Source: Saprospiraceae bacterium | Lineage (GTDB): Bacteria; Bacteroidota; Bacteroidia; Chitinophagales; Saprospiraceae | Direction of reading: 5' to 3' | Length of the DNA stretch: 64,000 nucleotides | NCBI GenBank assembly: GCA_041392555.1 | Contig: JAWKLW010000005.1 | Location: 4,080-68,079 of the forward strand | Part shown: positions 1-64,000 of the stretch, one piece after another | How the letters are laid out: each line of letters opens with the position of its first letter | Numbering within the stretch: position 1 is the stretch's first letter | The notes under the pieces: model-generated | What the model was told of the DNA's origin: nothing | Databases searched by the model: none | The model's input: only the letters and a program-made list of their open reading frames with translations | Translations under genes and position numbers: made by a program

Positions 1-422
1 TTTTTGTAATATGTCAATCTATTTATATCTCCTTCAAAATTTAATGGTAATGTAATGCCGGAAACCGGGTCAGTTTCATGTAATTTAGAGCCACTATTTT
101 CATAACATTTATTATTATAAAAATAATATGAACTATAAGTATTAATTAATCCACTACCTACATAGATCTGATTACCATCCTCTTTTTCAACTACTTGAAA
201 ATTTTTCGTATTAATATCTAATATCCCAATATAATCACCAAAATCAAACCATTTAATACTGTCGATACCGATTTGATCATCCAAAGCCGAAGTCCATTTT
301 ACGTTGAAATAATCATTAACAGCAATCTCACAGTTTTCTGAATTTACCGTACCGAGATCAGGTTTGACACAACTACTAAAAGTTGTTAACAAGATAATAA
401 AAAATACTGAAATTCGAATCAT
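1..422 (-). CDS. hypothetical lipoprotein (C-terminal part runs off the window)
   Basis: Reverse-strand ATG at 422..420 followed by MIRISVFFIILLTTFSSC (signal peptide plus lipobox Cys). The frame stays open to the window edge. It is absent from the ORF track because it is truncated. Confidence 0.45.
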   Translation of the reverse strand, partial: MIRISVFFIILLTTFSSCVKPDLGTVNSENCEIAVNDYFNVKWTSALDDQIGIDSIKWFDFGDYIGILDINTKNFQVVEKEDGNQIYVGSGLINTYSSYYFYNNKCYENSGSKLHETDPVSGITLPLNFEGDINRLTYYK

Positions 423-706
423 AACATTAGATTTTGATTTTCAAAAACATAATTTCATTTTCCCTCAAACAAATTTACATAAATTCATTGAAATATTTAG
501 CTATAATATTGAATTTTAACATAAATTCAATATCAATTCGGATTATATCAAAATTTTAATTAATGCATTTTATTATTTATTACAAATTTTAGCCCTATTT
601 TATGCTCACCCTATTTCAATTTAAGGCATAAAAATTAAAAATATTGAGCTATAAATATTATCTTTGTAAGTAATAACGAATTGTACTTAAACCAAACATC
701 CTAACC

Positions 707-2245
707 ATGAAACTCAAACCCAATGATGAAATAACACTCAAAAAAAGAGGTATTTCTGGCAGAACAAAGAGATGAACAATTGAATTATTTCAGGACTGGT
801 TTCCCTTATCTGGAGATCAAGGATGCTGCTTCGATTGATAATGGTATATTGAAGACCTACCGAACAAGAGATAGAAAAATATCTTGCCGATTGGGAAAAA
901 TATCTTGAGTCGATGCATCAGTTATTAAATTCGTACCTGCATCAGGTGCTGCCAGCCGAATGTTCAAAGATTTGTTTGAATTTCTGGAAAAAGACAATGA
1001 CTCCCCTACTACCCAGTTTGAAAATAATTTTTTCGATGATATAGAGAAATTTGCTTTTTACAATGACCTTAACAATATATGCCTGAAAAATGAAGGTAAA
1101 AATATAGATCAATTAAAAAAGAACAAAATTACAAAGCTATAGTTTCCAACCTTTTAACAGAATCAGGATTAAATTACGGAGCACTACCAAAAGGGCTGTT
1201 AAAATTCCATAACTATGGCGATGCCAAAAGAACACCTTTGCATGAACACCTTGTGGAAGGTGCTTTGTATGCAAAAAATAATTCCAATAAGGTAAATCTG
1301 CACTTTACAGTTTCATCTGAGCACCGAAATTTATTTGAAAAACATCTGGAAGATTCTAAACCTGACTTTGAAAAAACTCATGGAGTAAACTACAACATAG
1401 GATTTTCAGAACAAAAACCTTCGACCGATACTTTAGCAGCAGATTCTGATAATAACCCATTCAGGGAAAATGATGAATTGCTATTCCGTCCCGGAGGTCA
1501 TGGTGCACTGATAGCTAATCTCAATGATATCGATGCCGATGTAATATTTATTAAAAACATAGACAATATTGTCCCTGATTCCTTGAAAGAGACTACAGTA
1601 AAATACAAAAAACTGATAGCCGGCATTCTCGTTGATATACAAAAACAGACTTTTGAATACTTGAATGAACTTGAAAATGAAAATATTTCTAAAGACAAAT
1701 TAGAAGAAATATCAGAATTTTGCGAAAAGAAATTAAACAATATTCCTTCAGACAATTCATTGGAAGGCAAGGAACTCATCGAATATCTCACATCCAAATT
1801 GAATCGTCCCATTAGAGTATGTGGAATGGTTCCAAATGTAGGTGAGCCAGGTGGAGGTCCTTTCATAGCTCGCAATGCTGATGGCACTTATTCTCCGCAG
1901 ATATTGGAAAGCTCACAGATAAGTAATGACAATATTGATATCATGAAGACATCGACACATTTCAACCCTGTGGACTTAGTATGTGCAGTAAGAGACTACA
2001 AAGGCAATAAATTCAATCTTCAGGATTATGTCGATAAAAATACGGGCTTCATCTCCATCAAATCAAAAAGCGGTAAGGAATTAAAAGCTCTCGAATTACC
2101 TGGACTTTGGAATGGTGCCATGAGTGATTGGAACACCATTTTCGTTGAAGTTCCTATCGAAACATTAACCTGTAAACTGTTAATGATTTGCTTTAGAAAG
2201 AACATCAATAGTAAACAACCATTATCAGCTTTTACTAAATTATGA
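707..2245 (+). pseudogene. DUF4301-family protein (nucleotidyltransferase-like), multiply frameshifted
   Basis: ATG at 707. The pieces include the KFVPASGAASRMFKDLFEF motif (ORF 960..1142) and LFRPGGHGALI (ORF 1238..2245). The tail reads ETLTCKLLM where ETFNPVKTVNDLL would result from restoring three homopolymer contractions around 2160-2185. Confidence 0.6.
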
Positions 2246-2311
2246 ATAATTTGCAATAAATCTGATTGAGTTATAAATATCCAATAACTCTATATGAGGA
2301 ATATCCTTTAC

Positions 2312-4438
2312 TTAGTATTTACTAATTTCATTTCCTGCAATAGTTACTGTCGAATCGCTAAATGTCTTGATAATAAAGAGGATATATCTGCCATCTACCA
2401 TTATATCCTGCATATTGCAAGGTCATAATACAAATCGTCATTGTACCCTCCTAAACTCTATCGAAATTGATACCTACAAAATTTCCTTTGGCATCTAAAA
2501 CTCAAGCCATTGCCACCGGTTGTATGATTAGTACCGATATAATAGCTCAACAGAACCAGTCTTTTCAAATTCACCAAAATCTCCTTTTCATAGACCTCAA
2601 GCACCAGCAGGAATATCGAACTCATAATCCCCGTGGGAATATTTCATCACACCTTCCAGATGAGTAAATGGTTCATAATATACCGCATCTGAGGCTATAC
2701 TCACCTGCCCATGCGATCCTCAAAGTACTATTAGCATCAGGGAAGAATTTTCTTTTCGAAACACTTCAAGTTGAGCCAGCATATATCTCTTCTGCAATGA
2801 ATCTATTGTTTGTTCCAATCTATTATATTCAGGAGCTATTTATCATTATTCAATTCATTGACTTCATTGGCAAATTGATATGCCACATCATTATTTAGCT
2901 GCTCAAAAACATTTTTTAGCATCATCAGATTCCAATACTTTTTTCAAACTATCAACATTTATAAATTTAGAACTATAAACATTATTGGTAAAAATATCAA
3001 AATCCTCATCAGTATTTAAATTATTTAATGGTTCAGGAATAAATTTTTCTTCTCAGATGAATTCTATATAGGATTGATAAAGCTTTAAAAATCTTTATCT
3101 ATCACAGTATCCATTTGAGAATAAATTCCTGAAATATTATGGTATCAGCCTTGATTTGTATTCATTATATGCTTCAATACCATTATTTTCATATATTTTT
3201 GCAATCTTGAAGTCAAACTCATGATTCTGACAAAATCCAAATTTCTCACATAGGTCTCATAGATTTTATTTTCTGCAAGCAGATAATCTTTATAATCACC
3301 ATAAACTGAACAAAACTCCGTCAATAATTTACCATATTTGCTTTCAAGTTCAGGATGTTGCTTTAATTTCTCACTGAATAATTCCTCATATTCCATTTTC
3401 TTCTCAACAGCATCAGTATTATTGATACCCTGGTTTTCTCTATCCATTTCTTCCAATAATTGGCAATACCTGCAAATTTTGAAGCTAATTTCAATTTTGT
3501 TGCTTCATCTTTCCTCATATATTTATCCATGATACCCAATGCTACTTCTCTTATATTTATCAATTCAGGATCGAGTTTATTGGCTATCAGGTCAACTCCC
3601 AATGCAGGCAAATACTCTTGTGTAGTTCGGGAAAACCAAAAACCATTGTAAAATCATTTTCTTCTAATCCGCCTTTTGAAACTGGAAGATAATATTTGGA
3701 TTTATAAGGTATATTTTCATCAGAATATTCTGCCGGATTGTTATTCTTATCGGCATATATTCTAAATATAGAAAAATCTGCATTATGTCTTGGCCACATC
3801 CAATTATCGGTATCAGCACCGAATTTTCCCACAGCTTCCGGAGCCACTCCTACTAATCTGATATCTTTGAAAATCAAATTTTTGAATAGATAATATTTAT
3901 TCCCATAATAAAATGGCTTTATTTCGATGGTATGAAATGCATCCTCAGTGTACCTGCTCTTTACTCTATTTATATTCAAATCCACAACAGATTGAGATTC
4001 AGCCATACTCATATCATCATTGACCCCCGACAATATCTCATCAGTTACATCAATTATCTGCTCCACAAATGTCACTGTCATGCCATTTGCAGGCAACTCT
4101 TCATCAAAAGACTCTGCCCAAAATCCATTTTGTAACAGATTATTTTCCACTGTACTCAACCTCTGAATAGAACCATAACCACAGTGATGATTTGTTATTA
4201 TCAAACCCTGATTTGAAATCACACTTCCGGTACATCCTCCTCCAAATTTCACTATCGCATCTTTGATAGAGGGTTCTGTTTCATTGTATATTTTATCTGC
4301 TTTAATCTTAAGTCCCAATTTTTTCATATCCTTTTCAGTCTGACCTTTTAACTCACTTGGAAGCCACATTCCTCCCTGACTGAAAACTGAAAATTGAAAA
4401 ATCAATTGAATTATAAGAATGGAGAGAACTTTGCGCAT
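2312..4438 (-). pseudogene. S46 family dipeptidyl-peptidase (DPP7/DPP11-like), at least 4 frame disruptions
   Basis: The N-terminal ORF 3587..4534 has a signal peptide (MRKVLSILIIQ from 4438) and GGCTGSVISNQGLIITNHHC. It continues through ORFs 3363..3611 and 3145..3456, then in shifting frames to ...ILFIIKTFSDSTVTIAGNEISKY-stop at 2312. The C-terminal TTGGN...VLDAKGNFVGINFD block is visible. Confidence 0.7.
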
Positions 4439-4634
4439 GATATTGGTGTATTTGATTAAATTACTAAAAGACATTAAACCTAATTTGAAAGCTAAATAAT
4501 TTTTCAATTTAGGATAAATATTATTTTTTTTCAATATTAAAAGTGATTTTCATATATATTTGTTCATCAAAAATTGATTTTAAGTACTTTTATTTTCATA
4601 ATAAAATTATCTTTACATAATAATAACTATAAAT

Positions 4635-5114
4635 ATGTCTTTGGAAATTGAAAGAAAATTCTTAGTAAAAGGTGATTTTAAAAGTCATTCACATTCATCT
4701 GAAATAATAAAACAAGGTTATATCTCAACAATTCCGGAACGGTCTGTAAGGATAAGAATCCAGGGAGAAATTGCATTCCTGACAATTAAGGGAATAGGTA
4801 ATAAATCCGGAACTTCAAGGTTGGAGTGGGAAAAAGAAATCAGTATTGATGATGCCGAAATCCTTTTGCAAATATGTGAACCTGGAATGATAGAAAAAAC
4901 CAGATATCTCATCAATTTTAGAGAACATACATTTGAAGTAGATGAATTTCATGGCTACAATAATGGTTTAGTGGTAGCTGAAGTTGAGTTGGAAGATGAA
5001 AACGAAGAAATCATACTACCCGATTGGATTGGAAAAGAAGTAACCGGTGACGAAAAATATTATAATATTATGCTTATGAAATTCCCCTACTCTACTTGGG
5101 AAAGAGACTTTTAA
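4635..5114 (+). CDS. CYTH domain-containing protein
   Basis: An intact 159-aa ORF with an N-terminal EIERKFLV signature and acidic strands (VAEVELEDE) typical of CYTH/CyaB-ThTPase proteins. Confidence 0.75.
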   Translation: MSLEIERKFLVKGDFKSHSHSSEIIKQGYISTIPERSVRIRIQGEIAFLTIKGIGNKSGTSRLEWEKEISIDDAEILLQICEPGMIEKTRYLINFREHTFEVDEFHGYNNGLVVAEVELEDENEEIILPDWIGKEVTGDEKYYNIMLMKFPYSTWERDF

Positions 5115-5316
5115 AGTGAATAAGAATTAATTGTTATATTTTAATCCTCATTCCATAAATTAAATATTTTAGCACTTTAGTAGTAAAATCCATTACCTTC
5201 ATCTAATTTTTGGAATTCCATTGAATTTTTTACCCCTAAATAGCATTATATAAGTACCATTGAGAAACAAATGGAAATGAATGTTAAATAATTTATTCAC
5301 AATAAAATCATGAACA

Positions 5317-5592
5317 ATGTCAAAGAAAAATGAATTTTTAAATTTAGTAGGAGGTATTTTTATCGGTGCAGCAGTAGGAATATTATTAGCTCCTGAATCA
5401 GGAAATAAAACAAGAAAAAAGTTAAAAAAGAAATTTGATGAGATAAAGGATAATGCCGTTGATTATGGTGAATCCAAAGCTTCAGAATTATTACATAAAA
5501 CAGATAAGTATGTAGATGAGCTAAAAACTAAAATCAAAAATCTTGAAGATCAGATAAATTATCAAAAAGAAAAATTTGAAAAAGAACTGTAA
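5317..5592 (+). CDS. YtxH domain-containing protein
   Basis: 91 aa. A GGIFIGAAVGILLAPESGNKTRKKL N-terminal helix is followed by a coiled-coil tail. Confidence 0.7.
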   Translation: MSKKNEFLNLVGGIFIGAAVGILLAPESGNKTRKKLKKKFDEIKDNAVDYGESKASELLHKTDKYVDELKTKIKNLEDQINYQKEKFEKEL

Positions 5593-5697
5593 AACTTCAA
5601 TATTTTGACATTTTTTTATTCTGATTACAAATCAACATTTCAATTTATTATCCATAGATTGAAATGTTGATTTTATTAATTTGCAAACTATTTCAAA

Positions 5698-5997
5698 ATG
5701 GAAAACAGAACTCTCAAGGACTTTTATAATGAAATGACAGAATTGATAATTAAATATATTAATTCTTACATAGTTTTATTCAAACTGGAGATAACAGAAA
5801 AACTTGTAAAATTAGGCTCTTCCATTGTATCTGTATTTATCATATTGATATTCTTTTTTTCTATATTTCTGTTGCTTTCATTTTCATTGGCTTTTTGGTT
5901 AGGTTCTTTATTCGGTTCATTGAGTTTAGGATTTTTGGCTTCAGCAGGAATTGACTTAGTATTATTGGCGATATTAATACTACTGAAAACACATTGA
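5698..5997 (+). CDS. small two-TM membrane protein (Holin-X/DUF1469-like, commonly found after ytxH)
   Basis: 99 aa with two hydrophobic helices. It sits directly downstream of the YtxH gene. Confidence 0.5.
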   Translation: MENRTLKDFYNEMTELIIKYINSYIVLFKLEITEKLVKLGSSIVSVFIILIFFFSIFLLLSFSLAFWLGSLFGSLSLGFLASAGIDLVLLAILILLKTH

Positions 5998-6378
5998 TAG
6001 TGAAACCAATGATCAAAAACTTAAAGAAAATACTATTTTGATTTCTTGAAATGAATCTAATATGAAAAATTACTCTCCAAATATTAATTCTCTGATGATA
6101 TAAAAAAGAAAAGATACGAATCAAAAGAATATCAATAGTACTGAGTTTGAAATCAAGCATCGGGTTAAAAACATATCAGGAATAGGCAACAAAGTGATTC
6201 ATCAGAGCATTCAAACCACGGGTAAAGGAATATCTAATCAAAAGATTGATAAATTATTTTAATTGATTAATGATATTGTTATTCCTTAATTAATATTTTA
6301 AATTTCTTATCTTTGTCTTATATGTCATCTTTCAATTACTGCTGGCATATAATATTAATCATAAAAAACAAATTATAA

Positions 6379-7666
6379 TTGGCTAAAACAGGTAAAATTG
6401 GACTTATTGGAGCCATGTCCATTGGTATAGGTGGAATGGTAGGTGGAGGTATATTTGCTGTACTCGGACTATCTGTAACACTGGCAAAAGGAGCTGCTCC
6501 TGTAGCATTTTTGATTGCTGGAATTATCACTTTGATAACATCATACAGTTATGTTCACCTTTCTCTGAAATACAATAACGGGGAGGCACAGTAAAATTTA
6601 TAAACCAAGGATTCGGAACAAATGTATTCAGTGGTTCAATAAACAATCTGCTATGGTTGAGTTATATCATCATGCTGTCATTGTATTCTTCAGCTTTTGG
6701 TTCTTATGCTCCCAATTTATATTCGATTGTTGACCCTAAAACCGATTTCCACATCTATGCATCATTGATTATAATTATTGCAACAGTTATCAATTACTTC
6801 AGCGTAAAGGTAGTCAGTGACATTGAATCATTTGCAGTGATAATAAAAATTAATAATACTCGTTTTATTTACTATGATAGGAGGATATGGACTATTACAA
6901 AGTGATTATACCGGACAATTAATGCCTTCCACATGGGAAAATCCACTTATGATATTTGCAGGGGGAATGGTGATATTTGTGGCTTATGAAGGATTTGAAT
7001 TGATTGCAAATGCAACTCCGGATATAGTCAATCCTCAAAAAAATATTCCCAGAGCTTATTATTATTCAGTGATATTTGTCATCATTCTTTATATTGTAAT
7101 AGCATTAGTCACAGTCGGCTCTTTATCATTTGACCAGATTATAAAATCCAAAGATTATGTACTTGCAGAAGCAGCAAACCAATGCTCGGCAATCCAGGAT
7201 TTACCATAATAACCATTGCAGCTCTCCTTTCAACATTTTCTGCTTAATCAACTATTTATGGAAGTACTAAGGTAAGCTATGAAATAGCTGAAGATGAAGA
7301 ACTGCCTTCTCACTTTACAAGTACATTGTGGAATCAACTATAGGTTTATTGGTAACATCCATCGCCACACTTATCATTACCAATTTACTAAATATCGAAA
7401 GCATATCCATAGCTGGAAGTATAGGTTTTTTACTCATTTTTGCTTTTGTAAATTACGCAGGTTTTAGGCTGAGTAAAGATATGAACTCAAAAAAAACCAT
7501 ACATTTGATTGGATTCTTTTTATGTGAAATTGCTATTGTGGTGTTATTAGTAACTCAATTCTCTACTAATAAGACAGGAGTACTGGTTTCATTTTTAATC
7601 ATACTCACTTCATTTGTAGCTGAATGGTATTACAGAAAAATAGTTTTGAAGGATAAAGCGAATTAA
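6379..7666 (+). pseudogene. APC-family amino acid permease, split into at least 4 frames
   Basis: Collinear ORFs 6379..6594, 6657..6905, 6874..7209 and 7328..7666 are all polytopic membrane segments. GAMSIGIGGMVGGGIFAVLG is the typical permease N-terminus. Confidence 0.65.
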
Positions 7667-7675
7667 AACACTCGA

Positions 7676-9774
7676 CTATTTCAATACTGTTACATCGCCG
7701 GAAAACTCTCTTATTACCATCAATATCGGTACATTCTATTATATAGACATAAACACCAGGAGACACTGCATCCCTTAAAACTTACCATTCCAATAGATGT
7801 ATTTATCATCATTTATTTCAGTTATCAATTCACCCCATCTATCGAAAATCATGGCATTGACACTTGAAGACAAATAATCAGAAAGATTGACATACCAAGT
7901 ATCATTGTAACCATCTCCATTAGGAGTAAATATATTAGGTATAACAGTAATTATGACAACATTTTGGAAGTAGTATCAGAACACCCGAATTCATTTTGAG
8001 CTACCAGTGTTACTACATATCCCTTGCAGGCAGGTTAAGATTTGTGTAATTATGTGTGATTGAATTTCCGGTATAACTATATCCATCACCCATATCCCAA
8101 TAATAATCTACATCATTTTCCTCGTAAATATTGGCGCTAACCAGACTATTTCCTTGACTAATTTCTCTTGGCGAAAGGTTGAAATCAGAATAAGTAACCT
8201 TATATACATTTACTGAAACTTCATCTTCTTTAGTACAACCATTTTCATTTATCCCCACTACACTATAATTACCTGTTTCACTCACATAAATACTTGAAAT
8301 GGTATCACCAGTACTCCAGGCATAAGTTGATGCACCTAAGCAGATAACACTACAGTATCCCCTGCACAAGCTTCAAGAGCACCATCGATACTAAAATCCC
8401 AGTATTTATCTTCATTTACAGAGAAAATATATAGTATCTGAAATACATCCTGTAGAATGTCCTACCATCCAAAAATCTCCTCCGGATCACCTACTGTTAT
8501 ATTATCATCATGAGAGCCATCACTCCAATCATATATAGCTGCCCCATAAGCATTTATTTCCACTTCCTCTCCCCGGACAATATATACTATCACCCTCCAC
8601 TCCAACCAATGGTGGAGAAAATGATTCTACAACTTTTTCTATTGTGTCAGTACAATTAGAGGGTGTATTATACACGACTAAAGTGACATTATGCAAGCCT
8701 GAAGTTTCAAAGCTATATTCAGGATTTGAGCTATAAGATGTATTTCCGTCATTAAAATCCCACATATATTCAAGTCCTCCATAATTGGTACCGATAAATT
8801 AATAAATTTTACTGTATTGGATTGGCAGTCGAGCATCTCACTGTCAAACGATGCTGAAGGCTCATATTTTATCACATTAGTTTTCATCTCCACATCGCAT
8901 CCTGTGGCTGAAGTCATTTTACAAGTATATTTGACACTTGATTGTGGATTTTCAATTTCCACTTCCCTTTCATCGCTTGAGAAACTACCATCTGAAGCAG
9001 TCCATTCATATTTTCAAAACCATCCGTATGCATCAAGAAACCAGCAATGCTATCCTGACTACAATATTTCACTGTCAATTCAGGAGGTTGGCATGTTGCA
9101 ACAAAATAAGCATAACCATAATGCTTCAGGTGAGTACAATCGGCTGCTAAAAATTCAATTGTTATTGTCCTTCCTATATATGCACTCAAATCAGCACCCA
9201 CTGTTGTCCAATCTCTCCACACCACCGGGTCACTCTGATTGGAAAGCTGATATGTTTCAAAACTTCCGCTTAGAGATGCTTCAGTGGCATAGACATCATA
9301 ATTGGAACAATCCTCTATCTCCTCATCATTTTCATCATATAATGTAATTTTGAATCTCGGCTCCTCCCATACCTCATGATTATTGGTTGGGTCAAGAAAA
9401 ACCACAGCAAATTTATAGATAATCAGAGCATTGGAGGAATCGATAAGCAGACTATATCTCAAAGTAGCAACAGAAGTATTGTTTATCAAATCACCTAATC
9501 GGGCAGAATATTCAAATCCATCAGGTATTACTTTAAGCTTATTTCCAGTATTAGAATCATATGCAGACTGATCTGTCATAATGGTTTGCATATCATAACT
9601 CAATACAGGATCAGTAGATTGAACTTGCGAAATAGTACTATTTACCCAAGTATATCCTGTCCAATTTTTAAAATCACCATTTGAAAAATCCAGATTTTCA
9701 CAATGACTATTCTGAGCATTTACACTGACAAATGAAAATAATATTATCAGTAAACTGTAGATTGATTTATTCAT
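7676..9774 (-). pseudogene. T9SS type B (gliding-motility C-terminal domain) surface protein with PKD/Ig-like repeats, multiply frameshifted
   Basis: Signal peptide MNKSIYSLLIILFSFVSVNAQ at 9774. Collinear ORFs are 8914..9774, 8678..8962, 8529..8765 and 8013..8369. The C-terminus reads ...NAMIFDRWGELITEIN...YIYWNGK...PGVYVYIIECTDIDGN..REFSGDVTVLK-stop at 7676. Confidence 0.65.
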
Positions 9775-9917
9775 TTTGTAAAAATATTATATTTATAAGA
9801 CTATACCTATATTTTCACTAAAATGGTTTCATAAATATAAAAAATTTAAAAATCTTTTAAATTACAGATCGAATAAGATATTTTTTTCTCACTTTTGTAA
9901 AATAAATTAATTAAAAT

Positions 9918-10256
9918 ATGGCAAATATTAAAAATTGTGAAAGTTTAGATCAGTTCAATAGCATAATAGAAGAGGAAAGTGGCATTTTATTTTATTTTTC
10001 TCATGAAGAATGCAATGTATGCAAAGTTTTGAAACCCAAAATTGCAGAACTGTTGACTGAAAAATTTCCATCTATGTCATTATATTATTGCGATACAGTG
10101 AAAACTCCTGAGATAGCTGGACAAAATAGTATTTTCGCAGTACCAACGATTTTAGTATATTTCGAAGGAAGAGAATATATCAGAGTAAGCAGGAATATAA
10201 GTATCGAATCATTAGAAAATCAAATAGACAGGTATTATAGCATGGTATTTGAATAA
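9918..10256 (+). CDS. thioredoxin-family protein
   Basis: 112 aa with a CNVC (CxxC) motif at the expected position and FAVPTILVYF downstream. Confidence 0.65.
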   Translation: MANIKNCESLDQFNSIIEEESGILFYFSHEECNVCKVLKPKIAELLTEKFPSMSLYYCDTVKTPEIAGQNSIFAVPTILVYFEGREYIRVSRNISIESLENQIDRYYSMVFE

Positions 10257-10279
10257 ATACTCACAAACTCTTACTCTTT

Positions 10280-11260
10280 ATGAATACATTTGGTAGAATA
10301 TTCAGGATATCTATTTTTGGAGAATCTCATGGAGTTGCGATAGGAGTCACTATCGATGGATGTCCACCCGGTATTGAATTTTCTGAAAGCGATATGCTCC
10401 AAGACCTCGACAGAAGAAAAAGTGGTGCTAAAGGAACTACCCCGAGAAAAGAAAGTGATTTACCAAAAATAATATCTGGAGTTTTCAATGGTAAAACCAC
10501 CGGAAGTCCTATTACTATCATTTTCAATAATGAAAATACAAAATCCTCAGATTACAAATTCCTTAAAGATTCTCCGCGACCAGGGCATTCAGATTTTGTG
10601 GCAAACAAGAAATTCAATGGTTACAATGATTTCCGCGGGGGTGGTCATTTTAGCGGAAGGCTAACTTTGGGACTGGTAGCAGCTGGAAGTATTGCAAAGA
10701 AAATAATTGACCCAATAAATATCAAAGCTAAAATAATAGAAATCGGTGGTTCTACTGATTTTGAAAATACTATCTCCAAAGCAATGGAAAGTGGGGATAG
10801 TGTAGGAGGAATTGTAGAATGCAATTGCGAAAATATCCCTATTGGATTGGGCGAACCATTCTTTGATTCACTGGAATCCAATATCTCACACATGGTTTTT
10901 GCCATTCCTGCTACCAAGGGTATAGAATTCGGTTTGGGATTCGAATCAAGTAAGAGATATGGAAGTGAGGTCAATGATGACATTATCGATGCTTCAGGTC
11001 ATACTGCCACTAATAATAGCGGAGGGATAAATGGTGGTATCAGCAATGGAAATAATCTGTATTTTAGAGTTGCTATAAAACCTGGATCGAGTATTTCAAA
11101 ACCTCAGGACACATTCAATTTTACCGAAAATGAAATTAAATCTCTAAGCATCCAAGGCAGACATGATGCATGTATTGCCCTGAGAGTGCCTCCTGTCCTC
11201 GAAGCTGCCACTGCTATCGTACTTGCCGATATGATGTTATTAAATAAAAGAATCAGTTGA
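10280..11260 (+). CDS. aroC: chorismate synthase
   Basis: FGRIFRISIFGESHG N-terminus, RPGHSDF and GGGHFSGR motifs. Intact 326-aa ORF. Confidence 0.9.
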   Translation: MNTFGRIFRISIFGESHGVAIGVTIDGCPPGIEFSESDMLQDLDRRKSGAKGTTPRKESDLPKIISGVFNGKTTGSPITIIFNNENTKSSDYKFLKDSPRPGHSDFVANKKFNGYNDFRGGGHFSGRLTLGLVAAGSIAKKIIDPINIKAKIIEIGGSTDFENTISKAMESGDSVGGIVECNCENIPIGLGEPFFDSLESNISHMVFAIPATKGIEFGLGFESSKRYGSEVNDDIIDASGHTATNNSGGINGGISNGNNLYFRVAIKPGSSISKPQDTFNFTENEIKSLSIQGRHDACIALRVPPVLEAATAIVLADMMLLNKRIS

Positions 11261-11267
11261 GATACTA

Positions 11268-12266
11268 TTATTTGTATTTATATTTTTTTACAAATTCCTC
11301 ATATTCTTCAACCAATTGCTTTGAACCCAAAATTATTGGGCTTCTTTGATGCAGTGATTTTACTTCGATATCCAATATCCTCTCCATATTGGTATTGATA
11401 GCTTTTCCTCCGGCTTGCTCCACAATCATCGACATAGGATTACACTCATACAATATCCTCAGTTTGCCCGCCGGACTATTTCGTGTATTAGGATACAAAA
11501 ATATTCCTCCCTTTAAGATATTTCTGTGAACATCGGAAACCATACTTCCTATGTATCTCAAACTCCTTTTGGAATCTGAACAGAAATCGATATATCTTCT
11601 CATTTCGAGATCAAATTGCAGATAATATCCCTGATTTACACTGTAATAGTTGATAGTATCAGATATTTTAATATCTTTATGCGAAAGACAAAACTCACCC
11701 AAAGATGGATCCAAAGTGAATCCATTCACTCCATTTCCTGTAGTGTACATCATGATTGTAGAGGTTCCATACAGAATGTAACCGGCAGCTGCTAATTTAT
11801 TTCCCGGCTGAAGAAAATCCTTCAATTCACAGTCCTTACTATGGTCAGATATCCTCCTGTAAATACCGAATATCGTTCCTACGGAAACATTGACATCTAT
11901 ATTGGATGATCCATCAAGCGGATCAACAACCAAAACATATTTGGCATCCTTATTTTCCTTATGAGGCAAATTGATAAAATTCTCAAGCTCTTCGGAAGCA
12001 ATTCCACTGCACTCTCCGCTATTTTCCATATATTCAATGAGCTTAGTATTAGCAAATATATCGAGTTTTTGCACCTCATCTCCGGTTTTATTTTTAGAAC
12101 CTTCAACACCCAATATATTCACAAGTCCTGCCCTGTTTACTTCCCTGTTAACTATCTTAGCTGCCACCCCGATATCTCTAAGCAAACCCGATAATTCACC
12201 TGTAGCAAATGGAAAATCCTTTTGTTTATTTAAAATAAACTCATCTAATGTTGTAATCCTGTTCAT
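11268..12266 (-). CDS. fbp: class 1 fructose-1,6-bisphosphatase
   Basis: 332 aa with ATGELSGLLRDI, VVDPLDGSSNIDVNVSVGTIFGIY and ILYECNPM motifs. Confidence 0.9.
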   Translation of the reverse strand: MNRITTLDEFILNKQKDFPFATGELSGLLRDIGVAAKIVNREVNRAGLVNILGVEGSKNKTGDEVQKLDIFANTKLIEYMENSGECSGIASEELENFINLPHKENKDAKYVLVVDPLDGSSNIDVNVSVGTIFGIYRRISDHSKDCELKDFLQPGNKLAAAGYILYGTSTIMMYTTGNGVNGFTLDPSLGEFCLSHKDIKISDTINYYSVNQGYYLQFDLEMRRYIDFCSDSKRSLRYIGSMVSDVHRNILKGGIFLYPNTRNSPAGKLRILYECNPMSMIVEQAGGKAINTNMERILDIEVKSLHQRSPIILGSKQLVEEYEEFVKKYKYK

Positions 12267-12269
12267 AAT

Positions 12270-12941
12270 CTACGTTTTATTGTTATTGACAATCACCACA
12301 TACTCCCCCTTTATATTCTCATTTTCAGCATAATATTCTAAATGTTCTCCTGCGGTTTTCAATGAATACTTTTCATATATTTTTGATATTTCCTTTGCTA
12401 CACACACCAATGTGTCAGCATCCATATTTTCGACTATTTCCGCTATCAATTTTTTTAATCTGTAAGGACTTTCGTAAAACACAATTGTTCCCGGATATTC
12501 CTTCAGGAATTCCCAACGCTTTGTCCTCCCCTTTTTATGAGGCAAAAAACCTTCAAAATGAAATTTATCAGTAGGCATTCCTGATGCTGACAAGGCTGTA
12601 GTCAATGCTGATGCACCGGGCAATGCTATCACTTCAATATCGTTTTTATAACATTCACGAACAAGCAAATAACCTGGATCAGAAATCAGAGGTGTGCCAG
12701 CATCTGAAACCAATGCGAGATTCAAACCCGACTTCAACTCCTGAATGACCTTTTCCAAAATCTTGTGTTCGTTGTGATCGTGATATGATATTACGGGTTT
12801 GCTTATATTGTAATGATTCAAAAGTTTGGCAGTGACTCTGGTATCTTCAGCCAAAATCTTATCCACTTCAGATAGTATTTCTACGGATCTGAATGTCATA
12901 TCCTTCAAATTTCCAATGGGTGTAGGTATTATGTACAACAT
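12270..12941 (-). CDS. rsmI: 16S rRNA (cytidine1402-2'-O)-methyltransferase
   Basis: LYIIPTPIGNLKDMTFRSVEIL...ILAEDTR...SDAGTPLISDPGY. 223 aa. Confidence 0.85.
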   Translation of the reverse strand: MLYIIPTPIGNLKDMTFRSVEILSEVDKILAEDTRVTAKLLNHYNISKPVISYHDHNEHKILEKVIQELKSGLNLALVSDAGTPLISDPGYLLVRECYKNDIEVIALPGASALTTALSASGMPTDKFHFEGFLPHKKGRTKRWEFLKEYPGTIVFYESPYRLKKLIAEIVENMDADTLVCVAKEISKIYEKYSLKTAGEHLEYYAENENIKGEYVVIVNNNKT

Positions 12942-13167
12942 GTCACAAAGTTAATAAATTCAATTAATTTTTTTTCAATTTAATACGATATAAAAACGAT
13001 CTATAATAATATCTGAATACTAAATAGAATCTTTTTAGATAATCAAAAACAATACTGATTTTTAAATTTATTTTTCAAACATAAAGATTTTAAACGACAA
13101 AACTGACAACAAATCAACACTGATATAATTTCGTAAAATAATTTTTATTTTTTTTTGAAATAAATAT

Positions 13168-13197
13168 TTTGAAATTAAAAAAATAAAATTACCTTTG
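13168..13197 (+). promoter_or_regulatory. Bacteroidota-type promoter for tRNA-Glu (-33 TTTG, -7 TAnnTTTG)
   Basis: TTTG at 13168..13171 and tacctttg at 13190..13197, with 18-nt spacing. The tRNA 5' end lies 17 nt downstream. Confidence 0.5.
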
Positions 13198-13213
13198 CAT
13201 TTCCATTTTAAAT

Positions 13214-13285
13214 GGCCCGTTCGTCTAGGGGTTAGGACGCCAGGTTTTCATCCTGGTAGCAGGGGTTCGAATCCCCTACGGGCTG
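13214..13285 (+). tRNA. tRNA-Glu (anticodon UUC)
   Basis: Hand-folded cloverleaf: acceptor GGCCCGT/ACGGGCT, anticodon stem CCAGG/CCTGG with loop TTTTCAT (TTC at positions 34-36), T arm AGGGG-TTCGAAT-CCCCT. Confidence 0.9.
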
Positions 13286-13287
13286 CT

Positions 13288-13329
13288 AAAGGGAATTGAT
13301 TCAACTAAAGTGTTCAGTTCCCTTTTTTT
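13288..13329 (+). terminator. intrinsic terminator after tRNA-Glu
   Basis: Stem gggaattga/tcagttccc (one mismatch) followed by T7. Confidence 0.6.
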
Positions 13330-13569
13330 ATTATATCTCAGCATCTAAATTCCTTATCATTATAGCCATAATTTGGATTTAACAAACAATATTTATCAAG
13401 CTATAATTCTACAAAATAAATACAAAAACAACCGAAATTAACACTAAATCTTATTAAGTTTATTGCATATATTTAAAAATTAATTTAACTTGCAGCCGTA
13501 ATGTAAAGAAACGACAGTGGATTGGTGGTGTATACGGATGTTACAGGCAATTAAAAAAAGAAAATATCA

Positions 13570-14679
13570 ATGTTTCCAAAACTTTCAATAAATGCAATAA
13601 ATACTTTTAATCAGGTTGGACTTCTGACCGAATCTTTAATTTACTACCAACATTCAAACTTGATTCTTGACCCAGAAAGTTTTCCTGAAGCGCTAAGAAC
13701 AATTGGTTATGAAAACATGGTAGAATTAATCAAAGAAGGAGATTTATCTATCAATCTGAATTCACAGGCATTAGGTGTTGGAAACCCTGAAGGAACTAAG
13801 TATATTATAAGTTCTTTTTCTTCCAAAAATCATGATAAAGGGAGAATTTTAACAGAATCAACTGAAAAATTATGGGGAAGAAATATTCAATCAAATAATC
13901 AAAAAAAGAACCTATTAAAATTGATAGGTGAGCACAAATATTCGGATGATTACAACAATTTATTATCAAGTGAAATCTTGGATACTGAAAATTTTAAAGA
14001 TTCTATTGTTACCAAGTCCAAAGGAACAGTAAGCAGAGATGAAATTGAAATTGAAATAAAAAAAGATAGTAATGGATTTTTTGACATTCAATCCAATTGT
14101 GATAAAAAGTTAATTGAAGACTCTGCATATCTTATCTGTACAGGTTCAGGACTTTTATATGATTCAACAGCATATAATTCAGAATTAGTAACCAACTCAA
14201 ATATATCAACTTATCCTGCAAGTCGAATACAACGATTAATTGATAAGCGAACTGGAACAGATAAGCAAATAAGAAATTTTCATGAATTTGTTTTACCAGA
14301 ATTTTATGACTTAAAATCTACTGTAGATTCAGGAGTAAAACAATTTGACGAATTCATGGAACTTTGGAGAGAAGCGAAAAAATTCAAAGAATGGTTGAAA
14401 AATGAAGAACCCAATGTTGAATTATTAACTGCTTACATAAGAAAGATAAGCGAGAATAGTTGGTTGGATAAAATTCCAGTCAAAACTTTAAGGTGGATTT
14501 TATTTACTTCAGTTGGTTTAGCAATTGGAGATGTAACCGGGGGTATCGCGGGAACTGCTGCAAGTGTTGGTGTTGATATGTTTGACGATTTACTTTTTGA
14601 CGGAATATTAAAGCGGAATTACAAGCCTAATCAATTCGTCGAAAATGAATATAAAGACTTCTTAAACTTGGGAATATAA
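13570..14679 (+). CDS. hypothetical protein with C-terminal glycine-zipper transmembrane helix (island cargo 1)
   Basis: An intact 369-aa ORF in which I recognise no family. The C-terminus reads LRWILFTSVGLAIGDVTGGIAGTAASVGVDMF (GxxxG-rich hydrophobic helix). Confidence 0.6.
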   Translation: MFPKLSINAINTFNQVGLLTESLIYYQHSNLILDPESFPEALRTIGYENMVELIKEGDLSINLNSQALGVGNPEGTKYIISSFSSKNHDKGRILTESTEKLWGRNIQSNNQKKNLLKLIGEHKYSDDYNNLLSSEILDTENFKDSIVTKSKGTVSRDEIEIEIKKDSNGFFDIQSNCDKKLIEDSAYLICTGSGLLYDSTAYNSELVTNSNISTYPASRIQRLIDKRTGTDKQIRNFHEFVLPEFYDLKSTVDSGVKQFDEFMELWREAKKFKEWLKNEEPNVELLTAYIRKISENSWLDKIPVKTLRWILFTSVGLAIGDVTGGIAGTAASVGVDMFDDLLFDGILKRNYKPNQFVENEYKDFLNLGI

Positions 14680-14704
14680 AAAAAAGCCTGTAACTAAGGC
14701 TATG

Positions 14705-14738
14705 ATGTCCATGCCTCCTAAACGTCGGCACGGCACAT
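14705..14738 (+). terminator. GC-rich imperfect hairpin 26 nt after the cargo-1 stop (terminator-like, no U tract)
   Basis: atgtcc..tgcc[tcctaaacgtc]ggca..ggcacat. It is far more GC-rich than its surroundings and is the positional homologue of 15974..16008. Confidence 0.4.
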
Positions 14739-14755
14739 AGTCAAAACATCAGAGT

Positions 14756-14930
14756 GCGCAAAAACCTATAAATAAATATTAATAATAATTTGTATATGTT
14801 ATTGAATTTTTGTATTATGTAGCATAATACAAATCGAATTAATCAAATTATATGATACCTCATAGTGCTGCTCATAATCTTTTTTATTATTTTTGAATTT
14901 ATTTTTGGAGTTTATGCGTGAACTCCCGTT
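14756..14930 (+). repeat. 175-bp intergenic module, copy A (promoter-bearing leader)
   Basis: Aligns without gaps to 16026..16200 with 10 mismatches in 175 (94%). Confidence 0.9.
14888..14926 (+). promoter_or_regulatory. candidate -7 boxes plus conserved stem-loop inside repeat copy A
   Basis: tatttttg at 14888..14895 and 14900..14907 both fit TAnnTTTG. The ggagtt[tatgcgtg]aactcc hairpin lies at 14907..14926. Confidence 0.35.
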
Positions 14931-14957
14931 GTGTGTCAATTAGGAAAAAGAAAACAA

Positions 14958-15957
14958 ATGTGGTTCGAGAAATTAACAGGATTTGAAGAAAAGTCACCAG
15001 AAAATGTTAGAGAAAAACTTCTAATTGAAAGAGATTCTTTTGTTTCAAAGGCAAATAATGAAAGATTTTTTTTTGGAAAATTAGAGATTCCAACATTAGA
15101 AGAATTAAGGCAAAATAGTTCTCCACGAGAGGTGTACAAAGAAAAAATAGAAATAAGTGAGTGCGTTGGAGATGTCCAACAATTACATACTTTAAAAACC
15201 AATACTAATGCTCTCTTTCAAGCGGCTTCCCAATTCAATCTTTTAGAAATGATTGAGCCAGCTGTTACTCCTGAACATGGAATTGACAGATACGAAAGAG
15301 ATTATACACAAGGTCCAGCTTGTGCAATTGTATGCGGTGCTGGAACAATCTATAAATTACTTTGTAAAAATTGGAAATCAAATAGGTCAAACAGCAAATA
15401 ATCAAGTTGACTGCTTAGAATTGATTGGAGAAGAACTTCAAAATGAACAATTACATCTTTGGTCGATGAAAAATGGATATGCTCTAATCAACCATGAAGG
15501 ACTTTTAACAATCAATAAAAAGTTATCCAGTTTAACTGATGAACAAAGAGAAAATTTAAAAGGAAAATTAAAGGTTGGAATCCAATGGAATACGGAAGTA
15601 ACAATATCTGGTGATAAGCAAAAAGTATCGCAAATTTATTGTTCCGCTTTACCAGTTGCATATTGTCAAACTGATTCAATTTATTGGGAAAAATTCGCAA
15701 GATTGATCTTAGAAGCCACTTATGAGGCAACATTTTTTACGGCAATGAAAAACATGGAAGATAATAATTCAAACTTAGTTTATTTAACTTTAGTTGGTGG
15801 AGGAGCATTTGGTAATGAAGAATATTGGATTTTGGAATCATTGGAGAAAGTGATAAATAAATTTAAAAATGTTCCTTTAGATGCAAGAATAGTAAGTTAC
15901 GGAGAATCGAACCCCAGGATATTAAAATTCATAAACGAATTGAAAAATAAAAACTGA
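14958..15957 (+). CDS. conserved hypothetical protein, ~333 aa once one frameshift is repaired (island cargo 2)
   Basis: ATG at 14958 (MWFEKLTGF). ORFs 14931..15401 and 15253..15957 join if one A is removed from tataaatta near 15352 (GAGTIY|NYFVKIGNQ). Motifs: FQAASQFNLLEM, TQGPACAIVCGAG, LTLVGGGAFGNEE. Confidence 0.6.
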
Positions 15958-15973
15958 TGACAATAAAGTGTAT

Positions 15974-16008
15974 ATGTCCATGTCGGGTAAAAGCCCGCCA
16001 CGTCACAT
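15974..16008 (+). terminator. GC-rich imperfect hairpin 17 nt after the cargo-2 stop
   Basis: atgtccatg-tcggg[taaaag]cccg-ccacgtcacat. The outer atgtccatg/cacat is shared with copy A, while the inner stem differs but still pairs. Confidence 0.4.
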
Positions 16009-16025
16009 ACACGATCCGTCATAGC

Positions 16026-16200
16026 GCGCAAAAATCTATAAATAAATATTAATAATAATTTGTATATGTTATTGAATTTTCGTATCTTGTAGCATAATAC
16101 AAATCGAATTATTCAAATTATATGATACCTTATAGTGCTTCTCATAATCTTTTTTACTAATTTTGAATTTATTTTTGGAGTTTATGTGTGAACTCCCGTT
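16026..16200 (+). repeat. 175-bp intergenic module, copy B
   Basis: 94% identical to 14756..14930 at a constant offset of 1,270 bp. It keeps a TAnnTTTG box (taattttg, 16158..16165) and the ggagtt/aactcc hairpin with one loop substitution. Confidence 0.9.
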
Positions 16201-16253
16201 AGTACCTTATTAAAAAAACGCCCAAGAAAAGCACGTAAATGTTATTTTTTCAC

Positions 16254-16261
16254 TACATTTG
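16254..16261 (+). promoter_or_regulatory. candidate -7 box for the ATPase/RloB operon
   Basis: tacatttg matches TAnnTTTG and lies 22 nt upstream of ATG 16283. Confidence 0.35.
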
Positions 16262-16282
16262 CATTAAAAATATTATAAAATT

Positions 16283-17654
16283 ATGCTAATCAGATTCACT
16301 GTTGAGAATTTTTCGTCATTTAAAGAACGACAATCATTCTCTTTAATACCAGGAAGAGGCACATTGAAGGCAGAACATAAATCTAAACCAATTAATGGAA
16401 TATCTGTTTTAAAAACCTCTGTTATTTTTGGAGCGAATGCATCTGGAAAATCAAATTTGATTAAAGCTATGCATTTTGGAAAGTTGATGCTTATTGAAGG
16501 AAATTTATCAGGGAAACGTATAAATTATCAAAAATTTCGTTTAGATAATGAATTTCAAAATAGAGATACTCGTTTAGAATATGAATTTCAACATCGAGGT
16601 AAAAACTATGCATATGGTTTTGTTTTTAATAATGACATCATAAAAGAAGAATGGTTATTTGAAATAACCAAGAAAAAAGACATTAAGATATTTGAAAGAG
16701 ATATCAGCAAGGAATCAATATTTGATTTAGAGTATCTGTTTAATTTAAATAAAAATAACGAAGAAAAACAGTTTCTAAATTTCACAGCAAAGAACACCAA
16801 ACAATCAATTATTCTTAAGTGAGATAAAAAATAGAAAAGTAAAAGAGAATGTCTCAAATATTGAAGATTTATTAAATACTATTGATTGGTTCCAAAACGC
16901 TTTAAAAATTATTTTTCCTGATGATAAATATAAAGAGGGGCTTAAATTTGAATTAAGTGAAGACGAAAGACTTTTAAATGTTTATGAAGAATTGCTTAAA
17001 TATTTCGATACAGGCATTGAAGGAGTTTGCCTTGAACCAATCGACTATGAAAGTGTTGAAATTCCCAAATTTATACTTGAAAAAATAAAAGAAGATATAT
17101 TAAATCACAAAAGCGAGAATTTAAGAGCATCTATACTGTCAAATAGAAATACAACATATTTTATATCTGCTAAAAATAATGAAATCACCTATCATAAATT
17201 CATGACAAAACATAAAGTATCAGATATAAATATCCCTGAAAAATTTGACACAAGTGATGAGTCTGATGGCACTAATCGTATTATAGACTTTATTCCAATA
17301 TTAATGGATTTATTAAAAGGTGGCAATGTTTTCATTATAGATGAAATGGAAAGAAGCCTACATCCAAACCTTATCTACGATTTATTGGATTTATTTTTAG
17401 AAAAAAGCGAGAACATTAATAGTCAGTTAATATTAGCAAGCCATGAATCATCTTTACTAACACAAAAATTACTGAGAAAAGATGAAGTATGGTTTACTGT
17501 AAAAAATAATGAAGGAGCATCAAAAATACATTCATTAGAACAATATAACATTCGATTTGATAAGCAAATTAGAAAAGATTATCTATTAGGGCGTTTTAAA
17601 GCTATTCCTAAAATTGGAAACAGAAATAAATTAACGGTTTTACCTAAAGAATAA
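16283..17654 (+). CDS. AAA-family (AAA_15/AAA_21, ABC/SMC-like) ATPase with one frameshift
   Basis: Walker A GANASGKSN. Walker B/D-loop FIIDEMERSLHP, followed by ILASHESS. ORFs 16283..16822 and 16992..17654 become one frame if one A is removed at cttaagtgag (about 16816), reading ...SIILSEIKNRKVKENVSNIEDLLNTIDWFQNAL.... Confidence 0.75.
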
Positions 17655-17658
17655 AAAT

Positions 17659-18321
17659 ATGCCACGAGAAAGACAAGAAATATTCAGAGAAAGTAAAACT
17701 GAAGAAAAAGAAAAGATTATAGTACTTGCTTTTGAAGGTAATATAACGGAACAAATATATTTTGAAGACTTTATGTCTGATGAACAATTTAATGATAAAC
17801 TAATATATTTGCATTTATTAAAAAGACCAAAGGATGATACAAATAGTGCCCCTAATCATGTTTTCAGAAAATTAAAAAGAGAAGCTCGGGATGAATATAA
17901 TTTTGCACCCAATGATGAATTATGGATGATTATTGACACAGACAGGTGGAAAAATATTCCTGAAATAATCCAAGAATGCAAAAAACAAAAAAATATGTTT
18001 GTTGCCGTTAGTAATCCATGTTTCGAATTTTGGATTCTTTTACATATAAAAGATGTTGATTCATTAACAGAGCAAGAAATAATTGACATACTAAACAATA
18101 CCAAAATTTCAAACCACAAACGTTATATTGATGATTATATTGGGAATTTATTGCCAGATGGTTATAATAAAACAAACCCCAAGCCTGATAGATTTTTCCC
18201 TCATATTGACTTTGCAATTTCGCAGGCAGAAAAGTTAGACATAGAACAAAAAGATTATCCCACAAGTATTGGGTCACACGTATATAAAGTGATGAAAAAA
18301 ATAACAAGGCATAATAAATAG
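17659..18321 (+). CDS. RloB-like protein (Toprim-like partner of the upstream ATPase)
   Basis: IIVLAFEGNITEQIYF N-terminal block and the SNPCFEFWILLH motif characteristic of RloB-like proteins. It starts 4 nt after the ATPase stop. Confidence 0.75.
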   Translation: MPRERQEIFRESKTEEKEKIIVLAFEGNITEQIYFEDFMSDEQFNDKLIYLHLLKRPKDDTNSAPNHVFRKLKREARDEYNFAPNDELWMIIDTDRWKNIPEIIQECKKQKNMFVAVSNPCFEFWILLHIKDVDSLTEQEIIDILNNTKISNHKRYIDDYIGNLLPDGYNKTNPKPDRFFPHIDFAISQAEKLDIEQKDYPTSIGSHVYKVMKKITRHNK

Positions 18322-18331
18322 GAATATAAGC

Positions 18332-18373
18332 ATTCGGCACTGCCTGTCCCGACTTAGCAGGAACCCAGCGAAT
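18332..18373 (+). terminator. GC-rich imperfect hairpin 10 nt after the RloB stop
   Basis: attcg...ctgc[ctgtcccgactta]gcag...cgaat. It is followed at 18412..18422 by gaaaaacctat, which matches the first bases of the 175-bp module. Confidence 0.4.
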
Positions 18374-18946
18374 ATTTCCGTTAGCTGACGTATTGAACTA
18401 CATCCACTCTTGAAAAACCTATGTACTAAATGAAGTTTTTTATAGATTTTGGAGAATAATAAAGTATAGGAATAAATTGGATTTATATAGTTTCTGTTAA
18501 TCTTTATGGATTGTTTTGTTTGTGATTTATATTTTTTGTTGTGAAATATACAAAAATAATATACACTTTTTATGGTTATTAATTTTTTTTAATTTTACTC
18601 ATTCATTTGAAAAATAATTTAATATCTAATTGATTTTAGAAAAACTAAATATCATACCTAATAAAATAGTATCAAGTTTCAAAGAATTACCAATTGGGCT
18701 CAGATACATATATCCTTCCATAGCTTTAGCATTATTCTATGTTGGATTAATTATTAAAAACCCGATAATGAAAGATGTCTATTTCAGTTTATTGAATCTT
18801 ATCGTCATGATAACTTTATTGCATTATAAATACGAAAACAGGAGGGGAAAAAAATAAAAATACTACAATGAGGCCTAATAGACAAAAATGATGCTAAAAA
18901 CCTTTAAGAAGCCGATAAATACAGATATTTACAGAAATGAAAGGTT

Positions 18947-19863
18947 ATGAATAAAAAAAATGCTTTTACTGTAATAGTACAATTGTCAAGAAAAATGGCA
19001 AAATTAAAGGGAAACAGAGGTACAAATGCTATGCATGTGGAAAACAATTTATAGGAGGCAAAAGAATAATCAAAGAACAATTATGGAAAAAATATGTAGA
19101 AGGGAAACAAACATATTCACAATTGTCTCAAGAATATAGTTGTTCAATCAGGACGATCCAAAGATATTTGGATAAGATACAAGTAAATCATTATGAAAAG
19201 CAAAGGCGAAAAGTAATCGTGTTAATGGATACGACATATTGGAGGAGAGGGAGTTTTGGAGTAATGTTATTTAAAGATGGTATAAGTGGAGAGAACTTGT
19301 TAAAATACTACGTAAAATATGAAACCAATTCATTATATGGTCAAGGAATAGAGGAATTGAAAAGCAAGGGATTTGAGATAATTGCAATAGTATGTGATGG
19401 GCGCAAAGGATTAATACAAATGTTTAAAGATATACCAGTACAAATGTGCCAGTTTCATCAAAGTGCAATAATAAGAAGATATTTGACAAGGCGTCCAAAA
19501 CTGGAAGCATCATGTGAATTGATGGAAATAATGGATATGATGAAAAACACTGATAAAGAAAGCTTTACAGAGTGTTTAATGGAATGGCATGATAAATGGA
19601 AGTCCTTCCTTAATGAAAGGACAATAAATGAGGAAAACGGAAAATCTCACTACACACATAAAAAATTGAGAAGTGCATATAACAGTTTAAAAAGGAACTT
19701 CCCATGGTTATTCACCTGGTATGATCATATAGATTTGAAAATTCCAAATACTACTAATGCCATAGATGGTCATTTTTCCGATTTAAAGAAAAAATTGAGA
19801 TGTCATAATGGAATGAGTGAAAGACGAAAAAAACAATTTATAGATGAGTTTTTAAAGGCATAA
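18947..19863 (+). CDS. DDE transposase with N-terminal zinc ribbon and HTH; frame broken in an A8 run at codons 3-5
   Basis: After ATG 18947 and the A8 run (18953..18960), the frame reads KCFYCNSTIVKKNGKIKGKQRYKCYACGKQF (CxxC...CxxC). It then joins ORF 19123..19863, which carries DTTYW, VCDGRKGL and CQFHQ (D...DG...CxxH, Mutator/IS256-like pattern). Confidence 0.7.
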
Positions 19864-20083
19864 AGACCTCTGCAAAAAGTCTATATCATTGCATCTCTGA
19901 ACAATGGGTTCTATCCTAATATTAAAAAAGCCACACAAAAGGTGGCTCTGATATATTGACTTTTTTTCGTCGGTCATCTGTACTATCCCTGACAAGTTGC
20001 TCTCCAGCAGAGCTTGGTTCCGTTTATACAGATACATAAAATTATTTATAAAAATTTATTTTAACAACAATCAAGAAAAAAAC

Positions 20084-20143
20084 AGCATCATTTTTGTCCA
20101 TTATGACCATACATCTAAAAATTAGCATCATTTTTGTCCATTA
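20084..20143 (+). repeat. tandem duplication of the IS right inverted repeat (40-bp period)
   Basis: agcatcatttttgtccatta occurs at 20084..20103 and again at 20124..20143. Confidence 0.85.
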
Positions 20144-21562
20144 CACCAAGAATTAGAATATAAAGGGGTAACATCAGTAGTGGATATTTCTCATTATGCA
20201 GGAACTGGCACTATCAATGTGGTAGATATCACCGAACCTGGAGTTTATCAAACCCTTGTACCCAGTACCTGGATCTGTACTTGAACCAGGAGTATATTCG
20301 ATTGAATATACCGCTATAGGATGTAATGGATATCCAACAACCTGCAATTTTGATGTTACAGTAACATCGGGAACTCCAATCTTGGAATGCCCTAATAATG
20401 TTGTCGTTTATTCTCTGAAATGTCTGTGAAAGCATACAGTGATGAGGAGACCTATACCAATACAACTGATCAAAATGGAGATTACGCTTTTGAAGTTAAT
20501 CCTAATGTTTATAATATCGAAGCTAGTTCTGATGATGACTTCTCAAAAGGTATCACCACTATTGATATTGTGATTATCCAGAAATATATTCTTGGATTGA
20601 AACAGATTACTGATCCATATATACTTATGGCTGGTGATGTCAATATGAACAATAAAGTATCCTCATCTGATATCTTACAGCTCAGAAGGCTTATACTTGG
20701 TAGTGAAGATAGATTTACAAATAACTCTTGGATTGGTGTTAATGCTAATTATGAATTTGAAAATCCTACACATGCATACGAAGAAGCTGAACAAGCCACA
20801 AAGATAAAAGTAGATATATCTGATGGACAATCATTATCACAATTAGACTTCAATGCAATTAAGATAGGAGATATGAACAAGAGCCATCAAACAGCAGAAT
20901 TCAGAAGTTCTGATGCTTTAAAATTCAAGGTTGAAAACCGTTCAATTTATAAAGGACAAAGCATAGAAATTCCATTTTTAGCAAGTGATTTTAATGATAT
21001 TTATGGGTTCCAGTGTGCAATCAATATTGCAGGACTTGAAAATGTTCAACTAAAACCTGTTGCAATAAATATTAATGATGATAACACTAATATTAAAGAT
21101 GGAAAATTACTGATAAGCTGGGATGATGCAAGTGGTATTACTTTAGAAAATGATAAAGTACTATTCATTTTGACTGCTCAGGCAACTGCAGATGGAGTTT
21201 TGAATAATATATTAAATATCAATGACAGGTTATTAAGAGCAGAAGCTTATTCAGGTAAGGAATTATCTATAAGAAATGTAAATATTGACTTTGTCGATTA
21301 TTCATTTGCACTGTATCAAAATCAACCTAATCCATTCTCTAATGAGACTGCAATTGGATTTGATTTACCTGAAAATGGAGAATATGAATTGAAAATTTCA
21401 GATATGACAGGAAAAGAAATTTATAAAGTAAGAGCTTATGGAAAATTAGGCTATAATAAAATAACTGTTAAAGGCCAGGATATTCTGGCGTCTGGAGTTT
21501 ATTACTATCAACTAAGTACAGATAATTATACTGACACTAAGAAAATGGTGTTTTACAGATAA
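20144..21562 (+). pseudogene. 5'-truncated, frameshifted T9SS type A cargo protein (HYR-like and dockerin-like segments, Por C-terminal domain)
   Basis: The reading frame is open from the first base after the IS end (QELEYKGVTSVVD...). It contains PGVYSIEYTAIGCNGYPTTCNFDVTV and GDVNMNNKVSSSDILQLRRLILG. The C-terminus reads ALYQNQPNPFSNETAIGFDLPE...GVYYYQL...KKMVFYR. Confidence 0.65.
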
Positions 21563-21594
21563 TTAGTAAATTTAATAGATTAAATGTTATTAGA

Positions 21595-21627
21595 AAACGA
21601 GGACCATTTATGGTTCTCGTTTTTTTA
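21595..21627 (+). terminator. intrinsic terminator
   Basis: aacgaggacc[attta]tggttctcgtt followed by T7. Confidence 0.75.
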
Positions 21628-21785
21628 TGAATAGAAACTTTGCCACTATTCAAATAAATACCAACTATTTTTTACACTAACACGATTTTCTAACCAGGAC
21701 AATAGCATTAATTAGAAATTATGCTTAATCTTGCAGATAAATTATTCACGAACTGATATTTATTTAAAAAACTGTGATATAAAAT

Positions 21786-22289
21786 ATGGAATTAAAAACA
21801 TTGATAATGCTTCTTCCTCTTGCCTTTACTCTTCATAACATTGAAGAAGTGTTAGGAATGGAAAAATGGACTAAATCAATTCCTTCATATATTCATAAGC
21901 CAGTGACAACAAAACAATTTGGCATTGCAGTGTTATTATTTTCTATTTTAGGATTTATTATCATTTATACAAAAAGTTATTTTCATACTGAAAAAGATTA
22001 TTATTTCGTAATTACCGGATTTGCCGGTATGATATTTCTAAATGTATTTTTACCACATTTACTCGCCACAATAATCTTGAGAAAATACTCACCAGGAATC
22101 ATCACAGGACTTTTTATTAATCTACCTTTATCGATATTGATTTTATACAAAATATTAATTTCCCAAATTTTATCCATTTGGCAACTCATTATTACAATAA
22201 TCATTGGAGGATTAATGGGGATACTTTTAGCGTATATTTTTCTAAAAATTGGAAAACAAATAGAGGATAAATATGCTAAGACTCAATAA
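21786..22289 (+). CDS. HXXEE domain-containing membrane protein
   Basis: An HNIEE motif in the first helix, and 167 aa of polytopic sequence. Confidence 0.6.
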   Translation: MELKTLIMLLPLAFTLHNIEEVLGMEKWTKSIPSYIHKPVTTKQFGIAVLLFSILGFIIIYTKSYFHTEKDYYFVITGFAGMIFLNVFLPHLLATIILRKYSPGIITGLFINLPLSILILYKILISQILSIWQLIITIIIGGLMGILLAYIFLKIGKQIEDKYAKTQ

Positions 22290-22385
22290 ATTTACAATAT
22301 AATAAGAAAAATCTATGTGCTTAATTCAAGATTTTATATATTTGAGAACCAATATATTTTTATAAATATCACAAGCAAGATATTA

Positions 22386-23246
22386 ATGAAGGAAATAATT
22401 TTAAATGATGGAAACAAATTACCTATTATAGGTTTTGGTACTTACAAATCTAAAGATCAAAATGGTATTCAAGCTATAAAACATGCTTTGTCTTCGGGTT
22501 ACAGACTTCTGGACACTGCAGCCAAATACGACAATGAACAAGAAGTTGGAATAGCCATGAGAGAAAGTGGCATAGTCAGGGCAGAAATCATTTTGACTTC
22601 AAAAGTATGGAGAGATAATTTGGGTTACAATGAAACAAAAAAAGCATTTCAACTTTCTCTACATAAACTTGGAATGGACTATATAGACCTATATCTGATT
22701 CATTGGCCTGCAAATGCAAGAAATTACTCAAATTGGCAAAAAACAAATTCAGAAAGCTGGAGGGCAATGGAAGAATTACAGTCTGAGGGAAAAATAAAAT
22801 CTATTGGAGTAAGTAATTTTTGGCAAGAACATTTAGAGTCACTTTTTCAAACTGCAAATGTAATTCCTGCTATAAATCAAATTGAATTTCACCCCGGTTA
22901 CTGGCAATCTGAATTATCTGAATTTTGTAAAACAAATGGTATTGTCGTCGAAGCTTGGTCGCCATTAGCAAGAGGTAGAATTTTCAATAACCCTATATTG
23001 CAAGAAATAGCTACTATACACAATAAATCAATTTCTCAAGTATGTTTGAGATGGGTTGCTCAACATAATACTATTGTTATTCCTAAATCAAATAACCTTC
23101 ATAGAATCGAAGAAAATTTCAACATTTTTGACTTCAATTTATCCAATGAAGAAATGAAAAAAATAGATAATCTTCCTGAGATGGGATTTAGTGGAGAATT
23201 ACCGAATTTATGGCCGGAAGTTTTGGATGTTAAAAATATAATGTAA
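22386..23246 (+). CDS. aldo/keto reductase
   Basis: MKEIILNDGNKLPIIGFGTYK, LDTAAKY, DLYLIHWP and IPKS motifs. I prefer ATG 22386 to the upstream alternative start of the track ORF. Confidence 0.85.
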   Translation: MKEIILNDGNKLPIIGFGTYKSKDQNGIQAIKHALSSGYRLLDTAAKYDNEQEVGIAMRESGIVRAEIILTSKVWRDNLGYNETKKAFQLSLHKLGMDYIDLYLIHWPANARNYSNWQKTNSESWRAMEELQSEGKIKSIGVSNFWQEHLESLFQTANVIPAINQIEFHPGYWQSELSEFCKTNGIVVEAWSPLARGRIFNNPILQEIATIHNKSISQVCLRWVAQHNTIVIPKSNNLHRIEENFNIFDFNLSNEEMKKIDNLPEMGFSGELPNLWPEVLDVKNIM

Positions 23247-23355
23247 TTAACTCCCTATTTAATTTCATGAAAAATTAAACTTTTCTTACGACAAAACAAA
23301 ATGTCGTACAATTGCCTTTATAATAATTTGCACAAAGGAAAAATAAATACTAATT

Positions 23356-23916
23356 TTGAAAAAAATGAATTCAATTAGCGAATTAATAATTCAAGCTCGA
23401 AAGTCCAAAAATTTAACTCAAGAACAACTTGCAAAATTATCTAATATTAATTTGAGGACAATCCAAAGAATTGAGAATAATAAAAATATGCCAAGAGTAA
23501 GTACTTTAGAACTTATTTGCAATGTTTTAGAAATAGAAATACCTGCTATTAAAAAAGAAAGCAAAAAAATTATTTCCTTTGATAGAGTTTTCAATTATTT
23601 ATTTTTAATAGTTATCAATTTTATTATAATCGGTATAATTGGTTGGATGACTATAGATTCAGAAGCCAATTTAAATTCACGATTTGCAGGATTCTTACTG
23701 AGTTTTTTCATCCCCTTTTTCATTGTATTTTTTACTCAAAATATGGATAGCACAGTTAGATTATTTAAATTTGGAATAGGTTGCTTACTCTATGTGATTA
23801 CAACTATAATTATAGTAGGATTTCCTTATGCCTTTGTGTCTGGGCTGATACCATGCCTAACTATTTGTATATTTACACTATATTATGGTGAAAAATTACT
23901 TTTGATAAATCAATAG
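23356..23916 (+). CDS. XRE-family HTH protein with C-terminal transmembrane region
   Basis: ARKSKNLTQEQLAKLSNINLRTIQRIEN helix-turn-helix followed by four hydrophobic segments. Confidence 0.7.
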   Translation: MKKMNSISELIIQARKSKNLTQEQLAKLSNINLRTIQRIENNKNMPRVSTLELICNVLEIEIPAIKKESKKIISFDRVFNYLFLIVINFIIIGIIGWMTIDSEANLNSRFAGFLLSFFIPFFIVFFTQNMDSTVRLFKFGIGCLLYVITTIIIVGFPYAFVSGLIPCLTICIFTLYYGEKLLLINQ

Positions 23917-23920
23917 ATAA

Positions 23921-24106
23921 ATGAAAAAAATTGTCATAACTATTTTAGCATTTGTATGGATATCAAGTCTGATTATTTTGATAATATCCCTCACCAATAC
24001 TCAACAGGATAATCATTTCAGAAATCACCGGATAATTATTGGAATTTCATTCATTGTGATATCACAAATAATGGGAAATATTTACAAAAAGATACTTAAA
24101 TATTAA
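23921..24106 (+). CDS. small membrane protein
   Basis: 61 aa with two hydrophobic helices. It starts 4 nt after the HTH gene. Confidence 0.35.
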   Translation: MKKIVITILAFVWISSLIILIISLTNTQQDNHFRNHRIIIGISFIVISQIMGNIYKKILKY

Positions 24107-24184
24107 TACCTGAATTTAATATTCAATAGCTATTGCCTTTTATCAATAGTTTAATAATCCAAAAACATCTATTTTGTATTAAAA

Positions 24185-24559
24185 TCAACTTTCCCCACCT
24201 ACTATCTCTATCTGCTGTTCCTTTTTAGCAATAATCTCAGGCTTATCTTTATAAACACTTACAATACCTGTGACACAGATATTTTTATCTTTGAGATATT
24301 CCACAGGGGTATAGGTGAAATGTGGGTAATCTGAAGCAAATATCACCACAGTAAATTTATGGTCAGGATAATGTCCTCCGAAGTTAATGTAAGTATTTTT
24401 CTTTTCACCTTCGGGTTTAAAAACATCTGTTACTTTATCGCAAATTTTTATATAATCGCCTTTCCTTACTATATCTATACTGTCAAGGCTGATTGTTCGT
24501 TGTGAATACAATACCACAGAGGATAAGATCACTAACATAATTGTGATTGATTTTTTCAT
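24185..24559 (-). CDS. hypothetical secreted protein
   Basis: 124 aa with an N-terminal signal peptide (MKKSITIMLVILSSVVLYSQ). Confidence 0.45.
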   Translation of the reverse strand: MKKSITIMLVILSSVVLYSQRTISLDSIDIVRKGDYIKICDKVTDVFKPEGEKKNTYINFGGHYPDHKFTVVIFASDYPHFTYTPVEYLKDKNICVTGIVSVYKDKPEIIAKKEQQIEIVGGES

Positions 24560-24713
24560 TTTTTGGAGTTTGACACAAATATATTAAAAATTTATATATA
24601 GCTGCCAAAATTAATTTAAAATATATATAATAGCACTTAAATATAATAATAATGACATTTTACAATTATATTTATCTGAACAGAATATAATTCACAAATA
24701 ATCTGAGAATACT

Positions 24714-25061
24714 ATGGAACAGAAATCAAAGAAAAAATTCAAAGAAGACTATAAACAAATGAGATTCCCGATGGGAGTATTTCAAATTAGAAATATTTCT
24801 AATGACAAAATCCTGATAGACAATAGTATTGATATGCCATCAAAATGGAATAGACATAAATTCGAGCTAAATTTTGGATCTCATAAAAATCGTGAACTTC
24901 AAAAAGACTGGAATGAAAAAGGAGAAGATAATTTTGTTTTTGAAATTTTGTCAGAATTAAAATATGATGATGAAAATCAAACAGATTATAATAAGGAATT
25001 GAAAGTTTTGCAAAAAATGGTGATTGAAGAATTGAATATTTCAGAAAATCTCAGATATTGA
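24714..25061 (+). CDS. GIY-YIG nuclease-family small protein
   Basis: The pattern GVFQIRN...KILIDNS...NRH...HKNRELQKDW...FVFEIL matches the GIY-YIG core. Confidence 0.55.
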   Translation: MEQKSKKKFKEDYKQMRFPMGVFQIRNISNDKILIDNSIDMPSKWNRHKFELNFGSHKNRELQKDWNEKGEDNFVFEILSELKYDDENQTDYNKELKVLQKMVIEELNISENLRY

Positions 25062-25117
25062 AAATTATATATTTTTGAGATGAATTCTGAGAATCAGAAC
25101 CTTCTCTCCACACTACC

Positions 25118-26895
25118 CTACCTCATGGTGCCAGCAATCTTATCGATATTTAGACTATCGACCATAGCATTGAAAATATCGAAATAAACGGATTTATGGT
25201 CATATAATTCACTATGTGTTCCTTGTTCCACCACTCTTCCTTCGTCGAGGACAATTATATTTTCAGCATCGATTATCTGAGATAAATTATGCGATACAAT
25301 GATTACAGTTCTGTCTTTTTTAATAGCATCAAGACTCATTTTTATTTGCTCTGTCGCAATTGCATCGAGACTGGCAGTAGGCTCATCAAGAAAAATAACA
25401 GGTGGATTTTTTAAAAACATCCTTGCAATGGCTATTCTCTGTTGCTGTCCTCCGGAAAGTGATTTTGCATCTGATTCATACGACATTGGCAACTCTACTA
25501 TCTGATCATGAATATATGCTTTTTTTGCAGCTGCTACTATATCTTCGAAACTCGCATCAGGATTGCCATATTTAATATTCTCTGCAATACTACCATTGAA
25601 TATATGGTTTCTCTGCAATACAAGTCCGATATTATTTCTAAGAAAAGTAGTATTGTAATCTTTGAGATTAACATTATCCAAAAGTATTTCACCTGATTGT
25701 TGTTCATAAAACTTATCAAGTAAATTTATAACAGTACTTTTCCCTGCACCACTCAATCCTATCAATGCAGATATCTTACCTTTAGGGATTTTAAAACTTA
25801 CATTTTTCAATGCCTGAGTACCATTAGGATAATAAAAATCTATGTTTTTTAAATCAAAATCACCTTTAATCTGCTCAGGAATATAATCACCACTGGTTTC
25901 TATCTGATGTTCCGAATCAAGAATATCAAAAAATGCTTCCGAATATATCATAGCATCATTTACCTCATCATATATTCTGTGTAATTGTCTGATAGGAGCA
26001 GAAACATTATTGAACAACATAATATAGAACATAATCGCTCCGATAGTCATAGTGCCTTTTATCACAAAATATGATGTCAATATAATTATAATCACTACTC
26101 CTATTTGCTCAACAAATACTTTTACATTATCAAAGATAAAACCCAACCTCATTGTTTTCAATTGGTTTTCAGTCATATCATATTGAATCTTCTTATGCCT
26201 TTTTGCTTCCAATCCTTCCCTAACAAAAGATTTGATAACCATTATAGAATCTATTAGCCTTATGATTCCATTACTTTGGGTTTCTCTAAATGACCTCATT
26301 CTCCTCCTGAATCCCCCAAGTTTATTTGCTTGCAATTGACTTATATACATATATATAGGGATAATCGAAAGACTGACTATTCCTATGTAAATATTTGCAT
26401 TGAATATTACTACCAGAGCCACTACTGAATTAGCAATCAGTGGTAGGATATTTATAAAGAAATTTTGAACGAGATTTGTCAGACTTGACACTCCAAGATT
26501 TATCCTGGTTTCAAGTTTACCACTGTCATTCTCAGTTGAAGTATAAAATGCCATCTTATATGACAATATCCTTTCGACTATAGTCTGTGAAAAATCACGT
26601 GAAATAAATATCCTTAATTTAACTCCGAAAAACTTTTGACCAAATTGAACAAAAGCATTCAATACTTCCTTCAATAACAGAACAATAGATATAAATGCCA
26701 GAATTTTTGCACCATCATTTACAGTTTTATGGCTTTCTGTTAATTGAGTAATTTCATCAACTGAATACCTGAGAATAAAAGCATTGACCTGAGCAAGAAA
26801 TGAACCTATTAATGTGAGTATCAAAGTAGCTATAACGAGTCCCCAATATGGCTTTACAAATGGATAGATTTTTTTATCAATTCTTTCAAAGACAT
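25118..26895 (-). CDS. ABC exporter, fused permease/ATPase (MsbA-like); N-terminus frameshifted in a poly-A/T run
   Basis: GLSGAGKST, LSGGQQQRIAIAR and IFLDEPTASLD motifs. Upstream of the track ORF, the frame MSLKELIKK|IYPFVKPYWGLVIATL starts at 26895 and breaks in the T7 run at 26871..26877. Confidence 0.8.
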
Positions 26896-27218
26896 ACCAA
26901 CTCCATAATTTTATAAAAATTTACCATTTTTTTGTTTTATTTTTTAGACAATATATTTTAAATAAAGTACTGAATAAAATTTGTGATTAACTTTTATTTA
27001 ACTTCTAATTTATAATATGAAAAAAAAATTAAAAAACTCTTTAGTATAACAATTTAAAATCCTTAATTCCTCGTAAATTACCACATTTCAGCTTAATCTT
27101 AATTATATTTGTTCTTAACTAGTATTTTAAAATTACATTATCCCCCAATATTGATATTAATTATTTAATTTTGAGTGTATTTTTTACACTAATAATTCTC
27201 TCATTTAACCAAATATAA

Positions 27219-28394
<1,176 letters not shown>

Positions 28395-28420
28395 CAACTT
28401 CACATAGGCTATAAAAAAAG

Positions 28421-28470
28421 AAATACCATTATCGATATTCTAAATTATAAACGTACTGATAATGGTATTT
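28421..28470 (+). terminator. 13-bp perfect inverted repeat after the esterase gene
   Basis: aaataccattatc (28421..28433) pairs with gataatggtattt (28458..28470), followed by ttttat. The 24-nt loop is long for a terminator. Confidence 0.35.
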
Positions 28471-28504
28471 TTATAATATCAGAAATGACCAAGTTCGTCA
28501 TGCA

Positions 28505-28891
28505 TCATAATAATGAGTTTAACCAATCTTTTGGTAATCTTTTTATTTTATTGGTATTTTTATCAATAAGAACCCATTTGGTCCTTGAATCCACGACCAA
28601 ATCATTGCCAATATAAAACTCTACTTTTCTGGGCTGACGAATTCCTTCTGGTTCTTCTGGATAAGTCCTGACTAAAAGAACTTCCCCTTTAAATACCTGA
28701 CGCAAATATTGAATATGATGATCGACAAGCACCCAATAATCTTCTGCATATTCAGTATTCACTTTAAGCAAATCCCAATGCTCTTTAGCCATCTCTTCCA
28801 TCCATTTTATATACTGTACATTATTTACATGATTCAATGAATCGAGATGCTCATCTTCAATTATAATATTTTTGGTGTAAATCAATTCCAT
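28505..28891 (-). CDS. acyl-CoA thioesterase (4HBT/hotdog fold)
   Basis: 128 aa with LDSLNHVNNVQYIKWMEE, typical of YbgC-like thioesterases. Confidence 0.65.
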   Translation of the reverse strand: MELIYTKNIIIEDEHLDSLNHVNNVQYIKWMEEMAKEHWDLLKVNTEYAEDYWVLVDHHIQYLRQVFKGEVLLVRTYPEEPEGIRQPRKVEFYIGNDLVVDSRTKWVLIDKNTNKIKRLPKDWLNSLL

Positions 28892-28917
28892 ATACTAAAA
28901 AATAAATATCTAAAAAA

Positions 28918-29529
28918 TCATCTGTTTACCATTTCAGATTTTATACTTTCCAGATATTTAACTACATATTTACCCATAATATCAAATTCAATATTGACTT
29001 TAGAGCCCGGATTGATAAATTTAAAATTAGTATTTTCAAAAGTATAAGGAATTATTGCAACTGAAAACTCATTTTTAACAACATCAACAAGAGTAAGGCT
29101 AACACCATTTATAGATATTGACCCCTTATTGACAATCAAATTGTTGTTTTCATCATCAGCCAGTTTAAACCTAAAATACCAACTTCCATTTTCTTCCTGA
29201 ACAGATATACATTCTGCAGTAGTATCAACATGCCCTTGTACAAAATGCCCATCCATACGCATTTCTCCAGTTACTGACCTTTCAAGATTAACCATATCTC
29301 CTGATTTCAAATCACCGAGATTAGATTTCAATAGAGTTTCCTTTATTGCAGTAACTTTGTATTTTGTTTCATCTATATCCACAACGGTGAGACAAACACC
29401 ATTATGAGAAATACTTTGATCGATATGAAGCTCCTCAATAAAATCAACAGAAAGATAAAAATGAACATTTGTATTTTCATTTTCAATCTTTACTAATTTC
29501 CCCATTTTTTCAATAATTCCTGAAAACAT
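28918..29529 (-). CDS. ribE: riboflavin synthase
   Basis: MFSGIIEKMG..., SISHNGVCLTVV and GSISINGVSLTLV (a duplicated barrel). Confidence 0.9.
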   Translation of the reverse strand: MFSGIIEKMGKLVKIENENTNVHFYLSVDFIEELHIDQSISHNGVCLTVVDIDETKYKVTAIKETLLKSNLGDLKSGDMVNLERSVTGEMRMDGHFVQGHVDTTAECISVQEENGSWYFRFKLADDENNNLIVNKGSISINGVSLTLVDVVKNEFSVAIIPYTFENTNFKFINPGSKVNIEFDIMGKYVVKYLESIKSEMVNR

Positions 29530-29595
29530 ATAATATCATTTAATTTTACAAAATGTAAATATAATTCATCAAAATAGTCACTAAAAACTAATTCT

Positions 29596-30360
29596 TTATT
29601 TTAGCTTTTGTTTTGATTCATTCCAAAGTGCATCCATATCTGCTAAAGTCATTTCCTTCAACGGTTTTTCAGCAAATTCCTCAATATACTGAAATCTTGA
29701 TTTGAATTTTACATTCACTTTTTCTAATGCAGTTTCAGGATCGACACCAATAAATCTTCCATAATTGACTAATGCAAACAATACATCACCAAATTCTTCG
29801 TCAATATGAGCAAAATCATGATTTTCATCAATAGCCTCTCTTAATTCTCCAATTTCTTCTTCTACTTTATCCCAAACTTGATCCACATTTTCCCATTCAA
29901 AATTGACCTGAGCTGTCTTTTCCTGCATTCTGTAAGCCTTTATTAATGCAGGCAAACCATCAGGCACACCACTTAAAACAGATTTTTTACCTTCCTTTTT
30001 CTTTATCTGCTCCCAATTTTTCTTAACTTCATCTGAATCCAAAACTTTTACATCTCCATAAATATGTGGATGCCTGTTTATCATTTTTTTATTCAATTTA
30101 TCAATAACTGAAGCTATATCCAATTTCCCCTGTTCACTACCTATTTTGGAATAAAATACGATATGCAATAGAACATCACCCAACTCCTCCTCAATTCCAG
30201 TCCAATCCTCTTTCAATATGCTATCAGCCAATTCGTAAACCTCTTCAATAGTCAGATTTCTGAGTGAATGAATATCTTGTTTTTTGTCCCAGGGACACTC
30301 TGATCTCAATGTATCCATTATCGCAAGCAACTCAGTAAATTTTTTTAATTTTTCTTCCAT
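29596..30360 (-). CDS. mazG: nucleoside triphosphate pyrophosphohydrolase MazG
   Basis: CPWDKKQDIHSLRNLTIEEVYEL, EELGDVLL and EEFGDVLFALVN tandem MazG motifs. Confidence 0.9.
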   Translation of the reverse strand: MEEKLKKFTELLAIMDTLRSECPWDKKQDIHSLRNLTIEEVYELADSILKEDWTGIEEELGDVLLHIVFYSKIGSEQGKLDIASVIDKLNKKMINRHPHIYGDVKVLDSDEVKKNWEQIKKKEGKKSVLSGVPDGLPALIKAYRMQEKTAQVNFEWENVDQVWDKVEEEIGELREAIDENHDFAHIDEEFGDVLFALVNYGRFIGVDPETALEKVNVKFKSRFQYIEEFAEKPLKEMTLADMDALWNESKQKLK

Positions 30361-30705
30361 TTATAATATATATTAAAAAACGTATTTTTGTAAATATTAT
30401 TCAAATTGCAAAATAAATAAAATGTCAGAATTTTTTTATACTTTACTTATAGTTTTTGTTATTGTTGTTTTTTCTTTCGTTATTTTTAATGTAAAGTATA
30501 TTTTCAAAGGCGAAGAGTTCAAAAAACTTGCTCTACTACTGGTGAAAAATGTAGTTGCTCTGGTGATCACGATCATGAAACAGCATGTGAAAACAGGATA
30601 ATAGAAAAAGTTTAGTCGCATACATATAAGTAACGATCTGGTACTAAAAATCTAATAGTATATAATCCCTTGAATTTCATTTATTAACTATAAAAAATTT
30701 TGATT

Positions 30706-31197
30706 ATGAATTACGCACATATTCATCTCACTGTCAATCATTTCCCAATTATTTTCCCGATGGTAGCTGTTATAGTTTTGATTACAGGATTTATATTCAA
30801 ATCTGAAGTAATGAAAAGAACAGCCTATTTTATCTTTGCATTAGGCGCCATTTCAACTGTTTTTGCAATAATTTCAGGAGAGAAAGCTGCAGGTTATACT
30901 CATACTATGGACTGGTTTCAAAAAAGTTTAGTACATGAACATCATGAATCAGCAGAATTTTTTGGTATTTTCTCCTATATTTTAGGATTATTATCTGTTG
31001 TTGCATTATGGGCTAGTTGGAAAGGAAAACAATTTTCTAAATGGCTTTCTTATATCGTATTAATTTTTAGTTTTGTCACTATGTTTTTAGCAAAAAATGC
31101 TGGTAGCACTGGAGGAGATATACGACATACGGAAATCAGAACAGAGCAAAACACTGTGGAACAACCTGCAAATGTTGAAGATGAAGAACAAAATTAA
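30706..31197 (+). CDS. membrane protein (DUF2231-like)
   Basis: MNYAHIHLTVNHFPIIFP followed by four TM helices. ATG 30706 is preferred over the TTG at 30700. Confidence 0.5.
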   Translation: MNYAHIHLTVNHFPIIFPMVAVIVLITGFIFKSEVMKRTAYFIFALGAISTVFAIISGEKAAGYTHTMDWFQKSLVHEHHESAEFFGIFSYILGLLSVVALWASWKGKQFSKWLSYIVLIFSFVTMFLAKNAGSTGGDIRHTEIRTEQNTVEQPANVEDEEQN

Positions 31198-31325
31198 TAA
31201 TATTAAATAATTTGTTAATTTCTATATATTCCGTTACTTTCAAATAATCTTAACGTTTAATAGAAGAACTTTTAATCAAACAAAACGTTTGCATTATAAC
31301 TATTTACTTAAAAAAAATTTAAAAC

Positions 31326-32222
31326 ATGAAAAAAATTAATTTTATCTATGGATTTGTAATCCTTGCTGCCTTTGCAATTTCATTTGCATCTTGTACTACT
31401 GACACTGGTGTTCCTCCAACACTCTCATTCGGAAGTGGATCATCATATATTTCAGGAGATGCTCAAGTAGATGCTGGTGAATATGTAACTGTTAAATTAA
31501 ACGGAACTAAAGGAGATGCTGACATGAACAATCTTACAATTTATGAAGATGGAAGTCAACTAAATCTTGCTAGAATCGAAGATGGTGTCAACTCCAATCC
31601 TGTTTTATTATCAGGAGATGACGTAACTTCATTTACTAAAGAAATAACTTTCACTGCTCAAGAATCAGGTTCAAGTGAATATTTATTTGTATTAACAGAT
31701 GTTAGTGGATTAAAAGATAGTGTTTCATTTTTATTATCATTGAATCCTGAGACTGCATTTAATCTTGAAGTTACCAATTTAAAAGTTTATAATGCTGATG
31801 GTCCTGCAGGTTATTATGGAAGTGTTGATTTACAAAAAGGCGTATCTGTAGCATCAGATGATACCGATGGCGACGTTCAAGACCTTGGAATCAATAATAG
31901 TAGTACAGGATGGGCTAAAACAATAGAGCCAGAAAATGGAACTACCATGTTCATTCCTCCTTCATCAGTCGATTATGATGATGTAACATCATTAGAAAAA
32001 CTGCTCGAAGCTATGGATGCATCAACACAGGTTTCAGAATCTACAGTATCTGTAGGTGATTTATTTATTCTAAAATCCCCATCACCAGATAATTCTCAAC
32101 TATATGATTATTTCATATTGAAAACTACTGAAATTCATGATGATGGTCAAGTAGGACCAGGATATAATCAAGATTATTATATTTTCTCTTTAAAAAGGAT
32201 ATGTCAATTAATAATCGAATAA
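31326..32222 (+). CDS. hypothetical lipoprotein
   Basis: Signal peptide plus lipobox (FAISFASC). 298 aa, Ser/Thr/Asp-rich. Confidence 0.5.
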   Translation: MKKINFIYGFVILAAFAISFASCTTDTGVPPTLSFGSGSSYISGDAQVDAGEYVTVKLNGTKGDADMNNLTIYEDGSQLNLARIEDGVNSNPVLLSGDDVTSFTKEITFTAQESGSSEYLFVLTDVSGLKDSVSFLLSLNPETAFNLEVTNLKVYNADGPAGYYGSVDLQKGVSVASDDTDGDVQDLGINNSSTGWAKTIEPENGTTMFIPPSSVDYDDVTSLEKLLEAMDASTQVSESTVSVGDLFILKSPSPDNSQLYDYFILKTTEIHDDGQVGPGYNQDYYIFSLKRICQLIIE

Positions 32223-32359
32223 AAAATATATGCCTCAATTATTAAATTGGGGCATTTTTTTAAAAAATAAGGATAATAATAACAATTATTGCAAAAATAA
32301 ACTTACCTTTGCCGCGCTATAGAAAATTTTCGTAATTAATATAAGTAAAACATAAAAAA

Positions 32360-32636
32360 ATGAGTGTATTTTTAGATCTGAAAAAAAAGAAAGAGATCTT
32401 CAAAGAATATGGAAAATCAGAGAAAAGATACTGGTTCAGTTGAAGGTCAAATTGCATTATTGACAGAACAAATCAAACTGTTGACCAACCATTTAAGTGA
32501 AAACAGAAAAGATCAGGTAAGTCGTAGATCCCTTCTAACAAAAGTTGGAAAAAGAAAAAGATTCTTAAAATATCTTATGGAAAAAGATATTGTTAAATAC
32601 AGAACTTTAATAGAAAAATTAGGATTGAGAAAGTAA
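32360..32636 (+). CDS. rpsO: 30S ribosomal protein S15, with a 1-nt insertion in an A run
   Basis: ATG 32360 gives ...[15 protein letters not shown], then the frame slips at gagaaaagat (about 32421). The remainder (ORF 32409..32636) reads [23 protein letters not shown]...[10 protein letters not shown]. Confidence 0.85.
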
Positions 32637-32791
32637 AAAATAATTATAAGTTATTTTTTAATACAACAATTTTAATAAAAGGCTGATTTAATTTACAATC
32701 TGATTTCAATGATTTCTGAAACGGTATGTTTTTAGTTTACATATTGTATGTACAGTAAATCAGTATTAAAATTTTAATTAAATAAATCAAA

Positions 32792-35056
32792 ATGAATAAT
32801 AATTTGGGTGTTTCCGTATCTTTCACATTACCAAATGGAAGGGAGATAACATTGGAAACAGGAAAATATGCAAAGCAAGCTGACGGATCTGTTATGCTTA
32901 AATCCAGAGATGTCGTTATACTTGCTACTGCCACCTCAAGTAGAGAAGCCAATGAAGCTCAATCATTCTTTCCATTGTCAGTTGATTATCAGGAAAAAAT
33001 TTTCTGCTGCAGGAAGAATACCAGGAAGTTTCTTTAGAAGAGAAGGTAAACTTTCAGACTATGAAGTACTTATTTCAAGATTAGTAGATAGAGCTATCAG
33101 ACCTTTATTTCCTGATAATAACATGAATGAAACACAGGTTTTCATAACACTTTTGTCTATGCAGATAAAGAAACTGTGCCAGATGCTTTAGCTGCTTTAG
33201 CTGCTTCTACTGCTCTTGCTGTTTCTGATATTCCATGGAATGGCCCAATCTCTGAAGTCAGAGTAGCTAAAATAAATGGAGAACTAGTGATTAACCCTAA
33301 TCGGTCTGAACTTCCTAATGCTACTATTGATTTAATTGTCGCAGCTTCTAAGGACAATGTCATGATGGTAGAAGGTGAGTCAAATGAAGTTAGCGAAGGA
33401 GAAATAGTAGAAGCTATTAAATTTGCTCACGAAGCTATTAAAGTTCAGGTGGAAGCACAATTGAAATTAGCTCAATTAGTAGGTGATAAAGCATTGAATA
33501 AAAGGGATATCCCTGAAGAAAATGAAAATAAAGAATTAAAAAATGACTTAGCTGAAGGTTTTAAGAGTAAAATCAAAGATGTAGCTAAAGGTGCTTATGG
33601 CAAACATGAAAGAAAATCTTTGTTAAAAGAAATTGAAACTGAGGCAAAAGAATTTTTCCTTGAAAAAAATGGTGAAGAATGGTATAATGAGAATAAAAGC
33701 TTAATATCAACATATTTTGATAAATTCAAAAAAGAAGTTTTCAGGGATTTAATTCTAAATGAAAATTTAAGACTTGATGGTAGAAATCCAGAACAAATTA
33801 GAAATATTTGGAGCGAAGTAGAAACTTTGCCTGCAAGCCATGGTTCAGCAGTATTTACAAGAGGTGAAACACAAGTATTATCCATCCTTACCTTAGGTAC
33901 AAAAATGGATCAGATAATGGTTGATAATGCTCTGGATAGTTATTATGACAACTTCATGCTTCATTATTCTTTCCCTGGTTTTTCTGTTGGTGAAGTTAAG
34001 CCTATGAGAGGTCCTGGAAGAAGAGAAGTAGGTCATGGTAATCTAGCAGGAAGATCTTTAAGAAAAGTATTACCTGAAGATTTTCCTTACACCATCCGAA
34101 TCACTTCTGATGTTTTGGAATCCAATGGAAGTTCATCTATGGCTACTGTTTGTAGTGGTAGTATGGCTCTTATGGATGCCGGAGTCCCCGTGAAAAATGG
34201 TGTTAGTGGTATAGCAATGGGTTTAATCACTGATGGTGAAAAATTTGTGGTTCTTTCAGATATTTTAGGCGATGAAGATGCCATAGGAGATATGGACTTC
34301 AAAGTAACTGGAACACAAAATGGTATCGTTGCTTGTCAAATGGATATCAAAATCGATGGATTACCTTACGAGATATTAGAAAAAGCACTAAAACAAGCAA
34401 ATGAGGGAAGGAAACATATTCTGAATGAAATGAATAAAACAATAGAAAAACCTGCAGATGACTTAAAACCTCATGCACCAAGAATTTCTGTTGTAATTAT
34501 TGATTCTAGTCAGATAGGAGAAGTTATCGGACCAGGAGGTAAAGTTATTCAGGAAATACAAAAAACCACCAATACTACTATCTCTATCACTGAAGAAGAT
34601 GACAAAGGAATTGTTCATATTTTCAGCTCTAATAAAGATGATATAGAAAGTGCAATGAAAGCCATAAACAATATCACATATGTTCCTCAAGTAGGAGATG
34701 TATATGATGCAGTTGTAAAAACTATAATGCCTTTCGGTGTTTTTGTAGAATTTCTTGGCAAAAGAAGTGGTTTAATTCACGTTTCAGAGTTATCTTATTC
34801 AAGAATTGAAAATGTGGAAGAGGCTGTAAGTATAGGTGACAAATTCCAGGTAAAATATATCGGTATCGATCCAAAATCCAAAAAAATGAGATTGAGTCGT
34901 AAAGCTCTTTTACCGAAACCTGACTATATTAAAGATGACAATCAATCTGGTGAGAGAAAAAACTACAATCAAAGAGGTGGAGGAGACAGAAACTCTAACT
35001 ATAAGCCACGAAATAATGACAATAGAAGACCACCTAAAAAAGACAATGAACAGTAA
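32792..35056 (+). CDS. pnp: polyribonucleotide nucleotidyltransferase (PNPase), two frameshifts near the 5' end
   Basis: ORFs 32792..33037, 32868..33191 and 33176..35056 are collinear. Motifs: [11 protein letters not shown]|[37 protein letters not shown], and KH and S1 domains at the C-terminus. Confidence 0.9.
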
Positions 35057-35066
35057 TGTAAATAAA

Positions 35067-35099
35067 TAAAAAAGCAGTGAAAATTCACTGCTTTTTTTT
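35067..35099. terminator. bidirectional intrinsic terminator between pnp and the convergent gene
   Basis: A6-agcagtga[aaat]tcactgct-T8. Confidence 0.75.
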
Positions 35100-36030
35100 A
35101 TTCCATAATTATATTTTCCTTTACTGTCATCAATGAGTCAATCTTATTTTCTGACGATGATATCTTACCCAAAATCTCATTTCTAACTCTTTTAATACTT
35201 TGAAATAATGATTCTGTATTTTCAATGCCATTAGCTAAATCTCGTTTTAAAACAAAATCTGAAAGTATATTGTCGAAAAACATCCCGAAATCATTTTCAA
35301 ATCTAATCGAAGGCATTACAAGATCATTCATATGAATTCCAATACTTCTAAGATCTGAAACATAATTATTTACCAATATCTGTACATTCCTAAGATAATC
35401 TTTTGCCCTGCCAACAATCATAGCCTTATTACTAAAACTCCTTCTATGTCTATGTCTATTCCAATTTAATGAACTTTCAATATCTCTCAAAGAGGCACTG
35501 AGCAATGTGAGATTTTGTAAAATATTATCAGAAATTTCTAGTAAATTATTACATTTATTTTGAAATAATTTCTCTTCTTTTATATCACTAAGAACATTTT
35601 TCAAAGCAAGTCCTTTATCTCCGGAATCATCCAGCAATTCATTTTCTCGCTTTATCATCAATGAATCCAATTCATTATTCAAGACATTCAATTCATCAAT
35701 CTTTCTGTTCAATATACCGACTTCATACTCTATAGCACTTTTTTCAGATTTTAATTGATCATAATTTTTAGATAATTTATAGTATTCATTGCGTTTCAAT
35801 TCCAATGTAGCCTTTTTATCAATAAAAGCAGATTTAATCAATCCTGTAATTGAAAAACCTTGCAAATTCTCTATCTCCACATGGAGTTTTTCCAGTTTAG
35901 TAAGAGTATTACTAATCTGAGTATTGACCGAATTAAGATTATTGTCAGCTCTTAAAAGTTCACTTTCAACAACTTTAATATCACCTATCTTCTTTGTTAT
36001 TTCCCTGATTCTAATACTTATTTCAGACAC
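35098..36030 (-). CDS. hypothetical coiled-coil protein
   Basis: An intact 310-aa ORF with heptad-rich sequence. No family recognised. Confidence 0.5.
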   Translation of the reverse strand: MSEISIRIREITKKIGDIKVVESELLRADNNLNSVNTQISNTLTKLEKLHVEIENLQGFSITGLIKSAFIDKKATLELKRNEYYKLSKNYDQLKSEKSAIEYEVGILNRKIDELNVLNNELDSLMIKRENELLDDSGDKGLALKNVLSDIKEEKLFQNKCNNLLEISDNILQNLTLLSASLRDIESSLNWNRHRHRRSFSNKAMIVGRAKDYLRNVQILVNNYVSDLRSIGIHMNDLVMPSIRFENDFGMFFDNILSDFVLKRDLANGIENTESLFQSIKRVRNEILGKISSSENKIDSLMTVKENIIME

Positions 36031-36248
36031 AATATCATTTTTTTTTCAAAAATACAAAAAATAAATCATCCAAAGTTAAGAGTTTATAATAAAGCAAATT
36101 ATAATTTGCAAATTAATAAAAAATAAAACAGTTAATCTTGATAAATATTTTTTTTTTTAAATATTTAATTAATTTTGACGTATTTAATCATATATAAAAT
36201 TAAATTTAATAATTTTACATTTATTTAAAATTTAAAATCATAAAAATA

Positions 36249-36989
36249 ATGGGAATTTTAAATGTTATTAAAAATATATTATTTGGTTCTAAAAAGGACT
36301 CCGATAAAAACGAAAATTTGACTACACCTATTGTAGGTGACAAATCTGATCACTTATTGGAAGTAAATGAAGACCATAAATCAGAGTCTTTTAATAAAGT
36401 TATAGAGCAGGACAATACTAAGACTTCAATTATTGATAAGATTGCTGATAGTGAATTTGTAAAAAAATCCGGAGAGTTTGCTGAGAAAGCTACGGATGCA
36501 ATATTGGATACTGGAGAAAAATTTATGGATAAAACTAAAGAGTTTGCCGCAGGTCCCGGAAAAGAAATGCTGGATAAATTCGGTAATGCTTCAGAAGCAA
36601 TAGGAGAAAAAATAATCTCAGGTGGAAATGTCATTAAAGATAAAGTGACTGATATAATGGATGATATCGGAGACAAAATGGATGAAACCATTGACAAAGC
36701 AAAAGATTTCTCCAATAAGACAGAAAAAAAATCAGACTTTGCAGAAACAGAATTTAATGTCAAAGACTCCGAACTCAATGACAAAGAAGACTTTTTCAAC
36801 AAAGCTGACAAATTTTCAAAAGGAGACTACTCAAATGAAGCTAAAGTTACTGTAACTCAACCAGAAAAAACCAATAAAAATACAGATTCAATAACTAAAA
36901 TATCAGGATTTGACGATAAGGATAACGACGGAGACACATTGATTGACGATGCAGATATAATAGAAGATGATATTGAAAAAACAATATAA
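36249..36989 (+). CDS. hypothetical acidic, low-complexity protein
   Basis: An intact 246-aa ORF, D/E/K-rich with repeated DK..F..K helices. The antisense ORF 36350..36811 is treated as a shadow. Confidence 0.45.
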   Translation: MGILNVIKNILFGSKKDSDKNENLTTPIVGDKSDHLLEVNEDHKSESFNKVIEQDNTKTSIIDKIADSEFVKKSGEFAEKATDAILDTGEKFMDKTKEFAAGPGKEMLDKFGNASEAIGEKIISGGNVIKDKVTDIMDDIGDKMDETIDKAKDFSNKTEKKSDFAETEFNVKDSELNDKEDFFNKADKFSKGDYSNEAKVTVTQPEKTNKNTDSITKISGFDDKDNDGDTLIDDADIIEDDIEKTI

Positions 36990-37052
36990 TTTTCATATCA
37001 GGCAACTTTTTTATTAACAATAATATCTAACAATTAACTAGGTACTTGAAAC

Positions 37053-37597
37053 TTGGATTTGGAATTATCAGATAAAGATATAATTTCAGGCTGTTTAAAA
37101 CATGACCGAGCAAGTCAGAAAGCATTATTTGATAAATATTCAGGTGTGATGAAAACCGTCTGTTTAAGATATCTTGGAGGGAATGAAGATGATGCTAATG
37201 ATATATTGCAAGACGGATTTATTTTGTATTTGAAAATTTGAAATCTTATAAATTTCAAGGGTCATTTGAAGGATGGATTAGAAAAATCATGGTAAATTTG
37301 TGCTTAAAACACCTTAATAAAAATAAAGCTATTGAAATAGAGAACCTGGATAAATTATATAAGTATAAAGAAACGGAATCAGATATTGTAGAAAAAATGA
37401 CATCTAAACAATTATTAAATAACATTTTAACAATGCCAGTGGGATACAGAACTGTGTTCAATTTATTTGTAATAGAAGGATATAGCCACAAGGAAATTGC
37501 AAAAAATCTAAAGATAGAAGAAAGCACTTCCAGGTCACAGTTAGCTAAAGCAAAATTATTTTTGAAAAATAATCTTAATGAAAATGATTTTTCATGA
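37053..37597 (+). CDS. ECF (sigma-70 family) RNA polymerase sigma factor, one frameshift
   Basis: DILQDGFIL|(V)FENLKSYKFQGSFEGWIRKI joins ORFs 37053..37241 and 37238..37597 if a G is restored near 37219. Region 4 reads GYSHKEIAKNLKIEESTSRSQLAKAK. Confidence 0.8.
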
Positions 37598-38995
37598 AAA
37601 ATAAATTAGAGAAATCATATAACGACGCTATTTATAACTATAAATCTGAAGTTCCGGATTCAATCTGGGAAAATATTGAAGCTATTCTCGATAAGAAAAA
37701 GAAAAACAGGAGAATTTTATTATGGTGTTTATTGGCTGTACTTTTTATTTCTGGTGGCATAGCAAGTTGGATTTTTATTAACTCAGGAACTAATAATGAT
37801 AATAATAAAAATAATAATGTAAATTATGTTGCTTCTACCACTCCGCTAAATCAATCAAATGACACAAAATCTATTGATAACATTGTTGATTCAGAAATAA
37901 ATTCAAATACACAAAATCTGAATGAAAATTTATATTCAAAAAATAATACTATTAATAATTTAGAGACTATTATTGATAATTCAAAGAATCATGAAAAATT
38001 GAATTATAGAGAAAATTACTCTGAAGATAATATAGCAGATAATACAATAATTGAAGAAACAAATGACAAAAACATTCTAAATTTGTCACAAAATAGAAGT
38101 CAATATGTTTATAACAAAATTGATATAATACCTTTTTCAGAATTAACCACCAACTCTGACCTACTAATCCTCAAAAACAATTTAAAACACAAGTTAAAGT
38201 ATAATTCAAATAAGAAACATAAAAAAGTTTTAGACGATTGCTTTCCTACAGACAATAAGCTTTGGTTCGCTGAAATATATTTTACACCTTCATATCCCAA
38301 CCAGATATTAAGTGGAGAATACACAGCATACCTAAAACAACGACAAAATACCGAAAGTCCATTATTATCCTATTCAACCGGAATAAGACTTGGATATATG
38401 TTCAAGAATGCTTCAATAAAGACAGGTTTTGATTATACACAAGTAAATGAAAAATTCAAAATCACTATAAAAAATGTAGAAAGTACTCAAACTATTATCA
38501 CAATAGATACTATTATGAATAATGATGGAACATATTTCATCAGAAGGGACACTACAATAAAAGAAATATATGGCGAGGAAGAATTTAAAAAGTTAAATAG
38601 ATATAAAACTATAAATGTACCGATAATCTTAGGATATAATATTAAGTATAATAAACATAAATTTGGAATCAATGCAGGTATTCTTATGAATATTTCCTTC
38701 AAAAGGAAAGGATACTTTATTTCTTGCAGCAGGAAATATTGTAGATATTACTGATCCCGAAAATATTACATTCAAAAATAAAATTGGATTATCTTTATAT
38801 ACAGGATTAGAATATAATTACTATTTAAATAGTAGTTCAGTTTTATTCATTGAACCAGCATTTGTTTTTAATTTGAAATCCATAACAAAATCTGATTATC
38901 CTTTAAGTCAAAAATATAATTTATACGGACTTTCATTTGGGTGCCAGAAAATTATTTTAAATATTAATTTTAATTGTTCAGGCAACATTTATTAA
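37594..38995 (+). CDS. anti-sigma-like membrane protein with C-terminal beta-barrel-like region, one frameshift
   Basis: Overlaps the sigma gene stop (ATGA). One TM helix (RRILLWCLLAVLFISGGIASWIFI) and an Asn-rich linker. The frame changes near 38705 and continues ...GLEYNYYLNSSSVLFIEPAFVFNLKS...YGLSFG to 38995. Confidence 0.5.
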
Positions 38996-39029
38996 CTAAA
39001 TAATATCTGACTATTGAAAACATAGAAAA

Positions 39030-39942
39030 GTGAAAAGTATATTTATATATATTACTATTTTTAGTTATAAGTTTGACATCTTGTGTTGAAGAATATGAAA
39101 TATTTCACCCATATAGAAATACAACATTGAGTTATTTATCTGAACTTCACCTGAGTTATAATTATTCAATCTTCAAAAACAGTAAAGGAATAGAAATATA
39201 TGATTCACATTACCATAAGATTCTGATTCCTGAAAATTCTTTTTCATCATCTGAAGATAGTATAATTGTTAAATGGAGAATATTAAATAATGCAGGGCAA
39301 TTTATCAGCACCAGATCAAGTCTTAATGATTCAGAAAACCAAATAATCTCCGATGCCAGCATAATAAATTTACAGTTTTTCAATAAATCAGGAAATTCAG
39401 TAACACAAATCAAACCAGTATTACTTTATATTCCATACAATTACAATCAAAATCATAAATTATTCAGAACATCAAATTCAGTATGGTACAAAACCACTTT
39501 ACAAACCGATATTTTAGAATATTCTGACTGGACAACTACAATAAATGAAACTGTAGAAAATCAATCCGGATATAAGATTTCAATCATGAATGAGGGAACA
39601 TTATGCATTGGAATTTGCAATGAATTTGATACCGGATTCTCTGGAATAAAAGTTGAATTACCGGATGAATTTAATGTTGACAATTCTATTGTCCAAATAT
39701 CAGTACCGGATACAAATATCAATATAGAAATGGATTGGAACAGTGAACTTAAATTATTTGTATTGCCTGAAAATATTATTTTTCCATACAACTCTATGAA
39801 TATCACAGTATTGGCTGAGGACACCGACAATAATCCATTTTTTGGTATGAAATATGCAGTAATTGATGAGGAGAACCCTGTATTTATTGATTTGGATCAA
39901 GTAAAAATTGAAGAAATAAAAACAATATTAAACTCTATATAG
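39030..39942 (+). CDS. hypothetical lipoprotein, frameshift in a (TA)n run in the signal peptide
   Basis: GTG 39030 gives KSIFIYI, then ILLFLVISLTSC in the frame of ORF 39073..39942. Confidence 0.45.
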
Positions 39943-39967
39943 TTAAAAGATTTATGTAAATGGGAGC

Positions 39968-40006
39968 GCCTGTCCGGGATAAAAGAATTTTGGGCAGGCT
40001 TTTTTT
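39968..40006 (+). terminator. intrinsic terminator
   Basis: gcctgtcc...gggcaggc stem followed by T7. It overlaps the recG stop codon. Confidence 0.55.
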
Positions 40007-42131
40007 ATGAAATTCTACTCCAATCCTTAAACATCTGTTTATTTTCGATTATATATTTTCTTAGTTTAAAATTTTCAGGTAATTCTATTTTAGGATCTTT
40101 TGATAATATATTAATGCATAAATCCCTTATTTTTACCATTATTTTTTCATCAGCTATAATATTACTCATTTTCAAATCCAGCAATCCACTTTGTCTCAAT
40201 CCTTCAATATCACCGGGTCCTCTTAATTTCAAATCAGCTTCAGCTATTTCAAACCCATTATTGGTACCGACCATAGTTTTAATTCGCTCCTTCGCTTCTG
40301 CCGATAATTTATATTTAGTCATCAATATACAATAGGATTTAGCACTTCCTCTCCCTACCCTTCCTCTCAATTGATGCAATTGCGACAGCCCGAATCTTTC
40401 TGCATTTTCTATGACCATGACTGAAGCATTAGGCACATCAACACCAACTTCAATGACGGTAGTGCTAACAAGAATTTGGGTTTTCCCTTCCTTAAATCTT
40501 ATCATCTCATAATCCTTATCCTGCGTTGCCATCCTACCATGCACTATACTCATTTGATATTCAGGTCTCGGAAAGTATTGCAGCATCATCTCATATCCTT
40601 CTTGAAGATTCATCAAATCAAGTTTTTCCGATTCTTCTATTAGAGGATATACAACATAAACCTGTCTTCCATCTTTGATCTGAGATTTTATAAAAGATAT
40701 TAATTTCATCCTTCGGGCATCAAATAAATGCAATGTCTGAATTTCCTTTCTTCCCGGAGGAAGTTCATCTATCACTGACACATCGAGATCACCATATAGA
40801 GTCATACTCAATGTGCGAGGTATAGGCGTAGCTGTCATCACAAGTATATGAGGAGGTATCAACTCTGTTTTTCGCCACATAGCAGCCCTCTGTTTAACTC
40901 CAAACCTGTGTTGTTCATCTATAATTGCAATTCCAAGATTGTAGAATTCCACAGTGTCCTCTATAAGTGCATGAGTACCTATAAGGATATCAATAGCACC
41001 AAATTTAGTCGATGACAAAATATTTTTCCTCGCTTTCCCTTTAACACTTCCTGACATGAAACCAATATTGAGATTCATGCCTTTCACAAGGTTAGAAATG
41101 GAAGTATAATGCTGAGTAGCTAATATCTCTGTAGGTGCCATTAAACAAGCCTGAAATCCATTATCTATAGCTATCAGCATAATCATTAGAGCCACAATCG
41201 TTTTCCCGCTTCCAACATCACCCTGCAATAATCTATTCATGTGGATTCCACTCTGAAGATCACGACGAATTTCTTTTATAACTCTCTTTTGAGCCCCAGT
41301 CAATTCAAATTGTAAATTATTATTATAAAAGTAATTAAATTTTTCTCCTACTTTATCAAACACTATCCCTTTGACTTTGCGGTTGATTACAAGTTTGTTG
41401 AAAATCAATCTAAATTGCATAAAAAATAGTTCATCAAACTTCAAGCGCAATCTGGCAACATGCAATTCCTGATCAGTTTTGGGAAAATGAATTGATTTTA
41501 AAGCGGTATCTAAATCTATTAATTTATATTTTTCCAAAATGTAATCCGGAATATTATCATCAAAATGAATATGCTTTACCTTTTCAAGCAGATTTTCAGT
41601 AATCTTGGAAAGATTTCTTCCATTTAAACCAGCCTTTGACAATCTTTCAGTTGAATTATAAAGAGGAGATAAATGACCGAAATTAGAAATATCAGATTTA
41701 TCTGAATTTAATTCTTCAATATCAGGATGAATCATTTTATTATGAGACCCTCCTTTTTCTACCTTACCGAAAAAAATATATTCTTTCCCTACTACAAGTT
41801 GATTTTCCACCCACTTTACTCCTTGAAACCAAATCAATTCAACTAATCCATAATTATCTCTAACTATTACATGCAATCTATATTTATTATTTGCTCCTTT
41901 TATTTTATCAATTTCATCCACCTTAGCTTTTATCTGATACAATGTCTTATCATCAGTCATTTCATTAGATTTATGAAATACAGTTCTATCTAGATATCTA
42001 TATGGAAAATAAAACAATAAGTCCTTAAACGTAAAGATATTCAATTCTTTACGCAAAAATTCAGCTCTTCGAGGTCCTACACCTTTCAGAAATTCAATGG
42101 AAGTATTTAGTATTTCTTTAGAATTATCCAA
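40005..42131 (-). CDS. recG: ATP-dependent DNA helicase RecG
   Basis: Intact 708 aa with LQGDVGSGKT, DEQHRFG, and a QLHQLRGRVGRG motif. Confidence 0.92.
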   Translation of the reverse strand: MDNSKEILNTSIEFLKGVGPRRAEFLRKELNIFTFKDLLFYFPYRYLDRTVFHKSNEMTDDKTLYQIKAKVDEIDKIKGANNKYRLHVIVRDNYGLVELIWFQGVKWVENQLVVGKEYIFFGKVEKGGSHNKMIHPDIEELNSDKSDISNFGHLSPLYNSTERLSKAGLNGRNLSKITENLLEKVKHIHFDDNIPDYILEKYKLIDLDTALKSIHFPKTDQELHVARLRLKFDELFFMQFRLIFNKLVINRKVKGIVFDKVGEKFNYFYNNNLQFELTGAQKRVIKEIRRDLQSGIHMNRLLQGDVGSGKTIVALMIMLIAIDNGFQACLMAPTEILATQHYTSISNLVKGMNLNIGFMSGSVKGKARKNILSSTKFGAIDILIGTHALIEDTVEFYNLGIAIIDEQHRFGVKQRAAMWRKTELIPPHILVMTATPIPRTLSMTLYGDLDVSVIDELPPGRKEIQTLHLFDARRMKLISFIKSQIKDGRQVYVVYPLIEESEKLDLMNLQEGYEMMLQYFPRPEYQMSIVHGRMATQDKDYEMIRFKEGKTQILVSTTVIEVGVDVPNASVMVIENAERFGLSQLHQLRGRVGRGSAKSYCILMTKYKLSAEAKERIKTMVGTNNGFEIAEADLKLRGPGDIEGLRQSGLLDLKMSNIIADEKIMVKIRDLCINILSKDPKIELPENFKLRKYIIENKQMFKDWSRIS

Positions 42132-42208
42132 AATTATTTTTTAAAATTGTAAAAATAATTAATATTTTGTAACAAAGAACAATTAGAGAGCGTCAGAAAC
42201 ATATAGCT

Positions 42209-42715
42209 ATGGGGAAAGAAGACTTTTTATTAGCTTATAAGGATAAATTTTACAGATTCGCATTGAGAATGACCAATGACGAATTCGATGCTGAAGATAT
42301 CATGCAAGAGCTTGCCATTAAAATATGGCAGATGGGTGATGATTTTGATAAAATCGAAAATAAAGAAGCATGGTGTATGTCTGTAACAAGAAATCTGGCT
42401 ATTGACAAAATCAGAGATCGAAAAAGGAAAAGTACTGACAGTATCGAAACTGCAATTTACACTGAAAGCAGTGATGAAACAAGTCCTCAAAAACAACTTG
42501 AAAACAATGACCTTTTAGCAAATTTAAAGAAATTAATAGATTCAATGCCGGAAAATCATAAAACTGTCATTCAACTAAGAGAAATTGAAGAAATGAGCTA
42601 TAAGGAAATTGCTGATGTAATGGATACTGATATTCAAAATGTTAAAGTTACTTTATTCAGAGCAAGAAAAGTTCTGCAACAATTGCTCATCGAATCAAAG
42701 TTGAAATTGAATTAA
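42209..42715 (+). CDS. ECF RNA polymerase sigma factor
   Basis: 168 aa with DAEDIMQE (region 2) and MSYKEIADVMDTDIQNVKVTLFRARK (region 4). Confidence 0.8.
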   Translation: MGKEDFLLAYKDKFYRFALRMTNDEFDAEDIMQELAIKIWQMGDDFDKIENKEAWCMSVTRNLAIDKIRDRKRKSTDSIETAIYTESSDETSPQKQLENNDLLANLKKLIDSMPENHKTVIQLREIEEMSYKEIADVMDTDIQNVKVTLFRARKVLQQLLIESKLKLN

Positions 42716-42763
42716 TAATTATTAAAATAGATTTAAAATCAATTAATTATAAAATTATAATAA

Positions 42764-43198
42764 ATGACCGATATTAATAAATTAATTGAAAAATATTGGA
42801 ATGGTGATACTTCTTTAGAAGAAGAAAGTGAATTACGCAATTTTCTTAAAAAGGATAATTCTCAGGAATTTGAAGATTTAAAAACAATGTTTCTATTTTT
42901 TGAAAATGAAAAACAAATTAGCTTCGATAAAGAATTTAAACCTGCACAAAGTAAAGTAATAAAACATAATTTTAGAAAAAATATAGCTATTGCAGCAAGT
43001 ATTATTATATTGATTTTTTCCGGAATTTTGATCTTTAATACTAATTCAAATCATCAGACTAAAAATATAACCAATCCTGATGAAGCGATGAAAGTTTCAC
43101 AAGAGGCTTTGAATTTATTAGCATTGAATTTCAACAAAGGAGAAAAAAACATAAAAGAAAATATCATTAATTTAGATAAACTTGATATTTTTAAATAA
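42764..43198 (+). CDS. putative anti-sigma factor (single-pass membrane protein)
   Basis: 144 aa with a central TM helix (IAIAASIIILIFSGILIF). It sits between the ECF sigma gene and the DUF4252 gene. Confidence 0.45.
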   Translation: MTDINKLIEKYWNGDTSLEEESELRNFLKKDNSQEFEDLKTMFLFFENEKQISFDKEFKPAQSKVIKHNFRKNIAIAASIIILIFSGILIFNTNSNHQTKNITNPDEAMKVSQEALNLLALNFNKGEKNIKENIINLDKLDIFK

Positions 43199-43250
43199 GG
43201 TATTAGCTCTATAACTTTAAAAGTAATAATGAAATAAAAATAAAACAATT

Positions 43251-43760
43251 ATGAGAAAAACATTCTATTTTATCATTCTAATTGTGATTTCATCAATTAA
43301 TACAGCTCTTTCACAATCAAATTCTATAGATAAGTTCTTTAGTAAAGAAGCAAACAATTCTAATTTCACTCAGGTTGTAGTTTCTGATAAAATGCTTGGA
43401 ATGCTTTCAGAAAAGGAAGGATATGACCAAGAGATAAAAGATATATTGTCAAAATTAAATGGATTGAATATACTGAAAACAGAAAAATCTCCAAATGATT
43501 TTTTCAATTTAGCTAAGTCAAAATACAAAAGTTCCAACTATGAAGAATTGATGTCTGTGAAGGACCATGGTAGCAATGTTGTATTCTATTCTACAGGTTC
43601 CAATGGCAGAACCGTCAAAGAATTAGTGATGCTCATAGGTAATACTAGTCAAACCGTTTTGATGAGTTTCACCGGTAATATAAATTTGGATGAAATATCA
43701 AAATTGGGTCAAGCTCTTGACATTCAAGGAGCTGATAAGCTAAAAGAATTAGGAAAATAA
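43251..43760 (+). CDS. DUF4252 domain-containing protein
   Basis: A signal peptide, and its length and position match the common Bacteroidota sigma/anti-sigma/DUF4252 triad. Confidence 0.55.
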   Translation: MRKTFYFIILIVISSINTALSQSNSIDKFFSKEANNSNFTQVVVSDKMLGMLSEKEGYDQEIKDILSKLNGLNILKTEKSPNDFFNLAKSKYKSSNYEELMSVKDHGSNVVFYSTGSNGRTVKELVMLIGNTSQTVLMSFTGNINLDEISKLGQALDIQGADKLKELGK

Positions 43761-43766
43761 ATTGGT

Positions 43767-44782
43767 TTATTTTTTCAAAAACCATTTGTAATTCACAAAC
43801 AAATCCTTGAAAACTTCATATTGCACAAGGAATAAATCTCCATTTTCATCTTGAGCAATATACCTGAGTATATTTTGGTTCAGATACTTATCTATTCCCT
43901 GAAGTTGATCTTGAATTTCCTCATCCAAAAGTGGAATCAAATAAAAAGTCAGAGTCTTCTCTTTACCATTATTCAATATCAACCCTAATTTCACAATTGG
44001 ATCACGACTCAGAACCTCATCTTTATTGTCCATAGAGTTTTCAATGTATTCTGCTCCCTTATCTTTAAATCCTAAGAGATATGTTTCAGCAACTTCAGAA
44101 TTCATTTTTACAAAATTAGAATTTTTTCCAAGTTTGGAAACCACAAAACCATCACCTTCTCTTTTAAATCAAAAGATTCATCAGGAGAAATCAGATAATC
44201 CATCTTAACTTCATTGATCGAAGAAGGATCTATTGCATAAATAGTTTTATCTCTCCATTCATCGAGTATAAGAAAATCTCACCTTAAGATTTCCAGTAAA
44301 TCCCGGCATAGTCATAACTAAAGGGCTTGCTGCACCAGTCATCAAAAAATATGTGCCAATGCTGTTCTGTGGAGATCCTCCAACATAATATGATTTTAGT
44401 ATTTCTCCATCTTTATTGTAAATCTCAGCCTTGATACCACCATAGGTCATTTCGTGATAATATTTTTTACTGCAGCATCAGGTGGAACATAATCAATTCT
44501 GATGTTTTTTATTACACTCAATAAATTATTAATCATAAGTCTATCTGCAATATATTTATCATTGACTTTCCATTTATCACCATCTCTCTCTAATTTCACC
44601 GTAGTCCCATTTCTCTGATACAACATAATTTTTCCAATATCATCTGTATTTTCAATTGGGAATTCCCTGTATGAAAAATCATAAGAATTATCTTGGTTTG
44701 TAGATTTATTATTGGTAAGATACCAGGTTAATCCTCCTAAAACTATCAAAATTAGTAATAAAATATATTTATTTATTTTCAT
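43767..44782 (-). pseudogene. DUF4340-like protein, two frameshifts
   Basis: Collinear ORFs 44447..44782 (N-terminal TM helix), 44259..44450 and 43767..44144. The start overlaps the upstream stop (TAATG). Confidence 0.5.
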
Positions 44783-46506
44783 TAATATTTGGATTTTAAT
44801 TCATTTTTAATTTGTTCAAAATGATTTCCTATTTCATTTTGCTTATCACTAATAATTTCTATTTCCTTAGCTTCATTTTCCAGAAATGAATCTAATTTTA
44901 TAAAATTATCATCAATTTTCTTCTTAATATTACTAACGTATTTTTTTATCTTTTCTGTGACCTCATCACTGATTTTATTTTTTCCCTTACCCATTTCTTC
45001 GATAAATCCATTTAGAATCTTACTTCTTTAACCTATCCCCACCCGGCAAAAAGAAACTCCTATAGCCGTAATAATTCCACCTGTAATATCAAAAATCACT
45101 CCGTGAGTAAGTGCAGCAATGACAATCCCAATAGCAGCAAGTCCTGATCCTTTCAATAATTCCGGAGAGACACTACTATCTTTGGTTAGAAGATCCTTAT
45201 TGTAGAAATTTTCTTCATGATGCAAAAATCTCGAAAAAGTATCTATTAATTCAGATAGTATATTTGCTCGTTTATCAGCTAAATCACTAAAAATATGGTC
45301 ATCTTGTTTTAGAATTGTTTTACTATTATGTAATTTAGCATCAACCAATTTTGCCATCATTTGTATATTCTCAGCTATATCTTTGATACCATCATTGAGA
45401 GATTTGCCTACCACTGACTTTAATTCTTGTTCGAGATCATTTGTAAATCCATCCAACCAATTATGCAAATTTTCATTTTTATTGAATATAGATAAAAATG
45501 AACTGCTGACAATTGTAAAAAAGCCCAGCCTATCGCTCAATTTATTTTTATATTTATTGATTATAGTATCGTATTTGGAAAGCAAGCTATCTACAAGAAT
45601 TTCCGTTTGATGATTGGTTTTGCTTTCTTGCTTATCCAATATATCTTTTATTTCATTTCTGAAAGCAATATCTGCATCATATTGTTGCTTTCGAAGCACC
45701 ATTCCGCTTTTTAATTTATCATTGATATTCTCAAGAGTTTCCACTGAAGCTTCAAGTTTCAAATAAGCAGCTTTGCCATTAGTGATGTGATCACTGATAT
45801 AATTTCTTAGAGAGATAAATCCACTTTCCTCTTTCTTTCCTTCCAACTCTAATTTAGCTGAAACTGCAAACACTATAGGAGATTTGATATCTTTCTTTAT
45901 TGCATAATCTTTTACCCCATTAAAATTTATATCAAGGTCGCTTTCATCCATTAAATCTTTTTGTTGTAGTACGAAAATGACCTTTTTCCTCCACTCTTCT
46001 TTGACATAATCAAAAAATTCCCAAGCAGATTGACGATATGGATTTTTTGCTTCAAAAACAAATATAATCAAATCACTCACAGGAATAAATCTCTCAGTAA
46101 TCTCCTGATGATGAGCAATAATGGTATTAGTTCCAGGGGTATCAACTATTGCTATTTCTTTCAAAATGGAATTATCCTGATATATCTTTTTCAAATATTG
46201 TGATACGAACTCTTCCCTTTCAGGCACACCATAAACAATTTGTTGGATAGTATCTGTCATAGGTGAAGGAGCCACCTTACATATCTCTTTACCTGTATCC
46301 AAAAGAGCATTTATAAATGAACTTTTCCCGGATTTCACCTCTCCTACAATTACAAACATATATGGCTCATTCAATCTATTAATAACATCCTGAGCTATTC
46401 CGATTTCATCAGAATAATTTATCTTGTCCAATAATTTTTTTAATTCAAGACCAAAAAATTCAATTTGCTGTTTTGAGGATTTAATTTCACTTTCAATATC
46501 TATCAT
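44782..46506 (-). CDS. dynamin-family GTPase interrupted by one in-frame TAA
   Basis: P-loop GEVKSGKSSFINALL and DTPGTN motifs. ORF 45028..46506 and ORF 44782..44994 are in the same frame, separated only by the TAA at 45030..45028 plus 11 sense codons. Confidence 0.7.
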
Positions 46507-46754
46507 GATATATTTTTTACAAAAATAATTATTCTTAAGTATTTACAGAATTTGTTTAACTAAAGTTTTAATTTTTGGTTTATAATTTCCCATATTTTCA
46601 TAATACACTTAACATAGAATAAAATAAAACAATTCAAAAACCAAGATAATAGTTAAAAAATATATTGGTGAAAAAAATCAGTTTTTATACTTTATCTATT
46701 AAAATTGGACATTAAGTCTTAAATTTGCTTCCTCATAACTTTTAATCATAAATC

Positions 46755-48389
46755 ATGGATGAAAAGAATCTGGAATTGAAACAAAATATCGATGCAAACA
46801 AATTGCTAATAAATAAAATCTCTTTGAAAGCAGATAAAATATATTTGGGAGGAGGCAAAAATAAAATCCAGGTTCAACATGATGCTAATAAACTAACTGC
46901 AAGAGAGAGAATTGGATATCTGATAGATAAAAACACAGAATTTTTAGAATTAGGTTTATTTGCCGGATACGAAATGTACAAAGAACATGGAGGATGTCCT
47001 GCAGGAGGAGTAATTACCGGTTTAGGATATGTTAATGGTGTTCAGTGCATGATAGTAGCCAATGACGCTACAGTGAAAGCAGGTTCATGGTTTCCCATAA
47101 CCGGAAAGAAAAATTTACGCGCACAGGAGATATCTATGGAAAATGAAATCCCTATAATATATTTAGTGGATAGTGCTGGAGTTTTTCTACCTCTACAAGA
47201 TGAAATATTTCCTGACAAAGAGCATTTTGGTAGAATATTCAGAAATAATGCTGTAATGTCATCAAAAGGTATTTACCAGATAGCTGCCATAATGGGAAGT
47301 TGCGTTGCAGGTGGCGCATATTTACCTATTATGTCAGATGAATCCATTATTGTAGAAGGCACAGGTTCAATTTTTTTGGCAGGCCCCTACCTTGTTAAAG
47401 CAGCAATAGGTGAACAGGTGGATATAGAAACCCTGGGAGGAGCCACTACTCAAACAGATATTTCCGGCATAGTGGATTATAAAGTAAAATCTGACCAAGA
47501 AGCATTGGATCTTATCAGAAACATTATTAATAAGTTAGGAGAAAAACCCAAGGCAGGAATAAAAAGAATAAAACCAGAATTGCCAAAAAGAAACATCGAA
47601 GAAATCCTTGAGATTCTTCCTGAAGATAGAGCTAAGCCTTACAGTATGAAACAACTTTTGGAATGTATCGTAGATAATTCTGAACTGACATATTTCAAAG
47701 ATGGATATGGCAAAACAATTATCACTGCATACGCCAACATCGATGGTTGGGCTGTTGGAATAGTTGCAAATGAAAGACAAATAGTAAAATCTGAATCAGG
47801 AGAAGTACAATTCGGTGGTGTGATATATTCTGATTCCGCTGATAAAGCAGCAAGATTTATCATGTCTTGTAATCAAAAGAAAATTCCATTGATATTTTTT
47901 CACGATGTCACTGGATTTATGGTTGGTACCAGAGCTGAAAATGGAGGTATTATAAAAGATGGAGCTAAAATGGTAAATGCTGTTTCAAACTCTACTGTAC
48001 CAAAAATAACTGTGATAATCGGCAATTCCTACGGTGCAGGAAATTATGCCATGTGCGGAAAAGCATATGACCCAAGATTCATATATGCTTGGCCTAGTGC
48101 AAAAATAGCAGTAATGGGAGGCGCTCAAGCTGCCAAGGTAATAACTCAAATACAGGTCTCCTCACTGAAGAAAAAAGGACAAACTCCTGACGAAAAGGAA
48201 CAACAAGCCATTTTCGATGAGATAAAAAATAAATATGACGACAATACAAGCCCTTATTATGCAGCAGCAAGATTGTGGGTTGATGAAATAATAAATCCAT
48301 TGGAGACAAGAACATATATTTCAAGAAGCCTCGAAGCAGCAAATAATGCTAATATAAGTGAATTCAATGTCGGTGTACTCCAAACATAA
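46755..48389 (+). CDS. acyl-CoA carboxylase carboxyltransferase (beta) subunit
   Basis: Intact 544 aa with LTARERI, MIVANDATVKAGSW and FFHDVTGFMVG motifs. Confidence 0.85.
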   Translation: MDEKNLELKQNIDANKLLINKISLKADKIYLGGGKNKIQVQHDANKLTARERIGYLIDKNTEFLELGLFAGYEMYKEHGGCPAGGVITGLGYVNGVQCMIVANDATVKAGSWFPITGKKNLRAQEISMENEIPIIYLVDSAGVFLPLQDEIFPDKEHFGRIFRNNAVMSSKGIYQIAAIMGSCVAGGAYLPIMSDESIIVEGTGSIFLAGPYLVKAAIGEQVDIETLGGATTQTDISGIVDYKVKSDQEALDLIRNIINKLGEKPKAGIKRIKPELPKRNIEEILEILPEDRAKPYSMKQLLECIVDNSELTYFKDGYGKTIITAYANIDGWAVGIVANERQIVKSESGEVQFGGVIYSDSADKAARFIMSCNQKKIPLIFFHDVTGFMVGTRAENGGIIKDGAKMVNAVSNSTVPKITVIIGNSYGAGNYAMCGKAYDPRFIYAWPSAKIAVMGGAQAAKVITQIQVSSLKKKGQTPDEKEQQAIFDEIKNKYDDNTSPYYAAARLWVDEIINPLETRTYISRSLEAANNANISEFNVGVLQT

Positions 48390-48416
48390 TATCCAAATAA
48401 AAATACTTTTTAAATA

Positions 48417-49532
48417 ATGCAAATAATAGCTAAAACCTTTGAAGGATTAGAAAATACAGTCGCTAACGAAATTAAAGAGCTCGGTGGAGAAAATATCAAC
48501 ATTGTAAAGAGAGCAGTGGAATATGAAGGTGCCCTTTCATTGGTCTATAAATCCAACCTTCATTTGCGGTCTGCTATTAAAGTATTAATAAATATAGCTC
48601 AATTTTCAGCTAATGATGAATATGAACTTTATGAAAAAGCTAAGAAAATCCCTTGGTTTGATTTCATCGGTTTAAATCAGACTTTTGCAATTGATTCTAA
48701 TGTAAATTCTGAATTTTTTAAGCACTCAAAATATGTGGCATACAAAGTAAAAGATGCTATTGCAGACAAATTCACTGAAATCAGAGGACGCAGACCAAAT
48801 GTAAATGTCTATAATCCTGATGTTAGGATCAATATTAGAATTTTTCAAAATAATGTGGATATTTCTTTAGATAGCTCAGGTGACCCTTTGCATATACGCG
48901 GATATAAAATAGATAATCTGTATGCTCCTTTGAATGAAGTTTTGGCAGCAGGAATACTTCTAAATACTGATTTCAATCAAAAAGATAGTTTTTATGATCC
49001 TATGTGTGGCTCTGGTACGCTTTTAACTGAAGCTATGATGATAAATACCAATTATGCTCCAAATATACACAGAGAATCCTTTGGGTTTATGACTTGGCAT
49101 GACTTTGATAATAAACTTTGGAAATCAATTTTGAATAATGCTAAAGAAAGTATCACAAAACCTTCAATTCATTTTTTCGGTTCTGATATCGACAGAAAAG
49201 CTGTTTTTGCAACGAAAAAAAATCTTACAATATTAAATTTTGGAAATGATATCGATGTTAAACAAGCCGACTTTTTTAAAATAAAAAACTGCAGTGATTT
49301 CAAATTTATCATAATGAATCCTCCATACGACGTAAGACTTCAAACCGAGGATATTATAGGATTTTACAAAAATATAGGAGACAAACTGAAAAAAGATTGT
49401 ACAGGAATAGAAGCATGGGTATTTTCAGCAAATTTAGAAGCATTAAAGTTATTGGGATTAAAACCTGACTCAAAAACAAAATTAATGAACGGAAAATTAC
49501 CGGCAGAACTTAGAAAATATTCTTTATATTAA
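48417..49532 (+). CDS. THUMP domain-containing class I SAM-dependent RNA methyltransferase
   Basis: 371 aa with DPMCGSGTLLTEA (motif I) and IIMNPPY (motif IV). Confidence 0.8.
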   Translation: MQIIAKTFEGLENTVANEIKELGGENINIVKRAVEYEGALSLVYKSNLHLRSAIKVLINIAQFSANDEYELYEKAKKIPWFDFIGLNQTFAIDSNVNSEFFKHSKYVAYKVKDAIADKFTEIRGRRPNVNVYNPDVRINIRIFQNNVDISLDSSGDPLHIRGYKIDNLYAPLNEVLAAGILLNTDFNQKDSFYDPMCGSGTLLTEAMMINTNYAPNIHRESFGFMTWHDFDNKLWKSILNNAKESITKPSIHFFGSDIDRKAVFATKKNLTILNFGNDIDVKQADFFKIKNCSDFKFIIMNPPYDVRLQTEDIIGFYKNIGDKLKKDCTGIEAWVFSANLEALKLLGLKPDSKTKLMNGKLPAELRKYSLY

Positions 49533-49556
49533 TTACTTTTGAAATAAAAATATATT

Positions 49557-50828
49557 GTGAATCTTCCATTTTTCATAGCTAACAGGCTGGCATTTAGTAA
49601 AAAAAGTTCCATTTCGGGAACTATAATCAGAATAGCAATTGCCGCTATTGGAATCAGCATTACTGCTATGATTCTCGCTGTTTTCATGATCAGAGGATTC
49701 CAGGAAAGTATATCAGAAAAGATTTTTGGATTTTGGGGACATATCGATATTTCAGGTATGGAATCCACGAATGAGATCAGCTTATCTCCTCTTGTTGACT
49801 TCGATCCTTATATTGATGAAATTCTGAATATAGATACTATCAGTTATTACGATGATAATGACAAAGAGGTTGATGTAAAATGCAAAATAGAAGGAGTTCA
49901 GAAATATATCATTTATCCGGCTATATTGTTATCAAAATCAGGTTATGAGGGGATTGTAGCTAAAGGAGTTGGTGAAGATTTTTTCCGAAATTATCTTTCC
50001 GGATATTTAAAAAAAGGAAATATTCCCGATTTTGGTTCAGACAAAGCTAAAGAAGAGATTCTTATTTCTAAATATACTGCTGACAGACTTAACCTTGATA
50101 ATGGCAAGTATTTAATCATCAATTTTTTTACTGATAATCAACAAATTAAAAAAAGACTTAAAATATCCGGAATTTATAGCACCGGATTGATGGAATATGA
50201 CAAGAAATTATCTTTTGTCGATATAGATTTAATTAGAGAAGCAATATCATGGGATAAAAATGAAATTGGGGGAGTTGAAGTATTTATCGAAGATATAAAT
50301 AATGCAGAACTCTTGAACCAATATATTTATTCAGAAATATTACCGGCAGAAATATATTCTATGACTATTCAGAGAAAATTTCCTTCAATATTTGAATGGT
50401 TAAAAATACAAAACCTCAATGAAAAAGTAATTCTTGTTTTGATGCTCATAGTTTCTGTTATTAACATGATTACTGCTCTATTGATATTGATACTGGAACA
50501 AACAAATATGATAGGTATATTAAGAGCTCTTGGGATGGAGACATCAAGAATCAGAAGCATTTTCCTTTACCATGCCGGATTTATATTATTATTCGGATTA
50601 CTTCTTGGTGATTTTATTGGAATAACTATAAGTGTATTGCAAAAAAAATATGGCTTCATCAAACTCGACGAAGCCAATTATTATTTATCCTATGCACCTA
50701 TTCATTTTGATTTTACAGCTCTATTATTGATCAATCTTGGAACCTTATTGATAACTATCATTATTTTAATTATTCCAAGCTATATTGTATCAAAAATAGA
50801 TCCTATAAAGACTATTTCTTACAGATGA
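49557..50828 (+). CDS. FtsX/LolE-like ABC transporter permease
   Basis: LPFFIANRLAFSKKSS N-terminus, a large periplasmic loop, and a C-terminal FtsX helix bundle (ILRALGM). Confidence 0.8.
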   Translation: MNLPFFIANRLAFSKKSSISGTIIRIAIAAIGISITAMILAVFMIRGFQESISEKIFGFWGHIDISGMESTNEISLSPLVDFDPYIDEILNIDTISYYDDNDKEVDVKCKIEGVQKYIIYPAILLSKSGYEGIVAKGVGEDFFRNYLSGYLKKGNIPDFGSDKAKEEILISKYTADRLNLDNGKYLIINFFTDNQQIKKRLKISGIYSTGLMEYDKKLSFVDIDLIREAISWDKNEIGGVEVFIEDINNAELLNQYIYSEILPAEIYSMTIQRKFPSIFEWLKIQNLNEKVILVLMLIVSVINMITALLILILEQTNMIGILRALGMETSRIRSIFLYHAGFILLFGLLLGDFIGITISVLQKKYGFIKLDEANYYLSYAPIHFDFTALLLINLGTLLITIIILIIPSYIVSKIDPIKTISYR

Positions 50829-50830
50829 TT

Positions 50831-51232
50831 TTATTGATTATATGTAACTTGTTTAGTTTTTGGATTATAAACTAAAGAAAGCTTTTTAGTATCCTGAGTA
50901 TAATCTACTTTCAATTCATATTTTCCTTCCCAGGAAACAACTCCATTTTCAGCATTTTTACCCCAAATAACAGATTTTGATTTAACATCATACACCAAAA
51001 TTTTAGTTGTGGATTTACCATAAATATTAGTTTCAGGAAGAACTTCATAAATTGCTACATAAGCATTATTTTTATTGTTCAAGATTTTGTAATCTCCCTT
51101 AAAATTATTTTTGGCTAAAGTGGCAACATCAGTATATGCAATTTCTGCACCTTCAGTCACAGCAGAAGTTGTTTTTTTATTACATGATACAAGTAAAACT
51201 GCGAAAATAATTAATATTAAGTAATTTTTCAT
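50831..51232 (-). CDS. hypothetical lipoprotein
   Basis: MKNYLILIIFAVLLVSC lipobox. 133 aa. Confidence 0.5.
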   Translation of the reverse strand: MKNYLILIIFAVLLVSCNKKTTSAVTEGAEIAYTDVATLAKNNFKGDYKILNNKNNAYVAIYEVLPETNIYGKSTTKILVYDVKSKSVIWGKNAENGVVSWEGKYELKVDYTQDTKKLSLVYNPKTKQVTYNQ

Positions 51233-51381
51233 TTGATGTGATTTTATAATTAATTGATAAATTAGTATTTAGAAAGTAACGAAATATTGGGTTAAAAATA
51301 TATAATTTGATTATAAAATTGTCATAATAAAAATCACCCACTCTAAAAAAGACATGGGTGATTAATCAATTTGACTTAAAT

Positions 51382-54300
51382 TTATCTTACAATTGTTATA
51401 TCTCCAACAACTTTCATATCATCTCTTTCCTTCAATTTGAATACTATATAGTAAACATATACTCCTGGAGATAATTTTTTACCTTTATATTCACCATCCC
51501 AACCATCTCCTATATCATTTACATTAGCATTTTCAATCGAGAATACATTTTCTCCCCATCTGTCAAAAATCTTCATTTCCTTAATCAATTCAACAGAATT
51601 ATCAGCTGTCACATAGAAGATATCATTTTGACCATCTCCATCCGGAGAAAATACATTTGGAATACTGATATCTACATTTTCCAGATATGTCAATGCTATA
51701 CAATTCAATGCTACACAATTATTCACATCTGTGATTTCAACACACAATGTATCGTCTGCAGTAAGCGCTACATCCACATAATCCTCACATACATCACCGG
51801 AACACAAAACTCCTTCATTTATTAAGTACCAAACTATCTGATCTATTTCCACATTATCAACATTTGTCAATTGATATCTGTTAGTAATTTTTTCTGGCAC
51901 TATTGCTGCACCAAATATTTGTGGATCTAATACTTTAGGATCAGTCAATACTACATTAGCAGATGATTTACAGTTATATTCATCAGTAGCAACGATAGAA
52001 TATGTTCCTGCTTCAAGATCAGTATAAAGACCTAGAAGAGGACTGTCCGTTAACCGTGTATGAAACATTATTTTCCGGACTTATACTTATTTCTCCATTG
52101 CTCTCTCCATTACATAATGGATCATGACTCTCTGCTACTATCAAAGGATTATCTGTTATCAAGACTGAATCCTGAACAGAATATGAGCAATTATCGAGTG
52201 TATAATCGACAGTATAAACATAATTACCAGCTTCAAAATTAGTTAAATTCAATTGCCCGTTTTGACTAATTCCTGTTCCAGACCACGCTACATCACCTCC
52301 AGTAGTTCCTGTAATATCAGCATTTAGAGATAATGTTTGAGCAACATCTGATTTACATATCTGATCAGGCAATCCACTGATGGCAAGTTCTACAAATGGA
52401 CATGGTTCTGTACTACATCCTTTTGTCACTGAAATATTTCCACAAGCACAATCAGAAATAGCTTCTACTGTAAATTCAAATGAAGAATTTGAACTCAAAT
52501 TAGTCATTGAATAACTCGTATTAGCACTATGCTGATTGTAATACCCCATCAACATATACATTGTACTTTGTAGCACAGTCTATATCATTCCAATTAAGTA
52601 CAATAGAATTTGTAGTAGTATCACAATAAAGCTCAGGCTCTACTAATTCAGGATCTACTATTACTTGCTTGCTTACAGTCCGCCATATAACATCCTTCAT
52701 TATCAATATATAGACTGAGATCATAAGTTCCTGCTTTAGCAAAACTCAAATAGAATTTGGAAGCGGAAATATCTGTTCTTACTCCACTCTCATAATTCCA
52801 TGTTTCCACTGCACCACCTGAACCTCACTTTGATTATTGATTACTATACTATCAGTAACACAGATATGATCATCTTCCACTGCAAACTGTGCCAATGGCT
52901 CTTGAATCACTGTAATATAAAATGAAGCACTTGTATCGCATATTTCTTCATAATCCATAGTTATCAAATGATCCCCTACTCCAGCCACCTGTGGATCAAA
53001 TACACCTGTACTGGAATTTACTCCCGCACCACTCCATGTATATGTTCCTGTACCATCTCCCTGAGTAACATTTGCTTCTAATTGTATTGTACCAGTAGAA
53101 CTATTCAAACAAATAGTATCAGGATGTTGTCCAATTGTGATTTGATAATCAGGACAATCTACAGCAGTACATGTCTTAGTACTTATTCTGTTTCCACATA
53201 CACCACCATCAATAGCTTCTACTTTAATCGACACTTCATCTCCTGGAGTCAAACCTCCTTGCAAATAATTATTGACATAAGCACTATCGACTTTTATTCC
53301 ATCGATATAAATTACATATCCCAATGCTAATGGATCCAAATCCCAAGTAAAATTAATATTATTTGTAGTAGGATCACATTTTATTTTAACTGGATCAAGA
53401 GTATCCTGAACCAAAACAGGAATTTCTGTAAGTTCAGACATACATCCATTATTCTCAACATTGAGTTTAATTTTCTTTTCCTATAGTATTCCATTTTACT
53501 GTCTGAACTCCCAATCCTGAACCGAAGTCACTACACCGCTATCATAATCCCAGTAGGGACTCCATTAGGTGCATTTCCTGTATAGGTAACTTTCACTTCA
53601 TCAGTTATACAGATAGTATCCTTATTTACCACAAAATCAGACTTTGATTTTCAATTACCCTTATAGTAGCAGTTTTAGTATAAGGACATTCAAATTCAAA
53701 ATATTCAAATTTAATCTGATGTGTACCAACACCTGCAACCGAAGGATCAAATAATCCTGTTTGAGGATCAACAATTCCATTTCCGGAATAAGTAATCACT
53801 CCTGCTCCTAACGGATTTACTGAATTTTGTATAACAAATGGTTGATTTGTCCCATCATAGCAGATAAAAGTATCCAAAGGACTTAAATCTACTGATACTT
53901 CAGGGCAATCTTTAGCAAAACATTTTACTGTATCTGAATAAAATGGAGGGCAATAACTATCCGGAACAACATATAATGAAATCGATACTGAATCTAATGG
54001 AGCTAACCCCGTTACTACATACTCATTACCATTTTGTGTTCCAGTAATACCATCTACCAAATCTACCGTTACATCATCAGCACCATCAATATTCCATAGT
54101 AATGTTATGGAGGTAGAATTAGATCTCACAATCTACATTTACATCTCCTATAGGTTGTTCAACATTTACATATTCAAGATTAAGACCTGAATTACATCCA
54201 TTTTCAACTACTTCCAAGCGAAACTATTTATCTCCTGAAGTTGCCCATGACACTCATGCACCAGTCCAACACCTCCGTACCATTTTCTACTGTACCTCCA

Positions 54301-57300
54301 CCAAAGTTCCATAGTATATGTTGCATCTGATGAACCAGATCCTGTATATTCTATTGTGGCAACATCTGTTAAGCAAATGGTATCAACTATACTAAATAAT
54401 GCATCAGGCCCAGGAGTTATTTCTATAGGAGTACATATAGTATCTGAAGAACCACATTCCTCATTATATGCATAATAACAGAGATCTCCTCCGGATGAAC
54501 CATACCAATTTATTGTAATTCCCAAACCATTATTATCTACCACTGCTGATGTAACATCATCAGGATATATCCAATGATATGTATAATCTGAACTATTGGA
54601 AATAATACTATAATACCAGTTATCACTCGAGCTGCTACAAATTTCAGTATCCCATGCATTAGCTTCCGGAGCTTCAGGTAAAAATTCTGCCAATTCTATT
54701 GTCAATTCATCAAATTCAGTAAAATCACAATATATACCGTATGAAGGGACACCAAGCACAAATTCCACTGAATAATCTCCATCATCAGCAACATTTATTT
54801 CATAAGGAGTTGATGGGTCATCATCAGTAATTTGGGAGCCATTCCAATACCAATTTACCTCTATTGTTTGCCCTACTACTGAAGATATGTAATCCGGATA
54901 AAATACAATTTTTATAGGTTTTGTAGGATCACCTGAACATTGTGCATCTATATATCCTCTAATTTCCAAAAATTTAATATTAATAGTATCTCTCAAATCA
55001 CATTCATCAGGATTTGGATTTGGCACCACTACTATTTCATTTGAAATATCACTAACATATTCTTCATCAAAAATAATCATTGGGGTACCAACACATCCAA
55101 CAGTATCTATTGTTCTTCCTGTTAAAGGAATTTCTACAATTTCCACTAATTGATCATAAGTACATCCAAATTGATCATTTAATGTAGTTGAATACTGACC
55201 TGCAGAAAACAGTGTACCTCCTTCCCAATCATCAGGATCAAAGCCCTGTTGTAAATCATTTTCACACACTTCAAATAATCCTAAATCTTCAGGTGGCAAT
55301 TCTACGACATTAATCTCAAATTCAAATAAATCCCCATCATTACAATCATTATAACCATATACAGAAATAGTATAAGTACCAGCATCAGTGAAACTTGTTG
55401 AATATTCAGGATCTTCTGTAGTGCCAACTTCTACACCATTGATACTCCATAAATACCCTGAAGCATAAAGAACATTTTCAATATAAAAAGTAACATCGGC
55501 ACCTACACAAATATCCTCGCATGTTGGGAAATTAGAATCACATGGTATCCATCAGGACCTTCCACAATAGGAGCACTTCCTCCATCTAAAATCTCCAACC
55601 AATAGGTGCACATAGTACCTGCACATCCATCTATGAAAAAATAATATGTTGATCCAATTTCAAGATTATATAACTGAACCGAATATCTCCAGGTGATACA
55701 CAATCGCATTGTAAAGCAATTGGATTTTCCATATCGCAATCATCATAAATACCCCATTGAATACCTATATTTCCACCTCCGGACACACATCCATTAGCAT
55801 GTATTATTAATGATATATTTGTAGATCCTGCAATAAATGCAAACCAAGACGGATTGTGAAAAGCATATCCACCTCCACAACCAGGGATTGTTACTTGTTC
55901 CCAGGCAGGAACCATAGACTTACAAAAATCATTTAATTCAAATAATTCACAAAGCACATCAGCTTCTTCACATTCTCCAGCTGTTTCACTAGGACAATCT
56001 GTAGGAGGAATAACATAATAACCTGCATCTATATTCCTATTTTCTTCTCCTGATTCAAATGTCAAAACATCTGTCCAACCTGAAACTTCATCTATATCAC
56101 TATCCACTTCATTAGGTCCGACATTTTTCAATGTAATATTAAATGTAGCCGGGGTAGTAAATACCAAATAATAATCACCAGGTTTCATATTTTGATCATT
56201 ACCAAATGCATAATTACCATTAGCGTCTGATGTAGTTGTTCCAATAGAAACTCCAGCACTGGTAAATAATTCAATAGCAACATCTGCCATAGCAGGTTCA
56301 CCACTATCCTGAATACCATCAGTATTCAAATCCCTCCAACAATAATCTCCAACTGTAAATGGTTTATAAAAACCTGCATCCCAATCCGTTGTGGATTCAC
56401 CTGAATTAAGAGTGAAATTTATAGTATTTCCAGTATTTACATTAGGGTCACTATCTTCAACATCCGAACCCTGATCCTGATCAGTAAAGAAATACTGAGC
56501 AGGTCCTGCAAAAGTCAGGTAAAATTCTCCTGGTCTTATCTTAAACGATGGAAAGCTAAAGGAATAAAGTCCTCCTGCAGTTGTTGTATTCCATGATTCC
56601 GAACCATCTGATCTATTTAATGTTACATTGACTCCATCTAAACCCGGTTCACCATCCTGAATACCATTTCCATTCAAATCGTCCCAAGCAAGATCTCCCA
56701 CTGAGATATATTGGAAAAATCCTGCATCTATATTTTCTATTTCATCACCACTAACAATATCGATATCATCAGTATCTCCTGTTCCTGGATCCGGATCACT
56801 ATCGGTTGTAGTTGCTCCAACATGTTGCAATGTTATATCATCCATTCCTCCGGGAATATCAAAATGCACAGTATAAGTACCAGGAATGATATCAGTAAAA
56901 GTATATAAACCTCCACCTGATGTTGTTGTATTAACAGGAGTTATAGCTGTTCCATTTCCGGTAGTTCCTGAAAGCGTAACACTTACTCCATCGAGATCTG
57001 TTCCATCATCCTGTTGTCCATTTCCATTTAAATCTTCCCAAGTATATCCTGATATTGTACCAAATTGATAGTAACCAAGCATCTATTGTAGAATTTGTCT
57101 CATCACTATTCAAAGAAAAGGCACTACTTTGTCCTCCATTTGCTGGATTAGCGTCACTATTATTATTAGTTGGTAGCTCCTCCAACTTCAAAATATGTAT
57201 AATTATAATCTGGTAGATTATTACTAAATGTTACCACATAGGCAGCTCCTGGTGGCACATCATCAAATTGATATGCTCCACCTCCAGATGTAGTTGTGGA

Positions 57301-57867
57301 CATACTCACTGTATTTCCAAGTCCATCTGTTCCATCCAATGAAACATCTATCCCATCCAATCCATCAGGATCATTTTGTAGTCCATCTGCATCTTCATCT
57401 ACCCACACATAATCTCCTACTGTACCAAAAAGGAAATATCCTGCATCGACATTCGTTATGGATTGTCCTGCAGATAATGTATAAGTTAAAAAAGTAGTTT
57501 CATTCACATCAATATCACAATCAGCACCTCCAACAGAAACTTCATAACCAGGATTACTAAAAACAAGATAATAACCACCTACCGGAAGATCTTCAAAAGA
57601 ATAATCCCCGTTAGCATCAGTATTCATAGGATTTGTCAGTCCTGAAACAACAGCAGCAGCTCCTGTATTATCGTCATATAGAGTAACCTGTACTCCTGCT
57701 ATTCCATTTTCCCCGCCTTCAAACCATCACCATTGAGATCGTGCCATACTTTTCCGGAAATTAAAGGAGCTTGTGCATTTAGAGAACTCACAAAATTGGT
57801 ATTTCCTACCCAACTAATCACAGTCCACAAAAATATTAAAAATAAAACCCTTTATTGGTTTTAACAA
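51382..57867 (-). pseudogene. giant (~2,160 aa) T9SS type B surface adhesin with SdrD-B/Cna-B-like repeats, more than 10 frame disruptions
   Basis: At least 12 collinear minus-strand ORF pieces (for example 57166..57627, 55631..57082, 54208..55299, 52779..53441, 51382..52068). Repeated W.DLNGNG.QD...G..GV.V.L units near the N-terminus. The C-terminus reads NVFSPDGDGQNDIFYV...IFDRWGENVF...PGVYVYYIV...GDITIVR. The start is tentative (TTG at about 57867, then ...FLIFLWTVISWVGNTNFVSSLNAQA). Confidence 0.65.
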
Positions 57868-58207
57868 AAAACGAGTTAATACTTAAAAGTGTAAAATTTG
57901 ATTTCATTTACAATTAATTTAAAAAAATTCTAAGAAAAATATAACTAAATATACTTTTTCAATTAAAAAAACTAAATGGGAATTCTATTAATCACAAAGA
58001 TAAAACTTAATTTTTAATAAAAATTAACAATTAACATTAATATTCCACATTTTATAACAATTTAATACCAAAGCTTTCTTTACTAAAACAAATATAATTT
58101 TAATTTAATTGATTTAAAAAAATATTATTCTGCATTTTTAAATCATTTTTATTTGTCTAAAATATAATTTCAAATTGAATACATATCGCCAAATATTGTT
58201 AAATAAA

Positions 58208-58240
58208 AAAAGCAGGTATTTTTTGTACCTGCTTTTTTTA
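58208..58240. terminator. bidirectional intrinsic terminator downstream of rplT
   Basis: A-run, agcaggta[ttttttg]tacctgct, T-run. Confidence 0.7.
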
Positions 58241-58261
58241 TTTTTTGATAGTTTTTAAAAT

Positions 58262-58606
58262 TTATTTCACTTTATCAACTATAGCTTTAAAAGTTTCAGG
58301 TTCATTCATCGCCAAATCTGCAAGTACCTTCCTGTTAAGCTCAATATTATTTGTTTTTAAAGCATGCATAAATCTACTATATGACATACCGTAAGCTCTA
58401 ACACCTGCATTTATCCTGGCAATCCATAAAGCTCTGAAAGCTCTCTTTTTATTTTTTCTGTCTCTATAAGCATAAGCCCATCCTTTTTCAACAGAATTTT
58501 TTGCTACTGTAAAGACATTTTTCCTAGCACCAAAATATCCTTTTGCTGCTTTGAGAATTTTTTTTCTCCTTGCTCTTGATGCTACCGCATTTACTGACCT
58601 TGGCAT
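58262..58606 (-). CDS. rplT: 50S ribosomal protein L20
   Basis: [19 protein letters not shown]...YRDRKNKKR...WIARINA. Confidence 0.95.
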
Positions 58607-58676
58607 AGTTCTAATTTTAAAAATACAGGGATTCTAATGAATTCTTTGATCCTGTATCATCGTTAATTAATAATTT

Positions 58677-58871
58677 TTATAATCCCAATAGATTTCTTAC
58701 TCTTGCTAAATTAGATTTATCCAACATTGCTGCTGACCTCAAATTCCTTTTAGATTTTTTGGATTTTTTCCTCATCAAGTGAGATGCACTGGAATGAAAA
58801 TGCTTAATCTTTCCTGTACCAGTGATTTTAAATCTTTTTTTAGCTCCTGAATGTGTTTTTTGTTTAGGCAT
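58677..58871 (-). CDS. rpmI: 50S ribosomal protein L35
   Basis: [23 protein letters not shown]. 64 aa. Confidence 0.95.
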
Positions 58872-59035
58872 AATTCTCCTTTTTTAAAATAGTTTGCAAA
58901 GATATTTTAATATTATTAATATACAAATAAAATTCATTGAAAAATTATTATATTTACCTTAAAATGTAAAATATATTCACAATTTTATAAAAATATCGAC
59001 GTTTTTCAGATCTAAATAATAAATATCTAACAATT

Positions 59036-59491
59036 ATGAATAAATTTATTATTCTATTGATTTTCATATCAACTTCATGTTCTATTTCAAAAAAGAATAA
59101 CAACAATTCTCCTGTAAATGTTGAAAAAGTAGTTTTAGATGATTCAAATATTATAAAAACAAGTTCAAACTTAATTGAATTTGACAAAAAACTATATCAA
59201 TTAGGAAAGGTAAAAAAAGGTGACAAAATAGATTTCACCATTGGCTTTAAAAACTCATCCGATACAATTATTTATATAGATTTCATTTCTACATGCGATT
59301 GCACATTTGTAGAATTTCCAAGAAAAGGAATTAAACCTGGAGAAAGCAACCAACTTTTTGTAACTTTTGATAGTACTGAAAAAAATGAAAGTGAAACGAC
59401 TGACATCGATGTATTCTTGAAAAACAGAGACCCAAAGACAGGAAGCCAAAAATATTACACTATTCCATACTCTTTTGAGTTGGTTAAATAA
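59036..59491 (+). CDS. DUF1573 domain-containing lipoprotein
   Basis: Lipobox (ISTSC) and the pattern F.F..LGKVKKGDK..F.F.N.....I.........C.C.......I.PGES. Confidence 0.6.
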   Translation: MNKFIILLIFISTSCSISKKNNNNSPVNVEKVVLDDSNIIKTSSNLIEFDKKLYQLGKVKKGDKIDFTIGFKNSSDTIIYIDFISTCDCTFVEFPRKGIKPGESNQLFVTFDSTEKNESETTDIDVFLKNRDPKTGSQKYYTIPYSFELVK

Positions 59492-59498
59492 TTTTGAA

Positions 59499-59852
59499 AT
59501 GAGCGATAATCCATTTGATATACTTTCAGAACTTAATTTTGAAAACTCAGAATATGAAAATGAAGAATTGGAGCAAGAAGAACAAGCTTCAACAATTCAA
59601 GATTATTCAAATATTAAATTGAGAATATGGCTAGAAAAAAAACACAGAGCAGGCAAACCAGTTTCACTTATTACTGGATTTGATGACAAAGATATAGATT
59701 TAAAGGAATTATCAAAGACTATTAAATCCAAATTGGGTGTGGGAGGTTCTGTGAAAAATTCTGAAATTATAATTCAAAGTCAAAACAGAGATGAAATTAT
59801 AAATATCTTGAAAGCTTCAGGTTTTAAGGATGTAAAAAAAGCAGGAGGATAA
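59499..59852 (+). CDS. translation initiation factor SUI1/YciH-like
   Basis: RAGKPVSLITGF...LKELSKTIKSKLGVGGSVKN.EIIIQ..NRDEIINILKASGF. ATG 59499 is preferred over the TTG at 59475. Confidence 0.8.
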   Translation: MSDNPFDILSELNFENSEYENEELEQEEQASTIQDYSNIKLRIWLEKKHRAGKPVSLITGFDDKDIDLKELSKTIKSKLGVGGSVKNSEIIIQSQNRDEIINILKASGFKDVKKAGG

Positions 59853-60129
59853 AATTCAGCTTTTATTTCATGTTAACTGAAATTAATGTCGCATTAAAAT
59901 CCACATACACAATATATTATTTACTTAAATTAAATTCAAGAAGTTTATAACCATATAAAATACATCTAACTTTCATTGCAATATGATATAATCCCTTCTA
60001 AAGGAAACTCATTTTTTATCAATTTATATCGCAATCAGTTTTTATAAGATTCTATTTTTTCTTAATTTTACGGCAATTTTAAATAAATTGTTCATAATTG
60101 CTAATTGTATATAACAAAAGATAGTCACA

Positions 60130-60660
60130 ATGGATTATAAAGTATTAGAAAAGAAATTATCACATTACAATGAAGTATTGAATAACACCAAACAATACAG
60201 AAAAGATTGGAATGACAACCTCAAAAACACTATAATGGAAACACTTGAGGAAATCATTGAAAATTCTGGTATGGATGCAGAAATTGATGAACATGATCAA
60301 TTTGCAGGATTAGAGACCATTACATTATCATTGGGGATAGTCGAAAGTGGAATATCAGAAAAAATAGATGATAATATTGAGAAACCCCTTATCCGAAGTA
60401 ATGGCAACCTTTTGTTCCAACAATTATTTAATGGTAAAATTTCAATTTGGATCAACTACCCATTTATAGAAGGTGTAGGAGAACCTAAACAGCCAAAAAT
60501 GTTGGAAATAGTTAGACCAAATGAATTAAAAGAAATAAATATATTACGATATTTTGAAAATTTTATCGATGAATTAACGGAATGGGAAGACTTTGACGAT
60601 GACAAACCTCCGGTAACCGGTATTGGGTTCAACCACCAGTCTGCAGCTCTAAAACAATAG
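60130..60660 (+). CDS. hypothetical protein
   Basis: An intact 176-aa ORF. No family recognised. Confidence 0.45.
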   Translation: MDYKVLEKKLSHYNEVLNNTKQYRKDWNDNLKNTIMETLEEIIENSGMDAEIDEHDQFAGLETITLSLGIVESGISEKIDDNIEKPLIRSNGNLLFQQLFNGKISIWINYPFIEGVGEPKQPKMLEIVRPNELKEINILRYFENFIDELTEWEDFDDDKPPVTGIGFNHQSAALKQ

Positions 60661-60665
60661 AAGAA

Positions 60666-61631
60666 ATGTTCTTTAATTCTGTCAAAAAAGGTGACAACTC
60701 CCCTATCCAGTATATTACTACAATTGTATTGGTATTCATGGGTTATGCATTTGGCTATGTAAATTTATATTCTATCATCTGGATCAAAATGCAATATGAC
60801 AATAGCATTGGAACAGATGCATTGAATGAGTTTTCTAAAAATCCTGATTTTACAATCTTAAACATCAATCAAAATATTGGATTTTTAATTCTATTATCAA
60901 TATTTGTATTTGCTTTAGCAGGTTTATATCTTGGGATAACATTTGTCCACAAAAGAAATTTCAAAAGCCTGTTTGCATTTAATGAACGAATCGACTGGAG
61001 AAGATACTTTTGGAGTACTTCTGTTTGGTTTTTGATTTTAATAACAATCGAAGTAATTTCATTTTTAATAAATCCTGACAACTATACTTTCCAAAAACCC
61101 ACATTTCAATTTATATTTTTGATAATCATATCTTTGGTAATTTTACCTCTTCAGACATCTTTTGAAGAATTATTTATAAGAGGATATATTTTCCAATCCA
61201 TAGGTTATAATACCAAAAATATCTACATAGGATTTATTTTTAGTATTGTTATTTTTGCCTTTATGCATAGTGGAAATCCGGAAATTTCAAATTACGGATA
61301 TTTCAAAATGATGTCATATTACATAGTCGCAGGCTTGATTTTGGGATTACTTATAATTTACGATGACAGAATCGAATTGGCAATTGGAGTTCATTCTGCT
61401 ACCAATATGTTTGGAGCAGTTATGCTTACTTATGAAGGAGCTGCAATTCAAACTGCATCATTATTCAAAACCAAAGAAGTAGATCCATTGTTGCTTTCAT
61501 TCCAATTCTTAATAGCAGGTATATTTTTTATATTTTTAGCTTCAAAAAAGTACAATTGGAAATTAATCACAAAGGCTAATTTTTATAAAAAACTTAATTC
61601 AAATGAATTTAAAAATTCTGATACAGTATAA
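60666..61631 (+). CDS. CPBP-family intramembrane glutamic endopeptidase
   Basis: SFEELFIRGYIFQ (EExxxR), FAFMHSGNPE (FxxxH) and the HSATN motif. Polytopic. Confidence 0.75.
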   Translation: MFFNSVKKGDNSPIQYITTIVLVFMGYAFGYVNLYSIIWIKMQYDNSIGTDALNEFSKNPDFTILNINQNIGFLILLSIFVFALAGLYLGITFVHKRNFKSLFAFNERIDWRRYFWSTSVWFLILITIEVISFLINPDNYTFQKPTFQFIFLIIISLVILPLQTSFEELFIRGYIFQSIGYNTKNIYIGFIFSIVIFAFMHSGNPEISNYGYFKMMSYYIVAGLILGLLIIYDDRIELAIGVHSATNMFGAVMLTYEGAAIQTASLFKTKEVDPLLLSFQFLIAGIFFIFLASKKYNWKLITKANFYKKLNSNEFKNSDTV

Positions 61632-61695
61632 ATAAAAAAGTAAATCCCAATAGATATATTTTTGGGAAAAACTTAAAACGAAAAACTTTAAAATC

Positions 61696-63495
61696 ATGAA
61701 ATTTATATACTTTATATTTATAAGTATTTATTCAAATATTATATTTTCACAAAATTGTGATTATTGGCAGCAAAAAGTAGATTATAAAATAACATGTGAA
61801 GTAGATAAAAACAAAATTGAAGGACAAGAAAAAATAGTTTATTACAATAATTCACCTGATACTCTGCATAAAATATATTTTCATCTTTACTACAATGCTT
61901 TTCAAAAAGAGAGTATGATGAGCAAAAGAGCCCAGACTATTGTCGATCCCGAAAGGAATATGGACAAAAAATTTGAAGCGCTGAAAGAAAAAGATTCAGG
62001 TAAAGTAGAAATCTCCTCATTAAAACAAGATAATAACAATTTGGATTTTGAAATAATAGAAACAATACTTAAAGCTAAATTAGATTCCCCTCTTGCACCT
62101 GGTGACAGCACAGTGTTTGACTTATCATTTAAAACTCAAATCCCTGAGTTAATTCGCAGAGCCGGAATGGATTCCAATGAAGGAATCAAATATAATATGG
62201 CTCAGTGGTATCCTAAAATAGTAGAATACGACTATCAGGGATATCACCCCGATTTTTATATCGGCAGAGAATTCTATGGAGTTTGGGGAAATTATGATGT
62301 TACCATCAATATCGATAGCAAATATACTGTTGCTGCAGGTTGCGATTATTTTGAAAAATCAACTATCGGAGATAAAACCAAATGGCATTTTACAAGTAAA
62401 AATGTACATGATTTTGTTTGGGCAGCAGATGAAGATTATGTCCATTATAGTATTCAGGCAGATAGCTTGACAACATTTCATTTTTACTATCAAAATGAAG
62501 GGATAAGAAAAGAATCATGGCCAAAATTGGGAAATATTATGAAAGATGCCTTCAAATTCATGAATTCAAGATATGGAAGATATCAGTACCCAACATATAG
62601 CTTCATCGAAGCAGGTGATGGTGGCATGGAATATCCATTGGCAACATTTATTACCGGCAAAAGGTCTATAAATAGTCTGACCGGGATTTCCATTCACGAA
62701 TTTTTGCATAGCTGGTATCAAATGCAATTAGCAACCAATGAGAGTCTTTATCCATGGATGGATGAGGGATTTACAAGTTTTGCAACTATCGAGGTCATGG
62801 AATACTTAATAAACAGAGGAGAATTAGACAGAGAATTCCCTGATTTCCCTTTTGAAAATGATTATAATAATTTTATGAAATTTCAAGATTCGAATATATC
62901 TGAGCCAATGAGTACCCATTCAGACAGATACGACACTAACCTTGCCTACAGCTTGAATGCATACAACGGAGGATTAGTATTTTTGGAGCAATTGGAATAT
63001 ATTATTGGGAAACAAGACTTTGATAAGGGATTACTCGACTACTTCAATAAATGGAAATTTAAACATCCCACTCCCAACGATTTTATTAGAGTAATGGAAA
63101 AAAATTCTGACTTAGAATTACATTGGTATTTACAATACTTTATAGATGGATTATACTTCATTGATTATTCTATTGCAAATGTTGAACCTAAAAACAAAAA
63201 CACAACAAAAATAACCTTAGAAAACAACGGAGATTTTCCAATGCCGATTGATGTTTTGGTGACTTTGAAAGATGGAACTATAAAATATTTTAACATTCCG
63301 CTGACTATGATGCTTGGACATAAAAAACAGGATGCTTATAATTTCACTGTACTACCAAGTTGGGATTGGGTAGATAAGAATTATGAATTTGAATTAGAAA
63401 TAAAATACTCTGATATTCAAAATATTGATATTAATCCGAGTCATAGATTAGCAGATATTGAATCCAATAATAACAAATGGATTAATCAGAATTAA
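61696..63495 (+). CDS. M1-family zinc metallopeptidase
   Basis: Signal peptide, HEFLHSW (HExxH) followed 18 residues later by WMDEGFTSF. Confidence 0.85.
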   Translation: MKFIYFIFISIYSNIIFSQNCDYWQQKVDYKITCEVDKNKIEGQEKIVYYNNSPDTLHKIYFHLYYNAFQKESMMSKRAQTIVDPERNMDKKFEALKEKDSGKVEISSLKQDNNNLDFEIIETILKAKLDSPLAPGDSTVFDLSFKTQIPELIRRAGMDSNEGIKYNMAQWYPKIVEYDYQGYHPDFYIGREFYGVWGNYDVTINIDSKYTVAAGCDYFEKSTIGDKTKWHFTSKNVHDFVWAADEDYVHYSIQADSLTTFHFYYQNEGIRKESWPKLGNIMKDAFKFMNSRYGRYQYPTYSFIEAGDGGMEYPLATFITGKRSINSLTGISIHEFLHSWYQMQLATNESLYPWMDEGFTSFATIEVMEYLINRGELDREFPDFPFENDYNNFMKFQDSNISEPMSTHSDRYDTNLAYSLNAYNGGLVFLEQLEYIIGKQDFDKGLLDYFNKWKFKHPTPNDFIRVMEKNSDLELHWYLQYFIDGLYFIDYSIANVEPKNKNTTKITLENNGDFPMPIDVLVTLKDGTIKYFNIPLTMMLGHKKQDAYNFTVLPSWDWVDKNYEFELEIKYSDIQNIDINPSHRLADIESNNNKWINQN

Positions 63496-63767
63496 TACAG
63501 ATATAAATTGAAATGGTTAATAAAACAATATTTAGAAGGGATAAAATATATTTTGTCAAAATCTTCTTAAGAAAAAAATCATTAAAAAATATTAAATTTT
63601 TACAATTAAATAATTCCCAAATTCAACAAACAAATGCAACTTACAAAAAGATGAGAGAGAGATGAGATAAAATAAATTTTTCAAAACAAAGAAGAAGGAA
63701 AAAATCCTACTTCTCTGCTTTGATGGAATTTGATTATCTTAGCCCCTGTCGTCCAAAAAAAGTTGCT

Positions 63768-64000
63768 ATGAATAAACATTTAACCTTGGAGCAAAGATAT
63801 ACAATTTCAGTAATGATACAAAATAAATATTCTCAAACTGACATTGCAAAAACAATTGGCAAACACAAATCTAAAGTTTGTAGAGAATTGAAACGCAATA
63901 GTGACAAACGTAATGGAGAATACAAAGCTGATTTAGCACAAAAAAATATACTAAAAGACTCAAAGAAAAACCTAAAAAACATAAATTTACTAAATCAGTC
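63768..64000 (+). mobile_element. IS30-family transposase gene, 5' part (runs off the window)
   Basis: MNKHLTLEQRYTISVMIQNKYSQTDIAKTIGKHKSKVCRELKRN is the typical IS30 N-terminal HTH. Confidence 0.7.

Follow-up and report, generated by a model that had tools for sequence, protein, structure and literature searches.

Integron cassettes are moved by IntI, a tyrosine recombinase that recombines the folded bottom strand of an attC site with another attC or with attI, cutting at G↓TT, and this action explains how promoterless one-gene modules with identical ends come to lie in unrelated genomes. Arrays of attC sites without a nearby intI gene are also known; their sites are co-oriented and of the R''-L''-L'-R' form with AAC and GTT triplets, their promoterless cassettes have G↓TT at both ends and carry one gene each, in most cases of unknown function, and they are proposed to have arisen by off-target insertion, by loss of intI or by a rearrangement that separated array and intI. 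In the Bacteroidota, integron elements were only rare in the IntegronFinder 2.0 survey (PMC9024848). In the 64,000-nucleotide stretch of DNA analysed here (the window), the segment from 13540 to an insertion sequence (IS) is likely a small array of integron-type cassettes that is decaying and has no integron integrase in its vicinity. It resembles the known intI-less arrays in the features just listed, and the origins proposed for them fit this IS-truncated locus, but it lies in an AT-rich Bacteroidota genome that carries T9SS genes, only two of its attC sites are model-supported, both of these are mutated at the R' triplet, and a 182-nt repeat stands between each attC and the next junction.

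The left side of the locus is a housekeeping block, aroC-fbp-rsmI, followed by tRNA-Glu (Table 1). An earlier note on this DNA had listed this block, two genes to its right, an AAA-ATPase/RloB pair (here identified as an AbiL pair), the IS and the interior of a T9SS cargo ORF, all of which are present, and had taken the interval for an accessory island. This is consistent with the nearest genomes of the collection, whose RsmI proteins reach no more than 68% identity and which have neither tRNA-Glu nor the island genes beside rsmI. The AT-rich spacer past the tRNA gene has no recognisable attI or attC, gives no significant match to R1, the covariance model built for the attC family of cassettes 1 and 2, and is similar to none of the fetched loci.

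Table 1 Coordinates of the features of the locus in the window
Feature	Position	Strand	Details
aroC	10280-11260	+	
fbp	11268-12266	-	
rsmI	12270-12941	-	
tRNA-Glu (UUC)	13214-13286	+	ARAGORN; Rfam tRNA 61 bits
AT-rich spacer	13287-13539	+	tRNA terminator hairpin at 13290-13329, read from sequence
Cassette 1	13540-14750	+	starts G↓TTACAGGC at 13540-13548
369-aa ORF in cassette 1	13570-14679	+	intact; first unannotated gene
attC-1	14684-14757	+	R'' GCCTGTAAC 14686-14694; L-stem 14698-14742
182-nt repeat, copy 1	14749-14930	+	between attC-1 L' side and next CC↓GTT (GTT 14928-14930)
Cassette 2	14929-16020	+	holds macro/PARG-like gene 14958-15957
attC-2	15954-16027	+	R'' GATGACAAT; R1 55 bits
182-nt repeat, copy 2	16019-16200	+	terminates CC↓GTTAGTACC (GTT 16198-16200)
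AbiL module, possible third cassette	16199-18382	+	flanked by R'-like CCGTTAG motifs
AbiLi	16283-17654	+	PADLOC AbiLi 5e-32 and 2e-45; Pfam AAA_21/AAA_15; two frames
AbiLii/RloB	17659-18321	+	intact; Pfam RloB 2.8e-29; PADLOC AbiLii 4e-19
Last pre-IS segment	18383-18875	+	AT-rich; 75-aa two-TM ORF 18630-18857
IS256-family element, Zn-binding variant	18876-20143	+	1268 bp
IS inverted repeats	IRL 18876-18897; IRR 20122-20143		22 nt, 21/22 complementary
T9SS cargo gene, 3' remnant	20144-21562	+	HYR, dockerin-like, Por_Secre_tail (Pfam, NCBIfam)

Judged by their sequence, the first two island genes are integron-type cassettes, with G↓TT bounds and attC sites of the R''-L''-L'-R' form; in both, R'' is complementary to the cassette's own start and the L''/L' stem is bulged. 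In attC-1, R'' and the cassette start, GTTACAGGC, are complementary at 9/9 positions, and R1 scored the site at 81 bits (E 4e-21). The DNA of cassette 1 recurs in other loci at 97% (L090-92), 84% (L093-96), 75% (L084/85) and 72% identity (L081/82), with the left limit of similarity at 13528-13549 in every case and the right limit at 14745, except for 14694 in L093-96 and 14727 where contig L092 runs out. A fifth independent context, L083, shares 73% over 13569-14675, barely beyond the coding region. In L090 and L084 the homologous cassette terminates in ...CCAAACC↓GTT. L086 and L097-99 share 90% DNA identity with cassette 2, over 14926/14936-15968 only, and the cassette start in L097, GTTGTCATC, is complementary to its R'' GATGACAAC at 9/9 positions. 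The products of the two genes had been described as orphans, which is not borne out: the macro/PARG-like one is of a widespread family, with more than 6600 homologues, and Foldseek matched it (probability 1.0) to PARG, to YmdB and to macro domains of viruses, while the 369-aa protein, with no Pfam, NCBIfam or PADLOC match, is one of an uncharacterised family that comprises about 1100 clusters at 50% identity. At the R' position, attC-1 reads ATC (14748-14750) and attC-2 reads GTC (16018-16020) where GTT is expected, and R'' of attC-2 has AAT in place of AAC. Since neither site has the canonical GTT where it would be expected, their present identity as recombination sites leans on homology to intact members of the family.

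A scan for the attC core found this family on 21 metagenome contigs, and its structure was analysed in 18 sites with 500 shuffles and slid registers as control. The L-stem is 94% paired across the 18 sites with compensatory changes in seven pairs, the AAC and GTT triplets hardly vary, none of the 500 shuffles reached the observed covariation, and slid registers pair only 21-40%. The bottom strands of L104, L090b and attC-2 of the window fold (z -6.8, -4.9 and -4.0, respectively) into an attC hairpin with R-stem, spacer and bulged L-stem. Several upstream cassettes are each followed by varying downstream sequences, the change falling exactly at CC↓GTT (L103/L108/L111, L100/L113 and L101/L102/L106), and in the second cassette of L090 the start GTTCGGTGCC and R'' GGCACCGAAC are complementary at 10/10 positions. 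In 194 kb of related loci R1 found 45 sites, two to four per contig and co-oriented within each contig; the window has two, and 1.45 Mb of control loci gave none. Some of the attC-bearing contigs are annotated with T9SS cargo or Saprospiraceae labels, which points to Bacteroidota as hosts.

In AT-rich Bacteroidota, GC-rich hairpins past stop codons commonly act as terminators, and the locus might be an accessory or defence hotspot assembled by homologous recombination and ISs, in which such terminators travelled with their genes. We regard this as very improbable, because it leaves unexplained the complementarity of R'' to the first 9-10 nt of its own cassette in several unrelated cassettes, the near-invariant triplets on covarying stems, the identical cassettes that change neighbours exactly at G↓TT, and the co-oriented arrays set against a control with no R1 site. 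Also in its favour are the presence of an IS and features of the AbiL module. This operon carries its own Bacteroidetes-type -7 box, TACATTTG, at 16254, and its nearest relatives (L121-125) lie in non-cassette contexts, with homology over 16240-18304 only, inside the putative cassette frame. The weak attC-like hairpin after rloB, which terminates in TTTCC↓GTTAGC (GTT 18380-18382), was missed by R1 and folds no better than shuffles (z -0.5). The AbiL operon nevertheless probably occupies a third cassette frame, a reading suggested by the R'-like motifs on both of its sides; of the six occurrences of CCGTT[AG][GT] on the window's + strand, four are within 14926-18378.

AbiL is a known abortive infection system in which an AAA ATPase, AbiLi, is paired with the RloB-like AbiLii. 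The two window genes adjoin in the same way, with a 4-nt gap, and PADLOC and Pfam bear out the defence-type cargo of the earlier note. Unlike the known system, AbiLi is here a pseudogene, its frame broken by a 2-nt deletion between 16782 and 16798 relative to L121, and no defence function would therefore be expected from this copy. The macro/PARG-like gene is likewise split over two frames by a 2-nt deletion, at ~15355, and the two lesions speak against live defence cargo. Defence systems carried as integron cassettes have been reported (10.1101/2024.07.02.601686; 10.1101/2024.07.02.601719), and the window offers a comparable arrangement, a two-gene Abi system with its own promoter within a cassette array; unlike those systems, it is only a candidate cassette. 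In a related array, L112, a 3.8-kb cassette carries a Dcm methylase.

The earlier note had also treated the interval as a tRNA-associated island of unexplained acquisition, and a classical genomic island, inserted as one block into or beside tRNA-Glu by a tyrosine integrase since lost, would indeed start directly past the tRNA gene and its terminator, would carry accessory, defence-like cargo, and could have lost its integrase in the IS-mediated rearrangement at the right edge. No second copy of the tRNA 3' end is present in the window with up to three mismatches allowed, and no tyrosine recombinase was found there, intact or as a remnant; the earlier note had reported both absences. There is no compositional step, G+C being 0.24-0.32 in the island, no different from the window mean of 0.308. 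The single-gene modules are separately mobile, each being found alone elsewhere with its G↓TT and attC ends, which contradicts arrival as one block. An island of this kind is thus very improbable; tRNA-Glu is the left neighbour of the array, outside the mobile unit, and since its 3' end is unrepeated its adjacency has no detectable role. The cassette array accounts for the arrival of most or all of the island genes without a tRNA-targeting integrase. The integrase that brought in its cassettes would have acted in trans or would since have been lost, and their point of entry would have been either a secondary G↓TT downstream of tRNA-Glu or a larger array, later truncated. An IntI1 query, which did detect the recombinase fragments of L083 and so had a positive control, found no integron integrase in the window or among the attC-bearing loci. 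The link of the attC family to IntI is accordingly drawn from the anatomy of the sites.

The two copies of the 182-nt repeat are 93% identical and AT-rich, with ends that form an imperfect inverted repeat and two TAnnTTTG boxes close to the 3' end; copy 1 folds with its ends paired (z -2.2 on the + strand and -3.2 on the - strand). No relatives were detectable in any collection searched. Group IIC-attC introns and elements of the IS1111-attC group are 1.3-2 kb long, encode a reverse transcriptase (RT) or a DEDD transposase, and enter attC close to its 5' end, in antisense orientation (PMC3001079). The 182-nt repeat likewise lies within attC in a fixed orientation, and its outward promoter-like boxes, which face the downstream cassette, recall the Pout promoters reported in group IIC-attC introns; unlike both groups, it is short, non-coding and placed at the 3' (R') end of attC.

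The right end of the array is cut by the IS, and for the transposase of this element NF048019 ("IS256 family, variant Zn-binding type") was hit at 5e-109. The frame of the transposase gene (18947-19863) breaks at an A8 tract (18953-18960); with one A added, the product matches positions 2-301 of 304 at 435 bits. The window element agrees with this variant in its length of 1268 bp, its 22-nt terminal inverted repeats and its single DDE transposase, which has an N-terminal four-Cys domain; it differs in its frame-broken transposase, in an inner copy of the right inverted repeat at 20077-20103, 40 nt inward, and in having no 8-9-bp target duplication (flanks ATGAGGCC and CACCAAGA). On its left, the last pre-IS segment is severed 18 nt past the stop codon of the 75-aa ORF and shows no family match and no similarity to the fetched loci. 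The sequences on the two sides of the IS are unrelated, and together with the lack of a target-site duplication this supports the reading of the right edge as a rearrangement junction, as had been proposed.

The decay of the array can be laid out as follows. The invariant GTT would have been lost from both attC sites and AAC from one, the 182-nt AT-rich element would have come between each attC body and the next G↓TT junction, and the 2-nt deletions would have arisen in the macro/PARG-like gene and AbiLi. The distal end of the array and the 5' part of the T9SS cargo gene would have given way to the IS256-family element, by adjacent deletion or IS-IS recombination. Given this decay and the IS truncation, the present locus is predicted to be immobile and largely non-functional. 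That much of the decay is technical, the frameshifts being sequencing errors and the IS junction a misjoin of two IS-bearing loci, seems highly improbable, even with a transposase frameshift in a homopolymer, a typical error site, with IS-type repeats as classic points of misassembly and with several other genes of the window fragmented. The 2-nt cargo deletions (GG and AG missing relative to homologues) lie in non-repetitive sequence, outside homopolymers, and would be an unusual error signature, the attC triplet changes are substitutions, most long genes of the window are intact, and the T9SS remnant breaks frame several times within 300 nt.

Three-frame translation places at least two of these frameshifts in 20144-20420. 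In tblastn with two 707-aa paralogues from L001, the remnant covers residues 327/340-707 only; about 240-330 N-terminal residues are missing, and the missing part, noted as absent to the left of the IS, was found nowhere else in the 64 kb. The gene had been called a core gene truncated by the IS; it is instead one of several paralogous T9SS cargo genes, an already frameshifted remnant, and a further decayed one lies at 7701-9774.

The segment to the right of tRNA-Glu follows the aroC-fbp-rsmI block, and the gene inventory of the earlier note proved correct throughout, with every listed feature present at its place. A search of 12900-21000 against Rfam (15) returned the tRNA as the sole match and no attC-type match at E ≤ 1, G+C composition gave no signal setting the island apart, and a scan for sigma-70 promoters and terminators yielded no matches above those in shuffled sequence. 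The nearest genomes in the collection, as found by an RsmI scan of genome contigs, were distant (RsmI ≤68% identical), with the closest RsmI (68%) and FBPase (81%) both on contig L001 (JBLMZC010000020.1); an exact-protein look-up for RsmI had no match, and ARAGORN scans of 12 loci showed no tRNA-Glu beside rsmI. L001 carries the same trx-aroC-fbp-rsmI block and T9SS cargo genes as the window, and its record title, 'Deltaproteobacteria bacterium MAG213', looks mislabelled for a T9SS-bearing relative of Flavobacteriia.

Features of the locus around and to the right of tRNA-Glu (window coordinates)
Feature	Position	Strand	Remark
aroC	10280-11260	+	
fbp	11268-12266	-	
rsmI	12270-12941	-	
tRNA-Glu(UUC)	13214-13286		ARAGORN/Rfam; after rsmI
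369-aa ORF	13570-14679	+	cassette 1; intact
attC-1	14684-14757	+	covariance model R1, 81 bits
182-nt repeat, copy 1	14749-14930		
Second gene	14958-15957	+	cassette 2; in two frames
attC-2	15954-16027	+	covariance model R1, 55 bits
182-nt repeat, copy 2	16019-16200		
AbiLi	16283-17654	+	in two frames
AbiLii/RloB	17659-18321	+	
75-aa ORF	18630-18857	+	
IS	18876-20143	+	1268 bp
T9SS cargo gene	20144-21562	+	3' part

Among 5.8 billion proteins, just 22 were close homologues of the 369-aa protein encoded by the first gene, and the contigs carrying them were fetched. Identity to the window was 97% in L090-92, 84% in L093-96, 75% in L084/85, 72% in L081/82 and 73% in L083, and homology ended at 14745 in the first, third and fourth of these contexts (14727 where the L092 contig ends), at 14694 in L093-96 and at 14675 in L083. 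Homology set in at 13528-13549 except in L083, where it started at 13569, immediately ahead of the start codon; the flanks were unrelated between contexts. The second gene was 90% identical to homologues on contigs L086 and L097-99, over 14926/36-15968 only. Module 1 opens with GTTACAGGC, and seven bases past its stop codon this start recurs as its exact reverse complement, GCCTGTAAC; the module has the end ...CATAGCCAAACC, followed by |GTT, in both L090 and L084. The L090 module that comes after it starts with GTTCGGTGCC and has GGCACCGAAC past its own stop codon, and module 2 in L097 starts with GTTGTCATC, with GATGACAAC after the gene. An integron cassette starts at G|TT, and the R'' box at the head of its attC pairs with the first bases of that cassette after circularisation. 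The end geometry of the modules is thus the defining geometry of integron cassettes, indicating that they are cassettes of the integron type.

When JGI metagenome contigs were scanned for exact matches to the conserved core of these sites, GTCCATGCCTCCTAANNGTCGGCACGGC, 21 contigs were returned. An ...AAC box was present upstream of the core in 21/21 (AAT in one), and (G/A)CC|GTT... was present downstream in all 21 but one rearranged site and one lost to the contig end, with the layout [R'' ...AAC]-3 nt-GGCTATG-A-TG-T-CC-A-TGCC-loop-GGCA-C-GG-CA-CATAGCC-5 nt-[GTT...] in 16 of the 21. Three sets of contigs (L103/L108/L111, L100/L113 and L101/L102/L106) shared the same upstream cassette and differed in downstream sequence, with the junction exactly at CC|GTT, and R'' was complementary to the start of its own cassette at 9/9, 10/10 and 9/9 positions in three cassettes. 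When 18 sites were aligned (A6), the L-stem was 94% paired, 7 of 15 pairs had changed on both sides in a compensatory manner, and AAC and GTT were nearly invariant; the covariation score was reached by 0/500 shuffles, and slid registers were 21-40% paired. To form the predicted consensus structure, two bases on the 5' (L'') arm must bulge out and one 1x1 mismatch must be accommodated, and it is such extrahelical L'' bases that give a folded attC its strand polarity. Bottom-strand folds of intact sites consisted of an R-stem, a spacer and a bulged L-stem hairpin, with z-scores of -6.8 (L104) and -4.9 (L090b). The covariance model of the family, R1, found 45 sites in 194 kb of cassette-related loci, 2-4 per contig and always co-oriented, two in the window, and none in 1.45 Mb of control DNA (80 rsmI loci and the AbiL contexts).

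This attC family is documented here from the 21 metagenome contigs and the contigs with homologues of the two cassette genes. Its arrays encode proteins mostly without known families and lie in environmental contigs, some with annotations typical of Bacteroidota, a phylum for which integrons are already listed (PMC8618304) and reported to be rare in complete genomes (PMC9024848). One contig, L112, has a 3.8-kb cassette between two attCs (3033-6954) with a C-5 cytosine methylase (Dcm) gene and three further ORFs, likely a restriction-modification cassette. Two others, L109 (site at 1247-1320) and L110 (313-387), have a common upstream cassette; the L110 attC is broken within the L' arm and followed by unrelated sequence, a rearrangement within the hairpin and not at G|TT.

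We conclude that at least the first two genes were acquired cassette by cassette via attC recombination. The segment had been read in the earlier note as a tRNA island of unexplained origin; for these genes at least, that reading gives way to integron cassette recombination, which removes the acquisition puzzle and needs no tRNA-directed integrase. A tRNA-integrated genomic island was itself considered for the window and is disfavoured, as an integrase is absent and no direct repeat of the tRNA 3' end occurs at the far border, and on both of these points our searches bore out what had been noticed before. Using phmmer with IntI1, no tyrosine recombinase or IntI-like ORF or fragment was found in the 64-kb window or in the 21 attC-bearing loci, where a complete integron would begin with intI, attI and Pc, and neither IntI1 nor the recombinase fragments of L083 gave anything significant in tblastn against the window; the L083 fragments, found with the IntI1 query, served as the positive control. 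The window has two R1 sites on the + strand, 1.27 kb apart and with no intI nearby, as detected by our own covariance model. It therefore qualifies as a CALIN under the IntegronFinder definition, which asks for a cluster of two or more attCs in the same orientation and away from any intI (PMC9024848, PMC8618304). At the left end (13287-13539), neither an attI nor an attC could be recognised; off-target insertion at a secondary G|TT site may have founded the array, or its proximal part may have been lost later. Defence genes in integron cassettes have already been described (10.1101/2024.07.02.601686; 10.1101/2024.07.02.601719).

The locus presents the picture of a dying array that has decayed in four ways, with the core triplets of its attCs mutated, a 182-nt repeat lying at the crossover, its cargo genes frameshifted and its distal end truncated by an IS. 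Intact family members keep both the AAC and the GTT triplet, and attC-1 keeps AAC with ATC at the R' position (14748-14750) instead of GTT, while attC-2 has AAT for AAC and GTC for GTT. Given these mutated triplets, the window attCs are, judging from their sequence, degenerate members of the family and predicted to be non-recombinogenic.

The 182-nt repeat, which is the '205-nt direct repeat' on either side of the second gene, is AT-rich, and its two copies, 93% identical, separate each attC body from the next true CC|GTT junction (14928-14930; 16198-16200). The ends of copy 1 pair as an imperfect inverted repeat of ~28 nt on both strands (z -2.2 and -3.2), direct end-to-end alignment matched ~30/38 nt in copy 1 and was weaker in copy 2, with both ends AT-rich, and copy 2 alone shows a possible duplication, of CCGT. 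Near the 3' end of the repeat lie two TAnnTTTG boxes that face the downstream cassette. No further copies were found elsewhere in the window or in the fetched loci, nor in viral contigs with an exact 21-nt core pattern. Our best guess is that a MITE-like element inserted at the crossover, although the signals of terminal inverted repeats and target duplication are weak. An ORF-less cassette is less likely, as both copies begin with TC, not TT, and no R'' partner was found. A more specific role is conceivable and, in our judgement, improbable: the repeat would be a miniature element, undescribed so far, with the R' (G|TT) end of attC as its target, and would freeze cassettes by parting the attC body from the crossover, with the TAnnTTTG boxes acting as an outward Bacteroidetes-type promoter for the next cassette. 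Were this true, the repeat would do on a small, non-coding scale what group IIC-attC introns and IS1111-attC elements do, but at the other end of the attC; known attC-targeting elements (PMC3001079) differ from it in size, coding capacity and position.

Frameshifts were present in two cargo genes. The second gene lacks AG at ~15355 relative to L086 and L097, and AbiLi lacks GG at ~16790 relative to contig L121, which splits it at ~residue 170/457. Both are 2-nt deletions in non-repetitive sequence, which points to real pseudogenes rather than homopolymer sequencing errors.

The 369-aa protein of cassette 1 had no Pfam or PADLOC match. Its structure model (pLDDT 73) shows an alpha/beta part at the N-terminus and, with low confidence, a C-terminus that is hydrophobic and rich in Gly, and Foldseek against PDB and BFVD returned nothing below E 1e-3. 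A profile of the family (A3) matched 1140 representatives of clusters at 50% identity, ~390-400 aa in length, 842 of them at E ≤ 1e-10, and none of ten sampled remote members had a significant Pfam or PADLOC match. The L081 homologue is neighboured by Dam methylase, DUF87 and YqaJ genes, and that of L083 lies within an integrase/RteC/MmeI element. The cassette 2 protein belongs to a very conserved family of 329 aa, with >6600 matches at 65-90% identity, and had no Pfam Macro match and no PDB sequence match. An AlphaFold model of an intact, 91%-identical homologue (pLDDT 80, pTM 0.85) matched bacterial PARG, YmdB and viral macro domains in Foldseek at probability 1.0, with target TM-scores of 0.45-0.58, which suggests a macro/PARG-like fold; in L086 the homologue is one of a row of small ORFs in the same orientation, among them a canonical Macro-domain gene. 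These results flag two uncharacterised cassette families, intact homologues of which could be candidates for defence or anti-defence roles. The macro-like cassette, 90% identical, carries three different attC hairpins in the window (15954-16027), L086 (1062-1135) and L097 (1698-1771), and homology ends directly past R'' + AAAG (15968 in the window), which suggests that the attC either was replaced or diverged very fast.

PADLOC, a check proposed earlier, gave the AAA-ATPase/RloB pair a name, with the ATPase identified as AbiLi (5e-32 and 2e-45 for its two halves) and RloB as AbiLii (4e-19). The two genes are adjacent and both HMMs matched, and with AbiLi split by its deletion the system is not intact. 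The pair is framed by CC|GTTAGTACC (16196) and CC|GTTAGCTGAC (18378), and CCGTT[AG][GT] has just six + strand occurrences in the 64 kb, four of them in 14926-18378; it also has its own -7 box, TACATTTG, at 16254. The hairpin after rloB, a candidate third attC, was not matched by R1, and its fold was not better than those of shuffles. The nearest DNA relatives (L121-126) are 86% identical over 16240-18304 and lie in non-cassette contexts, with homology ending inside the putative cassette frame. Since the CCGTT frame is present, yet the hairpin is unrecognised and the relatives are non-cassette, cassette status for the AbiL pair is plausible but unproven. The closest AbiL contigs, L121-L125, are binned as Aliarcobacter, with Maf and UbiA genes adjoining and a Bacteroidetes-type promoter box upstream of the pair, so that either the pair crossed between phyla or the contigs are misbinned.

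The distal end of the array is taken by the IS. Elements of the IS256 family have a DDE transposase, terminal inverted repeats and a target duplication of 8-9 bp. The transposase here matched NF048019, 'IS256 family, variant Zn-binding type', at 5e-109, and the inverted repeats are 22 nt; the right one is duplicated 40 nt inward (20077-20143 region) at 93% identity. The reading frame is broken only at an A8 tract (18953-18960), right after the start codon (18947), and adding one A to it brought the N-terminal 4-Cys domain into frame and gave a full-length NF048019 match at 435 bits; the break may reflect slippage switching, mutation or sequencing error. A search for relatives of the IS in plasmids gave one weak match of 147 nt only.

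No target duplication is present at the IS (left flank ATGAGGCC, right flank CACCAAGA), which fits a secondary rearrangement rather than non-membership in the IS256 family. The right flank runs straight into the middle of a T9SS protein, and two paralogues of it in L001, both intact and 707 aa long, align with the remnant only past residue ~327/340; the N-terminal part of the gene is nowhere in the 64-kb window. The right edge is therefore a rearrangement junction, as had been recognised from the sequence; the truncated gene, then taken for a core gene, is instead a decaying paralogous surface-protein gene, and the first 280 nt of its remnant need at least two frame changes. A second T9SS cargo gene (PKD/CHU_C), with a 704-aa homologue in L001, lies decayed in four reading frames at 7701-9774 (-), so that gene decay is not confined to the island. 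The ~3.7 kb at 5114-8817 has no ORF of ≥150 aa and is in part this decayed PKD/CHU_C gene.

Follow-up and report, generated by a model that had tools for sequence, protein, structure and literature searches.

Judged from its sequence, the region from about 13.5 to 18.4 kb of the window (the whole 64,000-nt stretch of DNA analysed here) is a short, same-strand gene-cassette array of integron type, CALIN-like, situated beside a tRNA-Glu gene in a metagenome-assembled genome (MAG) of Saprospiraceae. It comprises three cassettes (Table 1), which encode a 369-aa protein of no known family, a PARG/macro-fold protein and AbiLi/AbiLii. The system as a whole is of a known kind; what is unusual in it is a repeated gene-less unit. 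In the reading that we regard as reasonably probable, the hairpins of this region are attC-like cassette ends, and the 175-base repeat contains no gene, probably carries a promoter and occupies a cassette slot in front of two of the cassettes.

Integrons are known in Bacteroidota, and a CALIN is an integron cassette array without a nearby integrase (PMC8618304; for CALIN, Cury et al. 2016 as summarised there). The assignment to this type follows from the lack of an integrase within 64 kb: the box-II motif of tyrosine recombinases is absent from all six frames and no such ORF is present, according to a crude test covering 64 kb of the 199.7-kb contig. Two attC-like sites supported by a covariance model lie 1270 nt apart, in agreement with the CALIN definition of at least two nearby attC sites and no integrase close by. 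The layout of a complete integron, with intI and attI heading the array, is not seen in the window, where tRNA-Glu and housekeeping genes lie upstream. The array presumably depended on an integrase. An IS256-family transposase is located downstream of the array. A plasmid or phage origin was considered and gave no match. In related arrays, small genes with no relation to one another, including Ank, Macro, TIR and GIY-YIG, follow each other on one strand. The array of the window looks partly decayed, because triplets of its sites are mutated (ATC, GTC, AAT) and both cargo 2 and AbiLi carry frameshifts.

Table 1. Features of the cassette array and its upstream flank (window coordinates; the arrow here and in the text marks the junction)
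Feature	Position	Strand	Remarks
tRNA-Glu(TTC)	13214..13286	+	chromosomal flank just upstream of the array; ARAGORN and Rfam
3' part of attC-like site	13483..13542	+	ends in GTT (13540-13542); left boundary of the cargo-1 cassette at the crossover G13540↓T13541
Cassette 1	13541..14748	+	29-nt leader, cargo 1, own attC; match to L027
attC-like site 1 (hairpin A)	14686..14750	+	R'' box GCCTGTAAC, bulged stem 14698-14742, spacer AAAAC, degenerate R'
Gene-less unit A	14749..14928	+	180 nt, module core 14756-14930; both boundaries are cassette crossovers
Cassette 2	14929..16018	+	29-nt leader, cargo 2, own attC; similarity to L016, L017, L020
attC-like site 2 (hairpin B)	15955..16020	+	R'' box TGATGACAAT, stem 15968-16012, spacer GATCC, R' GTC
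Gene-less unit B	16019..16198	+	180 nt, module core 16026-16200; terminal hairpin 16177-16196
Cassette 3	16199..18380	+	39-nt cassette-type leader, native AbiL promoter, AbiLi, AbiLii/RloB, GC-rich 3' segment

Cassette boundaries and attC-like sites

Metagenomic contigs carry the same cargo genes at 87-96% identity, and their similarity to the window begins and ends exactly at ...G↓TT junctions. Cargo 1 (13570-14679, 369 aa) has no match in Pfam, PADLOC or NCBIfam. Window positions 13528-14745 correspond to positions 95-1312 of contig L027 with 96.8% identity, and similarity ends at the crossover on both sides: upstream of the GTT at 13540 the window differs from L027 and L028, downstream it is 96.8% identical. 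The GC-rich patch that the initial annotation placed at 13492-13548 is real, and a true cassette junction marks its end (GTT↓ACAGGC, at 13540); the corresponding segment folds no better than shuffled sequences. In L027, the attC of cargo 1 leads straight into the next cassette, with no module between. Cargo 2 (14958-15957) belongs to the PARG/macro-fold family, is frameshifted near 15354 and has a fold matching bacterial PARG. Its DNA matches L016, L017 and L020 from 14926-14945 (...CCGTT↓GT) to 15968-16008, where the match breaks off behind the stop codon and TGATGACAA.

A cassette opens with 9-10 nt that are reverse-complementary to the ...AAC box immediately downstream of its own stop codon. 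In cassette 1, GTTACAGGC (13540) is the reverse complement of the R'' box (14686). Such terminal complementarity (GTT.../...AAC, 9-10 nt) is found in six gene entries representing five different cassettes, as cargo 1 enters twice (window and L027); in the control, 8 nt are reached by two of 196 mismatched pairs.

Cassette 3 contains AbiLi (16283-17654, frameshifted) and AbiLii/RloB (17659-18321), recognised by PADLOC as AbiLi/AbiLii and by Pfam as AAA_21/RloB, behind a conserved TAnnTTTG promoter of their own (TACATTTG at 16254). The similarity of the non-cassette AbiL loci (L030-L035) to the window is limited to 16240-18304. The AbiL unit has the look of a recently formed cassette: operon and promoter match these non-cassette loci, yet a cassette leader lies before them and a GTT end behind. 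Its GC-rich 3' segment ends in CCG↓TT (18380) and possesses no significant structure relative to shuffles. A third hairpin proposed inside it (18332-18373) is not supported, its folding being no better than shuffles (z +0.7 as RNA, +0.1 and -0.2 as DNA) despite the terminal CCGTT. As for a module vestige suggested at 18412, the 10-nt match exists, but the region aligns with the module no better than shuffled sequence (413 of 500 with an equal or higher score). Distant cargo homologues in L021 and L023 lie in ordinary chromosomal contexts, and L024 has only a decayed attC (20 bits with the covariance model).

attC sites are imperfect inverted repeats of about 57-141 nt directly 3' of an ORF, and both sites of the window are of this form, with an ordinary size of about 62-70 nt. 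Site 1 begins 7 nt past the stop codon, site 2 at the stop codon. The anatomy is that of an attC-type site at the 3' end of a cassette: an ...AAC box adjoins the stop codon, a bulged stem-loop and a spacer of 5 nt follow, and the next unit starts at the G↓TT behind them. The integron- or CALIN-like array with atypically long sites that had been suggested earlier thus stands as an array; its sites are ordinary, and the 175-bp module is a separate unit.

Hairpins A and B have conserved flanks (ATGTCCATG...CACAT) and different inner stems, TGCC/GGCA in A and CGGGT/GCCCG in B. Folding confirms the original observation that both stems pair, with z about -1.8 each against shuffles when folded as RNA, and z of -3.1 and -2.9 (bottom strand) and -2.3 and -0.8 (top strand) for A and B as single-stranded DNA. 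Bulged bases are present as candidate extrahelical bases. With the covariance model R1, site 1 reaches 79 bits (E 1.7e-19) and site 2 78.9 bits. Exactly these two sites are matched in the window and no others; the model also matches sites after cargo homologues in L016, L017, L018, L020 and L027-L029. Site 1 has an orthologous site in L027. Site 2 is homologous to the second attC of L027, from which its inner stem differs in sequence yet still pairs. One bulged hairpin is common to seven sites, nine stem pairs of which are changed on both sides, so that the covariation seen originally in two hairpins is upheld on more sequences. In the seven-site alignment 78% of the cells pair, compared with 27-46% when the partners are slid. 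The observed values of the covariation measures are reached by 0-7 of 500 shuffles, in a test on only seven sequences from which the structure itself was derived.

L012, L016, L017 and the two L027 sites all carry the AAC (R'') and GTT (R') triplets. In L020, the triplets are AGC...GTT behind cargo 2 and AAC...CTT behind the TIR gene. The sites of the window lack the paired triplets: the R' of site 1 reads ATC where the L027 orthologue has GTT (AAC...ATC), and the R'' AAC of site 2 is mutated to AAT (AAT...GTC), which makes three mutated triplets out of four. These are either degenerate copies or junctions formed in another way. Intrinsic terminators were rejected as an identity of the two hairpins, as neither is followed by a T run and both are absent from the terminator scan. 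Rfam contains no known RNA family matching the hairpins or the module, at gathering or at permissive thresholds.

The repeated gene-less unit

The module was originally described as a 175-bp repeat at an offset of 1,270 bp, and this holds exactly: 14756-14930 and 16026-16200 align gap-free with 10 mismatches (94% identity), located at 14765, 14811, 14816, 14817, 14842, 14861, 14870, 14887, 14890 and 14917. A 29-mer taken from the module has exactly two occurrences in the window, and 100 shuffles yield none. To the left, weaker similarity reaches about 14703 (ATGTCCATG, offset 1269); on the right, similarity breaks off sharply, immediately behind ...AACTCCCGTT. Each copy of the unit fills exactly one cassette slot, from the preceding attC crossover to the first base of the next cassette, and begins with TC instead of TT. 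Its 3' end consists of two TAnnTTTG boxes (14888 and 14900 in unit A, 16158 and 16170 in unit B), a hairpin with a 6-bp stem (in unit A GGAGTT, 14907-12, and AACTCC, 14921-26, followed by CG↓TT) and CCCG↓TT, the start of the next cassette. Boxes and stem are retained in both copies as first noted, the single change of the hairpin falling into the loop. The largest palindrome of unit A (14809-14833) has three uncompensated mismatches in copy B.

All six frames of the module are closed, so that it contains no ORF and an encoded small protein is ruled out. Nor does it possess an attC of its own, with no covariance-model match inside and no AAC box upstream of the terminal hairpin. Further copies are found neither in the window nor in 200 kb of locus sequence (3-mismatch pattern, nhmmer, blastn-short), and the window-type module was not found in 185,579 species genomes, JGI metagenomes and plasmids. 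The closest homologues of cargo 2, cargo 1 and AbiL (87-95% at the amino-acid level) are all without a module. Between the tRNA and cargo 1 there is no module remnant, alignment scores being no better than shuffles.

Several candidate identities of the module were discarded. One giant attC, with GCGCAAAAAC as R'' and GTTTATGCG as R', is attractive in copy A, where the two pair end to end; both boxes are weakened in copy B, the true cassette junction lies 18 nt further on, and related elements have no counterpart of the pairing and no R'' partner. For a group IIC-attC intron or an IS1111-attC remnant the module is, on inspection only, too short, AT-rich and without the expected ends. A MITE or mobile promoter element is contradicted by the lack of conserved terminal inverted repeats and by the presence of just two adjacent copies.

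Most likely, the unit is a promoter-bearing gene-less unit, with an attI-like docking site as its main rival. Cassettes with short leaders (~29 nt) would receive from it a promoter of Bacteroidota type (TAnnTTTG) and, close to the transcript's 5' end, a stem-loop. Cargo 2 is one of them, its leader of only 29 nt being too short to accommodate its own promoter. The boxes are located 58-70 nt upstream of the cargo-2 start, with a window background of 1.2 boxes per kb per strand; a -33 TTTG at canonical spacing is present for neither box. Module B is not needed for AbiL, because AbiL has its own promoter. A shared promoter or leader role, as first proposed, is thus plausible from the motifs; co-regulation of all cargo by the module is impossible, since cargo 1 lacks a module and AbiL retains a TAnnTTTG promoter of its own. 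The second copy most likely arose either when a two-unit segment (cargo 2, attC2 and module) was inserted where the first one ends in CCCG↓TT, or through unequal exchange.

A 13-nt block, TTYAYTATTTTWG, with the first box, is common to otherwise dissimilar elements in L001, L002, L003, L010 and L012, always on the sense strand and 21-73 nt upstream of a start codon. The terminal motif of the module precedes unrelated genes in other Bacteroidota, whereby the search pattern itself imposed the motif TTTGGAGTT...AACTCCCGTT on the related elements found. In its widest form, which we consider rather unlikely, the interpretation would make the conserved end (TAnnTTTG, GGAGTTT-N6-AAACTCC hairpin, CG↓TT) a portable promoter and docking site for Bacteroidota cassettes, independent of an adjacent integrase. 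Such a pad would be free-standing and attI-like, situated before ordinary genes as well as within arrays, with landing cassettes expressed at once, and the integron platform would be split into dispersed parts.

Competing interpretations of unit and array

The module might be no cassette at all, but an attI-like docking site with a cassette promoter, so that the window would hold two pads at which cassettes were inserted by attI x attC recombination. The simple site of attI1 reads CCTAAAAC-AAA-G↓TTAGGC, with inverted boxes around the crossover, and the end of the module, ...GYGYRAAC-TCCC-G↓TT..., would be a double-stranded simple site with inverted integrase-binding boxes in the same arrangement. 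Three independent cassette 5' junctions fall exactly at the CCCG↓TT of this motif, those of cargo 2, AbiL and a 317-aa gene in L012, whose TACAGCCAAC box past the stop codon matches GTTGGCTGTA at the start of the gene. The terminal 27-nt motif is common to otherwise unrelated elements in several Bacteroidota MAGs, L001 and L003 remain alike beyond the GTT (RKGTGGCATTT) before unrelated genes, as in an unoccupied site, and the lack of an attC in the module suits attI, which needs none. However, no integrase gene adjoins any of the seven copies, the upstream neighbours in other MAGs are ordinary genes, and two pads in one array, each behind an attC crossover, depart from the known integron layout. 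The boxes were moreover assigned by eye from seven copies, four of them near-identical, under a search pattern that imposed the motif. We consider an attI-like nature unlikely.

Alternatively, the module might be a non-functional remnant of a cassette that has lost its ORF. Slippage or unequal homologous exchange would then have copied it passively along with cargo 2, and its promoter-like boxes would be chance products of AT-richness. Two adjacent, 94% identical copies and none elsewhere, the broken palindrome of copy B and the decay of the array (ATC/GTC/AAT triplets, frameshifts in cargo 2 and AbiLi) are consistent with this, as is the left end of module B, TCATAGCGCGC, which is reverse-complementary to the beginning of the third L027 cassette (GTT↓GGCGCGCTATGA), as would be expected of the R'' box of that cassette. 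Such a remnant appears improbable in view of the terminal hairpin and CCCGTT, kept in distant Bacteroidota and always before genes in sense orientation, of the TAnnTTTG box kept in both copies despite neighbouring substitutions, and of the 29-nt leader of cargo 2, too short for a promoter of its own. Finally, the array as a whole may have been served by a cassette system other than an IntI-type integrase, e.g. rAID-1 of Bacteroidales, an option for which we see little chance. The host belongs to the Bacteroidota, the cargo is of immunity or defence type (PARG/macro fold, Ank, TIR, AbiL), and the repetitive intergenic sequences of rAID-1 are described as reminiscent of integrons (10.1101/471110). 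Against it stand an anatomy close to attC (AAC/GTT, G↓TT crossover, complementarity of start and R'', bulged hairpin of 60-135 nt), the lack of a recombinase adjoining the array in the window, and the report of close homologues of the rAID-1 recombinase in Bacteroidales only (10.1101/471110).

Significance and comparison with known systems

The array provides a clear sequence-level example of integron-type cassettes in Saprospiraceae, in a phylum whose integrons are little studied. Its cargo is of defence or immunity type, with AbiL and the PARG/macro-fold protein here and TIR, Ank and GIY-YIG proteins in sister arrays. If the gene-less unit is a promoter, it illustrates how cassettes remain expressed without Pc; if it is a docking site, the view of integron platform organisation in Bacteroidota would change.

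The initial statement that no described element matches this layout was too strong, because CALINs, defence-gene cassettes and gene-less promoter cassettes have already been described (PMC8618304, 10.1101/2024.07.02.601686, PMC11014356). The array shares with CALINs a same-strand order of unrelated, mostly promoterless genes, an imperfect hairpin after each, bounded by ...AAC and GTT..., boundaries at G↓TT, compensatory changes that preserve structure, and the lack of an integrase nearby. It differs in its origin from a Saprospiraceae MAG, in the 9-10 nt of R''/R' complementarity, in the mutation of three of the four triplets, and in the two slots holding a repeated gene-less unit without attC.

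rAID-1 of Bacteroidales combines a XerD-family recombinase, an immunity-gene array and an integron-like repetitive intergenic sequence (10.1101/471110). Likewise, the window derives from a Bacteroidota host and contains small immunity-type genes and repeated intergenic sequence; in contrast, it has no XerD-like recombinase, and its order is Saprospirales, not Bacteroidales. Anti-phage defence systems are known as integron cassettes (10.1101/2024.07.02.601686), and AbiLi/AbiLii is found here in a cassette-like unit with its own promoter, among other cargo of defence or immunity type. That work deals with chromosomal integrons of Vibrio, which have IntI and attC sites of VCR type; the 3' site of AbiL in the window is not convincingly structured.

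The gene-less unit resembles attI with Pc in that cassettes begin precisely at its G↓TT, closely preceded by promoter-like boxes, and no folded hairpin partner is required. Unlike attI, it has no adjacent intI, lies inside the array and occurs twice, and similar elements precede ordinary chromosomal genes in other MAGs. Vibrio superintegrons are known to contain gene-less cassettes whose promoters lie on the sense strand (PMC11014356), and ORF-less promoter cassettes occur also in integrons of oral Treponema (PMC6557892). Those cassettes end in a normal attC, whereas the unit of the window, whose promoter is a candidate predicted from motifs, starts with TC, has a 6-8-6 inverted repeat and CG↓TT at its end and is present twice (94% identity). 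As in Vibrio and Treponema, a short non-coding unit occupies a slot, its promoter would point into the next cassette, and by analogy it would relieve the silence of cassettes far from Pc.

Cassette boundaries and attC-like sites

Contigs L027 and L028, which carry homologues of cargo 1 (95% amino acid identity), match window positions 13528-14745 with 96.8% DNA identity, and GTT stands at both ends of the match. L027 reads ...ACGTT|ACAGGC-leader-cargo 1-TAA-AAAAAGCCTGTAAC-AAGG-(equivalent of window hairpin A)-AAACC-GTT|CGGTGCC-next gene, and this next gene is followed by GGCACCGAAC, a hairpin resembling window hairpin B, and AAGACC-GTT|. Homologues of cargo 2 (L016, L017, L020; 87-91% amino acid identity) have DNA in common with the window only from 14926-14945 (...CCGTT|GT...) to just beyond the stop codon, and lie within same-strand runs of small unrelated genes (Ank, Macro, TIR, GIY-YIG). 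In six gene entries, representing five different cassettes, the ...AAC box at the stop codon recurs in reverse complement as the first 9-10 nt behind GTT (GTTACAGGC/GCCTGTAAC, GTTCGGTGCC/GGCACCGAAC, GTTACCAGTA/TACTGGTAAC, GTTGTCATCA/TGATGACAAC and GTTGGCTGTA/TACAGCCAAC); two of 196 mismatched pairs reach 8 nt.

The sister arrays L016 (1-4233; cargo 2, Ank, 153-aa, Macro, 65-aa, 163-aa and 197-aa proteins) and L020 (1-3155; TIR_2, cargo 2, LEM-3-like GIY-YIG protein) carry cargo typical of immunity and defence, and several of their intergenic sites lack a perfect match of the end boxes R'' and R'. L017 possesses a direct repeat of ~50 nt (ACGCCCCAGGTGAGAAATTTTAGCGGAAG...) around its cargo-2 cassette region (60-110 and 1850-1900), within minus-strand ORF fragments, which may stem from paralogous genes or IS ends.

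The folds described in the initial annotation for hairpins A and B are both reproduced. Seven attC-like sites fit one structure, in which 78% of cells pair vs 27-46% with slid partners; nine pairs are altered on both sides, e.g. ATGATG...CACAT in the window vs ACAACG...CGTGT in L017. A covariance model trained on these same sites scores 79 bits at each of exactly two window positions, 14684-14757 and 15954-16027, and also matches sites behind the cargo homologues elsewhere. As single-stranded DNA, the sites fold better on the bottom than on the top strand. The G|TT crossover, the R''/R' boxes and the bulged stem between them form the anatomy of integron gene cassettes, and integrons of Bacteroidota are already known (PMC8618304, PMC9668308). 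Integron-type cassettes are highly probable here. Since neither motif nor ORF of a tyrosine recombinase is present in the 64-kb window, the array is CALIN-like, i.e. a cassette array without nearby integrase.

Genes of the array

The array lies in a window of ~30% G+C. Cargo 1 yields no profile match. The family of cargo 2 (P0001-P0120; ~329 aa) is unannotated, very large and well conserved (over 7000 Bacteroidota members, 65-91% identical), and is found in cassette arrays and also at ordinary chromosomal sites (L021, L023). It has no sequence match in Pfam, NCBIfam or PDB; its AlphaFold model (pLDDT 78, pTM 0.85) resembles bacterial poly(ADP-ribose) glycohydrolases and macro domains (Foldseek E ~1e-4, TM 0.4-0.55), which suggests a PARG/macro-like fold.

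Location of array genes, neighbouring genes and dispersed elements
Feature	Position	Remarks
tRNA-Glu	13214-13286	
Cargo 1	13570-14679	rare unannotated family, 22 homologues
Cargo 2	14958-15957	frameshift near 15354
AbiLi	16283-17654	frameshifted
AbiLii/RloB	17659-18321	
IS256-family transposase, Zn-binding variant	18950-19863	just past array; NCBIfam NF048019, E 5e-109; N-terminal portion in different frame
~100-nt element	L002 1042-1165; L003 356-480; L010 1223-1330 (= L013 1558-1664); L012 2214-2320	upstream of unrelated genes

The AbiLi/AbiLii operon matches the non-cassette loci L030-L035 (86% of nucleotides) only over 16240-18304, including its own TAnnTTTG promoter. Foreign to these loci are the 39 nt before the matched stretch, a cassette-type leader past CCCG|TT, and on the 3' side the last ~15 nt of RloB with a GC-rich segment ending CCG|TT. 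Judged from these flanks, the AbiL unit (16199-18380) seems to be a defence operon of two genes that acquired its cassette frame recently. The third hairpin formerly proposed at 18332-18373 is no better structured than expected by chance, and the 10-nt module vestige behind it aligns at chance level. The GC-rich patch before cargo 1 marks a real junction, but not a significant hairpin.

The R' triplets ahead of the two modules are ATC and GTC, and the R'' triplet of attC2 is AAT. Besides the frameshifted cargo 2 and AbiLi, many other window genes are split or truncated (3587-4534, 8914-9774, 51382-57627), among them an S46 peptidase and a large T9SS adhesin in ~7 pieces. Damage on this scale suggests either error-prone MAG assembly or widespread pseudogenisation; assembly error and real array decay are thus inseparable, which limits any claim of a decaying array.

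The gene-less module and its conserved end

The repeat reported earlier is confirmed: 14756-14930 and 16026-16200 align gap-free at an offset of 1270 with 10 mismatches. A 29-mer of the module is present at two window positions and absent from all shuffles. Leftward of the core, weaker similarity (ATGTCCATG, offset 1269) reaches as far as the hairpins; on the right the boundary is sharp, immediately past ...GGAGTTTATGYGTGAACTCCCGTT. None of the module's reading frames holds an ORF, and comparison with Rfam gave no matching family. In copy B, three mismatches in the large palindrome at 14809-14833 are left uncompensated.

With crossovers placed, the module fits one cassette slot exactly. Unit A starts at 14749, behind A14748 (whose L027 counterpart is the G of GTT), and ends at G14928, directly preceding the TT of cargo 2; unit B spans 16019-16198. 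The orthologous junction of L027 has no module, which makes the module an addition and no part of a long attC; of the integron-like array with atypically long sites put forward initially, the cassette anatomy stands and the long sites do not. The module is no normal cassette: its first bases are TC, not TT, and the covariance model finds no attC inside it. Its ends were also considered as attC boxes (GCGCAAAAAC/GTTTATGCG, which pair with each other in copy A), but both boxes are weaker in copy B, and the actual junction is found 18 nt beyond.

The conserved part of the module is its 3' end. When 185,579 species genomes and the JGI metagenomes were scanned for TTTGGAGTT-N-AACTCCCGTT, no second module of the window type was retrieved. 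The same hairpin with CCCGTT is found in elements of Bacteroidota MAGs (L001, L002, L003, L010 = L013, L012), all on the sense strand with a start codon 21-73 nt downstream. The genes behind them are unrelated (AraC-like regulator, leucine-rich-repeat protein, CNNM-type transporter, FabK/NMO-like enzyme, unknown 317-aa protein). Four of these elements have ~100 nt in common (>90% identical), terminating in GGAGTTTAAGCGCAAACTCCCGTT, and only the last ~60 nt in common with the window. The ~100-nt element, which occurs in no fewer than two or three Bacteroidota MAGs and on two contigs of one of them, behaves like a dispersed promoter-like repeat.

The block TTYAYTATTTTWG, common to several element types and not imposed by the scan pattern, contains TAnnTTTG, the Bacteroidota -7 promoter consensus of Bacteroides and Flavobacterium promoters. 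A predicted transcript starting after this box would begin just ahead of the hairpin. Each window copy keeps two TAnnTTTG boxes, with no -33 TTTG at canonical spacing. The L012 element is followed by a gene that is a proven cassette: its R'' and R' boxes match over 10 nt, and next comes an attC of 135 nt that ends CCAACCGTT|. By this junction evidence, three independent cassettes begin exactly at CCCG|TT of the module-end motif.

Possible roles of the module and known systems

We tentatively favour, at slightly less than even confidence, a gene-less unit from which the following cassette gains a promoter and a 5' stem-loop. Cargo 2 needs a promoter-supplying unit because its own leader is only 29 nt long; AbiL needs none, because its similarity to non-cassette loci includes its own TACATTTG promoter. 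In the main rival the conserved end would be a double-stranded site resembling attI (...RAAC-TCCC-G|TT...), combined with its promoter; this fits the three junctions at the motif and the absence of attC in the module, but no integrase adjoins any copy. As a third reading, the module would be what remains of a cassette that has decayed and has no ORF. The left end of copy B, TCATAGCGCGC (16019-16029), points that way, as its exact reverse complement (11 nt) stands at L027 ~2049-2063, where a cassette starts after the homologous attC (GTT|GGCGCGCTATGA).

The duplication would most simply have arisen when a segment of two units (cargo 2, attC2 and module) was inserted at CCCG|TT of a module already in place, or else through unequal exchange. 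Three stretches of non-coding or leader sequence have GAAAAACCTA near their start (window 14760-14769 and 18412-18421; L024 ~5915-5935, there immediately ahead of a Dam-methylase start codon), which may be chance in A-rich leaders.

The array is one more of a known type, integron-type cassettes, and defence genes in cassettes are already published (10.1101/2024.07.02.601686). We found no description in the literature of a repeated gene-less unit without attC that ends in a motif common to several Bacteroidota. Promoter cassettes are likewise published (PMC11014356); under the favoured reading the module would be comparable to the gene-less ones in Vibrio superintegrons (PMC11014356) and oral integrons (PMC6557892). 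A related precedent from Bacteroidota is offered by the rAID-1 arrays of Bacteroidales (10.1101/471110).
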